Source: Octopus bimaculoides (Eukaryota). From it: 64,000 nucleotides of DNA. Each line of letters opens with the position of its first letter. The first letter of the stretch is position 1. The DNA is taken from contig NC_068983.1 in assembly GCF_001194135.2 (NCBI RefSeq), forward strand, positions 72,980,811-73,044,810, in the 5' to 3' direction. The position numbers and the translations under genes are program-made. This document shows positions 1 through 64,000 of the stretch, piece by piece. The notes beneath the pieces were generated by a model. The model was not told the origin of the DNA. It was given only the letters and a program-made list of their open reading frames with translations, and did not search any database.

Positions 1-97
1 ATATCAATACACACACATACATATATATCAATTGAACTAGAAGGAAGAAACTAGGAAGGCGGTGGTGGTGGTAGTAGTAATAGCAGCAGCAGCAGCA

Positions 98-105
98 GCA
101 GTAGC

Positions 106-157
<52 letters not shown>
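98..157. repeat. (AGC)n/(AGT)n trinucleotide microsatellite
   Basis: Direct: gcagca run followed by a long agtagt run. Confidence 0.95.
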
Positions 158-420
158 AATAGACTGAGAAAGAACATAGGGAAAAAAAACAAATAGCAAA
201 CCAAGAAAACCGGGTGTGAAGCTGCTTAAGGTATTTTTTTTTAAAGTGTGTTTAAAGAAAAGAGGGAGTGAAACTACTGTGTGAGATGACTAGCAATGCA
301 GCTTTCAAATGAAGTGGGAGGGAGAGGAGAGGAGGAGAAGGAAGTGGTGGCGATTTTACTCTTTCTTTCAATACTATAAAAATGTGCAGTATTAAATGAA
401 GAAGGAAGATATCAAATATA

Positions 421-620
421 GGGTATTGCTCCCACATCTGGGATGGTGCTGCTGTTGCACATAGAGATCCTGGACTGCATTCAGAGAAAGGCCACTTGAC
501 TGATTGGCATTCAGTCACCAACAGACACACTCCAGCTTCAGGCCCACAAGCATATCGTCCTCTCTCTCTCTCTCTCTGTATTTTCTTTTGCTACTATAAT
601 GGCCTCTGGTCCTCAGATCT
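421..620 (+). mobile_element. Degraded L2/CR1/Jockey-group LINE ORF2 C-terminal fragment
   Basis: Translates to YCSHIWDGAAVAHIEILDCIQRKAT*LIG, resembling the post-RT motif EYCSHxWxGA...LDxxQRRAxRLI of these LINEs. Contains a stop codon. Confidence 0.55.
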
Positions 621-852
621 GGCTGGTCTTGTTGTACCTCACTAGTTGAAATCAAATATTATATTCATTAATAGTTTCAAATTGAATAAAAAATATTTTC
701 ACTTTCACTTGATCTTATTTATGCTTGAATTAGCTATATATCATTTATACAAATTAATAAATTTTATAACTAATGTTCAATTGTAATCCATATCAACATT
801 CATTGGAGACCAAACTGCTATAGACATAATGGAAAAAAATTTACTTTATACA

Positions 853-1450
853 GGTGTGGGAGTGGCTGTGTGGTAAGTAGCTTGCTTACCAACCACATGG
901 TTCCGGGTTCAGTCCCACTGCGTGGCACCTTGGGCAAGTGTCTTCTACTATAGCCTCGGGCCCACCAAATCCTTGTGAGTGGATTTGGTAGACGGAAACT
1001 GAAAGAAGCCCGTCGTATATATGTATATATATACGACATGATAGATCGCTGACCACTACATTTATATTTTCCTTGTTTCTCTCTTTATTTCTTTCTGTGT
1101 TCCTTTCAGTTGAAGAGAGTAGCTCGAAACGTCAAAGACTTTCTCTATTCCCGAGCGTTAAACTAATACATCCATTTGTTGTTTACACCACCTGTCTTCG
1201 TCTGTTGTTTTTTTTCGTAAATTCTCACATATATATATATGTGTGTGTATATATTTGTGTGTCTGTGTTTGTCCCCCCAACAACACTTGACAACTGATGC
1301 TGGTGTGTTTACGTCCCCATAACTTAGTGGTTCAGCAAAAAAGACCGATAGAATAAGTACTAGGCTTACAAAGAATAAGTCCTAAGGTCGATTTGCTCAA
1401 CTAAAGGCGGTGCTCCAGCATGGCCACAGTCAAATGACTGAAACAATTAA
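853..1450 (+). mobile_element. tRNA-derived CORE-type SINE (family A), interrupted by an insertion
   Basis: tRNA-like head (TGGCTGTGTGGTAAG...GGGTTCAGTCCC), CORE-like CACCTTGGGCAAGTG and a (TA/TG)n middle. Nearly identical copy at 22221-22590. Confidence 0.85.
1034..1228. mobile_element. Penelope-like terminal-repeat fragment inserted in the SINE's TA microsatellite
   Basis: Absent from the sister SINE copy at 22221-22590. Contains TGAAGAGAGTAGCTCGAAACGT, similar to the TGAAGA..CGAAAC motif of Penelope-like ends. Confidence 0.45.
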
Positions 1451-3184
1451 AAGACATGGAAGGTAATTTTTCAAGAGAAAGATAAAAGTATTTTGTTGTA
1501 CAGAAAATGCCTTCATTAAGAACAGTTCTGAGCCATTAACAGCATAATCCCAGAAAACTGGACAAACGTTTTTATTCTCAGCATGGTATTTCAATTGAGA
1601 CAAATTTGAACTGCATTTGAGACCCAAGTTACTTGCCAGACATGAAAAAGTTGAAGTGATTTCAACCACAGTATCTCCACTGATGGCAAATGCAATGTAT
1701 GTAAGTGATGTTGCTGTCCCCAAATGCAGTCAGTCTAACAGTAGAGTATCTTATTACTTCAGCACCAGTTAAAATGGAGTGGTCAAGATGGACGATGACT
1801 GGATCCTTAGTCCAAGGTAAAAAAAAAAAAATCAATGCACAAACTGAAATTAAGTTATAAGAGCTGCATCAAGAATATGCTGAAGAAGGTCAAAGTCTTG
1901 GAAAATGTATGGGAAACCTGGCCCTAGATTGTTCTTCATGGAAGAAAACAGTGTATGATGGAAGGATGAAATTTGAACAAAATTGTATCAAACAGGAACA
2001 GCTCAAGAGAGATGTTTGTAAGGGCTGTAATGTAAATACATAAGGTGGGGTGGGGCACAATGAGTAATATGTATTATATTTTTAACTTATAGGAAAAATA
2101 TGTTTCACAAATACACTTACGAAAACTATATCAGCTAAGCAAATTACCTTCCCTGAATGCATTAAAAACACAATAATTTATTCAGAACACTATTCCAGAA
2201 AATTATCTTCATTCTCTTTGAGTATACAAAAGACATTTAGGTTGGGCGAAGGAGTAAGATGAAGGAAGGTAAATTTGTTTCTTCAATTTGAAACCTCTGA
2301 ACTTCAACAACTATGCTGACCAATTTTTACTCTCAAAGATGATGCAATATTTGCAATAGTAATAGTTTCAAACAAATAAAGAAAATGTGACAAGAAATAA
2401 GAAATTACTCATTTTTCCCCACTTACCCATTTACCTGTTCCCATCCTATTTCAATATAGTTTTTAGCAATGTAACGGTTTGGTCCAGTTGAGAGAGGGAT
2501 GCAAGAGCAGAAAGTCCGTGTGAAATTCTAAATGCAAAAGTATTTCGTTTTTGGAACAGTGGATCTCGAAGCACATAAATAATAGCATATAAATATTAGG
2601 TTGAAAAGCCCTTTTGGAAAGAAAAAGTATAAGGCAGCTTTCAACTTTTTCCATCCAAAAGGGTTTTTCAACCCAGTGTTTACATGCTGTCATTTATAGA
2701 TTTATGTGCTTCGAGATCTACAGTTCCAAAAAAGAAAAAGAATTATTTCATATTCTCTTGGAAGTTTATAAATTCTTATACAGTCAACAAAAATATTATT
2801 AATCATTAAAAAAAAAACAATCTATTGTCGTTACAACCAACGATAGATAGAAATTGCTTACACCAAGTCAAATAGTTCAAATAATTCAACAGTTTGTCTG
2901 AGATGCTGTGGTTGGTAATGACAGTCATTGCCTTTGTCATCTGCATTCATTGGCCTTGACTGCTATGGCCATTACTCTCGTCATTTTCATCGTGACAAAG
3001 GGTAAATACCCAGAAACTTGGGTCCGTGTGTATCACGTCAGGTCGATGATGGGAAGGATGACTTCCTTTTGCAAATACTGATAGGGCACAGAAAGTGTGT
3101 CAATAGCCAGCTGGAGAAGGTGTTCTCCTGGGGCTACAAGCTACAGTAGCATTCACACTTAGTGGTTAGCCACATTTAAGTGGC

Positions 3185-3226
<42 letters not shown>

Positions 3227-3610
3227 CATATATATATATATATAGCTGTCTTTCAAAGAAAAAAGCACCAAAAGATGAAACTGTTAATGAGTTGTCAACC
3301 CCTTGTTGTCGTCATCGATAATTGAGTGATCAGCATTTGCGTTGATATAGTGATTTCTACCAGAGATTCAATAGGCCATTTGTCTACTGATGTCAGCAAT
3401 CTCTAACAAAGTTCTACCTGTTTGCACACAGTGATCCAAGTTCGATTCCTAGGCAGTGATTTAGTGTTTAAAACTGCCAAATATTCTTGCTACAGAATCT
3501 TGATGTGAATTTGTTTGAGTATGTTGACGCCCAGTCCAATTTAACGAGTGTGAGCGTGTCTAAATAAAGCAGAAGTCATCAGGGAAGTTGTTGACTATGT
3601 ATTATACAGC

Positions 3611-4195
3611 GTTTTCACTTGCAGATAGTATGGAAAAAATGTGTTTGGAAGTGGACCGAAACGTCATATGAAGAGGTTCACCAAAACATTATTGTAATAT
3701 CCACAGCAAGGGGCACTCAAAATTGCCCCATCGGTACAAAAGAGTGTAAGTCTCTAGCGGGACTAAAAACCGTGTTTGTGCTGCTCATGTTTCAGAGAAC
3801 AATAAAGAGATGGCATGATTAGAAATTGAGCTGAATCCATCACGCATACATGCATATGTATGTACATATGTATGTATGTATGTATGTATGTCGGGCATGT
3901 GGAAGGGAGTGTGATTCAGCAGGAGGACTTAAACGACACGCAAAGGTACATGGAGCCCAATTACAACAACAGCCAGCTATTGCTAGTAAAGGTTTTGGAT
4001 GCCAACTCTGTGCAAGACATTGTAGATCTTTGGCCGGGCTAAAAAGTCACATTTGATCACAGCACCGTTAAGTTAATCTTCGTGCAATGGCCATACTCGA
4101 TAACGAGGGGGCAGCCAGCATGTATGTATGTATGTATGTATGTATGTATGTATGTATGTATTATGTATGTATTATGTATGTATTATGTATGTATG
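3611..4195 (+). pseudogene. Decayed array of ~4 C2H2 zinc-finger motifs ending in an (ATGT)n tail (LINE ORF2 C-terminus or ZNF pseudogene)
   Basis: YVCRACGRECDSAGGLKRHAKVH (3881-3950) and FGCQLCARHCRSLAGLKSHI*SQH (3992-4065). Broken fingers at ~3620 (CR*YGK...KRHMK) and ~3724 (CPIGTKECKSLAGLK). Stops and frameshifts present. Confidence 0.7.
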
Positions 4196-4847
4196 AGTTT
4201 GAACATTTGTAAAATGAAAATGTTTTAAAATTCAGCAGTTCCAATCTGGCACATATTACCATACGTCCACTAGTAGGAGTTTTCTTGACATTTTCATATT
4301 TGTCTGTGGTTTATGCACAGTCATTCTCTTGCATAGTGATAATCTAGTCCATCCAAATGTAGTTTTCCAAACATCCACAGCACATTCTGACCTACATCAA
4401 ATTTTAGGAGTAACAAGTGAAGTTATTTATTTTAAAGACTTATTCATCCTTAAATCTGAACTCCCAGCCTTCGGTAGAATATAGCTAAGTACCACAGTTT
4501 AGTATTTCACATTCAGTAACCATGGGGTGGGGAAATTGCTTGGAGACCCTTACCCCAGTTAGTATATTTTTCAATATCTTAGGTTGCTTTTTTGATCTTC
4601 AAGTAAAACAGGTAAGTTGTTTGAATGTGGTTGAATATTTCAGTATTTCGCGAGTTAAATGTAGATACATACGACAAAATATTTTTCTGGGTTCAACTTT
4701 TTACTTTTCTAAGATTATTTATACTTGTTCAGTCAGTTTTTCAGCCATGTCCGTTGACTGCTAATTGACTTATCCAATTCTGCAAGGTTATCAGCATGAA
4801 ACCATTCATTAGCATAAATCAGCTATTATGAGTCTGTAGTAACGCCG

Positions 4848-4875
4848 TGCGCATGCGTAGTCTCACGCATGCGTG
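4848..4875. promoter_or_regulatory. Two adjacent NRF1/Ewg-like GCGCATGCG palindromic motifs
   Basis: TGCGCATGCGTA (4848-4859) and the perfect palindrome CACGCATGCGTG (4864-4875) in a locally CpG-rich, non-repeat stretch. Confidence 0.4.
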
Positions 4876-5740
4876 GAATTCAACAAGCAAGCTTTCCCGC
4901 TTAATTCTTTTTCTTTTCTTGCTGGCCAGCGATTGAGCATGGACGTGTTTAGCTGTCACTCTCCATCTTTCGGACTTACGCTCGACAGCTCGCTTACATC
5001 TACATAATAACGTCCCAGCAACAATGCTCACACACACAGAAGCTGTAACAACAAACAAAAGCTAAAGATGTATATATTTACCACCTAAATAAATGTTGTT
5101 TAAGTTGATAGTCTGGAGTTCAGCGTTCCGTTATATTTCTTAATTTTATGTAGGAAAGTCAGGTATACATATAAAGATGTATAACCCACTTTCCACTAAA
5201 AGTCTGTAATAGCGTATAATTTTATGTATGTTTGTATGAATATTGAAGCCCATGGTGGGTTGTGCCTGAATTCTAAAAGGTATAGCCTTATAACACACTG
5301 CACCACGCTGATTCTGCCTGAGAATAATGTTAAGTGAATATGTTTGTGAAATACTCAGCCACTTACACTTTAATGCAAGAGCAGGTAATTCAGTTACGTG
5401 AATAAATGAAGCCTCATCGTCAAACGCTGGAGATACTATACATACATAAATATACACACACACATACATATTCATACAAGAAGTTCGTTTCTCAACCACA
5501 TGGACCCATAAATTTTTTTTTTTTTAATATTAGACATGGTGGAAAATTGATTTTCTACCATGTCTTTTAATAATAATGATGAGAAGGTCATAAAAATTAA
5601 GAATTTCTATTAAAAAACTCCATTTCTGTATTATGCATAGTCATGTCCCAAGGTTAGGCAAATTGCGATATGTAATTAGGGTTTAGGATTAGGGTAAAGG
5701 TTTCAGGGTGGAATATTGCACAAGTATAAAATTAATATTC

Positions 5741-6505
5741 TTATCTATCTGTACAGCTTGTAAAGTTCACCTGTATTCTGTATGAATGCTTCAAACAGAT
5801 CCTTGTACGTATACCTCCACATATATTCACACAGATGGCTGGTGAGGTTTGCATGTGCGTCTCACTCATTTCGCGATTGATCTGCCACCATAGATTCTCA
5901 ATGTTGTTCATGTGAGCTCCGGTGAGAGAATCCACAAAGTTATAGCTGTTGTTGACAGTGAGATGCTGGAAATGAGAAGCTTCAAGACTATCGTATAATT
6001 GGTTCCAGTGTGGGCCTATCCCACTTGTTATTTGGCAATGCAACAAGAAAAGTTTCCCAAGTTTCACGGTATATTCCTCTAAACACCAACTGTCCTTCCA
6101 CAAATTTCCTGTGATTGTACTTTGTTTTGTTAAATTTCGATTCGTCGATTTCAACTATAAGTCCAGGGCCTCCAATGGGTTAGTCCGTGTGCAGTTTTGT
6201 CTCCACTGACCACTGACCGCTGATGAAATGCTTGTTTCGTGCCCAGTTTGCTTATACAGCAACTTATGAATAAAACAGTTAACCAATAGCAAACTCTTTC
6301 GAAGAGACAAATTGCTATGTCCAAACCAAGTTCCTTTATGAAGTGGTATTTGGTTCTTCACTTTCTCTTTACAAGTTCTCTTGTTGCATTGAAACCTTCG
6401 CTTTGCATGAGATCTTCTGGCATGCTTCACTTTGTAGATTTTGTTCAGTTTGATTTTATAAGATGGGCAACACATTTCTTTGGCTATGAGTTCAAGTTCT
6501 TTCTA
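5741..6505 (-). mobile_element. Merlin/ISXO2 (IS1595-like) DDE transposase remnant
   Basis: FQCNKRTC...KGTWFGHSNLSLRKSLLL N-terminal region, EIDESKFNKTKYNHR (first catalytic D, ~6110-6155) and HFQHLTVNNSYNFVDSLTGAHMNNIENLW, all typical of ISXO2/Merlin transposases. Frameshifted. Confidence 0.85.
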
Positions 6506-7411
6506 CTACATGCACAAGGCTTAAATTTTGGGAGGAGGTAACTAATCTATTACATCGACCTCAATGCNNNNNNNNNNGGTTCTTCACTTTCTCTTTACAA
6601 GTTCTCTTGTTGCATTGAAACCTTCGCTTTGCATGAGATCTTCTGGCATGCTTCACTTTGTAGATTTTGTTCAGTTTGATTTTATAAGATGGGCAACACA
6701 TTTCTTTGGCTATGAGTTCAAGTTCTTTCTACTACATGCACAAGGCTTAAATTTTGGGAGGAGGTAACTAATCTATTACATCGACCTCAATGCTCATCTG
6801 GTACTTATTTTATTGACCTGGAACAAATAAAATGCTAAGCCGACTTCGGTGGTATTTGAAATTGGAACATAAAGCTGGAAGCATTTTATCCGGTGTGTAA
6901 AAGATTCTGCCAGCCAGCTGTCTTGGAATTTCTATTGATACAGATATCAGTTGTGAATTGGAACATAGAGTAATTATGGAAAGAGAGTTAAATGAAATAT
7001 GACGGAAAAGAGCGGACGAAAAGCAATGATACAAGAGAAGGGCAAGTGGCAACGTTAAGTTGTGAAAGAAGAGAAAGAAATGAATTGAAAAGAGAGAAGA
7101 GGAAAACAGAGGTGCATATGAAAAGAGGGACGTGTTTAGATGCATAAGAGAGGAGAAAGAAATGAAATGACGAGAGATCAGAGATGTGTAAGAAAAGGGC
7201 GAAGAGCAAAAATGTGTACAATGAGGAGAGGTGATGCTAAAGAAGAAGAGATGGAAATGGAGAGAAAAAGACGTGGAGAAGCAAATAAATAATTAAATGA
7301 AAATGTTTAAAAAGAGAGGCAATGGTAGAGATGTGAAAAAGTGAGATGAAGAAGAAGCATAGAAGCAAAAAGATGAGAGAAAGGGATGGAAGAAGGAAGA
7401 TGTGGAAAGGT

Positions 7412-7503
7412 AGAAGAAGAAGAAGAAGAAGAAGAAGAAGAAGAAGAAGAAGAAGAAGAAGAAGAAGAAGAAGAAGAAGAAGAAGAAGGAGGAGGAGGAG
7501 AAG
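7412..7503. repeat. (AAG)n/(AGG)n microsatellite within a purine-rich low-complexity tract (~6985-7700)
   Basis: Direct. Confidence 0.95.
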
Positions 7504-7918
7504 GTGGGGTAGAGATAAACGAAAAAAAAACCGAATGACGCGCAGAGATGCAAAGAAAAAAAAGCGGGGAGGAGCAGAAATACAAAAGATGGGACGATGT
7601 AGAAATACGAATGGATAGAGTGAGGTGTGAATAGATTGGAAGCAATGAAGAAAAACAATAGAAGTGTGAAAAAGAGAATGAGGCGGGAGGAGAAAAGACA
7701 TTGCTTTTAACGTTTACAATTCAGTATCGATACGTCTATATCGTCTGGTCATCTTAATTACAATTGTAAACGACAACGACGATGCGGATTATAAGGAGAT
7801 GGAAGAAGAGGGTGGTTGTAGGTGGTGACTGACAGGAACAATACATCCATATTTGTAAACTATTCATTCACAGACTACGTCTATACGTTTGTAACAAACA
7901 TACAAATATGCATATATG

Positions 7919-7919
<1 letters not shown>

Positions 7920-7984
<65 letters not shown>

Positions 7985-8030
7985 TACATACATACATACA
8001 TACATACATACATACATACATACATACACA
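7920..8030. repeat. (CA)n/(CATA)n compound microsatellite
   Basis: Direct. Confidence 0.95.
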
Positions 8031-8304
8031 CTTTCATAAATGCATGCCAATATACATATACAAATTTATTCATACGCACTTAAAAACATGAATGTTACAT
8101 ACAAGCACACGGTGATCTAATATTGCGCTCTTCGAAATGCATCCATATAATCAAGAAGTATACTCACCTACTTGAAAACTTGAGGCTCTATAATCAAATA
8201 GCTAAACAATGTTTTCAGTCTGGCACCACCTTACTTTGGTCCGTCCCACAAAATTAAGCATTGCCCATGTGATGTCAGGGCGTGTTCACGAAGTATTAGA
8301 TATG

Positions 8305-8494
8305 TATAAAAGGAAACTGTTTGTGTCAATGATTCACAGGGCAGCAAACGAAATATCAGCATAAACTGCAATTTCAAAAAATATTCCCATCGGTTCAAAA
8401 GAATTTAACACCAAACTTGGCGCACACAATTTTAAGTTGCCACCAACTGTGATAAAACAAGCATCCGCAACTCTGAACAGAGCTGCTAGTAAGT
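8305..8494 (+). promoter_or_regulatory. Candidate TATA box and non-coding first exon for the Arg-rich gene
   Basis: TATAAAAG at 8305-8312 and consensus donor GTAAGT at 8489-8494. The next strong acceptor is (T)n-CACTTCAG ending at 12083, 12 nt before the ATG at 12096. Confidence 0.4.
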
Positions 8495-9612
8495 TATTCT
8501 TTTTCTCTACATACGTATTTTTTTAATTTCTCACTTGTTATTTTAATTTTAAAATTGTGCATTAAATATGTTTGTACGCGTCAGATTGAATTTCAAATTT
8601 TGTAAGCAAATATTCGAAGTTTAAAATACATTAATTAAATTTTAGAAAAATTTTGAGTTGCGCTTCCAGTTTGTTCTCTTCAGAAAGAAACTACACGAAA
8701 GATGAACAAGATGCATTTGGTATTTGCCAGTATAAGCTAGAACACTAAATTTGGTTGATAAAGAATTTTTAATCGTCAGTTACTTTGAAAGAAGTTACGA
8801 TCTTTTAATTTAAAATTTCCATTTCTTTAGGTTTGGCATAAAAATAAACTATTTAATAGATAAAAAAATTTTAACCTGATTGGTTTTCTTTTATTTTAAC
8901 TGAATTTGTTCTTAAAGATGTTAAAGTTTTATCCTTCTTCCAATTCGGAATATCTATAATATATAATAATATACATAAGTATAAGAGTATAAGGAAAATA
9001 TTTCGGTTTCCCAGCTTTAAACGTATTAACGATTGAAGTATAGTTTCTATCGGTCATTCCGATTCTTGGTTGAAGTTGTTTTTACTTCATTTTTACTAAT
9101 AATTATTTTTTGGAAAAGATACAGCTACATTTCATTTCTTCTTTCAAATAACCGTACGCCTGGTCAAAAGTAATAGGTGGTTTGAAAATATTTATAATCT
9201 TAAATTTCCTTTTAATATTACAAAGTCGTTAGACAAAAGGTCTATGAATATTCAGTCAGTTTTTTCTGTTCTGAATACAAATCCGGCCGTGATTAATTTT
9301 GCTTTTCATCATTCTGGTCATGACAAAACAAAGTACCATCAAGAACTGGAGCCGATCTAATCAACTATAACTTCATTAAATTTGTGGACTTGTGCCGTTG
9401 CTATATATCAAAACTATCTTTTCAAAGTTAAACATGGTCAATTGTTGTAAGTTCTCGTGATTTGCGGTCTTAAAATATTTTATTCGTGTTTCTATTGAGT
9501 AATAACGGTTAAGGCAGTGGGGAATATCAACTTTCACTTTCTTTTCCACCAATTTTTATTTCTTTTTAATCAAATACGATATTTTGGTTTGTTATTATTA
9601 TTGTTGTTTAAA

Positions 9613-9815
9613 GCAAGACTCGGCAGAACTTTTAGCACACCAGATAAAATGCTTAATGACATTTAGTCCATCTTTAACGTTCTGAGTTCAAATTCTGCCG
9701 AGGTGGACTACGCCTTTCATCTTTTCAGAGTCAATAAAATAAGTACCAGTTGAGTACTGGAATCGATGTAATCGACTTCCCCCTCCCCTCAAAATTGCTG
9801 GCTTTGTGCAATAAT
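9613..9815 (+). mobile_element. tRNA-derived SINE (family C)
   Basis: GGCAGAA..TTAGC head, GAGTTCAAATTC B-box and GCCTTTCATC...GTCGATGTAATCGAC body shared with 10016-10225 and 10736-10920. Confidence 0.8.
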
Positions 9816-9926
9816 TAAAATAATTATAGTTTGATGTTATTAAAAATATAGTTCCACTCAAATACTGGAACGATTCAATCGACTAACCCTCTCCTCCAAA
9901 ATTTAGGCCGTTTGCCTGTGTAAGAA

Positions 9927-9980
<54 letters not shown>

Positions 9981-10015
9981 GTTATTACTACTACTACTAC
10001 TATTACTATCATTAT

Positions 10016-10224
10016 AAGGCGAGCTGACAGAATCGTTAGCATACCGGACGAAATGATTGGCGGTATTTCGTCCGTCTTCAAGTTCTGAGTTCAAATCCCG
10101 CCGTGGTTGACTTTGCCTTTCATCCTTTCGGGGTCGATAAATTAAGTAGCAATGAAACACTGGTGTCGATGTAATCCACTCACCCCTCCTCTAAAATGGC
10201 TGCCCTTATGGCAAAATTTGAAGC

Positions 10225-10225
<1 letters not shown>
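10016..10225 (+). mobile_element. tRNA-derived SINE (family C) flanked by (ATT)n
   Basis: B-box GAGTTCAAATCCC, same body as the neighbouring copies. Confidence 0.85.
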
Positions 10226-10258
<33 letters not shown>

Positions 10259-10261
10259 TTA

Positions 10262-10650
10262 AAATAAAATATGGTCCGTTGTCTTCTGCTGAACCGGGGT
10301 CATCCCTTGACCCTAGGGTCACAGCAGGTCCTCATCTCATGGAGAGTACACGGCGTAAAATGTGTCCGGAACCTAGCAACACTATTTTCTGAAATTCTCC
10401 CACGTTAACACTACAAGGGAGTTTGTTGAGTTGCTTATCAAGGCCCTTTTTAATTAGCCCTAACGCTCCAATGCACCACTGGTGCTGTGATGCTTTTCAT
10501 TCCCCACATCTTGGTCACTTCTATTTCTAGGTCTTTGTACATAAATAACTTTTCAACTTCTTTAATGGACGCATTTCTCTCTGGTGGTACTGTCAGATCT
10601 ATCATTAAGCATTTCTTATTCTTCCCATCTTTGATGATTATGTCCGGCCT
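10262..10650 (-). mobile_element. R4/Dong-like non-LTR retrotransposon 3' end (RLE domain)
   Basis: Reverse strand reads RPDIIIKDGKNKKCLMIDLTVPPERNASIKEVEK...W...(frameshift)IGALG...QKIVLLGSGHILRRVLS, the PD-(D/E)xK restriction-like endonuclease C-terminus. Followed by a (TAA)n tail. Confidence 0.85.
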
Positions 10651-10711
<61 letters not shown>

Positions 10712-10735
10712 TATTATTATTAGTGTTGTTGTTGT

Positions 10736-10917
10736 GGTGAGCTGGCAAAACCGTTAACACGCCGGGCAAAATGCTTAACGACATTTCGTCCGTCTTGAGT
10801 AAAATTCCGCCGAGGTCTACTTTGCCTTTCATCCTTTTGAGATTGATAAAATAAGTACCAGTGGTCGATGTAATAGATTTACACCCTCCCCTGAAATTGC
10901 TGGCCTTGTGTTTTGAA

Positions 10918-10920
<3 letters not shown>
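10736..10920 (+). mobile_element. tRNA-derived SINE (family C) flanked by (ATT)n
   Basis: Same head and body as 10016-10225, with an internal deletion. Confidence 0.8.
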
Positions 10921-10960
<40 letters not shown>

Positions 10961-11049
10961 GAGACAACGGAGTAAAGACCACAGTGTCAGATTAATTGAC
11001 TTACAAATGTTTAGTTACGTTTCGAGAATCTTCTTTGCTACATCCACTA

Positions 11050-11760
11050 TTCGAAACATCGTCCCTTGTCCTTTGTTGGACATGAGTCTTGCCCGATTGT
11101 TGTCATTTGTTCCACCTTCTTGATCAGAATTTGTCAAAATCGTCTCGGCATCGGATCCGTAGATGACCACAGCTTCGTTTGTAGCTTCTGGAGCCCAGCT
11201 AGTTAACCTCGATGTTCACCAATAATTTGTCATTCTCGTCAAGTGACCTGCTCGGATTCATTTTAATTTATATTTCTGACAATGCCATGGATATCTGTCT
11301 GCATCAATTGAACTGTTCTCCTATCTCTGTATTTGAATGACGAGCATAATTCTTTCGTAAACTTGTTGCATTGTTCCTAGTTTGCGGCATTTTTATTTTA
11401 TTTTATGTCTCAGAACCGTATGTCAAATTTGGTAGTATGCATTCGTTATATATTTATCTTTTCAGAACCATAATCATATTAGAATTGAAGATGGAACTAG
11501 CTCGACCAAAAGACTGCCATCCTCTGTATGATTCAGTGTATGATTTCCTATTTCTTGCAAGGAATTGCTAATATATATTAATCCGAGTAGATATAATCAT
11601 CAACATGCCGGATGGTCTCATTTTTCAACTTTTACATCGGATTCTTTATGTAGCTCTTTCTGTTTACCATTACTTGGATTTTCTCATGCTCATGTGGAGT
11701 TCCACCGATTTGCTTGAGTTCGTTGAGCATTTCATGCAATTTGTCAATAGTTGTATAGAA
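11050..11760 (-). mobile_element. Old degraded RTE-type LINE fragment
   Basis: Reverse strand gives KR*IYNECILPNLTYGSET, matching the RTE KxKxFNxCILPxxTYGSETW motif. Many stops. Confidence 0.55.
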
Positions 11761-12095
11761 TGCTAAGGTCAGATGTCAAGAATTCGCGAAGTTCAGCTTT
11801 TTATTTTAGATAAAACTTTGTTTTTGGTATTTAGACCAAGAGCAGCCCTGATGAAGCATAAATATCAAAAGTGATCCGACATTAATTAACCTGTCTTTTC
11901 CTTTGTTTTCTAGTGTATTCCTTTTTTATAATCAGTGCGGTATGATTCTAGGGACGATGCATACTGTCTTACAAATTTGTAGTTTTGAATGTTGAAAATA
12001 TTTATTTTAATTATATGAGGACAGAGTGTATATTATCATCTCCTGTGTTTCATTTTTTTTTTCTTTTTTTTTTTTCACTTCAGACCTTGTAGAGG

Positions 12096-15000
12096 ATGAG
12101 GGCCTCTATACCAATATTTTCTTCGATCTGCTGCTATTTCCTGTTTCTACATGGATGCCACAGTGAACATGTTCTTAGTAGGAATGCACGTGAGCTACCA
12201 GGTGGAACTGAACATGATTATTCACCAGGGAAGACAGCTGCTAAGACAGATAACATTGTCCAAACGACTTCACCGAGTGCTACTCCGTCCAGTACAACTA
12301 AATGTCCCAATCTAGATTCAAATGATCTCGCAAACAACGGCCATAGAATTATGAAAAGGAACAACATGCAGCGGTCTAGTTTTGAGGCTTCACATGAAAA
12401 ACGTAGAGTTATCAAAAGAACTGCAAATAGCTGTGTTGTTGCCCAAAGATCGCGTCATGAGTTATCTACCAGACGTACCGACAACAATGGGAGAAACACA
12501 ATGCGCACTTCAACGTCTAGAACATTCAGCCGAGAAAATATTAGAAACAACAGAATAAGTAACCGAAGACAAAACTCCGGGGCAACTTTAGAAACACGAC
12601 GTTCCGCAGCTGAAAATGTGCAGAAACTGTCATCAAGAAGGAGTATTGATTCTAGCAGGTCATTGCAAGAAAACACAAGACAACAAACATATAACACCCG
12701 CCGAAACTCACTAACACGCGATGTTTCTAGAACACGAAGATCAAGAGCTGTTGACAACATCAGTAGAACTCAAGAAATCCGCAAAGAAATCTCAAATACA
12801 AGACAACAAGCAGATAACACTCGCCGAAATTCACTGACACGTGACCGTTCTGTAGTTCCCAGTACACGAAGATCTAGAGATGTTGATAGCAGCCAGAAAA
12901 TACGAGAAGTTCGTAATGTGGTATCAGATACGAGACGACATGCAGATGACACTCGCCGAAATTCACTGACAGTAAGTTCGAGAAGACAAAGATCCAGATC
13001 TGTTGACGCTAGAAGGAGAGTACAGGATACTGGCAAAGAGAACTCAGATATAATACGAAAGCCTGATAACACGCGCAGGGATTCTCTTACACGCGAATCT
13101 TCAAGGGATTCTCGAATTCAAAGATCAAGATCTGTTGATACTACCAGAATGAGAACACAGGAAATTCGTAAAGAAGTATCGAATGCAAGACGGCAAACCG
13201 ATAACACGCGTAGAAACACTCTCAGGCGTGACTCTTCGGTAGTTTCTAGAACTGAACGCTCCAGATCTGTTGACGCTACAAGAAGAATGCGCGACGTTAA
13301 GAGAGAAGTATCAAAAACAAGGCAGGAAATGGATAGCACTCGCCGAAACATTCTTACTCGTGATACTCCAGACGCTTTTAGAAATCAAAGGTCCAGATCT
13401 CTTGGTTCCAGCAGGAGGACACAAGATATTCGTAAAGAGATACCAAATACCAGACGACAAGCAAACGACGTTTACCGAGTTTCCCAGACCCGCGACACTT
13501 CAGCTGTTTTCAGAACACGAAGGTCAAGATCGGTTGTGTCCAGTCGGAGAATTCAAGATGTTCGCAAAGACACAGACGCAAAACAACAAGGAGATAATTC
13601 ACGCAGAAACTCACTAGTTCATCATTCTTTAGTTGATTCTAGAACTCAAAGGTCAAGGTCGGTTGATTCTGTCAGAAGAACGCGGGAATTAAGTAAAGAA
13701 CTTTCGAACACAAGACGACAAACATATGACACTCGCCGGAATTCATTAACACGTGAGCCCTTAGTAGTCTCTAGAACTCGAAGAGCTAGAAGTACTGATT
13801 CCAGTCGGACAACACAAGACATTCGCAATGAAATATCGAACACAAGACGACAAACAGACAACAGGCGACGAAATTCACTGATGCGTGATCCTTCGGTAGA
13901 TTCCAGAAAACGAACATCTAGGGATACTGAAGTTAGCAGAAGAAGACGAGAAATTAGTCAAGAAATATTAAATACAAGACGACAAGTAGACGAAACTAGA
14001 CGAAATTCACTTAGTCGTGGCGCTCCATTAGTTTCTAGAACTGAAAGGTCCAGATCTGTTGATTCTAACAGAAGATCGAGGGAAATCGTTAATGAAATGA
14101 CAAGAACAAGACGACAGACAGACAATATTCGCAGAAACACTCTTACACGTGACAACTCAGACGTTTCTAGATCTCGAAGATCCCGATCTCTTGATTCCAG
14201 CTTGGTTCAAAATATTCGCACTGGGATATCAAATACGAGACGACAAATAGACAACAGTAGAAGACTTGCTGTAAGACAAGATACTTCAGTAGTTGCTAGA
14301 GTTCAAAGGTCCAGATCTGTTGATTCCAGCCGAAGAATACAGGAAACTCGCAGAGTGATGGCAAGTACAAGGCGAGATGTAGATAACACACGTAGGGATT
14401 CTCTTTCAGATGACACTTCGCTCGTTCGCAGCGTTAGGAAGTTCAGATCCGCAATATCAGAAACGCGCGATGGATCTTCCAATACTAGGCGTGTAATAGA
14501 TTCCACACAACGAAACTCGGCTGTTCGTGATAAAAAAGAATATATGTCTCGTTTAAGTGATTCTGAAAGAATGAGACACAGTAATCGCCGGAATGTGCAC
14601 ACTCGAGAATCTCGAAACGATAATGAAAACTGGAGATCCATTCCAATTAATTCCCACAAAAGATTAAGTCAAGCAAGAGTACCTGGAAATGTTCGTGAGG
14701 AAATGAGCAATACAAGGCGACACATAGACAGTGGCCGTCGAAACGTCTTACTTCGTGAATCTGGAGATGTTTCTAGAAACAAAAAGTCCAGATCTGTTGA
14801 TTTCAACAGAAAATCATGGCAAGAAAGGATAAAGTTTGAGGTTCGATACGTTAAATCAAATACCAGACGACGGGTAGATGACATGCATCAACCTTCCGTG
14901 GTAGGTGGAAAATCCAGGTCTACTGAATCTAACAGAAGGCAAGTTCGTACAGAAATATCTAATAGACGTCAAATAGACAACACACGTCGAAACAGTGCGG

Positions 15001-15794
15001 TTTATGAATCTCGTGATGTTTATAGAAGACAGACATCTAGATCCGTTGATTCTAACGTCATGTTACATCACACAAGACGGATACGAGACGTTCGTGAAGA
15101 TACTGGCAATACCATGCGTGAGATGCGACGTACCATTCGAGATAATTTGTCTTATGACCTCCCAAAAGCTTATAGGAACCAAAGAGCTATGTACAGGACA
15201 CGTCAACAAATTCGCGAGAAAATATCAGACACACGTCATCAAATTCATAATATTCGTCAAAATGCTAGAAGTGCTCCTCACTTCCAGCGATCAAGATTGA
15301 GTGATTTTAACAGTTTCAGAATTGCAAGAACTGTTAGCAACCAGGAAGTTAAAATATTTGGAAACTCGAAACAATTTTTAGTTTCTTCCTATCAAAACTT
15401 ACAGTTTGATATATCTTTCTTCCTGTCAAGAAACTTTGGAGCTATTGTTGTTATAAATCTAGAAAACAAACCATCATTTGTAACACAATCTTCAAACAAT
15501 TCTCTATCTAACTTGTTGCCTTCATTAACACCACCGAACCAAAAGGCTGAATGGAGCACTGCGATATCACTTGGAGTCCCAGTTGGCCTGCAAATGACAG
15601 ATAACGAATATTCTCGGCTGACGTTGCCATCATCTTTCGTCCTGTCTAGTGACAGAACAACACAGAAATATATAGGAAATAATGGCATTAATGAGGATTC
15701 AACTTTATTAATGAAAAACAATGTAAAGCAATCTAAACTGGAAACAAGTACAAGGTTTGTAAACTTGAATCTTATTTCGCTTATTACTGAATAA
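12096..15794 (+). CDS. Uncharacterised 1232-aa putatively secreted Arg/Ser-rich tandem-repeat protein
   Basis: 3.7-kb stop-free ORF in AT-rich DNA. Splice acceptor 12 nt upstream of the ATG. N-terminal hydrophobic segment MRASIPIFSSICCYFLFLHGCHS. About 14 clear plus about 4 degenerate ~44-aa repeats whose indels all preserve the frame. Non-repetitive C-terminus. Confidence 0.9.
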   Translation: MRASIPIFSSICCYFLFLHGCHSEHVLSRNARELPGGTEHDYSPGKTAAKTDNIVQTTSPSATPSSTTKCPNLDSNDLANNGHRIMKRNNMQRSSFEASHEKRRVIKRTANSCVVAQRSRHELSTRRTDNNGRNTMRTSTSRTFSRENIRNNRISNRRQNSGATLETRRSAAENVQKLSSRRSIDSSRSLQENTRQQTYNTRRNSLTRDVSRTRRSRAVDNISRTQEIRKEISNTRQQADNTRRNSLTRDRSVVPSTRRSRDVDSSQKIREVRNVVSDTRRHADDTRRNSLTVSSRRQRSRSVDARRRVQDTGKENSDIIRKPDNTRRDSLTRESSRDSRIQRSRSVDTTRMRTQEIRKEVSNARRQTDNTRRNTLRRDSSVVSRTERSRSVDATRRMRDVKREVSKTRQEMDSTRRNILTRDTPDAFRNQRSRSLGSSRRTQDIRKEIPNTRRQANDVYRVSQTRDTSAVFRTRRSRSVVSSRRIQDVRKDTDAKQQGDNSRRNSLVHHSLVDSRTQRSRSVDSVRRTRELSKELSNTRRQTYDTRRNSLTREPLVVSRTRRARSTDSSRTTQDIRNEISNTRRQTDNRRRNSLMRDPSVDSRKRTSRDTEVSRRRREISQEILNTRRQVDETRRNSLSRGAPLVSRTERSRSVDSNRRSREIVNEMTRTRRQTDNIRRNTLTRDNSDVSRSRRSRSLDSSLVQNIRTGISNTRRQIDNSRRLAVRQDTSVVARVQRSRSVDSSRRIQETRRVMASTRRDVDNTRRDSLSDDTSLVRSVRKFRSAISETRDGSSNTRRVIDSTQRNSAVRDKKEYMSRLSDSERMRHSNRRNVHTRESRNDNENWRSIPINSHKRLSQARVPGNVREEMSNTRRHIDSGRRNVLLRESGDVSRNKKSRSVDFNRKSWQERIKFEVRYVKSNTRRRVDDMHQPSVVGGKSRSTESNRRQVRTEISNRRQIDNTRRNSAVYESRDVYRRQTSRSVDSNVMLHHTRRIRDVREDTGNTMREMRRTIRDNLSYDLPKAYRNQRAMYRTRQQIREKISDTRHQIHNIRQNARSAPHFQRSRLSDFNSFRIARTVSNQEVKIFGNSKQFLVSSYQNLQFDISFFLSRNFGAIVVINLENKPSFVTQSSNNSLSNLLPSLTPPNQKAEWSTAISLGVPVGLQMTDNEYSRLTLPSSFVLSSDRTTQKYIGNNGINEDSTLLMKNNVKQSKLETSTRFVNLNLISLITE
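12690..15130 (+). repeat. Coding tandem repeat, period ~132 bp (39-45 codons)
   Basis: TRRNSL recurs with spacing 41,44,40,45,44,44,43,44,44,44,44,43,44,39 aa. Consensus approx. TRRNSLTRDxSxVSRTxRSRSVDSSRRxQEIRKEISNTRRQxDN. Confidence 0.95.
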
Positions 15795-16044
15795 ATTATT
15801 TAAATACGCTATCTGCATGAAAAATATTAGTCGAGTTAGTTTTAATATATTTAATGCAGGGAGCGTTAAAAAGCTAACAAGAAATGCGATGAAGAATAAA
15901 CCATATTAGTTAATGACTAATACTGCTTTCGTGTTTTCAGCAAATGTGTAAGACAACTCCGGTTATATTTCTATATCATTCTGATCCCATCAACGAAATA
16001 TTCTTGCCGAAGTATTGGTGGAAGAATCACTCAGTACATTTACT

Positions 16045-16420
16045 GACGCGTGGCTATAAGGTAAAACGTTTGCTTCTCAACCACATGGGTCTAGGTTCAG
16101 TTTTCAGTCCCACTGCGTGGCACCTTCGGCAAATGTCTTCAGCTACAGACCTGCGTCGACCAAAGCCATGAGTGGATTTGGTGGACGGAAACTAAAAGAA
16201 GTCTGTCGTATGTGTATGTGTTTGTCCTCCACCACCTCTTGACAATAGGTGTTAGTTTGTTTATGTCCCCCAATAACTTAGCAGTTCGGCAAAAAAAGAT
16301 TGATCGAATAAGTACAAGACTTTAAAAAAATAATCGGTCGATTCATTCGACTAAAAAGACAAATTTTCAAGCCGATGCCCAGACTGCACAGTCAAATGAA
16401 TGAAACATGGAAAAGATTGA
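16045..16420 (+). mobile_element. SINE family A (CORE-type), diverged copy
   Basis: CCCACTGCGTGGCACCTT..GCAAATGTCTTC and GAGTGGATTTGGT..ACGGAAAC shared with 853-1450. Confidence 0.8.
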
Positions 16421-16589
16421 TATAAGAAAAAAGAATTGTTTAGAGAATAAATTATTCAGAGACGCCATCAGCATCAAGCTCAAAAAAGTTAGCTGTGAGG
16501 AAGAAAGAGATTTTCACCTTTTAGCAACAGAAAGGATTACTTTCATTGTTGCAGGATGTACGGGAGACAACTTCAAATAAATTGGTTTC

Positions 16590-16710
16590 GAATTTTGGTA
16601 CAAGGCCAGAAATTTCGGGGAAACGGCCACGTCGATTAGATCGACCTCCAACGTTCAACTAGTACTTATTTTATCGACCTCGAAAGGATGAAAGGCAAAA
16701 TCGACCTGAC
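16590..16710 (-). mobile_element. SINE family C, partial
   Basis: GAAAGGATGAAAGGCAAAATCGACC is the reverse complement of the family C body. Confidence 0.7.
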
Positions 16711-17618
16711 AACTTCAAATACATTGCCGTCTTTATTTGAAATATTTACCAGTAAATGAAAGTAATATCACTCACTGAGCGATATTGTTTTTCTCTCAGG
16801 TCATAATTATTTCTACCTAGATCCTTGCATTAAATATGTCAACATTAACCTAACTCTAGTTCACTTTGTTGTTTTATATTACTTATGCTAACTATATATC
16901 TTGCCACTTCATCGCTTTTTGCTGTTGTTAACATAATTTTTATTTCGTTTCTTTCCTTTTTATTCTTCTTTTAATATAAAAACATGAATTTGAGACATGC
17001 GATTTTTAAAGAACCTAGTTTTTGAGTGAAATTTAAACAATCTTTTATTGTAAACTCACAAGGAAATGCAAACAGGAACCAGAGTAACAGAATTCAATAT
17101 AAACAGAATATCGTTAACTTTTCTAAAGAAATAAAACAATTATGTTTTTAATATGTAATTATATAAGATATATTTTAACAAGGATATGTGGCTGATCATT
17201 CATTTGGCTGTAGTGACTACTGATATGATACGAAGCATTGTCAGAAACTATAGCACTCCAATAAACAATCTCGTTAATGATAGGTTTAAACGTTTTAGAC
17301 GAAGATTACCTTATGAGCCTTCATATAAAATGAAACCCTCGATATAAAAACAATATAATACAATATAAAAAGATATTAAATGGTAATGGTTTGTGTTGGC
17401 TCCGTCGCCCTGTTTAATGCCACCATAGCACCTTGGGTATTGTGGATTAAGTACATTGTTCAAAACATTCGAGCCAGGTCTCCGGTCTAACCATATTTTC
17501 ATTCCGTTCTCCTTCCAGTCAGTCTCGGAGGCGCTGTAAAGGATCATGAACATTCCTTTCCTCATGACTATAATTTTTTTTTTTTTTTTTTAATAGTAAT
17601 GCAACTAAGTTCAGAGGA

Positions 17619-17627
17619 ATGAATGTT
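17619..17627 (+). CDS. Small orphan gene, coding exon 1 (MNV; may extend to the ATG at 17546)
   Basis: ATG AAT GTT followed by consensus donor GTGAGT. The frame is open upstream to the poly-T run. TCAGT initiator-like motif at 17519. Confidence 0.4.
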
Positions 17628-17713
17628 GTGAGTGAAGACGATAAGTTTAATGCAGAACCCTTCATCGGAGAGAGATGAAATAGCTATCTATAGCCACTTC
17701 ACCTGTCTTTCAG

Positions 17714-17733
17714 ACCGAAATTTTGCTCCAAAC
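17714..17733 (+). CDS. Small orphan gene, exon 2 (TEILLQT)
   Basis: Pyrimidine tract plus CAG acceptor and a weak donor GTAGGG. Phase 0 to 2, which fits exon 3. Confidence 0.45.
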
Positions 17734-18918
17734 GTAGGGAAAAAAAATCTTCTCACTATTTGAACTCCTTAAATTTATAAAAACCAACTTGGTTATATTA
17801 TTATTTACTATTTTATCAAGTTAACTCCACTCAGAAATAGCATCACATTAATAATGTAAAGTGTTGTTTCATTTTCACCATGGCAGAAAAACCAAATAAA
17901 AACGGTAGTCAACAAAGGAGCCTCCTCATAGTTGTTCGATGTGCTAGAAATAGCAGTCTAATCTTCTGAAATCAAACTGTTTTTCTTTCCAAAAAGCAAT
18001 GAGATGACACATTAGATAATGTAGTCTTCATTATGTCCTTAAAAATAGATCTCAAAAAGAAGAATCAAGAGTTAAAAGAAGTTCTTTGATGGTAGATTTG
18101 ATAGACACTGACTTGAAAGTTAACAACACTGAGAAAAAGAGACAAAAAGGAAATATTTTCAACAATTTATACAGAGCTTTACAAGGATATCACTAACTAT
18201 ATACAGTAAGGAAATGGAGTAGTTTTTAACCAGCTTGCCTTACTTTACAGCCAAGTAAGCATTGCACATTCTGATCCATACTTTCAGTACTTTGCTTCTA
18301 CAAAGTGATAGAAAATTTAAATCTTCTATATAAACACTTAAGGTGGCTTCATATTTACCAGTTCTGGAAGTTCTTTTTCCCCAAGATTGTCACTTTATGC
18401 AATAGTAACAGAATAACAAGAATAATACTATACACTATAACAATATACAAATAAGAAGAAAATTAGAAATGCATTTTTTTTAAAACTATTCCAAAAAATA
18501 TTTTAACAGTCTTTCATCATTGTTTTTGTGACTAGTTATAGTATACATCTGGAATTCCCAAACAGTGTGTCTTAGTACAGTATTTGTCGTGAATCCTCTA
18601 TGTCTATTACAGTCCCCCCTCCATTTCCTTTATGTAGAATTTCCTCCAATGCTTCAAGAAATAAAAATTAAAACAACCATTTTATTTTTGTCAATTTGCA
18701 AGGTTAACAATATTATATCTATGTGTCTGTTATTCGCAAAAGTTTGGCAACTACTATATAAAGATTAGTTGAATATATAAAATATGCTCTTATTTTAGGT
18801 TGAACATTAGTATCCCATCACAGAGATTATAATTAGTATTTCTAAGCATGACATTAAAAATTTATGTTATATCTAAGACTTCAAATCATATTAAAAATTA
18901 ATTATGTTTTATTTTCAG

Positions 18919-18985
18919 TGAAATCCTTTCAAAATCTGAAGCTGATACCAACCTATTTGATATACCCAGTATCTCAACTCTACAG
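18919..18985 (+). CDS. Small orphan gene, exon 3 (EILSKSEADTNLFDIPSISTLQ)
   Basis: ttttattttcag acceptor and CAG|GTAAGT donor. Open frame, phase 2 to 0. Confidence 0.7.
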
Positions 18986-20206
18986 GTAAGTACTGTTAGT
19001 TTCTTACTAAGACAAAAGAGCCAATTTTCTAGAAATTGGACAGTCAACTGTATTAACATCCATATATTACTGTTGTTTATTATTTTATTAATTAGCTGTA
19101 TAAATAATGAAGTTGCCCTGGTGAGATCTGAATTTGAAACTAGAAAGGTGAAACTAAATATAATGGATTTGGATTGGTACTGTATTGTCTCAGCTACCTC
19201 ATGAAATATTGATATTTTTATATACTGTTTCACATACATATATCTGTATCCTGGCACAACTCCCTGTCCAAAACCATCCTTCAGAGCACAGTTGAGGGAG
19301 GGTGAAAGAGAGATAGACAGAAAAATTCCTGGTCTGACAACATCAAGGATTGGACAGGACATATCACTGCAACTCTGCTATGCATGATAGAACAGAGGTT
19401 AGTGGTAACAGCTGACTGAAAAAACATTTAGAGTGGCATCCCAATGACTGGCTGCACCAGTTAAAGGAACTTGATGACTCCATATTTGAATGAGGTGGAT
19501 AATATTTTTGTTGAAGTAATTGATTTAACAGCTGGATGTTCCTCTTACTGGTAATCATTCAACTTTGAAATAAGAATGGAATCTATTTTTGATTTCACTT
19601 ATGCACACAATAGCAAGCAAAGTTAGGTGCCTGGCTAAATGGCACAACATAATGTTAATAGTCCAATATGAATTCATAACCTTTTGGTCAATAATCCAGC
19701 AACTTAAATTTACCGTCATTATGCATCATGTTTACATTCAATACACAAAAAGTGAGTTGCTGTTCTTGTGCAATTATTCTTTAACTTTAGGTCAGCTCTG
19801 ATCCAGCACACCTATGAACAAAGATGTTTCAGTTATGATCATTTCATCATTTATATAGAATTAATGTAAAAGAAAGAATGTCTAGGAGAGCAGTAACTCT
19901 GAAGGACAGAATAGAGGAGACTCTATTCCTGTCATAGAGAGCCTCTCTAGTGCTAATAACACAATAAAATGCATCCAGTCCATGTTGTAAAGTGGTTGGT
20001 GATAGAAGGGCATAATCTTATATAGAAATGCATGTTTCTGTGTATGGTTGTGTAAAGATGGAAAATAGATCGATTCAAGTTTAATTACAAATATGTCCAA
20101 CCCATGCCAGCATGGAAAGCAGGTATTAAATTATTATTATTATTATTATTATTAACTTCAGTGAAGTTATACCATTAAAATTCTATTTCTTCTTCTCTTA
20201 AATCAG

Positions 20207-20298
20207 ACTCAAATATCTCCTAAAGCTGCTGAAGAATCTTCAAATGATCAAACTTTCAGAAAGTATTTCTCAGACATCTTGGTAAATATAACAAACAG
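20207..20298 (+). CDS. Small orphan gene, exon 4 (TQISPKAAEESSNDQTFRKYFSDILVNITN)
   Basis: Pyrimidine tract plus CAG acceptor and AG|GTATGT donor. Open frame, phase 0 to 2. Confidence 0.7.
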
Positions 20299-21098
20299 GT
20301 ATGTCAACCATTTTAAACATATAACCAAATACTATAGTAGCAGATGTGGACACAGTATAACTGAATAGTTCAGAAGTTTGCTTCTTAATAAAGAGATACT
20401 GGGTTCAATCCTACTGTATGGCATCTTGGGCAAGTGTCTTTTACTGTAGCCATAAGTTGACCCAAGCCTTGAGAGGGATATTGAGTGAATGGAAACTGTG
20501 TAGAAGCCTATGCTTTGTCACACATCTCTTTCACAATGACTCTGACTGAGGATTACAATAAGAATACATGTGTTTGTGGAATACTCATTTAGCCTCAAGT
20601 CATCCCTAGTTGAGCAGACTTATGATCAAAGTACTCAAAATGTAAAGAGAGTAAGTAATCTCTTTACATTTTGAGTACTTAAGCAGGTGAAGGGAACTTG
20701 TCTATGTCTAACTGACAAGATGGTGTGTTTTTTAAAGACTCTCGAAGACATGCATGAGAGAAAAAAAAACCATTGTATTCTCCCATGAAAATCTCATGGC
20801 AAATACATAGGACTTGTCAAGGAAGTCACCAGATGTTGTTTGGTGACCTACAAGCACAGGTATGGGAGAAGAGACAGAGTAATATACAGTAAGAAGATGC
20901 CAGGTGGCAAAGTGGGATAAAAATATAAGGAAATAAATCAACTTCACCTTTCATCCTTCCACAACAGAACACTTTATCACCTTACTAGTCATATACATGG
21001 GATAGTTAAACCAACAATACTCTTCTCCCAATATGATTTAAATGTGAATTTTAAAAATCCATTGCTTTGTCATTTATTCATTTATTTTATTCAAACAG

Positions 21099-21231
21099 TT
21101 TCAAATGGCGCAAGGAAATGCCTAGAACCATTTTGATCAGTATGTTGGCACTAATAGGAATGAGAAGCAACAAAAACATCAACAAACCACTCAACAGACA
21201 ATTAACTTCGATTATGCCATCCATCTTCTAA
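21099..21231 (+). CDS. Small orphan gene, last exon (SFKWRKEMPRTILISMLALIGMRSNKNINKPLNRQLTSIMPSIF*)
   Basis: ttttattcaaacag acceptor. The phase-2 join gives a 44-codon open frame to TAA. AATAAA at ~21384. Confidence 0.65.
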
Positions 21232-21780
21232 AAGATGTGCTGACTTGTAAATCAAATGAACTGAAGACTACTAGACCAACTGACATTGATCCCAAAGGAA
21301 ATTGAACATTTACTTAATAATCTACCAATCTAGATGAACTGCTTTTTGAAATCAAATACCTAAAATGGCTATATTTATTCTTTAATAAATGCTTTAACTA
21401 CTTTATAGTGCTAACATCCAACAATGGCGCACCAAAATATCTTGAGAGATACTCTTGCAATATATGTACATGCATGAGTATAACATATAAAAACCGAAAG
21501 ATAAAGAAATAAAACCATATATATTTGCTTATATAAAACATATTCACATACTCACACATGTAACATGCATATTATAAATGCACACACATGTATGTATATA
21601 CATATTTGAAGAAACATATATATAATGTATGTGCTTCTTCACTTATGTATATATGCATATGCAACATACACATACAGTACAATGTCATCCATTTATATGG
21701 TAACTAGAGAGTACAAAATACAAACACACATCAAACATACATGCATGCTTTGTTATTCAAGGTATTAAAGAATATATATA

Positions 21781-21821
<41 letters not shown>

Positions 21822-22220
21822 CAATTAAATCATATTTTCAACATTTTCTTGTTGCTGCATTGTTGTAAGAATTTGTGACTGAGGAAAAAAAATAAAAACA
21901 TACATTATATATATATACATATATATATAAGGAAATAAAATTATTATTTGAATAAAAAGTCTTCAGCTTCTTTTTCCATTGTTAATCAGCTTTAAAAACA
22001 AATCATCGTCATTATCATCATTATTGTCCATCTTCCATGCTGGCATAGAAAAAATTGTTCCCCATCTCACTATAAGATTTGTTTAACCTTAAGTCATCCT
22101 TAGTTGAGTAGACTTATGATCAAAGGTGTTCCGTCCATAACCACCTCACTTTTTTCTATCTCTACATATCTGCATATGATATGAGATTTTGTTTTAAACA
22201 CGAAGAAAATATATGGAAAA

Positions 22221-22590
22221 TGTGTGGTAAGTAGCTTGCTTACCAACCACATGGTCTCGGGTTCAGTCCCACTGCATGGCATCTTGGGCAAGTGTCTTCT
22301 ACTATAGCCTCGGGCCGACCAAAACCTTGTGAGTGGATTTGGTAGACAGAAACTGAAAGAAGCCCGTCGTATATATGTATGTGTTTGTGTGTCTGTTTGT
22401 CCCCCCAACATCGCTTGACAACCGATGCTGGTGTGTTTATGTCCCCGTAACTTAGTGGTTCAGCAAAAGAGACCGATAGAATAAGTACTAGGCTTCTAAA
22501 GAATAAGTCCTGGCGTCGATTTGCTCGACTAAAGGTGGTGCTCCAGCATGGTCGCAGTCAAAAGACTGAAACAAGTAAAGAGTAAAAAGA
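22221..22590 (+). mobile_element. SINE family A (CORE-type)
   Basis: High identity to 853-1450 without the internal insertion. Confidence 0.9.
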
Positions 22591-22967
22591 GTACAACCAA
22601 TATACTCCAAACAAATTAATGTTATAGATATACCCACAAAAGGATGAATGCTACAATAATACTCAAAAAGAGTGAATGTTAAGATATATACGGATGAACA
22701 TGGTATCCAGTCTGTTAGTAGAGATGGTATCCAGGTCGACAGTTCATACCTAGTTTGCTACAATAGCACCAGTGAGACAGCTGGTAACACAGCCATTCTG
22801 CACTACATCAACTGGCTTCATGAAGAGAACTGGTAACAACTGAGTTGCACGTCCAGCAACTACTACCACCGAAAACGTCAGTTGGTAAAGTCTGCCAACA
22901 GCAACTGGCTGGCGATGCTTGTTAAATTGACATTTGCTAGATTCATAAATTGGTTTGAAAAGATTAA

Positions 22968-23176
22968 CCCTTTAGCATTTAATGTGGCCCAAATATTCTA
23001 CCTATTTTATGTTTAAACTGGCCAGATCTGGCCTCTCACACCTTCCCTACAATGTCATTCTAAAAATAAACAATCACATCATCAAAATTTCAAAGCTATG
23101 AGATAACACATAATTAATTCAAAACAATGTGAATAATTAATATTAAATTTGACAGAGTAATCTGGATGCTAAAGGG
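22968..23176. mobile_element. piggyBac-type MITE
   Basis: TIRs CCCTTTAGCAT...ATGCTAAAGGG flanked by TTAA on both sides. Second copy at 39713-39932 in the opposite orientation. Confidence 0.85.
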
Positions 23177-24869
23177 TTAATGATGTAGGATTGTTTTGGC
23201 ATCTGAGCAAATGAACAACATGGTACACCAGTTGATTGATCTATAAGGTAAAAAAAAAGAGATGCAAACTACTAGTTATTTCCATGGAAACAGCTACTAC
23301 TGCTATTGTGGAGTAGGTGCACCACTGACTGGTGCCAATTGCTCTGGAAGTATATTCAGCTGTTGAGAAAAGAATGTGAATTTACCATTCACATCACTAG
23401 TACACCACAAATATACTAATATCAGATATTTGCTACAATTTGTTTTTTGTTTGTTTTTCTGAAGAATAACGTATGTCCTCAGAAAGAAGTTTCTATTGCC
23501 TCATAATATTAATTCACAAGCACTTCCCAATCATGTGATTTTGAGTTCAGTCCCACAGTGCAGCACCTTCAACAAGTGTCTTCTACAATAGCTCTGAGCT
23601 GCCCAATGAGTGGATATGATAGATGGAGACTGAAATAAGCCTGTTGCGTGTGTGTGTGCGCGTGTGTGCATATCAGTATGTTTGTTTACATTTGCACTTT
23701 TCCGAAAACCAATGAACGACAAGTAGAAATGTTGTGGTCATTTTCTCCTGTCAACATATACCTGCTGATTTCATACCTTTAAAGACATGCAGAATAAGTA
23801 GTCCCTGACTTGAAAGACAGGTAAGAGACAGCAACAAGAAGAGCATCAGGTTGTAAAAACAATGTCTTGATAATATATTTCTCTAGCCCATGTTGGCATT
23901 GAAAAATAGACATAAAACAAAGCTTATTCCTATTTTTTTAGAGTAACTGGAGATGTGTTTGGTCCAGTAGATGTGTAGTGTTAAGTTAGAGTAAAGACTG
24001 AAAACGAGTTGAGAAAGCAAAATTGTGAAAGCATTTATTTTATAAATAGAACTGACTACTTTGTGAAAGGATGATGAATTGTGATGGCGGAAAAGCACGT
24101 TCTTATTGATTAGCACTAGGACAGTTAAAGCAAACTAGAGATCAAAAAATATCTGATTCATGACCATCCTATCATTGTGTACTCCAAGACTACATTATTC
24201 AATGTACTTCCTTTTTTTTTTAAATGACAGGATGTGATATAAAGATTTAGTTTTATTTCTCATAGGTGAAGGTCCACAAAGTTCCTTTTTGTGACAAAAT
24301 TATAACCAGATGAGGTTTGAGAAGAAATAAGTAAATATCATCTGCGAACACTAGGTCCTACCAATGAAATGAAACAGAATCTAGGAGATATAGCTACTAC
24401 ATTATAGACCCATGTCAGCAGAGAAAAAAAAAATGTTCTTCTTCTTCTTGTGGTATTGATTATATTTCTTACAATACTGCTCTACCCACCCTTCTGGTTT
24501 TTAGAAAATGCAAAATATTGATAATTTTTTTGCTTTTGTTTATATTTTTCTTTTAATTCCTAGCTACATAGTTTCATTTTCAGTCCCACTGCAATGCACC
24601 TTTGGCAAATTTTACTATAGCCCTGGGGGTGACCAAAACCTTGTGAGTGGATTTGATACACAGAAACTAAAAGAAATTTATAGTATATATACATGTGCGT
24701 GTATTTGTGTACATCTTTTTCTTAGTATCACATGATGACTATAAGCAGGCATCACTAACATACAAGTGATATTCATTTCCAGTCTTCTTAGGAAAACATG
24801 TCTGACTATAGAAAGTGAAATATTACCTTGCCTGAAAGCAGGTGGGGTTAATGACAGCAAGAGATCTGA

Positions 24870-25030
24870 TTCATCATCATCATCATCATCATCGTTTAAC
24901 GTCCGCTTTCCATGCTAGCATGGGTTGGACGATTGGACTGAGGACTGGTGAACCAGATGGCTACACCAGGCTCCAATCTGATTTGGCAGAGTTTCTACAG
25001 CTGGATGCCCTTCCTAATGCCAGGATGCCC
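24870..25030 (-). mobile_element. RTE 3'-UTR-derived repeat (family D) with (GAT)n tail
   Basis: catcat..CGTTTAACGTCCGCTTTCCATGCTAGCATGGGTTGGAC; same sequence as other family D copies. Confidence 0.85.
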
Positions 25031-25489
25031 TGAAAATTTATCTGAACAAAGTCCATCTGACCCATGCAATCATGGAAAAGTGGGCATTAAATGATGACAA
25101 TGATGATATCTAGATATTCAGAGCAATTCAACACATGCATCATTCCTAAAACTGCATCTCAAAAGCTTAACTCCTTCTTCGGTTGCTGAGCTACAAAACA
25201 TAATAATTTCTCTCCACATCAGAGTATTATTCATGTATCTGAAAAGGTGGTGATACTACACATACAAACAGCCTAAACTGAAAACAAAAAGTCAACCATC
25301 TAAATGGCAAATACTCAGTAGCAAATTACAACAAACTAACACACTAATCATTATGTCTTCTCTATTTCTTCTATTAATACTACACTGGTTCCCGCTTCTA
25401 TGAACTATCAAGCTATGAACCACCCTCATCAAACTGTACACAATACACCTAATTGTCCTCATCTCACTTTCTTAAAGCATACACTAGAC

Positions 25490-25843
25490 CAGTGATTCTC
25501 AACCATTTTTTACCTACGGACCCCTTTGATTACTATTTTATTCTGGTGGACCCTCACAGCCATTCAATGTTTAAAAACTAGTTTTATTTTCTTTCAAAAT
25601 TCCTATTTTGTTATTCATTCATTAACTTGCATAGGTTGAACTATGTAAAATGTTAGAGAAAGAAACCTAGCTGTTTCTTGCAATAGATACATTTAAATCA
25701 AAACTTTACATGGACATTCAAAATACTATTATGGATCCCCCAATCTACTATTTTGCTTGTGCAAACCCCATAAAATCTTATACGGACCCCTAGGGGTCAT
25801 ACGGACCCCTACGGGTCATATGGACCCTGGCTGAGAACCACTG
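25490..25843. mobile_element. hAT (Charlie-type) non-autonomous element
   Basis: TIRs CAGTGATTCTCAACC / GGCTGAGAACCACTG, 8-bp TSD CACTAGAC / CACTAAAC and subterminal GGACCC repeats. Confidence 0.85.
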
Positions 25844-26201
25844 CACTAAACACTTTAATGAATAATTCCTTTTCCTTTTCTGTAATTCTTCAGAACTCCA
25901 CTCTGATGTCTATATTATTCCTTCAGACAAAAGTTCAAGTTGAACATCAATTGCATTGCCATCACTAGTCTGAGGTAACATGAAATTGGTCACAGATGCA
26001 ACACCACCTACTCATTTAAAGACTAAATTTAAAATATAAGTGAAAGAATCAGATATAAAAATAATTTCTTTAATACAATCATACATACATACATATATAT
26101 ATAAATATATATATATATATAGTTTTAGAGAAAAGAAACAAGGTTCATGAACACATCGATGAAAATCCACAGTCACATATCATTTTATCCCTAATGTTAT
26201 T

Positions 26202-26257
<56 letters not shown>

Positions 26258-26704
26258 AGGATAATATAGCACAGGGATGAAGGATAACAGGCTTTAATAG
26301 GAGATCCAACATTTGTTTCTGCACTGGACACCAACCTTAAGTTGCTGAGTTTATATTCAAAGACTATTATAGAAGAACATTCTTTATAATAATTATACAG
26401 TTGAATGCTGCTCATGAGGGGCAGTACAGAAACAAATGTAGTAATCTACTATTAAAGACTGTTATCCTCCATCCTCATGTTATATTATCCTTGTATTAAT
26501 CTTATGCAAAGTAGAGTTCCACATGTGTATGTAGCCTTGAAATACACCACACAGTAGGATATCATGTGGTAGCCAAATAACAGCATAAGAGATCCTATAT
26601 GCACGTCACGAAATTTTCGCCCAAGTTCTGCTATATATATATATGTGTGTGTGTGTACAGACAATTTCCTGATAGAAAACACAAGATTGAAATTCAATAT
26701 GCAA

Positions 26705-27066
26705 TCATTTAGTTTCTTTACGTTTAGATAGTTTCTTTTTTTTGTCTTCAAGATACACTTTAATTTCAGAGGGATCATGCTGCAGATATGGTCGCAAAGG
26801 ATAATTTGGTTCCTTTGGTTGATTAATAAAGAACTTAATCAGTTGCTTTAAAACATTGTCATTGAAATTCTGGATCTGACCATCTTTGATCTCATAAAGA
26901 TTTTCTTCTTCAGTGTGCCAACAGATGTTCTTCAGGTTGTTACCATCATCATCCTTCCACATCTCCAGTGTGTTAAGTTGGTAAGCAAAAAATGAGAACT
27001 TCTGTCCATCAGTGATCACTGTCTGGGTGGTAAGTGGATAAGTTAGCTCTACAAATGAGCTAAAAC
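26705..27066 (-). CDS. MRPS30: Mitoribosomal protein mL65 (MRPS30/PDCD9), exon 4 (last)
   Basis: TQTVITDGQKFSFFAYQLNTL...KNICW...LYE...FNDNVLKQLIKFFINQPKE matches human [21 protein letters not shown]...KNICW...FNDDVLLQIVHFLLNRPKE. CAG acceptor, phase 1, TGA stop. Confidence 0.95.
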
Positions 27067-27361
27067 CTGTAAGAAACAGGAAAAAATATAGTGTTAGAAC
27101 ATTCACAATGCACTTAAGATTATTTTATTTTGATTTCTGTCACTAGATTACAGCCATTCAGGGGCACTGATGACTTCAAAGGTTTTTAGTCAATTATATC
27201 GATCCTACTACATTGTCAGGTGTAGAACTTATTTTATCAATCTTATAATGTACAAAGAGTAAAGAAGTTAGCCTATGTTTAAACATAACCAAATATTACA
27301 AAGTATTGTTTAATGCGTCTAATCTGCCTGTTTTCAATCTTTCTCTCTGTGTGGTGTATAT

Positions 27362-27880
27362 ATCATCATCATTGTTTAACGTCCGCTTTCCATGCTAGCA
27401 TGGGTTGGACAATTTGACTGAGGACTGGTGAAACCAGATGGCTACACCAGGCTCCAATCTGATTTGGCAGTGTTTCTACAGCTGGATGCCCTTCCTAACG
27501 CCAACCACTCAGAGAGTGTAGTGGGTGCTTTTACGTGCCACCGGCATGAAGGCCAGTCAGGCGGTACTGGCAACGGCCACGCTCAAAATGGTGTATTTTA
27601 TGTGCCACCCGCACAAGAGCCAGTCCAGGGGCACTAGCAACGATCTCGCTCGAAAGTCCTTACACATGCCATGGGCACAAGTGCCAGAAAGGCGACGCTG
27701 GGCACAGGTGCCATCACAATTTCGCTTTCGCTTGCCCCAATAAGTCTTCGCAAGCTGAGTTTCGTGTCCAATGAGGGAGACAACGTTGGCATGGGTGCCA
27801 GTCGTCAAATTTAACTCAATTTCGATTTCACTTGCCTCAACAGGTCTTCGCAAGTGAAGTTTAGTGTCCAATTTAACTCG
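27362..27880 (-). mobile_element. Family D / RTE 3'-UTR repeat in MRPS30 intron 3
   Basis: (GAT)n tail plus the conserved family D body with internal GTGCCA subrepeats. Confidence 0.85.
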
Positions 27881-27886
27881 ATTTCG

Positions 27887-27949
<63 letters not shown>

Positions 27950-28699
27950 GCACACACACAGAGTCAAATTTGCTTCATATGCAATTACAAGATAATTGAA
28001 TTATTCAATTAATTCATAACTCTTCAAAAAATCAAACTATTTAACATCAAACCCATGTAAACTTGACTGGTAACATGAATATGCAAATAAAATTAATTTT
28101 AGTTAACTGCATCATTTTTCCTGGTTTCTAGTAAAATAAAAAGAAGAAATGTGGCATAAAAGTAGAAGCTTATTTGACTGGCAACAAATAAAGGAATTAT
28201 GGAAACTTCCATTATCATAATTAGTTAAAATTACAGTATTCGGTCAGCAATTAATCTTTAGAAACAATAAATTTTAAAGAGTCAAATGTATTTGAAGTGA
28301 ATTGAAGTCGATTGAATTTCTGGTTCATGTATTTTTATCTTACTTTTAGTAGAGTAATAAAATTCTTTAATAAATTTTCATTTATTTTGCTATTTTCATT
28401 ATTGCATACCTATGATGTTTGGTCTGCTCACTTGAGGTTGACTAGGGTCTAAACAAATTCTTTTCCTTTTTAATTGACATTAAACAATATCTCTCACATA
28501 TTTTATTCTAAAGTAAAATGTTACTTAATACTGTGGTAAACATGCCACTGGATATATCCTGAAGTATTGTAGGAGATATTTAAACAAAAGCTAAAGGTGC
28601 TGACTTAAACAAATTTCTATTAAAACTGGATGTGACATATTAGCAGATCTCTGTTAAAGTCAGATGGATATATAAAATAACTACATAATTTATCAAAGT

Positions 28700-29540
28700 C
28701 AGAAAAAGTATATATAATCAATTTTATTCAAGGCAAGCATGAAATATAAACATCATATTCCAATTCATAAGAAGTATGAATTTTCGAGGAGGTTTTTTCC
28801 AACCCATTTCAATGAATAAATTGAGAGTATGTCTACTCTTTGCATTAATTGTACATTTTTTAACACCCACTTCAAATGTTAGTATACAGTAGGTAGTGGG
28901 TAATGTATCATATTACCAATTAAAGGATTATGAGTTCACACCATACAAGTTTTGTGTTAAACTGAGGAAAAATGCAACAGAAACTTAGGAAATTCTCAAG
29001 ACTACTTTTGGATTAACTTGTATGAGCCGAGCATCAGTTTTCTGCTGCCACAAAAGGTCAGGCAGAGCAAGTCCACCAAGAAGCTCATAATGATACCCTT
29101 TTTTGACAGCAAAAGCATCATCTACATCTACTGGGTTCCTTCTGGCAAGATGGTCAACGAGTACTTTGTGGAGGTTTTAAGGGAGTTCGAGAAAAAAAAT
29201 TTTGTCACAAAAGGCCAGAGTACCTGCACCAGTCCACAATTCCATCCTGATAACTAACTCCTTGACAGAGATGAGTATTGAAACTGTCCTTCACCTTCTG
29301 TGATTTTTGGTTTCCCCCAAGCTGAAGGAAAAGATAAAAGAGTCTATGACAGGGGTCCTGAACACCTTTACTTTGGAGGACTTCCACGGAGCCTTCATGA
29401 AGTGGCTGGAGTGCTACAACAAGTGCATTGAAGTCAGTGGATCCTACTTTGAAGGAGATTAGACTTTTATGCTTCTCTGAAATTAATAATTGTCTCTTTT
29501 GAAAAAGTCTCAAAACTTCTGGAATGCACCTTGTATAACA
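28700..29540 (+). mobile_element. Degraded mariner-like element in MRPS30 intron 3
   Basis: KFCVKLRKNATET*EILKTTFG N-terminus, KVRQSKSTKKLIMIPFFDSKSIIYIYWVPSGKMVNEYFVEVL core and FMKWLECYNKCIEVSGSYFEGD C-terminus. Right TIR-like sequence near 29500-29540. Confidence 0.85.
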
Positions 29541-29837
29541 GTTGTAGCAGCAACGCAGAACAGAGTTGCCAAAAAGGTACTTTGGTAACTGCAAGCTGTG
29601 ACTCAAATTCCATCTATGATATATTGGCATGGTTAAATGAGAATAAAATGATTGAATTTCCCTAGTTCATCACCATGAATCTTAGCATTTTAAAGTATTT
29701 TTTATAGCCATGTTGGAAGAAGTGCACTGCATATGATCATTTAGAAAACTAGGTGTGAAATCATTAAATAAAATTAAGGAAGGAAACTGTATCTTTGTTT
29801 TCTTTTAGTTAAAAAAAGGTGATGAAACAAAATTTAC

Positions 29838-30005
29838 CTTGGAAATATGCTTGGGCTACTGTCCAAGCAAAGGATGTCATTAGACCAAGACCTTTCTGGA
29901 ACTCATAAGTGATCTCAGGACCAAACTGTTTTATTTTTCTTTGCATCTGAGATGAACAATGAAATGATACCAGGCCAAATTCACATGGATCACCATAAAA
30001 GAATC
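29838..30005 (-). CDS. MRPS30: mL65/MRPS30 exon 3
   Basis: GFFYGDPCEFGLVSFH...LMTSFAWTVAQAYFQG matches human DPCCYGHTQFH...IASLFAWTGAQAMYQG. Phase 1 to 1, canonical AG/GT. Confidence 0.93.
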
Positions 30006-30119
30006 CTGTTTCAAAGAAAGAATACAACAAAGTTTACTAATTCACCGATACAGTTTGAATACTTAAAAGTCCCAAAACAGCAAAGTTTATTTTTGGCAAA
30101 TGTACATGTATAATAATCA

Positions 30120-31005
30120 CTAAAAATGTGCAGACAATAGACTCCCTCAAATGCTCAGGGGGATCATTAGAAGTAGTAGATAGCTTTTGTTACCTAGGCG
30201 ACCAAGTTAGCAATGGAAGAGGAAGTTCTGAAAGTGTAGTTGCTAGAATAACAGGCTGGGCAAAGTTCAGAGAGCTTCTACCTTTGTTGGCAACAAAGGG
30301 CTCTCTCTTAGAATGAAAGGCAAACTGTATGATGCCTGTGTACATACAGCTATGCTACATGGCAGTGAAACATGGGCTGTGACTACAGAGGACTTGCAAA
30401 GGCTTGAAAGAAATGAAGCTAGCATGCTCCACTGGATGGGTAATGTCAGTGTGCCCACACAACAGAGTGTAAATGATTTAAGAGGAAAACTGGGTATAAG
30501 AGGTATCAGATGTTGTCTGCAAGAGAGAAGACTGCACTGGTATGGTCATGTGATGCTTGTGGATGAGGACAGTTGCATAAAGAAGTGTCAAGCTGTAATT
30601 GTTGAGGGGAACCTGTAAAGGGGGAGACCCAAGAAGACGTGGGACAAAGAGTGAGAAAGGATCTTTGGATACTGGGTCTCACTGAGATAATGAAAAGGGA
30701 CCAAGAGTTATGGGAATTTGCTGTACTTGAGAAGACACATCAAGCTTAGTAAAATTGTTGTCATTCATACATACAAGCTTGTCCTTTACAGGTACCAGTG
30801 CCACATAAAATGTGCTGGTGCTGCATAAATGCACCCATACCAGTGGCATGTAAAGAGCACCTAGCACACTCTGTGAAGTGGCTGGCATTAGGAAGGGCAT
30901 CCAGCCACAAAAACCATGCCACAACAGACAATTGGAGTTTGGCCAACTCCTGTCAAACCATCCAACCCATGTCAATATGGAAAATGGGCGTATGATGATG
31001 ATGAT
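30120..31005 (+). mobile_element. 5'-truncated RTE LINE (ORF C-terminus, 3' UTR and (GAT)n tail)
   Basis: LEVVDSFCYLGD...WAKFRELLPLL...KGKLYDACVHTAMLHGSETWA...RRLHWYGHV...GRPKKTW, running into a family-D-type 3' UTR. Confidence 0.9.
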
Positions 31006-32754
31006 GTATAATCTTACTGTAAAATTAAACCAGCCCTGAACTGTTGAAAAGCAAGTATATACTACCACAATCAAAGATTTATTTTGTTATAAGATTATAT
31101 ATGTTCAAACACATAAATACACTTTGATATATTAAAAACTATGTTAACATTTCTTTAATTTTATGCATGACTATATATCATTAAATATCATATAAAAGTA
31201 AAGCATTTATTAGAAATGTATTTTTTTTACTGGCTGAGTCTGGAGAAAGAGGTAACACCCATAACCTTTGCAGGCCCTCCTAGACTGGTGAGCTTGATGC
31301 CATTAAAGTTCAATTTACACTGTTACAGGTCAACACTTAGGGTTGGACTCAATAAGGCTGACAAAAGGTGGAGAGAGAGCGAATCAGATGTGCTTAGGTG
31401 GAGGAGGTCCTATAAAGCTAAAAATATATTTGCAATTCCATCTGACCGAAACAACCATAAGTTCAAATCATATGACCATAAACTGTGCGTTATCCATATC
31501 AGGGCACATAACTCAGTGCTAAAATGCTTAATTGACAACAAAATAATTTCTGCTCCTACTTTGCAATTAAGTAGTGTTTAAAGGTAGGAAGAGTAATAAG
31601 CTGTAAAACTAATTTTCCAACAAACAAACCTTCTCATCCATGCAAGCATGAAAACATTGATGTGAAACGAAAATACATTTAATTTTTGATCGTTTTCCTA
31701 CAGATGGCATCTCAGTTATTTAATTTTTTAAATATGCTAAATAACTGAAGCAAACTTTTAACATATTTATTGCTGGACATGATTTACTACGTTGGCTGTT
31801 TAGAAAAAAGAGAGATGCTGATAATATAATCATCAACTGGGAGGAGAGAACTGTGTTGTCTTGTAGAAGGCAAACTGTGGTAAATAGAGAGAGAGTGTCC
31901 AAAGTTGTTTCTTGCTCGAGATGGTCAGTCTGAGTGCCCAATGTGGTCTGGCCTTAGTGGTTTGCCTTCCTTGAGTATGCAGGTGATCTATGCAAACGCC
32001 TAAGGCTATCTGGTCTTGGCAGTCTGTCAAAGCCATCTGGTCTTAGCAGTGTGCCAAGGTTGTGTGACTGAGTTAGGCACCAAACGGTTTTTAAAGGGTG
32101 AAAAGGGAGTGATTTAAGATCATTCCCTCCCCTCCAACTCCTTTTTCACAATCACAAAAGGTGATGTCACTGTTTGTAACTCAAATGGTTAACTCCCTAT
32201 CTGTAGCAACAGCTCAGTATAGCTTTGAATACATTTCAAACACACATACACTTATGAATTTTTTAAAAATCTGTCTACCAAATTCCCTCACAAGGCATTG
32301 GTTGGCTTGGAGGTATAGTAAAAGACACCTGCCTAAGGAATCACGCAGTGGGACTGAACCCAAAACCATATAATTGATAACCACACAGTGAGACATTAGC
32401 AGTGAATGCCAAAGATTTGCAAAGGGTGGAGAGAAATCAGGCAAACTAAACAAAAGAAGTATCAGCCAATATATGTAGGCAAGACAACTGTGCAAGTATG
32501 AACATCTAAGAGAATAATGAAATGAAGAAAAGTATTATTTACTGCTGGTAAAGGATCTCTGTGAAAGATGATGTGAGAAGAAATGGTGTGATTAGATCTC
32601 AGGATGTTGGATGTCCTAGATAAAATTAGGAAAGACCATATCATATCATGTATTGCAGACAAGTTCAAACCAGGCTAGCAAGAGATATAAATATACATTA
32701 AGACAGTCATGTCCCTGTCACTGACGATGATGATGATGACAACAACAACACAGT

Positions 32755-33085
32755 AACAATCATCATCATTTAATGTCAGTTGTCCATGCTGACATGGGTT
32801 GAATGGTGTGACCAGACCTGGCAAGTTGGGCGGCTGCACCAGTCTCCAGTCTGATTTGGCAAGGTTTCTACAACTGGATGCCCTTCCTAACACCAACCAC
32901 TTAACAGAGTGTGCTGGATGCTTTTATGTGGCACCGCATAGGCACTTTTATGTGGAACTGCACAGGTGCTTTTATATGGCACCAAACAGGTATTTTATGT
33001 GGTACATGGGTGTTTTTACACAATGTCGCACGGGCGCTTTTACACGATGCCGCACAGGCACTTTTACATGTTGTCGCATGTAACA
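32755..33085 (-). mobile_element. Family D / RTE 3'-UTR repeat with ~24-bp internal subrepeats
   Basis: CTGGATGCCCTTCCTAACACCAACCAC body and repeated GGCACTTTTA..TG units. Confidence 0.75.
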
Positions 33086-33144
33086 ACGTTGACAATTATA
33101 ACTATGATGATGGTGATTGTACAAATCTAAATTTGATACATTAC

Positions 33145-33256
33145 CTGGTATACAAGTATTCTTCACCTTTTCATTTTGTTGAGATAAATCACTTGGCCAG
33201 TAGCAGAACTGTGAATATTCACTCTCAGTACACAAAGGGCTGTCCCGGGGAACAAA
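33145..33256 (-). CDS. MRPS30: mL65/MRPS30 exon 2 (FVPRDSPLC...NTCIPG)
   Basis: TAG acceptor and G|GTAA donor. 112 nt, phase 0 to 1, which exactly bridges exons 1 and 3. FVPRD aligns with human FVPLD. Confidence 0.85.
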
Positions 33257-33503
33257 CTACAAAGCGAAAATCAATTTAAACAAACCATCAGAGAATTACA
33301 TTAATTCAGAACAAGGAATATTATGTTAAAATACACATTAGTTATAAGAGTATCAATCACTGAGTGGACAACTAAGTGAGAGGTAAGTGGTTCAAATCCT
33401 GACAATAGCATTGCATATCATTGTGTTTCTGAGTAAAACACTTTATTCTACATTACCTCATTGAACCTAAGCTATTGATAATAAATATCAGATCATCTAG
33501 GAA

Positions 33504-33604
33504 TGTTATGATGCAGTGATATACAAGGCAGAATTTATGCTATGATGCAGTGATATACAAGGCAGAATTTGTTATGATACAGTGAGATACAAGGCAGAAT
33601 TTAT
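33504..33604. repeat. Three-copy ~33-bp minisatellite
   Basis: TATGATGCAGTGATATACAAGGCAGAATT x3. Confidence 0.9.
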
Positions 33605-34925
33605 CTAATTCATGCCATGAAACAAGAGTCAAGTAATGACTCTTAAAACTCTTCAGAGTTTGTTTTGAAGAATGTACATTAACATTTTTATGAAGGAAGG
33701 GATGTTGGGTATATTGTTAAATCTTTGAAATTTTTGCTTTTATTTTCTGTAGTGTATGTAATAAGATACTCCTCCCTTCTGTGAAATACAATGGTGTAAA
33801 AGAAAATAGTATTTAGTATTTATTTCAGTGTAACTAGAGTTTACAGCACCCACCCATTGTGTTTCCTCATAACATTTCTTTTTTTTTTAATGCAGAAAGA
33901 CTATACTTGTTAAACCATTTAATTATTTGTTCATGATCATTGCACAACATGATGGTGTGACATAAGAGAAAGAAGGTGCTTTGCAGGATATCATACAGAA
34001 TACTTTCATTAATGCTATTACAATATATTTCTAATTTGAATTGTAGTGGTAAACTTAGAAATGCTTTCATAATGCCCTCCAATTTCATGTTGATAATAAG
34101 CAATATCAATCAAGACAATGCAATAGATTCTTTTTATGTTATGCAATGATCATAAGCTAGTTATTGAACTACATAACCATAATCTGCAAAATTTCATTAA
34201 AAATATGCATTATTTAACAAAGTTATGAGGAACACTAAACTATTGTTATTGTCTTTATTTCTAAAAACAGAAAGTCTGTAGTCACTGTTTAGTCCCAATT
34301 TTGATCAAGCAGACCTCTGATGAAAAGTGTTTCAACCTTAACCATCCCTTAGAACAATGTTTCAGGGTTTGATCTGAGGAGCAGTCATCTGCTGTTTCTA
34401 GCAGGTAAAACACCTGCATAGAGATTTCAGGAGTATTAATGACATGACTAAAATGGTTATTTCTAGAAACTGAAACAGGACCGTATGTTCAGCTGTCCAG
34501 TAGCATTAATCTTACTCTGTCTGACATTTAAATTTGAACATCATTGTGCTTTGCTTGTCAGTGAACAATATTTCAATGCAAAACAAAGTTATGAGATAAC
34601 AAATAAACCACCATCTGATTGCTTGACATGCTGGAAATAGAAGACAAATTCCTTTAAATGACACACTACCATCTGCTTTCGTTTCCATTAGTTTTGAAAA
34701 TTATAAAATATTTAGTAAAATAACTTTATCATTAGTAATCTGATGTCTGGAACATAAATTAACATGAAATTTACGGAGCAGGTTTTAAGTCATATCACTT
34801 TAAATTTGTATCATAGGATAAGGGTTAAAAAAAGAGTTTTAAAACATTAAATAATATAGTCCTAGATATACAAAAAGAAGGTCACATCTGGAACACCTTT
34901 AATCACAGGTTTACTCAATGAGTGT

Positions 34926-35305
34926 GGAGGCGCAATGGCCCAGTGGTTAGGGCAGCGAACTCGCGGTCATAGGATCGCGGTTTCGATTCCCAGACCGGGC
35001 GTTGTAAGTGTTTATTGAGCGAAAACACCTAAAGCTCCACGAGGCTCCGGCAGGGGATGGTGGCGAACCCTGCTGTACTCTTCCACCACAACTTTCTCTC
35101 GCTCTTACTTCCTGTTTCTGTTGTACCTGCAATTCAAAGGGCCAGCCTTGTCACACTGTGTCACGCTGAATATCCCCGATAACTACGTTAAGGGTACACG
35201 TGTCTGTGGAGTGCTCAGCCACCTGCACGTTAATTTCACGAGCAGGCTGTTCCGTTGATCGGATCAACTGGAACCCTCGTCGTCGTAAGCGACGGAGTGC
35301 CAACA
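34926..35305 (+). mobile_element. Full-length young tRNA-derived SINE (family B)
   Basis: A-box TGGCCCAGTGGTTAGG, B-box GGTTTCGATTCCC and (CAA)n end. 12-bp TSD ACTCAATGAGTG (34913-34924 / 35306-35317). Confidence 0.95.
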
Positions 35306-36552
35306 ACTCAATGAGTGACTGAAAAAAAAATCTGCCCATCTTCTGGCCCAACGAAGTGTCGAAGAAGGAGCTGAGCCGCAAAACTGGTTACAATAATGTG
35401 GTCTTTGAAATATTGAGATCAACAGCAAAGATGGCTTGGCTATGCATTCAATATTAACCGAGGGGAAGATACCAAAGGTAGGATTAAAATGAACACAAGC
35501 TGGAAAGTGAAAGCTTGGTCGGTTGAAGAATACCTGACTTAGAACAGGTGAACGTGAACTGATATCAAAGTATTTTATATGGGACAATGCAGGCAACTAT
35601 TAAAGACAGGTCTGAATGACGCTTAATTGTAGAAGCATTGCTTCTCAACAGTGAAGGTAATAATATACAGCAAAATAACATTTACACGCATAAGCATTTT
35701 TCTCAGACAATGTTTATAGTGTTTTTTTTTGGTTTTTTTGTTTGTTTTTTATATGTAAGATATATACATGTGGGCCATGAGTTAATATAAGAAAACAAAA
35801 AAAAAATTAGTGGGCTACTGCAAAAAGTTGGTGATCCATGACGGGGTCACCGTAACATTATTTTAAGTTTCCGAGCAAAACAACGTATTGTAGCCCCTAT
35901 ATATACAACCATTACAGATTAGCATTTGGCATCCAGACCCATGAAGTCCCCGGGTAACTTCTGAGTATACCCTGCTTTATGATGGCACTGGCCTCTAAGT
36001 CTGTAAAATATGAACACAACGTCCCATATCACATCGTTCTGCAGACAGTAGAAAATGCCAGATTCAGAATTATTTCTTTGTATCCTTCTCTTGTAGTTTG
36101 TGATTAAATTTTAAAGGGGTGGAGGAATGACAAATATAAGTACCGGTAGTATAATGAGGCCTTTCGGTCAGCAAACATGATTGCATGTCTGATCAAGCAC
36201 CGCTAAGCAAACATACGATTAAAAGCATTCCAGCCGTGACATTCAGTTCTACTATTCAGATATAGTAGTGTATCTAGGACTATTTTATCGTGTGTCCTTC
36301 CTTTTTAAAGATGGTAGGGTGTAATTCGAAGTGAAATATGGCTGTTATTTCTTGCATTCTTACTGATATGCGTATAAAGGCGAGGGAAAATGGGGTGCAG
36401 AATATTTTTTAAAGTAAGTTATTTAAATGTAGTTATGTCTACACAGAGGTCATCGAAAGAAAGAGAAGGATAGCATGTAAAACAAGAATACACAAACAGT
36501 ATATGTGTTTGCGTGTAGGAAATAAAAGTATATATGTATTCTTTATACATAC

Positions 36553-37332
36553 CGGCATAAGAGGCTTTTCGGTGCGGATTTGAGAACAGATGAATTCTGT
36601 GTTAAAACGGCTGTACATTTTATGTAAAAACTGATCTTCCCTATTCATCCTTAATACGTAGGGCTTCATAGGAAAACCATAACGGTCCCAGAATGCCCGG
36701 ACTCGAACATTTTCTGCAAACTGGCTAGTCAATAGATAAGGGTAATCAGGAGCTAGAACCGAGAGCAAACAATTGATAATTTGTTCAGTTTGGAGAAATG
36801 TTACGTTACTAGGATCCATTTTATTGTATCTTGTATATTTTAAGTTTCTGTCAATAAGGAAATTTTCAAATAAAATAACCCTTTCAATTAACGGTTTTAT
36901 ACGCTGTAAATAAGCCATCGCCTCTTCTTCCATTTGTTCATAAACTTCAGGCATTCCAGGAGCCATGTGAGTTTTGGTCACGTATTGTTGATATTCAAAA
37001 GACCTGGGATAATGCTGAACTGAGGGACATTTCCAAGTAACTTCTGGAGATGGTGATAACATTTCGAAACGATCTTTTAGCTTCAACTGCGGGTCTTTTA
37101 ACTTGCTTGATTGTTCCCAGATTGACCAAGATCTCTTTTCGCTCATGTTACCCCATGATCCTGGCGGCCATCTCGGTTTGATTGGTGGATATTGAATTCC
37201 TTCGTCGGAAATTTCCTCTAAAGTATTTACTGATACAACACTACTAGCATAACGATTATTTGGGTGGAAAAAAGAGGAGAATCTAGAGCAAGATCGACAC
37301 GACCTCGAAAGCATGAGTGATGGCATCGCCAT
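36553..37332 (-). CDS. MRPS30: mL65/MRPS30 exon 1
   Basis: ATG at 37332 starts an Arg/Ser-rich, acid-free presequence-like N-terminus. YPPI and YQQYVTKT match human YPPI and YQYFTKT. Donor CCG|GTATGT. Spliced CDS is 780+112+168+362=1422 nt = 473 aa + stop. Confidence 0.9.
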
Positions 37333-37974
37333 TTTGACATTGAAAAAATATTTCAAGGGACGTAACTCTAAAACACTTTATCTTGTGTTAAAAACGTGAG
37401 AAATTGGTGCTTGGAATTATTCAATTTGATGCCTTGTGGTTTTAACTCCATATCACACCGGAGTTAATTTACTTTCTAATACTTCTAATATTTAAAAGAG
37501 TCAAGTATATAGTCGTAACCAATATTTAGAGCCAACTGGATACCAACAAAATACATGTTAGCACAGTTTTAGAGCGTAATCTGCCCGTGAATTTCAAGAA
37601 TTGGAAAGAAAATTGGGACAAAATGATTAGTGTAGATATAAAAATCATAGCTTTTACTAAAGCCTTCGACACTGTATCATTTAGGAAACTTATATACAGA
37701 TGTAAAACAATAGAATCAACATTAGAACTCAAGAATGAATAGGGGCCTGATTGAATGTAAGAATGATACAATGGCAGTAAACAATAGAGTGAATTACACT
37801 TGAGCCTGTGATGTTTGGCTGGTGTCTGTCATTCAAATAGAACTTACAAAAGTCAAATTTCAAGACCTCAAGTTTTGTGAGGCTTAGTCAATTAGGTATT
37901 TTGTTGCTCACCAGAATGGGGGTAATGGATGAAGTGGGTACCAATAATATATTGAAATGGAGTGGGGGTGTAGT

Positions 37975-38340
37975 CATCATCATCATCATCATCATCATTT
38001 AACGTCCATTTTCCATGCTAGCATGGGTTGGACGATTTAACAGGAGCTGGCTAACCAGAAGACTACACTAGGTTTCAGTGTCTGCTTTGGCATGGTTTTT
38101 ATGGCTGAATGCCCTTTCTAACACCAACCACTTCACAGTGTGGACTGGATGCTTTTTATGTAGCACTAGCACAGGTGAGGTCAGTTTTGGCATGTTTTTT
38201 ACAGCTGGATGCCCTTCCAAACGCCAACCACATTACAGTATGAACTGGATGCTTTTTACATGGCACAAGTACACGGCGTAGCACCAGCAATGCTATCACA
38301 CCAGCAATGCCATGGCACTAGCAATGCCATGGCACCAGTA
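37975..38340 (-). mobile_element. Family D / RTE 3'-UTR repeat
   Basis: (GAT)n tail plus the conserved family D body. Confidence 0.8.
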
Positions 38341-38779
38341 TTTAAATAAATAAAATGCTTATTCTTACACACAATTGACATTCTGTAATTGAATCAGAGG
38401 ATTGACCCTATTGAGCAAGTTTCTTCCATCATAACCTCAAGTTGGTCCAAGCATTGGTAGTGAAATTTGGTTAATGGAAACTGTGTGGATGGAAATTGTT
38501 GAAAGCACTATTCTTGTTTTTATGTGGGTGAATTAATACATCATATTGTTTTACACAACCACTTGACCCTTGAGTGGACTTTAACAGAGTTCATTCTGTT
38601 GCAAGCGTTCTGAACCCAGTCTCCTGTTTGAGAAGTCCATCTTGAGGATTGTCTTGCTATATTCCTTCAGCTGGAAAGGAAAGGTGGTTCTTTTTTTGTT
38701 TTTTTTTCTGTTTGGTAGTTTTAATGAAACAAGTTGTATGATGGATAACACTGAAAATATTGTGTAGACATTTTAGTTT

Positions 38780-39165
38780 TCAGCTAAATCCTCATCAACA
38801 CCTTTAATTTCATTTGGATGGATGGGGGAGGTGCTCCCGTCCAATAAATTTTCTGAAAGACGGGTGAGTATGGTCTGAATGAATAGGATTACCCTCCCTG
38901 AAACTCTCATAGGTTGAAGAACACAGCTGGGAGCGGGTACTTGCCTTTTGATAATAAGGGTTCCCCAGAACACCTGTGAGGTTCCTTCATCTTCCCCACC
39001 CCTATGTTGTTCTCCTCCTGTTAAAGTGTGTAATGTAATTGCCTTTTGTTTTTCTTTCGGTTCTACTTAACCTCCTCCTCTCCTCCCACCATTTCCTTGT
39101 CTTGTTCTTCTTTTCTACTGCCCTTGTGACAAATAAAGGAAAGATCATTATCATCATCATCCACT
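38780..39165 (+). mobile_element. Probable old LINE 3' end
   Basis: Decayed ORF-like sequence, pyrimidine-rich 3' UTR, AATAAA and (ATC)n tail. Confidence 0.35.
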
Positions 39166-39712
39166 GCTATACTTCACCCCACTCCTCCATATCATCATTA
39201 AGTAGTTTATGAAGAAGCAAAAAAGAAAAGCATTGAATATATTTTGAATATTTTTATTTGTCTTTCTGTGATTGAGATAAAAATTCAGCTGAGATCAACA
39301 TTGATTTCCATTTCTTTTCAATCAATGAAATCCGCCCTAGCATGACCTAGATGATGCAAATGAATAGATGGGTAAGATCCTTAGTGAAGAAGCACATGGT
39401 TAAGAGGGCCTATATATATATATATATATATATATATAAGACCGAGAGGAAGAAGATAACTGCTAGAAATAAAGACCATGCTAGTTTTCAAAACAAAACA
39501 TGATCTCTCAAGCTACTTAGCAAAATTAAATGTGGTTTTCAAAACAAGAACATGACAGCTCGAGGTATGAGCAAAATTAACAAGCCATGTATTGCCACCA
39601 CAAACACATATTTAAGACAAGCTTCTTTGGTAACTTCAGTACATGAAGGTGATAGGTCCCAGCATTGATCCTTCCCTCAGTATTATCCCAAGCTAGATCC
39701 TATCTGCATTAA

Positions 39713-39932
39713 CCCTTTAGCATTCAGATTTCTTTGTCAAATATAATGCTTACTTATTCATATTTTTAAAGTTTAATCCTGTATTATCTTGTAGCTTTGA
39801 AATTTCGAAGATGTGATTGTTTAATTTTAAAATGACATAGTAAGGTAGGTGTGAGAGCCTGTATCTGGCCAGTTTGAACATAAGACAAGTAGAATATGCA
39901 AGTCTGATATAACCTGTTTAAATGTTAAAGAG
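39713..39932. mobile_element. piggyBac-type MITE, second copy
   Basis: TTAA-CCCTTTAGCAT...ATGTTAAAGAG-TTAA. The body is the reverse complement of 22968-23176. Confidence 0.8.
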
Positions 39933-40224
39933 TTAAACTCTTCAATCTCCTCTCAGAAGGAATCACCCTACTTTCTGTGAAAACATAACATTGAGTCCTA
40001 TTCCCAAAGATAATCTTCCTAACCTTGCCATCTACTTAACTTACCTGTTGGCCTGATTTCTACAATTTATTGGAGGTGCAGGTATGGTTGTGTGGTTAAG
40101 AAGCTTACTTTGCAGCCATATGGTTTCAGGTTCAGTCCTACTGCATGGCTCCTTGTGCAAGTGTCCCAGGTCAACCAATTCTTGTGACTGAATTAGACAA
40201 ACTATGTGGAAGCCCATTATGTAT

Positions 40225-40440
40225 CCTTTCTACTATAAGCACAAAGGTTGAAATTTGGGGGAGGAGGATAATCGATTACATCAACCCTAGTGTTTCACTG
40301 GTACTTAATTTATCGATCCTGAAAGGATGAAAAGCAAAGTCGACCTCAGCAGAATTTGAACTCAGAATGTAGCAACAGGTGAAATACCACTAAGCATTTC
40401 GTCCAGCATGCTAACAATTCTGCCAGCTCTCTGCCTTGGA
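40225..40440 (-). mobile_element. SINE family C nested in a degraded family A SINE (~40080-40640)
   Basis: GAAAGGATGAAAAGCAAAGTCGACCTCAGCAGAATTTGAACTCAGAA is the reverse complement of family C. Family A head lies upstream and tail downstream. Confidence 0.75.
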
Positions 40441-43400
40441 AGCCCATCATTTATGTGTGGATATAAGTGTGTGCACGTATGTTTCTGTTTATCTCCCACA
40501 CACTATATGACAACCAGTGTTGGTTTGTTTATGTCCTTATAACAGAACAGTTTGGCAAAAGAGACCAATAGAATAAATCCTAGATTTAAAAGTACTAGGA
40601 GTGTTGGTCTACTAAACTCATCAATGTAGTGCTCAATCATGGCCACATTCCAATAAAAGTTAAAATGGTAAAAGGTATCTGAAAACTAATAGAGACAATC
40701 AGTAACAACCTCTATTTTCTTTACCACTTAGTTTTTTTCCTCTGTTTCTCAGCAACCATCTATATTTCTGTAGACTCAGAACAACTGGAGATCTGTTTGT
40801 GTATGTAATTCATCAGTGTTTAATCATCGAGAACTTCAACAAATGTTTTTATGGTTACCTGCAACAAAATTTTTGTATATAACATAAGAACCTCATAGCT
40901 ATGTTGTAGATTATACACCTATTATTAAAGGAATTCCAGTCGTGACTATCTTATCTTTTCCCTATGTGCAAGAAACTCAGGTACACATTATCCGACATGT
41001 CCATTTTTAGGAAAAGAGGTTATGTGAAATTTGGCTACTATTTCTAGCAAACTGAGCAACCACATTACACCGCCTTCCATAGCTTTGTTGCATGTATGGG
41101 GACTATATTCAACATGAGAACCTCATAGTTATGTTGCCAGCCATGAGAGAGTCCTGTCAGACTGCACCAATGGCAAGCACTTATTCACCAACCCACTCCA
41201 ACCTCTAGCCATGTTTCTTCCATCTGCCTTTGTTCCTCAAAGTTAGCTTATTGTATAACACCTCCATCTGACATAGTTTCAAGGGACTTATGCTGACTTG
41301 TATCCTCAATTCTTCATCTCTTTGGGGAATTTATTAAATAAGTGGCAGTAACTTAGATAAATTCTGTAAGTCCTTCTGTTGTATACTAAAATAGATCCTG
41401 AAACAGATCCCATACAATACATCTGTAAAAACTTCTTACTAAAATATACATGCAATAATTTATTATTTTTTTTATTATGGATAATGTGGCAAATATACAC
41501 AAATATGACAGGATGAAATACTTTACATCACAGAAATACTAGATCAGGGGGGTTTTTTTTTGTTTTTTTTATATATTTGCTGGGTTAGGGGGAAAAGGCC
41601 AGTGACAAAGGCCTTTGCAAGCCCCTTCCCTTAGATCAGTGAGACTGATGCCAGTGAATGTTTCTAATTAACCTTTCCAAATCAACACCTACAGAAAAGA
41701 CATGAACAGGGACAAAACACCAGAGGGCTGATGTTCTAAAAAAGAGAGACTGGTTGCAGTGATTACTGTGGAGCCAGATGGGTAATGAGAGGAGGAGAGA
41801 GAAATGTGCTGGAAATGCCCAAGTGGAGATAACATGAGCCTAGCAGCTATTTAATTAATAAATTAGCAGGTTATTAAATTTAATCAAATTAAGCAGAAGC
41901 TATTAGATTAATCTGGAATTCCACAATACTAAGCAATAATAATTACATGCATCCACAACTTCATTCTTCCGATTCAATAATACACAATATATATATATAA
42001 AACTGCTAAAAACGTTTTCACTATTTTTCTCTCCTGTTTTCTTGCTTGTTTTTTTCCATTGTCCATATTTGCTATGTCAGAAACTAAGAATTTTAGATTT
42101 TTTCTTTAGTAAATTTAAACCGAATAAACATCAAAATTTTTTTTTAGCAAGATACTATAAAGGTCCATATATAATACACCTGATTTTCAGTCCCAAATCA
42201 TTTTAAACCCATAACATCAGGTAGTGTTGCACACATGCAGATAATCTGCTATAATCTATACTAATAAGACAATAGGCACAGGTATATCTGTGTGTGTAGT
42301 CAAGAAGTTCACTTCCCAATCGCATGGCTTTGGCTTCAGTTCCACTGTGTGGTACCTTGGACAAGAATCTTTTACTAAAGCTCTGAGTCTTGTGAGTGGA
42401 TTTGGTAGATGGAAGCTAAAACATTTGCCATATATGCTTGTTTGTGTGCATTATGCTTATTTTTGCATTGTGTGATAATTGTAAATGTTGCAGTCATACA
42501 AGTGCCATCATTCATTTCCAATCTTTCATGAAAACATGTCCAGTCATGGGAAATATTATCTCATTTGGAAACACGTGCAGATTGGTGACAGGAAGGGCAT
42601 CCAGCCATAGAAAATCTGCCTCAACAAATTTCATCCGATCCATGCAAGCACAAAAAAGTGAACATTAAAATGATGGCAATACTGATACACAATAAAGAGA
42701 ATTCTATGATTTTTCTTTTAACTAAATTCTACCAGTCTTGGATAAGTGCCTTCTCAGGCCAACCAAAGCTTTCTGAGTGAATTTGATAGATAGAAATTGA
42801 AAGATGTGTGTATGTATCACCATCATGATAGACATTCTTCTTTTCATGCCCACTTTTCTCTGCTTGCAGGGGTCAAACAGAATTTGCCAAAGCAGATTTT
42901 CTACAGTTCAAAGCTTTCCTCTTCCAAGCAAGGTAATAATTCCCCATGGTTAGACATGTTTTCACAGAAGATTGGAAATAAAGGACACTGCTTGTATAAT
43001 GTCATGCATGTGCATCTTGACATCATGTACTAATTGTAAACAAACATTATAGTCAGTGTGTTTGCAATTTTCCATAAAAGTATTCGACTTGGAAAATATT
43101 AACTTGCTTGGAAACAGAAAGAACATCTGGCCATACAAAATTTGCTTCAATGAATTTCATCTGATCTATGCAAGCATGGAAAGGTGGAGTTTTTTCATAT
43201 ATAACCCAGAACTGTTTAACATGTTACATGCTGGGTGTACTATGGGTTAGATAGAAGAAAAAAAAACCAAATCACAAAAATATAATAAAAATGTTTTCAT
43301 ACAAAGTCACATAACACAATTTCCATAAAATATAGGTGCAAGTATGCCTGTGTGTTAAGAAATTTATTTCCCAACATCTCGGGTTCAATTCCACTGCGTG

Positions 43401-45349
43401 ACACCTTGGGCAAGTCTCTTACTATAGCTCTGAGCTAAACAAAGCCTTGTGAGTGGAATCTGTAGATGGAAACTGAAAGAAGCTCATCATATATATTTGT
43501 GTGTGTGTTTGCACATGCTGCTGCTGTCTCCTTGCCTTAACAATGCAGGTAATGTCCTTACTTGGAAACATTGGAAATATGTGAGAGTTGGTGACAGGAA
43601 GAGCATCTGGTTGCAGAAAATCCACCTCAATAAATTCTGTTCAACTCATTCANNNNNNNNNNTATATATATATATATATATCAAGAGGTTAGCAGTTTGT
43701 ATCCTGTCATCAGCTTCACAGTCTGTGACCAGGGCATTTAATTTCCAAATGGTTTAGTCCATTAATAACTGTAAAATTGAAAGCTTGCTGTGAGTTTGGA
43801 AAAGGCAATGAGAAAACACTCCGACGTCACCTTTAGAATTACTGTATGATAACCAGTTCTTCAGTGATACTTCAAGACCCAACAGGGTAACATGATGATG
43901 CAGAAATAAAACTTCATTAATACTGGGATAAATATTACTTTTGATTATGTAATAGAATGGGAAGGGTACACATTAAACATTCCTCTATTTGTATTTTAAT
44001 TTCTTTCACAATTTAGATGCCATGGGGTCCAAAGTAACTAATGTCATAAAGATTGGATTCAAACTGGTTATATCTGCCCCTTAAAAGATACTGATATAGC
44101 ATAACTTCAATTTAAGACTATTGAGCAATATGGTTCCGCCACTCCAGAGTTTAAACAAAAAAAAAAACAAAAAAAAAACACATTTACATCACATAATAGT
44201 ATGAAACAAACAAGACACCTTTATAACTGACCATAATTTACTTCCATTACAGATCATCCTCAGTATTTAAGAATATGTATTGTAAAATTGTATTTTCATG
44301 TGTTTGTCACTACTTGGCACCAAGATAAAACACTGCCAGAAACAAAGAGAAATTAAGAAAAGGAAAGCTTTGTTACCAAGAGAAATGTGGAAAGCTGTCT
44401 TTTCATGGTTTTGGAATTAACGTAACAGATATGGAAGGAGTTGATATCTTGCTAGATTTCAGTATCATAAGAGGTGAAAAAAAATGAGAGAGAGAGAGAG
44501 AATCTGCCTGTAGGTTAAGACCACTGTGGGTAGGGCCATATAAACTCAATTTAAAATTAGAGTTTTCTTCAAATTTAGATAATAAAAAGGATATAATTAT
44601 CTCCTCCTTGTTTTAGATTGAAATTCTAATTAACATACACTTAGAAAATACAAGAAGTTTTCAGACACAAACTTTCTAGAATACCATTTGAAAGTTCAAG
44701 AATCTTATTAAATAGTTCAAAACAGAGAAATGAATAAATAAAAATAAATAAATACAACAGCTAAAATAATAAAAAAAATTTGTCTAGACTTTTCATCCAT
44801 TGGCTTTATTTTATCAGAAAGGTATATAGTATATTGGAAATTGCTAAGAATAAAAATGATAAAAATTCCATTTATCTGGTAATTATTTCAAATGTAACAA
44901 AAAAAAAAAAAAAAAANNNNNNNNNNNNNNNNNNNNNNNNNNNNNNNNNNNNNNNNNNNNNNNNNNNNNNNNNNNNNNNNNNNNNNNNNNNNNNNNNNNN
45001 NNNNNNNNNNNNNNNNNNNNNNNNNNNNNNNNNNNNNNNNNNNNNNNNNNNNNNNNNNNNNNNNNNNNNNNNNNNNNNNNNNNNNNNNNNNNNNNNNNNN
45101 NNNNNNNNNNNNNNNNNNNNNNNNNNNNNNNNNNNNNNNNNNNNNNNNNNNNNNNNNNNNNNNNNNNNNNNNNNNNNNNNNNNNNNNNNNNNNNNNNNNN
45201 NNNNNNNNNNNNNNNNNNNNNNNNNNNNNNNNNNNNNNNNNNNNNNATGAACTTTCATTTGTTAATTTAAAAAAAAAAAGATCAAAATAGACTTTACATT
45301 CACCCATTTACACTTGAATTCTCACATATTATTTCCTTGCAGTATATTT

Positions 45350-45391
<42 letters not shown>

Positions 45392-46913
45392 TATTGCAAA
45401 TTTAGGCCAAAACTCAAATAAAAACATAGCTTTGCATAGGGGTTTTCAGTTAAAGAGGCATGTGTCTATTTCCAAATAGGACGCAATTAATATATAATTC
45501 CTATTGCTTTCTTTCAGAAGACTAATAAAATTCAATGAACTTTGAACTTTTCTTTGCAAATCTCTATTAAGTATATCATTTTCTTAACAGGCAACAAAAC
45601 TGCTAACATTATTGCAGTACAATACTCTTGAGGTGCCTATCTATGTTTTACGCAAATATAGACATAAATTCAAGAAAGAGAACAGTATATAACTAGATTT
45701 CACTGGTATGGACTGAAATTCAATGATAAATTGGTAGGTCTTTTAAAAAAATTATCCTTTTCTGAAAAACAAATTTAAAATGCTTTCTTTTGTTTCATTA
45801 ATAAAATATTTCCACTGGGCTTTTTTAAAAAAATGAAAGGAAACAAAAAAAAAATCTGAATTTTAGTTCTTAGAATTTATAAAAAGGTTTCATTTTTTCA
45901 TAAAAGTTTAAGACATGAAAGTTATCCATATATTTCTTTGTAGAAGATGATATTAAGTATAACAGAAGTATTTGTGACTGAGTGTGTAGAATTAAGAAGT
46001 TTCTGTTTCCCTTTCTCTGTATATCTTAATCTTGCACTGATACATAACTCTTTTTGCTATGAGTAGCTTTAATTTTTGTCTGCTGCCATCTGTAGCATCT
46101 ATTTATATAATTGGCAGTGTTTCCTTCACTCTCTCTGTTTGTCCATCCTCTTGACAAGCACATCAAAGGCAATTAGCTACTATGCTACTTTCACTATCTC
46201 TGTGTTTGGTTAAAACACAAACAAGTCACTTAGCTGTATACTGAGTAGATATGTACATTATACATTTAGCTAACCATGTATAAATTGTACACATGTGTGT
46301 AATTGTATGTATATTTTATTAAATGATGAAGAACATGTAGTGTACTTGATTAATCCCTTTAATTACAGTCTGGGACATTTTCCATAGGTAACCACCAGTT
46401 ATTCTGCATTGGTAATAGAGTTATTAAAATATGAATTTTGCTTTCATGCTGATCATTTCAACATCTATTTCTCATATTTGCAGGGTTTAAAGGCTTAAAT
46501 CTAAATTTTTAAAATATATTTTTCTACATTATTCTTTTTAACTGAATAGATATGAGTTACTAGAAGGAAAATATTAGAAATCAAGTTTTAGCTGACACTT
46601 AAGATTTGAAATTCTTGTTTTCATTTAAGTTTCTTGGTGAGTTTTTTTAGTAGTAAGATTCAATAATGACAAAAATAAACACTGAAGAATAGTCTAAATT
46701 CAGTTCTTAGTATATTGAGTCAATTCTTCAAATAATAAAAAGAAAATAGATTTTTCCAGTAAAAATTCAACTTTCAACAAAGACATTCAATCTGCTGGTA
46801 CCTGAAATGTAAGAACAAGGTTTTATTTTCTTGTATAAACCATTCTCTTTAGTCTTTATTATATTCATCATTGAATCTTCCTTCAACAAAACTTATCAAT
46901 AAGCTTCCATGAT

Positions 46914-46952
<39 letters not shown>

Positions 46953-48606
46953 ATGTGTGTAACTTGATAGACAATATCTTTTTAAAAGCAAAACTTTAAA
47001 TAAAAATTTAAACCCCACAAAGGCATGCTGATGAAAAATAGATTCTGAAATGAGAAGATTATAATCAAGAAAAGGAAATCCATATCTGGTAAATAACTAG
47101 CTACTGGAATATATACAGAAGTGTTGCTATGAAAGCTGAATTCCCTACCTCACACTATACACACACAAAGAAAACCGATATTCACTGGAAAAACCATGTT
47201 GCCAGAAGAAAAAAAATATGAAATACAAAGAGTGAGATTAGTGAAGTAAGTGACATTCTATAACCTTTAGATTCAATGACAGTGTATGTTTTAGTAAACT
47301 AAGACATTGAAATGGAAAAATATTTCCTGCCTGTAATAGCCCACAAACTTATCAAAGCATAGCGTAGTATTGCAGTTAGTCTTCACAATGAACAAATTAT
47401 AGTTGCTTTAACGTATCTTAATGAACAGGCATACCAAAGAAATTCATTGAAAAACAGAACTGGGATTCTTCAGTGAAAAATTCAACTTAAAGTTTTTGCT
47501 TATTTTGTGATACAAAAACAAAAAGTACTCAATATCGCCTTTGTGTTAGAAGTGTGCAGAGTCTGAGATAGATTTATTCATATGTTTATTAGTTTGTTTT
47601 AGCCACCGCAACCAAGGCCACTCTGGAGCACCACCTTATATGAGATAAACACAATTACATTATTATACAAAACATAGTCTTTTATTCTATCAGCACTCAG
47701 CACTTTAGTCAACTGTACACATCACAGAGTTGAGAAGAAAAAGGAAATATATCATTTGATGTGTACAAGAAACCAAAACACTGGCAATTGAACAAATATG
47801 TCTTGAATAATAATGTAATCTAGTTTATGTATGAATAAATACATATACACACACTGAGATGACGAAAGTAGATTCCATTTCAACTTGTTTAAATATCAAG
47901 GTTCTTAGAGTTATAAATTCTTGCTTAGAGTTTTAACTGGGTCAGTCAATGTAGACAAACTTTTCAAAGGAAAAGTTCAATAAACAATTTTAATAGCCTT
48001 ATAGTATCTAAAACAATACTGAGGAAGAAAATGAGTAAATAAATAAAATAGCTACAAATATACAAGTATATCAAACGGTCTATCAGAATAAAGGAAGTGA
48101 TATATGTGTGTGTGTAGACAGACAGACATAGGTGTGTGTGTGTATGGATAGATACACCCTTACAGATAGCTAGGCAGACAAACTGAAACTCAATCACAAA
48201 TAATGTAAGAAGTCAAATTTCAAAGAGAAAGTTATTCCTGTATTTTCATCAGAATTGACAACTAGACTGTTGGAAGAAAGAAGAAAAAGAAGAAGCAATG
48301 TATCTTATTTTGCATTTATACAGTCCATCAAGCATTAAAGAAGACAGACACAGAAAAATCACCTTTGATAAAATGCATTGTAAGTTTTGAAAATTATGTA
48401 CATTTTATATATGTGTGTATATATGTATACACATATATATATACATATCTGTATGTATATATGCATACACATATATACATATGTGTGTATGTATATATCT
48501 GTGTGTGTGTGTGTATACGTGTATGTATATATATATATATATATATATATTTATACATACACACATATGTACAGATAGAGACATCATATGCATATAGATG
48601 TGTGTA

Positions 48607-48649
<43 letters not shown>

Positions 48650-49680
48650 CACACAAACATACTCATCATTAAAAAAAAACTTTTTCTCTTAGAGGGTATA
48701 TGTGATACCAGTGCACAACCTGAGTGTGCTCCACATCATAACCATTATACACATGCACAAAATGCATTCAGACTAAAAAGTTTAGCTTAAAGAGTAGAAA
48801 ACATGAATGCAAGACAACAAATAAAGGGGGAAAGAGATTTGAAGGGCAATAGAAATAGATGTAAACCCTCCTATTAATGACATTTTTTTTTTCTATCTTC
48901 CAAGATTAAGATGAAAGGTCACCGATGGCTTTTTGAAACAGTCTAGCATGCTACTTATGTAATCAAATGTCCATGAGGGGGGAAGAAATTTGGTACATTT
49001 ATTAAAAAAAAAAAAAATGGAAAGAGTCCAGTAAAGAATCCAGGTCTATCATTGAACCATTAGATTCTGGTTTTAGTCCAAAAGCAGAAAATGATATAAG
49101 AGAGTATGTGTGCATGTATGTGTGTGTACTTGTGCGCATGCCTTTTCTGTAATTTTCGAGTTTAAGATTAAAAAAGTGGGGTGGGAGGCGCAGAAAAGGG
49201 TCAAAGATTTACAAAAGTTGCAAAAGGCATGTGTGCGTGTTTGCATCTACATGCACACAAACTCACAAGCACACACACACACACACACACAAATACATAC
49301 ATACAATATTTGGCAGTAGCCAAAGATGATCCAAACCACCTAAAAGCATCAATTTTCAATGACTTCTATCCAAATGTAGCAATGATGGAGTATTACAGGT
49401 ATCCCTGTGTAATTTGAAAATGTAACCTGTAGGTCACGCCCATCTTTTATCAGTTACATTTGCATAAAGATCATAGGTGCCACTGCCCAGTCAACTTGTA
49501 CATACTATACATTATGTGCAAGCATATATANNNNNNNNNNNNNNNNNNNNNNNNNNNNNNNNNNNNNNNNNNNNNNNNNNNNNNNNNNNNNNNNNNNNNN
49601 NNNNNNNNNNNNNNNNNNNNNNNNNNTATATACACATACATACATATATATATATAACACACACACACACACATACATCG

Positions 49681-49723
<43 letters not shown>

Positions 49724-50188
49724 ATGTATGTATGTAAGAGTGTGTGAATATATGTATAGTAAATGTAAACATACTGTCCTTCATATCAAAGTGGAACTCT
49801 TAAGTCTTCTGAAAAAATATTTTATACACTGCAGGTTACCATACAATTAGTGTTAGTACTGTTAGAAAATGTACAACTAACAACCAACAATGGAATAAAT
49901 TGCGGTCTTTCATTTGGTTCTAGGGTAAAAAGTTTTTCGTTTTCCACCCTTTGTATTAACATTATCATTATTATTATTATTATTATTAATATCATTCATT
50001 TTTTCCCCCTTCTGTTCAATTCTTAAAAATTTGTTTTTCATAACTTTTTTTTGCTTTTGTTTTTGTTGTTACAGTCATAGTATGTATGGTTTTGGCAGCA
50101 TCATATTTTATTTGTTGATGTTGCTATCATCATCATTATTTTTATTAAAATTTAACCAGCATCAGCCCTAAATGAACCAATTGCAGAA

Positions 50189-50284
50189 TTACGTCATCGA
50201 GCCAAACACAGGGTTATGGCGACATATACTAGGCCCATGTTCATCATAATCAGCTTTGGTATGGCATACTTGGTAGAATTCCGG
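50189..50284 (-). CDS. ACTR3: Actin-related protein 3, last coding exon
   Basis: [31 protein letters not shown], with a TAG acceptor. Confidence 0.98.
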
Positions 50285-51134
50285 CTAGAATAGAAAAAAA
50301 TAAGTATATATATATATATGTATATATAGATAGATAATTGGTTCTCAGATTTTCATCAACACCATGATTCAAACTTTATTATTAACATTTAACCATGCCT
50401 TCACCATTCACTGTCATCCCTATCCATTTACACTCTCCCTTCACACTATCATGAACTTACCCTATCTTATCCTCTAATATCCAACTTCCTGTAACTAGAA
50501 GCTATGACCTGACATCTCTTCACCATCTCTCATTTTCCAACTGGGATAGCCATGTATCTCCTCTACTGCAAGATACCTGTTACTGGCCATTATCATACTT
50601 TGATCTGTCATCACCAGACATAAAGCCACTTCCCTCAATACTACACTCCTCAGTTGAGGGAGTCATGTGATTTATTTAGTGGTCTCACTAGTGCCAGTGC
50701 TATGTAAAGTGGTTGATGTTGGGGAGGGCATCCAGCCATAGAAATCATGCAAAAGCTAATATTGGAGTTTGGTGAAGCCTTTTGACTCATCAGCTCCTGT
50801 CAAACCATCCAACTCCTGTGCATTAAACAATGAAGATGACAATATACTATGCTCTTCCTTGAGATAGGAATGTAATCCTTATTTACAACTGCTTCCTCAT
50901 TGGACATTTATCTGCAACTGAAGTAACTGTCTCCACAGCTAGCTACCCTTTCAGTTGCTAACCATTCAACCATCAAGGATTGGAATCTTTGCAGTCAGTT
51001 TATAGTGATATAAATAAAGCATGCATTTTGCACCAAAAGCCTCTATGAGAGTTTCTCTCATGGTATCTACTACAGTAAAGTTTGTTTCAACAGAATATCC
51101 ACATTTATGTAGGGATACATATTTATTTATTCAT

Positions 51135-51350
51135 TGCCTACAAGGGGCTAAACATAGAGGGGACAAACAAGGACAAAGGAATTAAGTCAATTACATCGAC
51201 CCCAGTGCATAACTGCTACTTACTTAATCAACCCTGAAAGGATGAAAGGCAAAGTTGACCACGGCAGAATTTGAACTCAGAATGTAATGGCAGATGAAAT
51301 ACCACTAGGCATTTCGCCCGGCATGCTAATGATTCTGCCAGCTCACCGCC
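51135..51350 (-). mobile_element. SINE family C in an ACTR3 intron
   Basis: Reverse complement of the family C head and body. Confidence 0.85.
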
Positions 51351-53943
51351 CTGTAGGGATACATACTAGCTCTCAGTTAGGTAGACTGTACATGCTTTGA
51401 CTTACGAGCTTTCCCTGAGAGAATACCATAAAGATTGTAGTATGGTTTGAGCTGACGATCATGTGGTCAATAATACAGCAATATTCATTATTTTAATTTA
51501 ACTAAATTTACTGCCTTTACACACACGGTAGATGATACAATCAGCTAAAACAATAGGCAACCTTCCCTTATGTAATACAGTGAGCCATTTGAGCTTCCTG
51601 TCTTTTTATATTAAGGACAAATTAACTTGGAAGTGTTCATCCCTCATCAATCCAGATTCATGTTGAAGGAGGATTAACACTCTCAATGTATTGATAAGAA
51701 GCAATTTGCTTATATTTCAATTAATTTTGAAAACAATCAAGAACTTGAAAAGGTTTAATGCACTACAGATTCTTTATTGTGTTAAGCTAATGTTTAGAAT
51801 TCAGGAAAAAGTTCTTTCATAAAACTGAACTGAAAACTTTACTGAAATATCTTACTATATAAGTCATGAAGTTTTGAACTTAATTACAATTTCATCACCA
51901 AGTAAAATGGCCAATGAATGAGCCTGTAATTGGTCACTTGATCTGCTAGAAATAGTAACCAAATCTCCTTCAAATCATATGCGATCATATAAAACAATGG
52001 AATGATACATTAGATAATGTTGTCCAAGGTAGCGTTAAAAGACAGTGACAACTGGAGTGCTTTTGACCACAGGTTTGTTCAGTCAGAGTTGACTTAGAGC
52101 TAAACAACTTCAACATGTGTATGATCTGATCGAAAACAATCTCTTTTAACTAGATTTGATGATTTTTAGTGGGTGGAAAACACAGACAATATTTTGCTGG
52201 TATTTTGTAAATCACTGTAGAGTAATGATAGAAAAGAACTTGTACCCCTATTTTACTAAGTAGAAGTAGCAGATATTTCGGTTGAGAATCTAAAGTTTAA
52301 ATTGATGAAGAGAGGAAGAATTAGACTAAGACATATTTACCAAAATCAATATCAATATGCAATTTTCATACTGGCCTAAATCAATATGTAGTTTTCTTTT
52401 CCAATAAGGCAGCTTCATTGGTGGGGGAGGGTTAAATAAACACACACCACACCACATATAACATTTTCATATTATTATTCTAAATCAGCAAAAACTATAC
52501 ATCAAAGACCTAAATAGTATCTGAGGAAGAAAAATTTCCTTTCATGTCAATGAACTGGTTTTCTGGTTAATAATTTTTTTTTTTAATGATTGCTTTTTGA
52601 GACTGAGATTTATATAAAAATCATATAATATAGAAGGAAATAAATACAACTCTATGTTGTCAGTTAACAATAACTCCATTCTATATAATATTCTTTTTAT
52701 TATTTCATGTCCACTTTTCCATGCTTGCAAGGATGGAATGGTTTCTCCCTCTCTCTAATTTATTTTGGTGGTTCATTTTGTTTTATTTATTGATTGATTG
52801 ATTTTGGAATTTACTGCTGAAACGTTTTTCATATTGCTGATCATTCAATGATGAATTTTTTTTTTGTTCTTTAACAGGCAAGCTGGAACAAGCAGAATCT
52901 TGCTCAGTGATATAACACAGTAGCTAAAGTAGGATTTGCACTTAAAAACCTTTACGCTCACAGCTATTGTATCTCTAGTTTTTATAAAAAAACTTATTGA
53001 AGTAGAGAAGTTCTGGTTCTGGTATTTTCCTGATTACCAAGCATTATTAATAACAATATTCATATAATAATTAGAGTAACCAAGAACTGCTCTAATTAGT
53101 TCTGTCTACCACAGCCATTAATTTTTTTTCCTACCCAATTATTTCATTAATAAAGTATATCTGATGAAAACAATTCAAAAATTAACTCCTTGAAAGTAGC
53201 ACAGTACTACCCATTTTGTATGTATAAAAAGAGATATACTGTATATAAAAATTACATACACAGTAATGCTATAACAAAATAAAAGAAAATACATTTGATA
53301 GAGTAAATATTTTGATTATAGAGTTATAGCTTCATTTTACAACATTCTGTTATTCAGAGTTTCACATGTCTGTTCATGGACAATCCTCAGAGAGGGCTGG
53401 TTGGAGAAATGAATAACTATCACAGTCAGTTTTATTAGTGCAGTTAAATGTACCATAAACATTATGTTCCTATTCACAGATGTATGACATTAAATTTCTG
53501 ATGTTTCCAGGCTAATAACTTATTAGTATAAGATAAAGAAGTTTACTATGCCTGAAATTTTGAACAAAATGTATAACTTCACATATATCAGTGGCATAGT
53601 GGATAAGAGCTTTATTACCCATTGTTGAGAAATAAGTTTTTTTTTCACTTTTAGTTCAAATTCACTTTGTTTCTATGTACATATCCAGAAATAAGTTACC
53701 TGAGATGTAGTATAGATGCAAATGCTAAAGTAAAGTTACTCTCTAAAGATAAGATTAAGAGTAAAAACAGGAATTTTCAGAAGTATCTCTACTAAAAATA
53801 TTTCAATTTTTTTTGCATCTCCCCAACCAATGTTCATATTAAAAGAAAAAAAAAAACCTTTGCTCAAAATAATGTATTAAGTAGTATGGTGGGGTTATAA
53901 GTTATTACATAGCTAACAGGTTTAAAGTCATCGAAATACTCAC

Positions 53944-54027
53944 CGTTGAAGCAAGCATACTACCACCAAACCAAACTGCATAACGTTGCATGTGATGAGA
54001 TATGACCTGGCATTCAATAGGTTTTGG
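53944..54027 (-). CDS. ACTR3: Arp3 exon ([28 protein letters not shown])
   Basis: Near-identity to Arp3. CAG acceptor and GTGAGT donor; 84 nt. Confidence 0.98.
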
Positions 54028-54189
54028 CTGCCAAATAAAATACGTAATGGTTGTAGAGAATTATTCATGAAAACAATATAATTTAATACAAAAGTTATAT
54101 ATCAGCTAATGAAATGTTAATAATGACAAAACAAAAAATTTGTGAAATTGCTGTTATGGAAGTTGACCAGTTTTCTATGAACAAGTGAT

Positions 54190-55226
54190 CATCATCATCA
54201 TCATCATCATCGTCTTACGTCCGCTTTCCATGCTAGCATGGGTTGGACGATTTGACTGAGGACTGGTGAAACCGGATGGCAACACCAGGCTCCAGTCTGA
54301 TTTGGCAGAGTTTCTACAGCTGGATGCCCTTCCTAACGCCAACCACTCAGAGAGTGTAGTGGGTGCTTTTACGTGTCACCCGCACGAAAACGGCCNNNNN
54401 NNNNNNNNNNNNNNNNNNNNNNNNNNNNNNNNNNNNNNNNNNNNNNNNNNNNNNNNNNNNNNNNNNNNNNNNNNNNNNNNNNNNNNNNNNNNNNNNNNNN
54501 NNNNNNNNNNNNNNNNNNNNNNNNNNNNNNNNNNNNNNNNNNNNNNNNNNNNNNNNNNNNNNNNNNNNNNNNNNNNNNNNNNNNNNNNNNNNNNNNNNNN
54601 NNNNNNNNNNNNNNNNNNNNNNNNNNNNNNNNNNNNNNNNNNNNNNNNNNNNNNNNNNNNNNNNNNNNNNNNNNNNNNNNNNNNNNNNNNNNNNNNNNNN
54701 NNNNNNNNNNNNNNNNNNNNNNNNNNNNNNNNNNNNNNNNNNNNNNNNNNNNNNNNNNNNNNNNNNNNNNNNNNNNNNNNNNNNNNNNNNNNNNNNNNNN
54801 NNNNNNNNNNNNNNNNNNNNNNNNNNNNNNNNNNNNNNNNNNNNNNNNNNNNNNNNNNNNNNNNNNNNNNNNNNNNNNNNNNNNNNNNNNNCTGTTAGGG
54901 TGTGGCACTTTTTCACGCAGCTATCCTCATCCATTCTCACCACATGTCCATACCAGCGCAATCGTCTCTCTTGCACGCCACAACTGATGCTTCTAATGTT
55001 CAGTTTTTCTCTCAAGATACTTACACTCTGACGGGTATTCACATTGACATTACACATCCAACGGAGCATACTGGCTTCATTCCTTGCGAGCTTACGTATG
55101 TCCTCAGCAGTTACAGTCCATGTTTCACTGCCATGTAGCATGGTTGTTCGTACGCAAGCGTCATACAGTCTGCCTTTTACTCTGAGTGAGAGTCCCTTTG
55201 TCGCCAGCAGGGGTAAGAGCTCAAAT
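54190..55226 (-). mobile_element. 5'-truncated RTE LINE spanning an assembly gap
   Basis: ELLPLLATKGLSLRVKGRLYDACVRTTMLHGSETW...RRLRWYGHV at 54892-55226. Family D 3' UTR and (GAT)n tail at 54190-54395. Confidence 0.85.
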
Positions 55227-55553
55227 ATTGAAATTTTTGCAACATACATTATTTCTACAAGTGCTTTAACCTTTTCACTGCAGAAAGCATTGTTATGTAT
55301 CGATCTGCCTTTTGTTAAGGATATCACGTTTGAAACTTTTTTGATGAAGATATGTCTGTATATTGAGGCAATATGACTTGTAGAAAATATCAATTCTATT
55401 TTTTGACAGATCTATAACATCATTACTAGAATAACAATGAAATTTAATTTTGCAGTTTAAGTGTTAATTGCTTATAATTTGTGAACCATATTTTTTTTTT
55501 TTTTAACTGGTAGTATTTTTGATTGATTTTAGTGTTTCTCTTCAAGAAACGTA

Positions 55554-57891
55554 CAGGGGTTTTCCGAAAATCTGCCCAGGGCTGTTAAATGGAAAATTCT
55601 ATTTTACAAAACTTTTTTTTGGCTTAAATAACCACCCACCTATAATAAGTGCCCATGGGCAGTAAAATGAAAGTAAAATATTTCACCTAGGAAAAACAAA
55701 GATATTCTCAAAAACCATATTTATTTTATACAATTCCATTGAACTTCTATCGTTTCCATTATCAGATATATGTTGTTGGCACTCCGTCGCTTACGACGTC
55801 GAGGGTTCCAGTTGATCTGATCAACGAAACAGCCTGCTCGTGAATTTAACGTGCAAGTGGCTGAGCACTCCACAAACACGTGTACCCTTAACGTAGTTCT
55901 CGGGGATATTCAGCGTGACACAGTGTGATGAGGCTGACCCTTTGAATTACAGGCACAACAGAAACAGGAAGTAAGAATGAGAGAAAGTTGTGGTGAAAGA
56001 GTACAGCAGGCTTCGCCACCATCCCCTGCCAGAGCCTCGTGGAGCTTTAGGTGTTTTCGCTCAATAAACACTCACAACGCCCAGTCTGGGAATCGAAACT
56101 GCGATCCTATGACCGCGAGTCTGCTGCCCTAACCACTGGGCCATTGCACCTCCTATCAGATATATAGACATAAAGAAACTGAAACAGCCTTAAAAGAAGT
56201 AGCATATTAAAAAATATTCTGAAGTTAACAATGGATCTATTAGGAAATATTGAAAATTAAACTGTTGAAAACATGAATAGAAGCCTCGTATGAACAAATA
56301 ATGTCCTTGGGCATTTATGGTAGAATAATAAACGAATAGTTTCAAGTTAAATATCACGAATTTCTTCATTTGTTGCTTGGCCATAATTCATATCAGAGCA
56401 AATTTCACTTACTTGTAACTCATCTTCTTCTTCAATTTTGTCATTATGTGCATCTGGCACATTTACCTCAAGGCCAGACAAAACATCCTGTAAGCGTGAG
56501 TTTAAGAGGCTATGTTCTACAGTCTGTCCACGAGGAGCAATTCCACAACATTCAAAGGCACACTTTATAGTTTCTTTATTTAAAGTGGCAACAGCTTGGA
56601 TCACAAAGTTCACTATCTCTTGATAAGAAGGCTTTTTGCGATATCCTTTATTTGTATACTCCTTTTTGCCATTTGAAAACCAACTCTCCCATTCAGCATG
56701 AAGGGCTTTCTTGAAAGGACCAATAATTGATACATCTAACAGCTGCAAGTAAGATGTTGTTTTAGGAGGTATAAGTTTGAGAATCGTATTCTTACGTTTG
56801 AACACTTCTAGGAGCTCTGTTTTCTTGTGCACTGAGCATTCATCCATGAATAGCACTGAATTTTGAGCATGGAATAGCTGTGCTGTTCTCTGCCCAAACA
56901 CTTTGTCAGCCCACAGCTGCATAAGTCCATATGTGATTGATCCCCTGTTGGAGACTGTAGAGTAAATATTCTTTGGGACCTTGATTTTAGGCACGTTTTT
57001 CAATCCTTTACGGATAATCATTGTTTTCAACACCTTTCCTGCAGCATTAACACACAACACAGCAGTCAAACAAGCTTTGGTAGCACCACAGTGGCTAGCA
57101 TCTACATTTTTATTGCTGACAAAGTCTATGGTTGTTGAGCTCAACATGTCAATGTATACAGGTGTTTCATCCATATTATAAATCTGATCAGCATCCTTAT
57201 CTGCTGCTAATACTGGAATGCTATCTAGATAGTCACTGGCGATTTGTGCCTTTTTTCCAAGTGTTTTATTGTCCACTTGACCAACATGTGTAATCTTTTT
57301 CGCAGTCAGTTATTCCGTTTCATGAAATTGAAAATCCATTTATCAGAACATCTAAAGCTGTTCATTTCAATTCCAAACCTTTTTACCAATTCAAAAGGAT
57401 ACTCCCGTAAATGGCAATAATTTACAATTATATTCTTTGCATGCTGAACAAAAATCCATTGTAAGAGTTCGATCTCTAGATCTCTATGTGCTGGTCTTCT
57501 ACCTCCACCAATTGATCTGCACCTCCTCTTGTCTGACATATTGATTAACTCAGTTTCTTTTGTGCACTATCCTCTCAATCGTTTTATATCAATATCTAAG
57601 TCTCTTGACGCAACAGATAAATTGCCAGAATGTTCTTTCACTCGTTTAATAGCACTCAATTTTTCACTAATGGTATATGATAGTTGAACACGTTTTGATA
57701 TATTTTCTTTCGACTCCATTATTGGGAATAAAAATCCTTTGAATTTATCTACAGATGTAGAGCAAATGAATGTCTAAACAGAATGCAAACAAGAACACTT
57801 ACTCTGTTTCAACTTTTAACCACATAACCGTCCATCCAAATAAACACCCATGGGCAACCTAATGGATGGGTAGATTTTCGGAAAACCCTGG
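55554..57891 (-). mobile_element. pogo-superfamily DD35D DNA transposon with both TIRs (transposase inactivated)
   Basis: TIRs CAGGGGTTTTCCGAAAATCTGCCCA / TGGGTAGATTTTCGGAAAACCCTGG flanked by TA. Transposase from ATG 57719 with HTH/CENP-B-like regions, then YNMDET, FMDE and LQLLD (35 aa between D2 and D3). In-frame TAG at 57567, TGA at 57306 and one frameshift. Confidence 0.93.
55772..56153 (-). mobile_element. Full-length family B SINE nested in the pogo element
   Basis: Reverse complement of 34926-35305. 12-bp TSD TATCAGATATAT (55760-55771 / 56154-56165). Confidence 0.95.
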
Positions 57892-57987
57892 TACTACTTT
57901 TATTGCAGTGTACTTTAACTCTCCTTCGTACAATTGGTACACACAAACACGCACACCTCAAGCAGCTTCATGTCTTACAAAACATAC

Positions 57988-58113
57988 CTTTAATCTACCT
58001 CCGCCAAGTTCTTCACTAGCTTTCAGGCGAGCATCAACTATTCTCTTGACATCTCTCTGTAGCTTACGACCAAAATCTCTAAACATGGTAGAACCTCCTG
58101 ACAAAACAATATT
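57988..58113 (-). CDS. ACTR3: Arp3 exon ([42 protein letters not shown])
   Basis: Near-identity to Arp3. CAG acceptor and GTATGT donor; 126 nt. Confidence 0.98.
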
Positions 58114-59258
58114 CTGAAAAAAGTAGAAAATTAGATGTAGTTTACTTAGTATCATTGAATGACTTAAGAATTTTCATAAAATTAAGAAAACAGCCTTTTA
58201 AGTATAACTAAATCTTTGCCAATTATAGAATGGAAAATATTTACCTGTAAGTTTTAAGCTTTTTTCAAACTAAAACACTTCACACATAAGTGTTAAAACC
58301 TAGTTTCAGTTGCATTAAATAGATACAACATAACTTGCTCTTATAAAATGCTGTTCTATAGTAAACCTTGTGCTAATAATGTTGGAAATTAGTTGCTCAA
58401 CCTATCTGAATTGTGACTGGTATCAAAAGACATGTTGAATAATTTACTTAAAAGATGTGCTGTTGGTGCAGATCCAATATCACCATGCATTTAGCTGTTA
58501 AACTTATTAATATTTAAATTCAAATTACGATAAATGTAAACAAACAAACGAAGTTTGCTTTTTAGAAGCATTGAAATGTCTTAGAAAGTTAAAGAAGTGA
58601 TTTTAAATTCTCAAACGCAGGATAATGCTAATAATATAGCCTGAACAGGATAAACTACCCCTATTTTGCAGAAAGAAGTGTGGGCGGCCATCCATGAGAC
58701 ACGAACTCACACTTCCGTGATTACACATCGCGGTGCACTTTATCATTTGAGCTAAACTGCCCAGCCACAAGTTTTTCTGCAAATTTAAGATGTATAGACA
58801 TCTCGCTTTATGAGACGCTATCATGTTAAATTCAAATTACGAAGTTTGCTTTTTAGAAGCTTTGAGATGTCTTACAGAATTTAAAATCACTTCTTTATTA
58901 ATATTTGAAAATTGCAAATTAGTTGATTGCAGTTATTATTGTGAAAATATGTTTCAGGAAAACCACATCTATAACTTAGTATTAAATTCCATTTGTATAC
59001 TAATCACTTCACTTGTGTTTTTATGACTTTTCAAAAAAATCTGAAGATTAAACAAGTTCATTTCTGTTCTCTAAAATTTGAGGTTTTGTGCTTAACAAAG
59101 ACACATGTTATGACAAGATTCAAATAATTCAATTGGTTTGTTATTAATACACCAAAGATACATGACAGCTAGAATACTTTAATGGCAAAGTATGAAAAGT
59201 CTACTTTAGAATTTTCTATTATCTTGAAAACAGTATTAAATAAATTTTGTTGGCTTAC

Positions 59259-59351
59259 CCGATATAGACCTCGACGCACATCAATAGGACAATTCTGGAT
59301 GACATTGTCCACTATTTCAGAAATTGGAATGGTAAAGTCAGGGTTTGAAAA
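59259..59351 (-). CDS. ACTR3: Arp3 exon ([31 protein letters not shown])
   Basis: Near-identity to Arp3. TAG acceptor and GTAAGC donor; 93 nt. Confidence 0.98.
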
Positions 59352-59983
59352 CTAAAGAAAGAAAAAATAACATTTCAATACAATGTCACATATGGTATTG
59401 AAAGGGCTAACTTGAATAATTTCATATGAAAAGCATGACTAGTATAAATATTCTTTTCACAGAGAAGGCAATAAAAGGAAGGTCTTTGAATTTATAAAGT
59501 TATAGAAAAGCAGAAGTGATGGCTAACACAGCCAGTGGCCAGAGTTTCAAGTTCACTGCCAGGTAACACATGACAGCAATATATAGGAGTCTCAGTTCAG
59601 GTGATTACAATGTAAATAATGGCTGTCTATTTAGTCGGAAGAAAGCAATATTCTGGCTCTCAATGTCTTACAATAAACTCTGAAGATTTATTGTGAATGA
59701 TGTTTAGGTGCATGTTGGGAGATCCACAATGAAATAGTGTTACTGTAAAAAAAAAAATATTAGATAACATGTAATATGAATAGTGAGACAGACAGTTGAA
59801 GGAAGTGGCAGGTTTAAATAATTACTGATTTACACATGACTGTCTTCTGTTCACATTATAGAATGAATTTCACTGAAATAACAACCCAAATATGTCTTCC
59901 AAGTGTAGCAGCTGTAAAAGATACATTTTTCATACAAGTGATGAAGTAATAAAAATGGAAAAAGTAAACACTGATTTCTAGGT

Positions 59984-61456
59984 TCATCATCATCATCATC
60001 ATCGCTTAACGTCCGCCTTCCATGCTAGCATGGGTTGGACGATTTGACTGAGGACTGGTGAAACCGGATGGCAACACCAAGCTCCAATCTAATTTGGCAG
60101 AGTTTCTACAGCTGGATGCCCTTCCTAACGCCAACCACTCAGAGAGTGTAGTGGGTGCTTTTACGTGTCACCCACACGAAAACGGCCACGCTTGAAATGG
60201 TGTCTTTTATGTGCCACCCGCACAAGAGCCAGTCCAGGGGCACTGGCAACGATCTCGCTCGAAAACCCTACAAAGGCCAGTCAGGCGGTATATATATATA
60301 TATATATATATATATGTCTGTACGTATTNNNNNNNNNNNNNNNNNNNNNNNNNNNNNNNNNNNNNNNNNNNNNNNNNNNNNNNNNNNNNNNNNNNNNNNN
60401 NNNNNNNNNNNNNNNNNNNNNNNNNNNNNNNNNNNNNNNNNNNNNNNNNNNNNNNNNNNNNNNNNNNNNNNNNNNNNNNNNNNNNNNNNNNNNNNNNNNN
60501 NNNNNNNNNNNNNNNNNNNNNNNNNNNNNNNNNNNNNNNNNNNNNNNNNNNNNNNNNNNNNNNNNNNNNNNNNNNNNNNNNNNNNNNNNNNNNNNNNNNN
60601 NNNNNNNNNNNNNNNNNNNNNNNNNNNNNNNNNNNNNNNNNNNNNNNNNNNNNNNNNNNNNNNNNNNNNNNNNNNNNNNNNNNNNNNNNNNNNNNNNNNN
60701 NNNNNNNNNNNNNNNNNNNNNNNNNNNNNNNNNNNNNNNNNNNNNNNNNNNNNNNNNNNNNNNNNNNNNNNNNNNNNNNNNNNNNNNNNNNNNNNNNNNN
60801 NNNNNNNNNNNNNNNNNNNNNNNNNNNNNNNNNNNNNNNNNNNNNNNNNNNNNNNNNNNNNNNNNNNNNNNNNNNNNNNNNNNNNNNNNNNNNNNNNNNN
60901 NNNNNNNNNGTTCATCATCATCATCATCATCGCTTAACGTCCGCCTTCCATGCTAGCATGGGTTGGACGATTTGACTGAGGACTGGTGAAACCGGATGGC
61001 AACACCAAGCTCCAATCTAATTTGGCAGAGTTTCTACAGCTGGATGCCCTTCCTAACGCCAACCACTCAGAGAGTGTAGTGGGTGCTTTTACGTGTCACC
61101 CACACGAAAACGGCCACGCTTGAAATGGTGTCTTTTATGTGCCACCCGCACAAGAGCCAGTCCAGGGGCACTGGCAACGATCTCGCTCGAAAATCCTACA
61201 GGAGCCAGTCAGGCGGTACTGGCAACGGCCACGCTCAAAATGGTGCATCTCATGTGCCACCCGCACAAGAACCAGTCCAGGGGCACTGGCAACGATCTTA
61301 CTTGGCTTGCCGGGTCTTCTCACGCACAGCCCATTTCCAAAGGTCTCGGTCCGTAGTCATCGCCTCGGTGAGGCCCAATGTACGAAGGTCTTGCCTCACC
61401 ACCTCAGCCCAGGTCTTCCTGGGCCTACCTCTTCCACGGGATGACCTGGGCTGAGG
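59984..61456 (-). mobile_element. RTE LINE 3' end (family D UTR plus last ORF codons), falsely duplicated across a gap
   Basis: RGRPRKTWAEVVRQDL...RWKWAVREKTR motif at 61300-61440, family D UTR and (GAT)n tail. Confidence 0.85.
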
Positions 61457-61527
61457 AACAACAATAGGAAAAAGTTTTTCAAAGCATGAAGAGTGTGTTA
61501 CATATTTAAATTAATATTAATTCTTAC

Positions 61528-61701
61528 CTCTGGATGGAAGAAAATTTCTGGTCCAAGAAATCGTTCATAACCAACATCTACACTGAAAGGGCTTTTGTTC
61601 ACGCTGTTTAAACCATCAAATCTTTTGATCCACTTCGTAGGATCTTGATCATACTTGTTGAATTCTTTAGCTATATCAGGACAGACGTAGCAAAATCGCT
61701 C
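61528..61701 (-). CDS. ACTR3: Arp3 exon ([18 protein letters not shown]...[18 protein letters not shown]); upstream exons lie outside the window or in the terminal gap
   Basis: Near-identity to Arp3. TAG acceptor and GTAAGA donor; 174 nt. Confidence 0.98.
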
Positions 61702-61904
61702 CTAAAATATACAACCATTGAAACCAATAAATACAACCTGAGAGTGAGAGAAAACGGCAACAAACAAGGAGAAAAGCTGTTGCTATAGTTCAAGGACAGT
61801 CATGGGTGAACATAAAGTACATGTTACAGGTATGTACACACAAACTTGAACAAGTGGATATAGATGTGCAAGAATGTACATTTATGTGAAGAAGTGTAAA
61901 TACA

Positions 61905-62420
61905 CCATCATCATCATTTAGCATCTGCTTTCCATGCTGGCATGGGTTAGACACTTTGAAACTGGTAAGCTGTAGGGCTACATCCAATCTTATTTGGTAT
62001 GGTTTCTATGGCTGGATGCTCTTCCTAATGCCAGCCACTCCAAGAATGTAGCGGGCGCGTTTTACATGCCACTGGCATGGGTGTCAGTTGTGTAACACTG
62101 GCCATGACTATGATCTCACTTGGTTTGATGAGTCTTCTTAAGCATGGTTATTACCAAAGGTCTCAGTCACTTATCATTGCCTCCATGAAGTTCAATGTTC
62201 CAAAGTTGCTTTTTATGTTCCACCAGCACAGGTGCCATTTACATGACACTGGCATCAACCACAACCACAATTTTGCTTGGCTTGATGAGTCTTCTCGAGA
62301 ACGGCATATAGCCAAAAGTCTTGGTCACTTGTCGTTGCCTCCATGAGGCCCAATGTTTGAAGATCATGCTTTACTACCTCATCCCATGACTTCCTGGGTC
62401 TACCCTTTCCACAGGTTTCC
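61905..62420 (-). mobile_element. Older family D / RTE 3' end
   Basis: (GAT)n tail, CTGGATGCTCTTCCTAATGCC body and CTTCCTGGGTCTACC (GRPRK) remnant. Confidence 0.75.
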
Positions 62421-62989
62421 CTCATAGTGATTATTTTCCTATTGTAGTTCCCTCCACATATGATTATTATAATTTTATATACATGTATACATCCCTAAAA
62501 GCAAGCACATGTTTATGCAGACATTAGTGAAGCATGGAAGTGAGAGTCCAAAAGACTCAAAGTTGGTCCAAACTACCAAATATGGAAAAATATGAAAAGA
62601 ACACTGGGAGATAAAGAAACCAAAGAAAAGAACTTACTTTCCAATATATCAAATGTAGTACAACTTAATTATTTATAAATTAATTTTACAAAGAAACCTA
62701 AATTATAAGTCTACATTCATATATTTGTTTTCTTGTGATTTGCCTTGCATTTACCTCGCATCGTTCTGGCCTTACCCACAATCCTTTATACACTAAATTA
62801 TAGCATAAGTTAAAGACCCCCACCAAGAACTACACAAAGAAACAACAATCTCCAATCCTTCCCAGTTGAGATGTTTGTTCATTTGTTTAATGTCCCTTTT
62901 TTTTCTTCCCTTGCTAACATGGATTGGAGGTGGGGGGGGAGCATATTTGAAGAAGGATTTATCATGCACATTTGCATGCACGTGTACAC

Positions 62990-63160
62990 ATGCACACGCA
63001 CAAAGATTCTTACAGTTTCCATCTACCAAATTCATTCACAAAGCACTGGTTGGTCAGGGGCTATCATAGAAGTTACTTGCCAAGGCACCGCGCAATAAGA
63101 CTGAACTCGTGGTTGCAAATCAAACTTACTAACCACATACCCCTACCTGCTCCTACATAC
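62990..63160 (-). mobile_element. SINE family A 5' part
   Basis: Reverse complement of the family A head and CORE-like segment (ACTTGCCAAGGCACCGCGCA). Confidence 0.65.
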
Positions 63161-63870
63161 AATATTCTCTTTTGGTATTTTATTCCTTACAACTTAAGAG
63201 AGAGAGAGAGAGAGAGAACATTTGTATTGCTTGAATTTGTCTGGAAAGGCTCTTCAGTTAGAACAAAGATGAGTGCAAGCAATCATAATTCNNNNNNNNN
63301 NNNNNNNNNNNNNNNNNNNNNNNNNNNNNNNNNNNNNNNNNNNNNNNNNNNNNNNNNNNNNNNNNNNNNNNNNNNNNNNNNNNNNNNNNNNNNNNNNNNN
63401 NNNNNNNNNNNNNNNNNNNNNNNNNNNNNNNNNNNNNNNNNNNNNNNNNNNNNNNNNNNNNNNNNNNNNNNNNNNNNNNNNNNNNNNNNNNNNNNNNNNN
63501 NNNNNNNNNNNNNNNNNNNNNNNNNNNNNNNNNNNNNNNNNNNNNNNNNNNNNNNNNNNNNNNNNNNNNNNNNNNNNNNNNNNNNNNNNNNNNNNNNNNN
63601 NNNNNNNNNNNNNNNNNNNNNNNNNNNNNNNNNNNNNNNNNNNNNNNNNNNNNNNNNNNNNNNNNNNNNNNNNNNNNNNNNNNNNNNNNNNNNNNNNNNN
63701 NNNNNNNNNNNNNNNNNNNNNNNNNNNNNNNNNNNNNNNNNNNNNNNNNNNNNNNNNNNNNNNNNNNNNNNNNNNNNNNNNNNNNNNNNNNNNNNNNNNN
63801 NNNNNNNNNNNNNNNNNNNNNNNNNNNNNNNNNNNNNNNNNNNNNNNNNNNNNNNNNNNNNNNNNNNNNN

Positions 63871-63932
<62 letters not shown>

Positions 63933-64000
63933 CACATATAGTCTTTCAAATAATTTTCTTTTTCTTTTACTCTGCTATATTAAACTTTCAGTGTGGTTAC

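Follow-up and report, generated by a model that had tools for sequence, protein, structure and literature searches.

What kind of gene, if any, accounts for the longest open reading frame in the 64,000-nucleotide stretch of Octopus bimaculoides DNA analyzed here (i.e., the window), and what would its product do? The frame, which exceeds every other open frame of the window by a 3.5-fold margin, runs exactly from 12096 to 15794 on the forward (+) strand, from ATG to TAA, and comprises 1232 amino acids. The remaining five frames of the same DNA contain 30–133 stops, and 1232 open codons would be expected by chance with a probability of about 1e-28 to 1e-31. A preliminary description of this DNA had reported the frame and taken it for an entire secreted protein rich in Arg. 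The frame is indeed present and intact (chance about 1e-28), but its reading as a whole protein was wrong: it is the first of four coding exons, and its last 13 codons are intronic.

Gene Model

We conclude that the frame is the main exon, and the first of four coding exons, of a genuine gene that selection has maintained and whose spliced product is 1316 aa long. The first coding exon (12096..15754, +; aa 1–1219 plus 2 nt; dN/dS 0.39) ends at the donor AG|GTTTGT at 15754/15755, which is conserved with the donor of the paper nautilus Argonauta hians. Because the final 13 codons with their stop (15755..15794, +; FVNLNLISLITE) lie beyond this conserved GT donor, they are intron read-through, and the true C-terminus is encoded by three small exons downstream of 15754. 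Upstream of the ATG, an intron end with a polypyrimidine tract and a short 5′ leader occupy 12038..12095 (+) and contain two candidate acceptors (i.e., CAG ending at 12082 and TAG ending at 12092); identity to the A. hians locus is 82% over 12038–12255. We infer a non-coding exon upstream of this segment.

The probable second coding exon (18919..18985, +; 67 nt; product ..EILSKSEADTNLFDIPSISTLQ) has AG/GT borders, matches the 61-nt exon 2 of A. hians best at both the nucleotide and the peptide level, and offered the only way found to preserve the reading frame from exon 1 to exon 3; it is the weakest part of the gene model. The third coding exon (20207..20298, +; 92 nt) was located with tblastn and blastn through its similarity to exon 3 of A. 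hians, with its splice sites read and its frame checked. The last coding exon (21099..21231, +) ends in a TAA stop and encodes FKWRKEMPRTILISMLALIGMRSNKNINKPLNRQLTSIMPSIF, which is 62–65% identical to aa 1085–1129 of the A. hians protein and includes a conserved 12-residue hydrophobic helix, although the helices are of low confidence in the AlphaFold model. It is followed by a 3′ UTR (21232..21410, +) with AATAAA at 21384–21389, where conservation with A. hians reaches 73% identity over 21077–21403; the position assigned to the poly(A) site within this UTR is presumptive.

An Ortholog in Argonauta hians

Among 5.8 billion protein clusters, the sole relative was one A. hians protein, GAB1606502.1, which carries the automatic name "serine/arginine repetitive matrix protein 2-like" and matches collinearly (E value 1e-151; 42% identity in an alignment covering 78% of the query). 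An exhaustive phmmer search of 1.84 billion representative proteins with this ortholog returned only itself at E ≤ 0.001. The product had been described as an orphan: one ortholog has to be conceded, and nothing else was found among the 1.84 billion representatives, so that its restriction to a lineage holds. The protein is absent from the annotated proteomes of O. bimaculoides, O. sinensis, and O. vulgaris, all of which were within the search; it is thus missing even from the proteome of O. bimaculoides, although the window itself is O. bimaculoides DNA. No Pfam domain, including cwf21, PWI, and RRM, was detected at E ≤ 10 in the open frame, the spliced C-terminus or the A. hians ortholog, and a PDB search gave no match; by these searches the protein belongs to no known family.

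GAB1606502.1 and the Octopus gene have four coding exons, intron phases, and canonical splice sites in common. Near identity extends over the signal region and the 23 residues after it, the ~44-aa repeats are collinear and positionally orthologous, and the C-terminal block and last exon are conserved. The A. hians protein differs in its length (1129 aa vs. 1316 aa), in its number of recognizable repeats (14 vs. 21), in lacking the Octopus segment at aa ~85–230, and in having an insert of its own near the C-terminal end of the array. Judged by these sequence features, the predicted product belongs to an octopod gene family defined by GAB1606502.1. The A. hians model begins at its ATG without an annotated UTR and resembles an ab initio prediction. 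Its "SRRM2-like" name is an artefact, a best match driven by composition; naming of this kind can hide a novel family.

Stretches conserved between the two loci are confined to the exons and the 3′ UTR, and the introns have diverged. The dN/dS ratio is ~0.39 at a dS of ~0.95, which is only moderate constraint, and in the nucleotide-level alignment the mismatch at the three codon positions is 0.25/0.26/0.38, with the third position exceeding the first and second.

Origin of the frame from a transposable element (TE), which would have undermined the preliminary description, was rejected: Pfam detected no TE protein domain in the frame, the only self-matches within the window are the internal repeats and no further copies are dispersed there, and the four-exon layout is orthologous in A. 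hians. A frame that is non-functional, whether a chance frame, a decaying pseudogene or derived from a TE or satellite, would fit the lack of a gene model in three annotated Octopus genomes and the repetitive, low-complexity sequence, but it has next to no probability and is largely refuted already by the chance figure of about 1e-28, by an intact orthologous frame of >3 kb kept at dS ~0.95 with conserved exons and splice phases and dN/dS 0.39, by the absence of TE domains in the frame and of other copies in the window, and by interspersed repeats that sit in introns rather than exons.

N-Terminus and Probable Entry into the Secretory Pathway

The hydrophobic N-terminus noted previously, MRASIPIFSSICCYFLFLHGCHS, is present. 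Read by hand, aa 1–23 (12096..12164, +) have the n/h/c layout of a signal peptide, with an n-region MR, a 14-residue h-region IPIFSSICCYFLFL, and a c-region HGCHS that places C at −3 and S at −1; the segment is conserved in A. hians. In 19-residue windows, the Kyte–Doolittle mean exceeds 1 only in this N-terminal segment and at aa ~1102–1106, and the hydropathy scan found no segment of transmembrane length elsewhere than at the N-terminus. As regards secretion, the sequence shows an N-terminus built like a cleavable signal peptide and conserved in the ortholog, and translocation itself is predicted from this. The product probably enters the secretory pathway and probably leaves the cell.

Possibly, an upstream coding exon is joined in frame, in which case the hydrophobic segment would be internal. 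A second AG directly before the ATG, conserved in Octopus and A. hians, is consistent with this arrangement, but in Octopus an in-frame TAG (12090–12092) lies just 5′ of the ATG, which has an A at −3.

The putative mature chain opens with the peptide EHVLSRNARELPGGTEHDYSPGK (aa 24–46; 12165..12233, +), which is identical in A. hians. Codons 19–46 show 0 nonsynonymous and 5 synonymous differences between the two species, leaving the 28 residues H19–K46 invariant; outside these codons the protein is ~42% identical, and dN/dS for aa 1–50 is 0.19. Only two Cys residues follow the signal, as had been stated, C70 (KCPN) and C113 (NSCV), and they are not conserved in the A. hians ortholog.

Arginine-Rich Repeats and Predicted Disorder

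The open frame contains 19.5% R, 14.5% S, 3.2% K, and 1.9% Pro, and since all six Arg codons are in use, it is not a microsatellite. An array of ~21 diverged, Arg/Ser-rich repeats of ~44 aa occupies aa 193–1075 (12672..15320, +), as delineated by HMM iterations, column conservation, and self-matches; the repeat HMM was built from five units, and the unit consensus is EISNTRRQIDNTRRNSLTRDSSVVSRNRRSRSVDSSRRTQ. Internal self-matches show that the copies are only ~64–68% identical at the DNA level, which is why TRF sees no array. Well-formed copies were placed by the HMM at aa 193–990, where R amounts to 23.8% and K to 2.8%, which agrees with the description of Lys-poor ~44-aa repeats that are about one quarter Arg. 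A mucin-type repeat protein was considered and rejected, with Pro at 1.9% overall and 12 Pro in 883 repeat residues. The protein has 4 N-x-S/T sequons.

Within the repeats, conservation peaks at the Arg columns of RRN and RSRS, and Arg is the residue type most conserved with A. hians (69%); when Arg is replaced between the species, the replacement is Lys in only 16 of 108 cases. In the repeats it is Arg specifically, not Lys, that is conserved. Each repeat also has three or four conserved acidic positions, so that the unit is a patterned polyampholyte rather than a plain polycation. The charge is uniformly +5 to +9 per 44-aa unit in both species, and the mature protein is calculated at ~151 kDa, with a pI of 11.7 and a net charge of about +144. 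These values, together with the rarity of Arg-to-Lys replacement, bear out the claim of a strongly polycationic, Arg-specific product. The earlier label "RS-like" was overstated, as RS dipeptides number 30 against 28.9 ± 4.5 expected from composition. TRR is enriched (27 observed vs. 4.2 expected), and SR dipeptides number 40 against 28.7 ± 4.2 expected.

Downstream of the array, the FLVSSYQNLQFD...VVINLEN block reported for the C-terminus is present and among the best conserved parts of the protein. It belongs to a conserved non-repeat block at aa 1086–1137 (15351..15506, +; GNSKQFLVSSYQNLQFD...VVINLENKPSFVTQSSNNSL) with 75% DNA identity to A. hians over 15358–15505, for which AlphaFold predicted no confident fold. 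The AlphaFold model as a whole is disordered, with a mean pLDDT of 38, and the protein is predicted to be intrinsically disordered.

A Proposed Secreted Disordered Polycation

The reading that we favor, tentatively and at slightly less than an even chance, is that the product is a disordered, Arg-specific polycation of the secretory pathway with multivalent binding to polyanions. We infer its mechanism from composition alone. The product would enter the secretory pathway and lose its signal peptide, and the mature ~151 kDa chain would act as an intrinsically disordered polycation that engages polyanionic partners multivalently through its ~240 guanidinium groups. These partners could be sulfated or acidic glycans, nucleic acids or polyphosphate, acidic proteins, and microbial surfaces, and binding would condense, cross-link or coat these polyanions. 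The earlier suggestions of egg or sperm coats, mucus, venom, antimicrobial defense, and coacervation are hypothetical. The invariant peptide at the N-terminus may serve, as may the C-terminal helices, as a handle for sorting, docking or assembly, and the non-repeat tail may close in a small helical module.

The gene is probably expressed in a restricted or inducible manner, and its absence from three Octopus annotations would thereby be explained. The CpG observed/expected ratio is 0.9–1.26 over exon 1 plus 5 kb upstream and thus not depleted, and that of the neighboring housekeeping gene region is 0.03–0.45. Given the gene-body methylation of invertebrates, undepleted CpG is typical of tissue-specific genes that are unmethylated in the germline.

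A more specific proposal, which we regard as rather doubtful when taken as a whole, is that of an "extracellular protamine," i.e., an octopod-restricted, ~150 kDa secreted, Arg-specific disordered polycation that scaffolds polyanion condensates or gels at the ionic strength of seawater, with the 23-residue N-terminal peptide as a separate signaling or docking element. It could operate in a secretion used for reproduction, adhesion or defense. If this is true, octopods would possess a marine biomaterial or defense protein of a new type that has no homologs outside them. Many cephalopod novelties rest on secreted, lineage-specific repeat proteins; reflectins, suckerins, beak proteins, and octovafibrin are examples. 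An Arg-specific polycation, if real and secreted, would bring a different chemistry, suited to binding polyanions in high salt, and such binding is relevant to bio-adhesives, coacervates, and antimicrobials. If expressed and secreted, the product would be a large, conserved octopod-specific protein missed by three genome annotations, and proteomic searches against those annotations consequently cannot see it.

Alternative Explanations

Multi-copy peptide precursors are common in molluscs, and the product may be a polyprotein in which removal of the signal is followed by prohormone-convertase-type cuts at Arg-Arg, releasing dozens of short peptides; the arginines would then be cleavage sites rather than functional groups. 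The possible peptides include QIDNT, NSLTRDxSVVSR, SRSVDSS, TQEIRKEISNT, and an N-terminal ELPGGTEHDYSP-type peptide after RNAR, and they may be antimicrobial or resemble neuropeptides or pheromones. The layout is as expected, with a putative signal peptide ahead of tandem units in each of which three or four RR pairs occupy fixed positions, and the invariant N-terminal peptide lies between RNAR and GK, with an Asp adjoining Tyr in a sulfation-like context. We nevertheless consider this explanation unlikely. RR pairs are not in excess (52 observed vs. 45 ± 5 expected from composition), furin-type R-x-[KR]-R sites fall short of expectation (6 vs. 11.8 ± 3.2), and Lys practically never takes the P2 position of the RR pairs, even though no convertase site is commoner than KR. 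Moreover, single Arg residues in RSRS are as conserved as the RR pairs, the basic pairs are not preceded by the Gly of an amidation signal, and the would-be peptides are ~50% identical both between copies and between species and contain no aromatic, hydrophobic or Cys residues.

It is improbable that the product is an effector delivered in saliva, venom or otherwise, whose Arg repeats enter target cells and nuclei and disturb RNA or chromatin. Cell-penetrating peptides favor Arg over Lys, as does selection here, and a putative signal peptide stands together with disordered repeats and numerous Arg clusters that are NLS-like. The SP7-like effectors of fungi follow the same logic (PMC11333574). 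At 150 kDa, however, the octopus product is far above known cell-penetrating agents, and its delivery and uptake are only hypothetical. Octopus salivary-gland transcriptomes have been heavily sampled, and an abundant gland transcript would probably have given a gene model, which none of the three Octopus proteomes contains.

Arg-rich low-complexity regions are typically nuclear. A nuclear RS-domain protein, as the automatic name of GAB1606502.1 has it, with a hydrophobic N-terminus that does not work as a signal, would account for the Arg/Ser-rich composition, including the RSRS motifs and RRxS sites, but we hold it to be very improbable: neither cwf21, PWI, RRM nor any other Pfam domain was found at E ≤ 10, RS dipeptides are at the level set by composition (30 vs. 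28.9), the hits of the exhaustive phmmer search at E ≤ 0.001 include neither an SRRM nor an SR protein, and the hydrophobic signal-like N-terminus is conserved, with 0 nonsynonymous changes right after it.

Comparison with Known Systems

SRRM2 and other RS-domain splicing proteins are Arg/Ser-rich, disordered, and repetitive, as is the octopus product, which lacks the cwf21, PWI, and RRM domains, RS-dipeptide enrichment, and detectable homology, and has a signal-peptide-like N-terminus instead of a nuclear architecture. Secreted proteins with "nuclear-type" sequence are an established design, as illustrated by the SP7-like effectors of arbuscular mycorrhizal fungi, which combine a predicted signal peptide, a predicted NLS, repeats, and disorder and localize to condensates in host nuclei (PMC11333574). 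These effectors belong to another kingdom, are unrelated in sequence and much smaller, and their action in host nuclei has been demonstrated (PMC11333574), whereas any comparable action of the octopus product would be hypothetical.

In layout, the octopus gene, with its putative signal peptide, is also like molluscan neuropeptide precursors and the insect Baramicin and apidaecin genes, where a signal peptide precedes units bounded by basic residues. It differs from such multi-copy precursors in that its basic pairs are unenriched, KR sites and amidation Gly are absent, and its units are ~50% identical.

Protamines and sperm nuclear basic proteins, including those of cephalopods, show a strong preference for Arg over Lys and a polyanion-condensing chemistry, and the Arg preference is shared by the octopus product. 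However, protamines are small proteins of less than ~100 aa that consist of Arg to about 50% or more, reside in the nucleus, and lack a signal peptide, whereas the octopus product has 1316 aa, 19–24% Arg (19.5% overall and 23.8% in the repeats), conserved acidic positions, and a hydrophobic signal-like N-terminus; a protamine or sperm nuclear basic protein was rejected as its identity on length, Arg content, and N-terminus. Diatom silaffins, the polybasic proteins of sandcastle-worm cement, and mammalian semenogelins combine a signal peptide with basic tandem repeats and are disordered, lineage-specific, and fast-evolving proteins that assemble electrostatically with polyanions. The octopus product shares this layout, with a putative signal peptide and basic tandem repeats, but has no sequence relationship to these proteins, in which Lys, His, Gly or modified residues largely do the work.

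Gene Structure

A single ORF of 1232 aa occupies 12096-15794 on the forward strand, in exact agreement with the coordinates and length given in the preliminary description. The next-longest open frame of the 64-kb window is shorter by a factor of 3.5. Across this DNA, each of the other five frames is interrupted by 30-133 stop codons, and the chance of 1232 open codons at the local stop-trinucleotide frequency is ~1e-28 to 1e-31. The encoded sequence is rich in Arg (R 19.5%, S 14.5%, T 8.8%, N 8.0%, K 3.2%), and Arg is encoded by each of its six codons (AGA 98, CGA 43, CGT 34, AGG 32, CGC 23, and CGG 10), so that the Arg-richness is not a simple-sequence artefact. Three of its five Cys lie within the N-terminal hydrophobic segment, and the details described earlier (...LHGCHS, a stretch rich in Ser and Thr, the CPN and SCV cysteines, and the block FLVSSYQNLQFD...) are all present. 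The exact 1232-aa ORF had no record in an index of public assemblies.

The ORF had been taken as the entire protein, which does not hold, as it is mostly one exon of a gene with four coding exons. Mapping the protein of the Argonauta hians ortholog (GAB1606502.1) back onto its own locus (L001) yielded four coding exons, and blastn of L001 against the window revealed exon-shaped conserved islands with diverged sequence between them. These islands covered 58 nt 5' of the ORF together with its first 160 nt (82%), the ORF body (65%), 148 nt at 15358-15505 (75%), the donor region at 15742-15782, 20215-20328, and 21077-21403 (73%). In the resulting model, all on the + strand, exon 1 spans 12096-15754, with the donor AG/GTTTGT that is also used in A. 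hians, exon 2 spans 18919-18985 (67 nt), exon 3 spans 20207-20298, and exon 4 spans 21099-21231, ending in a TAA stop that is followed by AATAAA at 21384-21389. Exon 2 is the weakest of the four, being placed by weak nucleotide and peptide similarity and by the need to keep the frame. The exon borders are AG/GT throughout, the intron phases are those of A. hians, and the spliced product has 1316 aa. Since exon 1 stops at 15754, the last 13 codons of the ORF are intron read-through, and the spliced exons supply 97 further residues that end in ...EMPRTILISMLALIGMRSNKNINKPLNRQLTSIMPSIF.

The ATG is preceded by a long polypyrimidine tract, by a CAG whose last base is 12082 and by a TAG in frame at 12090-12092, an arrangement that makes an upstream non-coding exon likely. 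A. hians shares the AG of this TAG, located three bases ahead of the start codon, so an upstream coding exon is also possible. When the 10-12 kb of upstream sequence of the two species were compared with tblastx, no conserved coding exon was found, and only microsatellites and one TE fragment were detected. One short tblastx match to the A. hians upstream sequence (RPDI...KKC...), at 10549-10650(-), looks like a retroelement fragment, and the adjacent "ORF" at 10638-10982(-), with its runs of Ile and Asn, is a translated microsatellite. It should be noted that the A. hians locus has an extra in-frame ATG four codons before the annotated start (ATG TTG CAG AAG ATG, L001 9989-10003), and that the matching Octopus position carries an in-frame TAG. 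Neither an Rfam family nor a tRNA was detected in scans across the window.

Relatives and Annotation Status

Among 5.8 billion protein clusters, the only relative of the ORF was GAB1606502.1 of A. hians, a protein of 1129 aa automatically named "serine/arginine repetitive matrix protein 2-like" that matched 78% of the query at 42% identity (E 1e-151) and was collinear along the repeat array. An exhaustive phmmer search against 1.84 billion representatives, in which the query was the A. hians protein alone and not the full alignment, returned only its self-match. The earlier label of orphan is thus right in that no other relative emerged and wrong in that this one ortholog exists. Pfam searches with the ORF, the ortholog and the spliced C-terminus gave no match except a sub-threshold one to Preseq_ALAS (E 1.7), and a PDB sequence search gave only a chance match (E 0.5). 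Literature searches on octopus Arg-rich secreted repeat proteins and on the invariant N-terminal peptide, and papers on the argonaut genome and the eggcase matrix, yielded no mention of the protein.

The protein cluster containing MRPS30 (XP_014771764.1), which is encoded nearby, also holds O. sinensis and O. vulgaris proteins; three annotated Octopus proteomes therefore lie in the searched collection. The Arg-rich gene is unannotated in Octopus, and absence from the squid, cuttlefish and Nautilus proteomes is therefore not equivalent to absence from their genomes. As it stands, the family is a two-member octopod family only, whose other member is uncharacterised and misnamed.

Selection and Repeat Array

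Over 1077 aligned codons, dN was 0.37 and dS 0.95, giving a dN/dS of 0.39; the ratio was 0.19 for aa 1-50, 0.39 for the repeats and 0.30 for exons 2-4. Because a protein-guided alignment can flatter dN, blastn alignments that are blind to frame were also used, and in these the mismatch at codon positions 1, 2, and 3 was 0.254, 0.258, and 0.379, respectively. More than 3 kb is open in both species at near-saturated synonymous divergence. As judged from these comparisons, the Arg-rich gene is a functional coding gene that is evolving fairly fast, and we have little doubt that it is real. Constraint is strongest by far in codons 19-46 (HGCHS/EHVLSRNARELPGGTEHDYSPGK), where no nonsynonymous and five synonymous differences from A. 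hians occur.

Starting from five units, a profile iterated on the protein located ~21 copies of a ~44-aa unit in aa 193-1075, with the consensus EISNTRRQIDNTRRNSLTRDSSVVSRNRRSRSVDSSRRTQ. The well-formed repeats (aa 193-990) contain 23.8% Arg and 2.8% Lys, which bears out the Arg-rich, Lys-poor repeats of ~44 aa first described. Tandem Repeats Finder reported no ~132-bp array in the ORF DNA because the DNA copies share only ~65% identity (64-68%), and the repeats were recovered with the protein-level profile instead. When the profile of the aligned repeats was itself used as a query, it returned zero matches and likewise failed to recover the known A. hians ortholog, so that the positive control was missed and the result is disregarded. 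The units are positionally orthologous between window (W) and A. hians (A), as in W2→A1, W3→A2 and so on to W12→A11, and W17→A13. Given that orthologous units (50-60% identity) are no closer than paralogous ones (50-65%), the array is older than the Octopus-Argonauta split and has been kept near its consensus.

Within the repeat, conservation is highest at the Arg columns of RRN and RSRS, and Asp or Glu is also kept at three or four fixed positions. Arg is the residue type best conserved between the orthologs (69%), and only 16 of the 108 Arg replacements were to Lys. AGA or AGG becomes AAA or AAG by a single transition and the genome is AT-rich, yet Lys replacements are few. The conserved Arg columns, the few Lys replacements and the fixed Asp/Glu positions together argue that patterned guanidinium groups, and not charge alone, have been selected.

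Genomic Neighborhood and CpG Content

The Arg-rich gene is convergent with MRPS30 (PDCD9, PF07147), whose first and last coding exons lie within 36439-37356(-) and 26708-27124(-), respectively; the 3' ends of the two genes are ~5 kb apart. The first exon of MRPS30 is identical to O. bimaculoides XP_014771764.1 at 260 of 260 positions, which assigns the window to O. bimaculoides or to a genome that does not differ from it at this locus. This adjacency may not be conserved in A. hians, where an MRPS30-like sequence and the ortholog are on different contigs. A 309-aa ORF at 56347-57276(-) contains a DDE_1 transposase domain (PF03184, E 1e-18) and is a DNA-transposon remnant unrelated to the Arg-rich gene. 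Short interspersed elements of ~110 bp, 75-88% identical to the A. hians locus, are SINE-like octopod repeats and occur in the gene introns and flanks (903-1013, 16114-16201, 22283-22367, 24622-24675, and 43380-43483, as well as 7919-8028 and 48450-48648).

The window has seven assembly gaps totalling 2102 N (6568-6577, 43653-43662, 44917-45246, 49531-49626, 54396-54891, 60329-60909, and 63292-63870), none of which is inside the Arg-rich gene. Six-frame "ORFs" at 44.8, 54.3, 60.2, and 63.3 kb are due to these N-runs, and a perfect 226-bp x 2.0 tandem duplication at 6352-6793, which lies across the 10-N gap at 6568-6577, is probably a gap-edge assembly artefact rather than a real repeat.

The observed/expected ratio of CpG was 0.9-1.26 from ~7 kb to 17.5 kb, i.e., over the upstream region and exon 1, vs. 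0.03-0.2 at 18-22 kb, where exons 2-4 are located, and 0.16-0.45 over MRPS30. The boundary between ~7000-17500 and 18000-22000 is sharp and suggests that a germline methylation boundary crosses the Arg-rich gene. In invertebrates that methylate gene bodies, a lack of CpG depletion is a mark of tissue-specific genes left unmethylated in the germline. Undepleted CpG over the upstream region and exon 1, together with three RNA-seq-supported annotations that carry no model of this gene, hints at restricted or inducible expression.

Predicted Product and Proposed Role

The N-terminus consists of M-R, a 14-residue hydrophobic core (IPIFSSICCYFLFL) and HGCHS, in which position -3 is Cys and position -1 is Ser. 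As read from its residues, it is built like a cleavable signal peptide and would be too short for a membrane anchor, and no second transmembrane-length segment was found in the protein. The last exon encodes a conserved hydrophobic stretch of only 12 residues with 25 polar ones behind it, which rules out both a transmembrane helix and a GPI signal. Entry of the product into the secretory pathway is thus predicted as probable. The mature protein has a mass of 151 kDa, a pI of 11.7 and a net charge of ~+144, which is spread at +5 to +9 per 44 residues in both species; the two Cys after the signal are not conserved. Despite the many Arg residues, digestion with trypsin would leave 62 peptides with a length of at least 7 residues. 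AlphaFold2, run on the ortholog with a two-sequence alignment, gave a mean pLDDT of 38; some repeats form long helices of low confidence, and the C-terminus forms a small module of three helices (pLDDT ~53). Disorder, a uniform positive charge and the specific use of Arg characterise the body of the protein, and its helical module at the C-terminus is conserved.

Tentatively, we read the product as a disordered, Arg-specific polycation of the secretory pathway that binds polyanions. The protein would enter the ER and lose its signal, and the mature chain would act as a multivalent polycation toward polyanions, for which sulfated glycans, nucleic acids or polyphosphate, acidic proteins and microbial envelopes are candidate partners. 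These would be condensed, gelled or coated, and the two conserved termini may serve as sorting or docking handles.

The layout of a signal followed by many repeats also makes it attractive to regard the product as a precursor of multi-copy peptides that are cleaved at RR sites. RR pairs are, however, at the level expected from composition (52 observed vs. 45±5), furin motifs are fewer than in shuffled sequences (6 vs. 11.8±3.2), KR is unused, amidation Gly is absent, and the peptides between sites are bland and only ~50% conserved, so we downgraded this explanation. The invariant N-terminal peptide (RNAR/ELPGGTEHDYSP-GK), at the start of the mature chain, could itself be a released peptide. 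By analogy with SP7-like fungal effectors, which demonstrate that a secreted-effector-to-nucleus design exists (PMC11333574), the protein might instead act inside the nuclei of other cells, which we regard as unlikely. A nuclear RS protein, as implied by the A. hians name, is very unlikely, as the searches revealed no defining domains, no RS enrichment and no homology. A non-functional or TE-derived ORF is refuted by orthology, exon structure and dN/dS.

The polycation proposed here would belong with lineage-specific, secreted, repetitive and disordered proteins, of which it represents an unusual Arg-specific polycationic form. The previously unannotated gene is solid and its design unusual. 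Silaffins, sandcastle-worm polybasic cement proteins, semenogelins and protamines have no sequence relationship to the Arg-rich protein; protamines resemble it chemically, and the silaffins, cement proteins and semenogelins, as secreted polycationic repeat proteins of biomaterials and gels, would be the closest to it by way of working.
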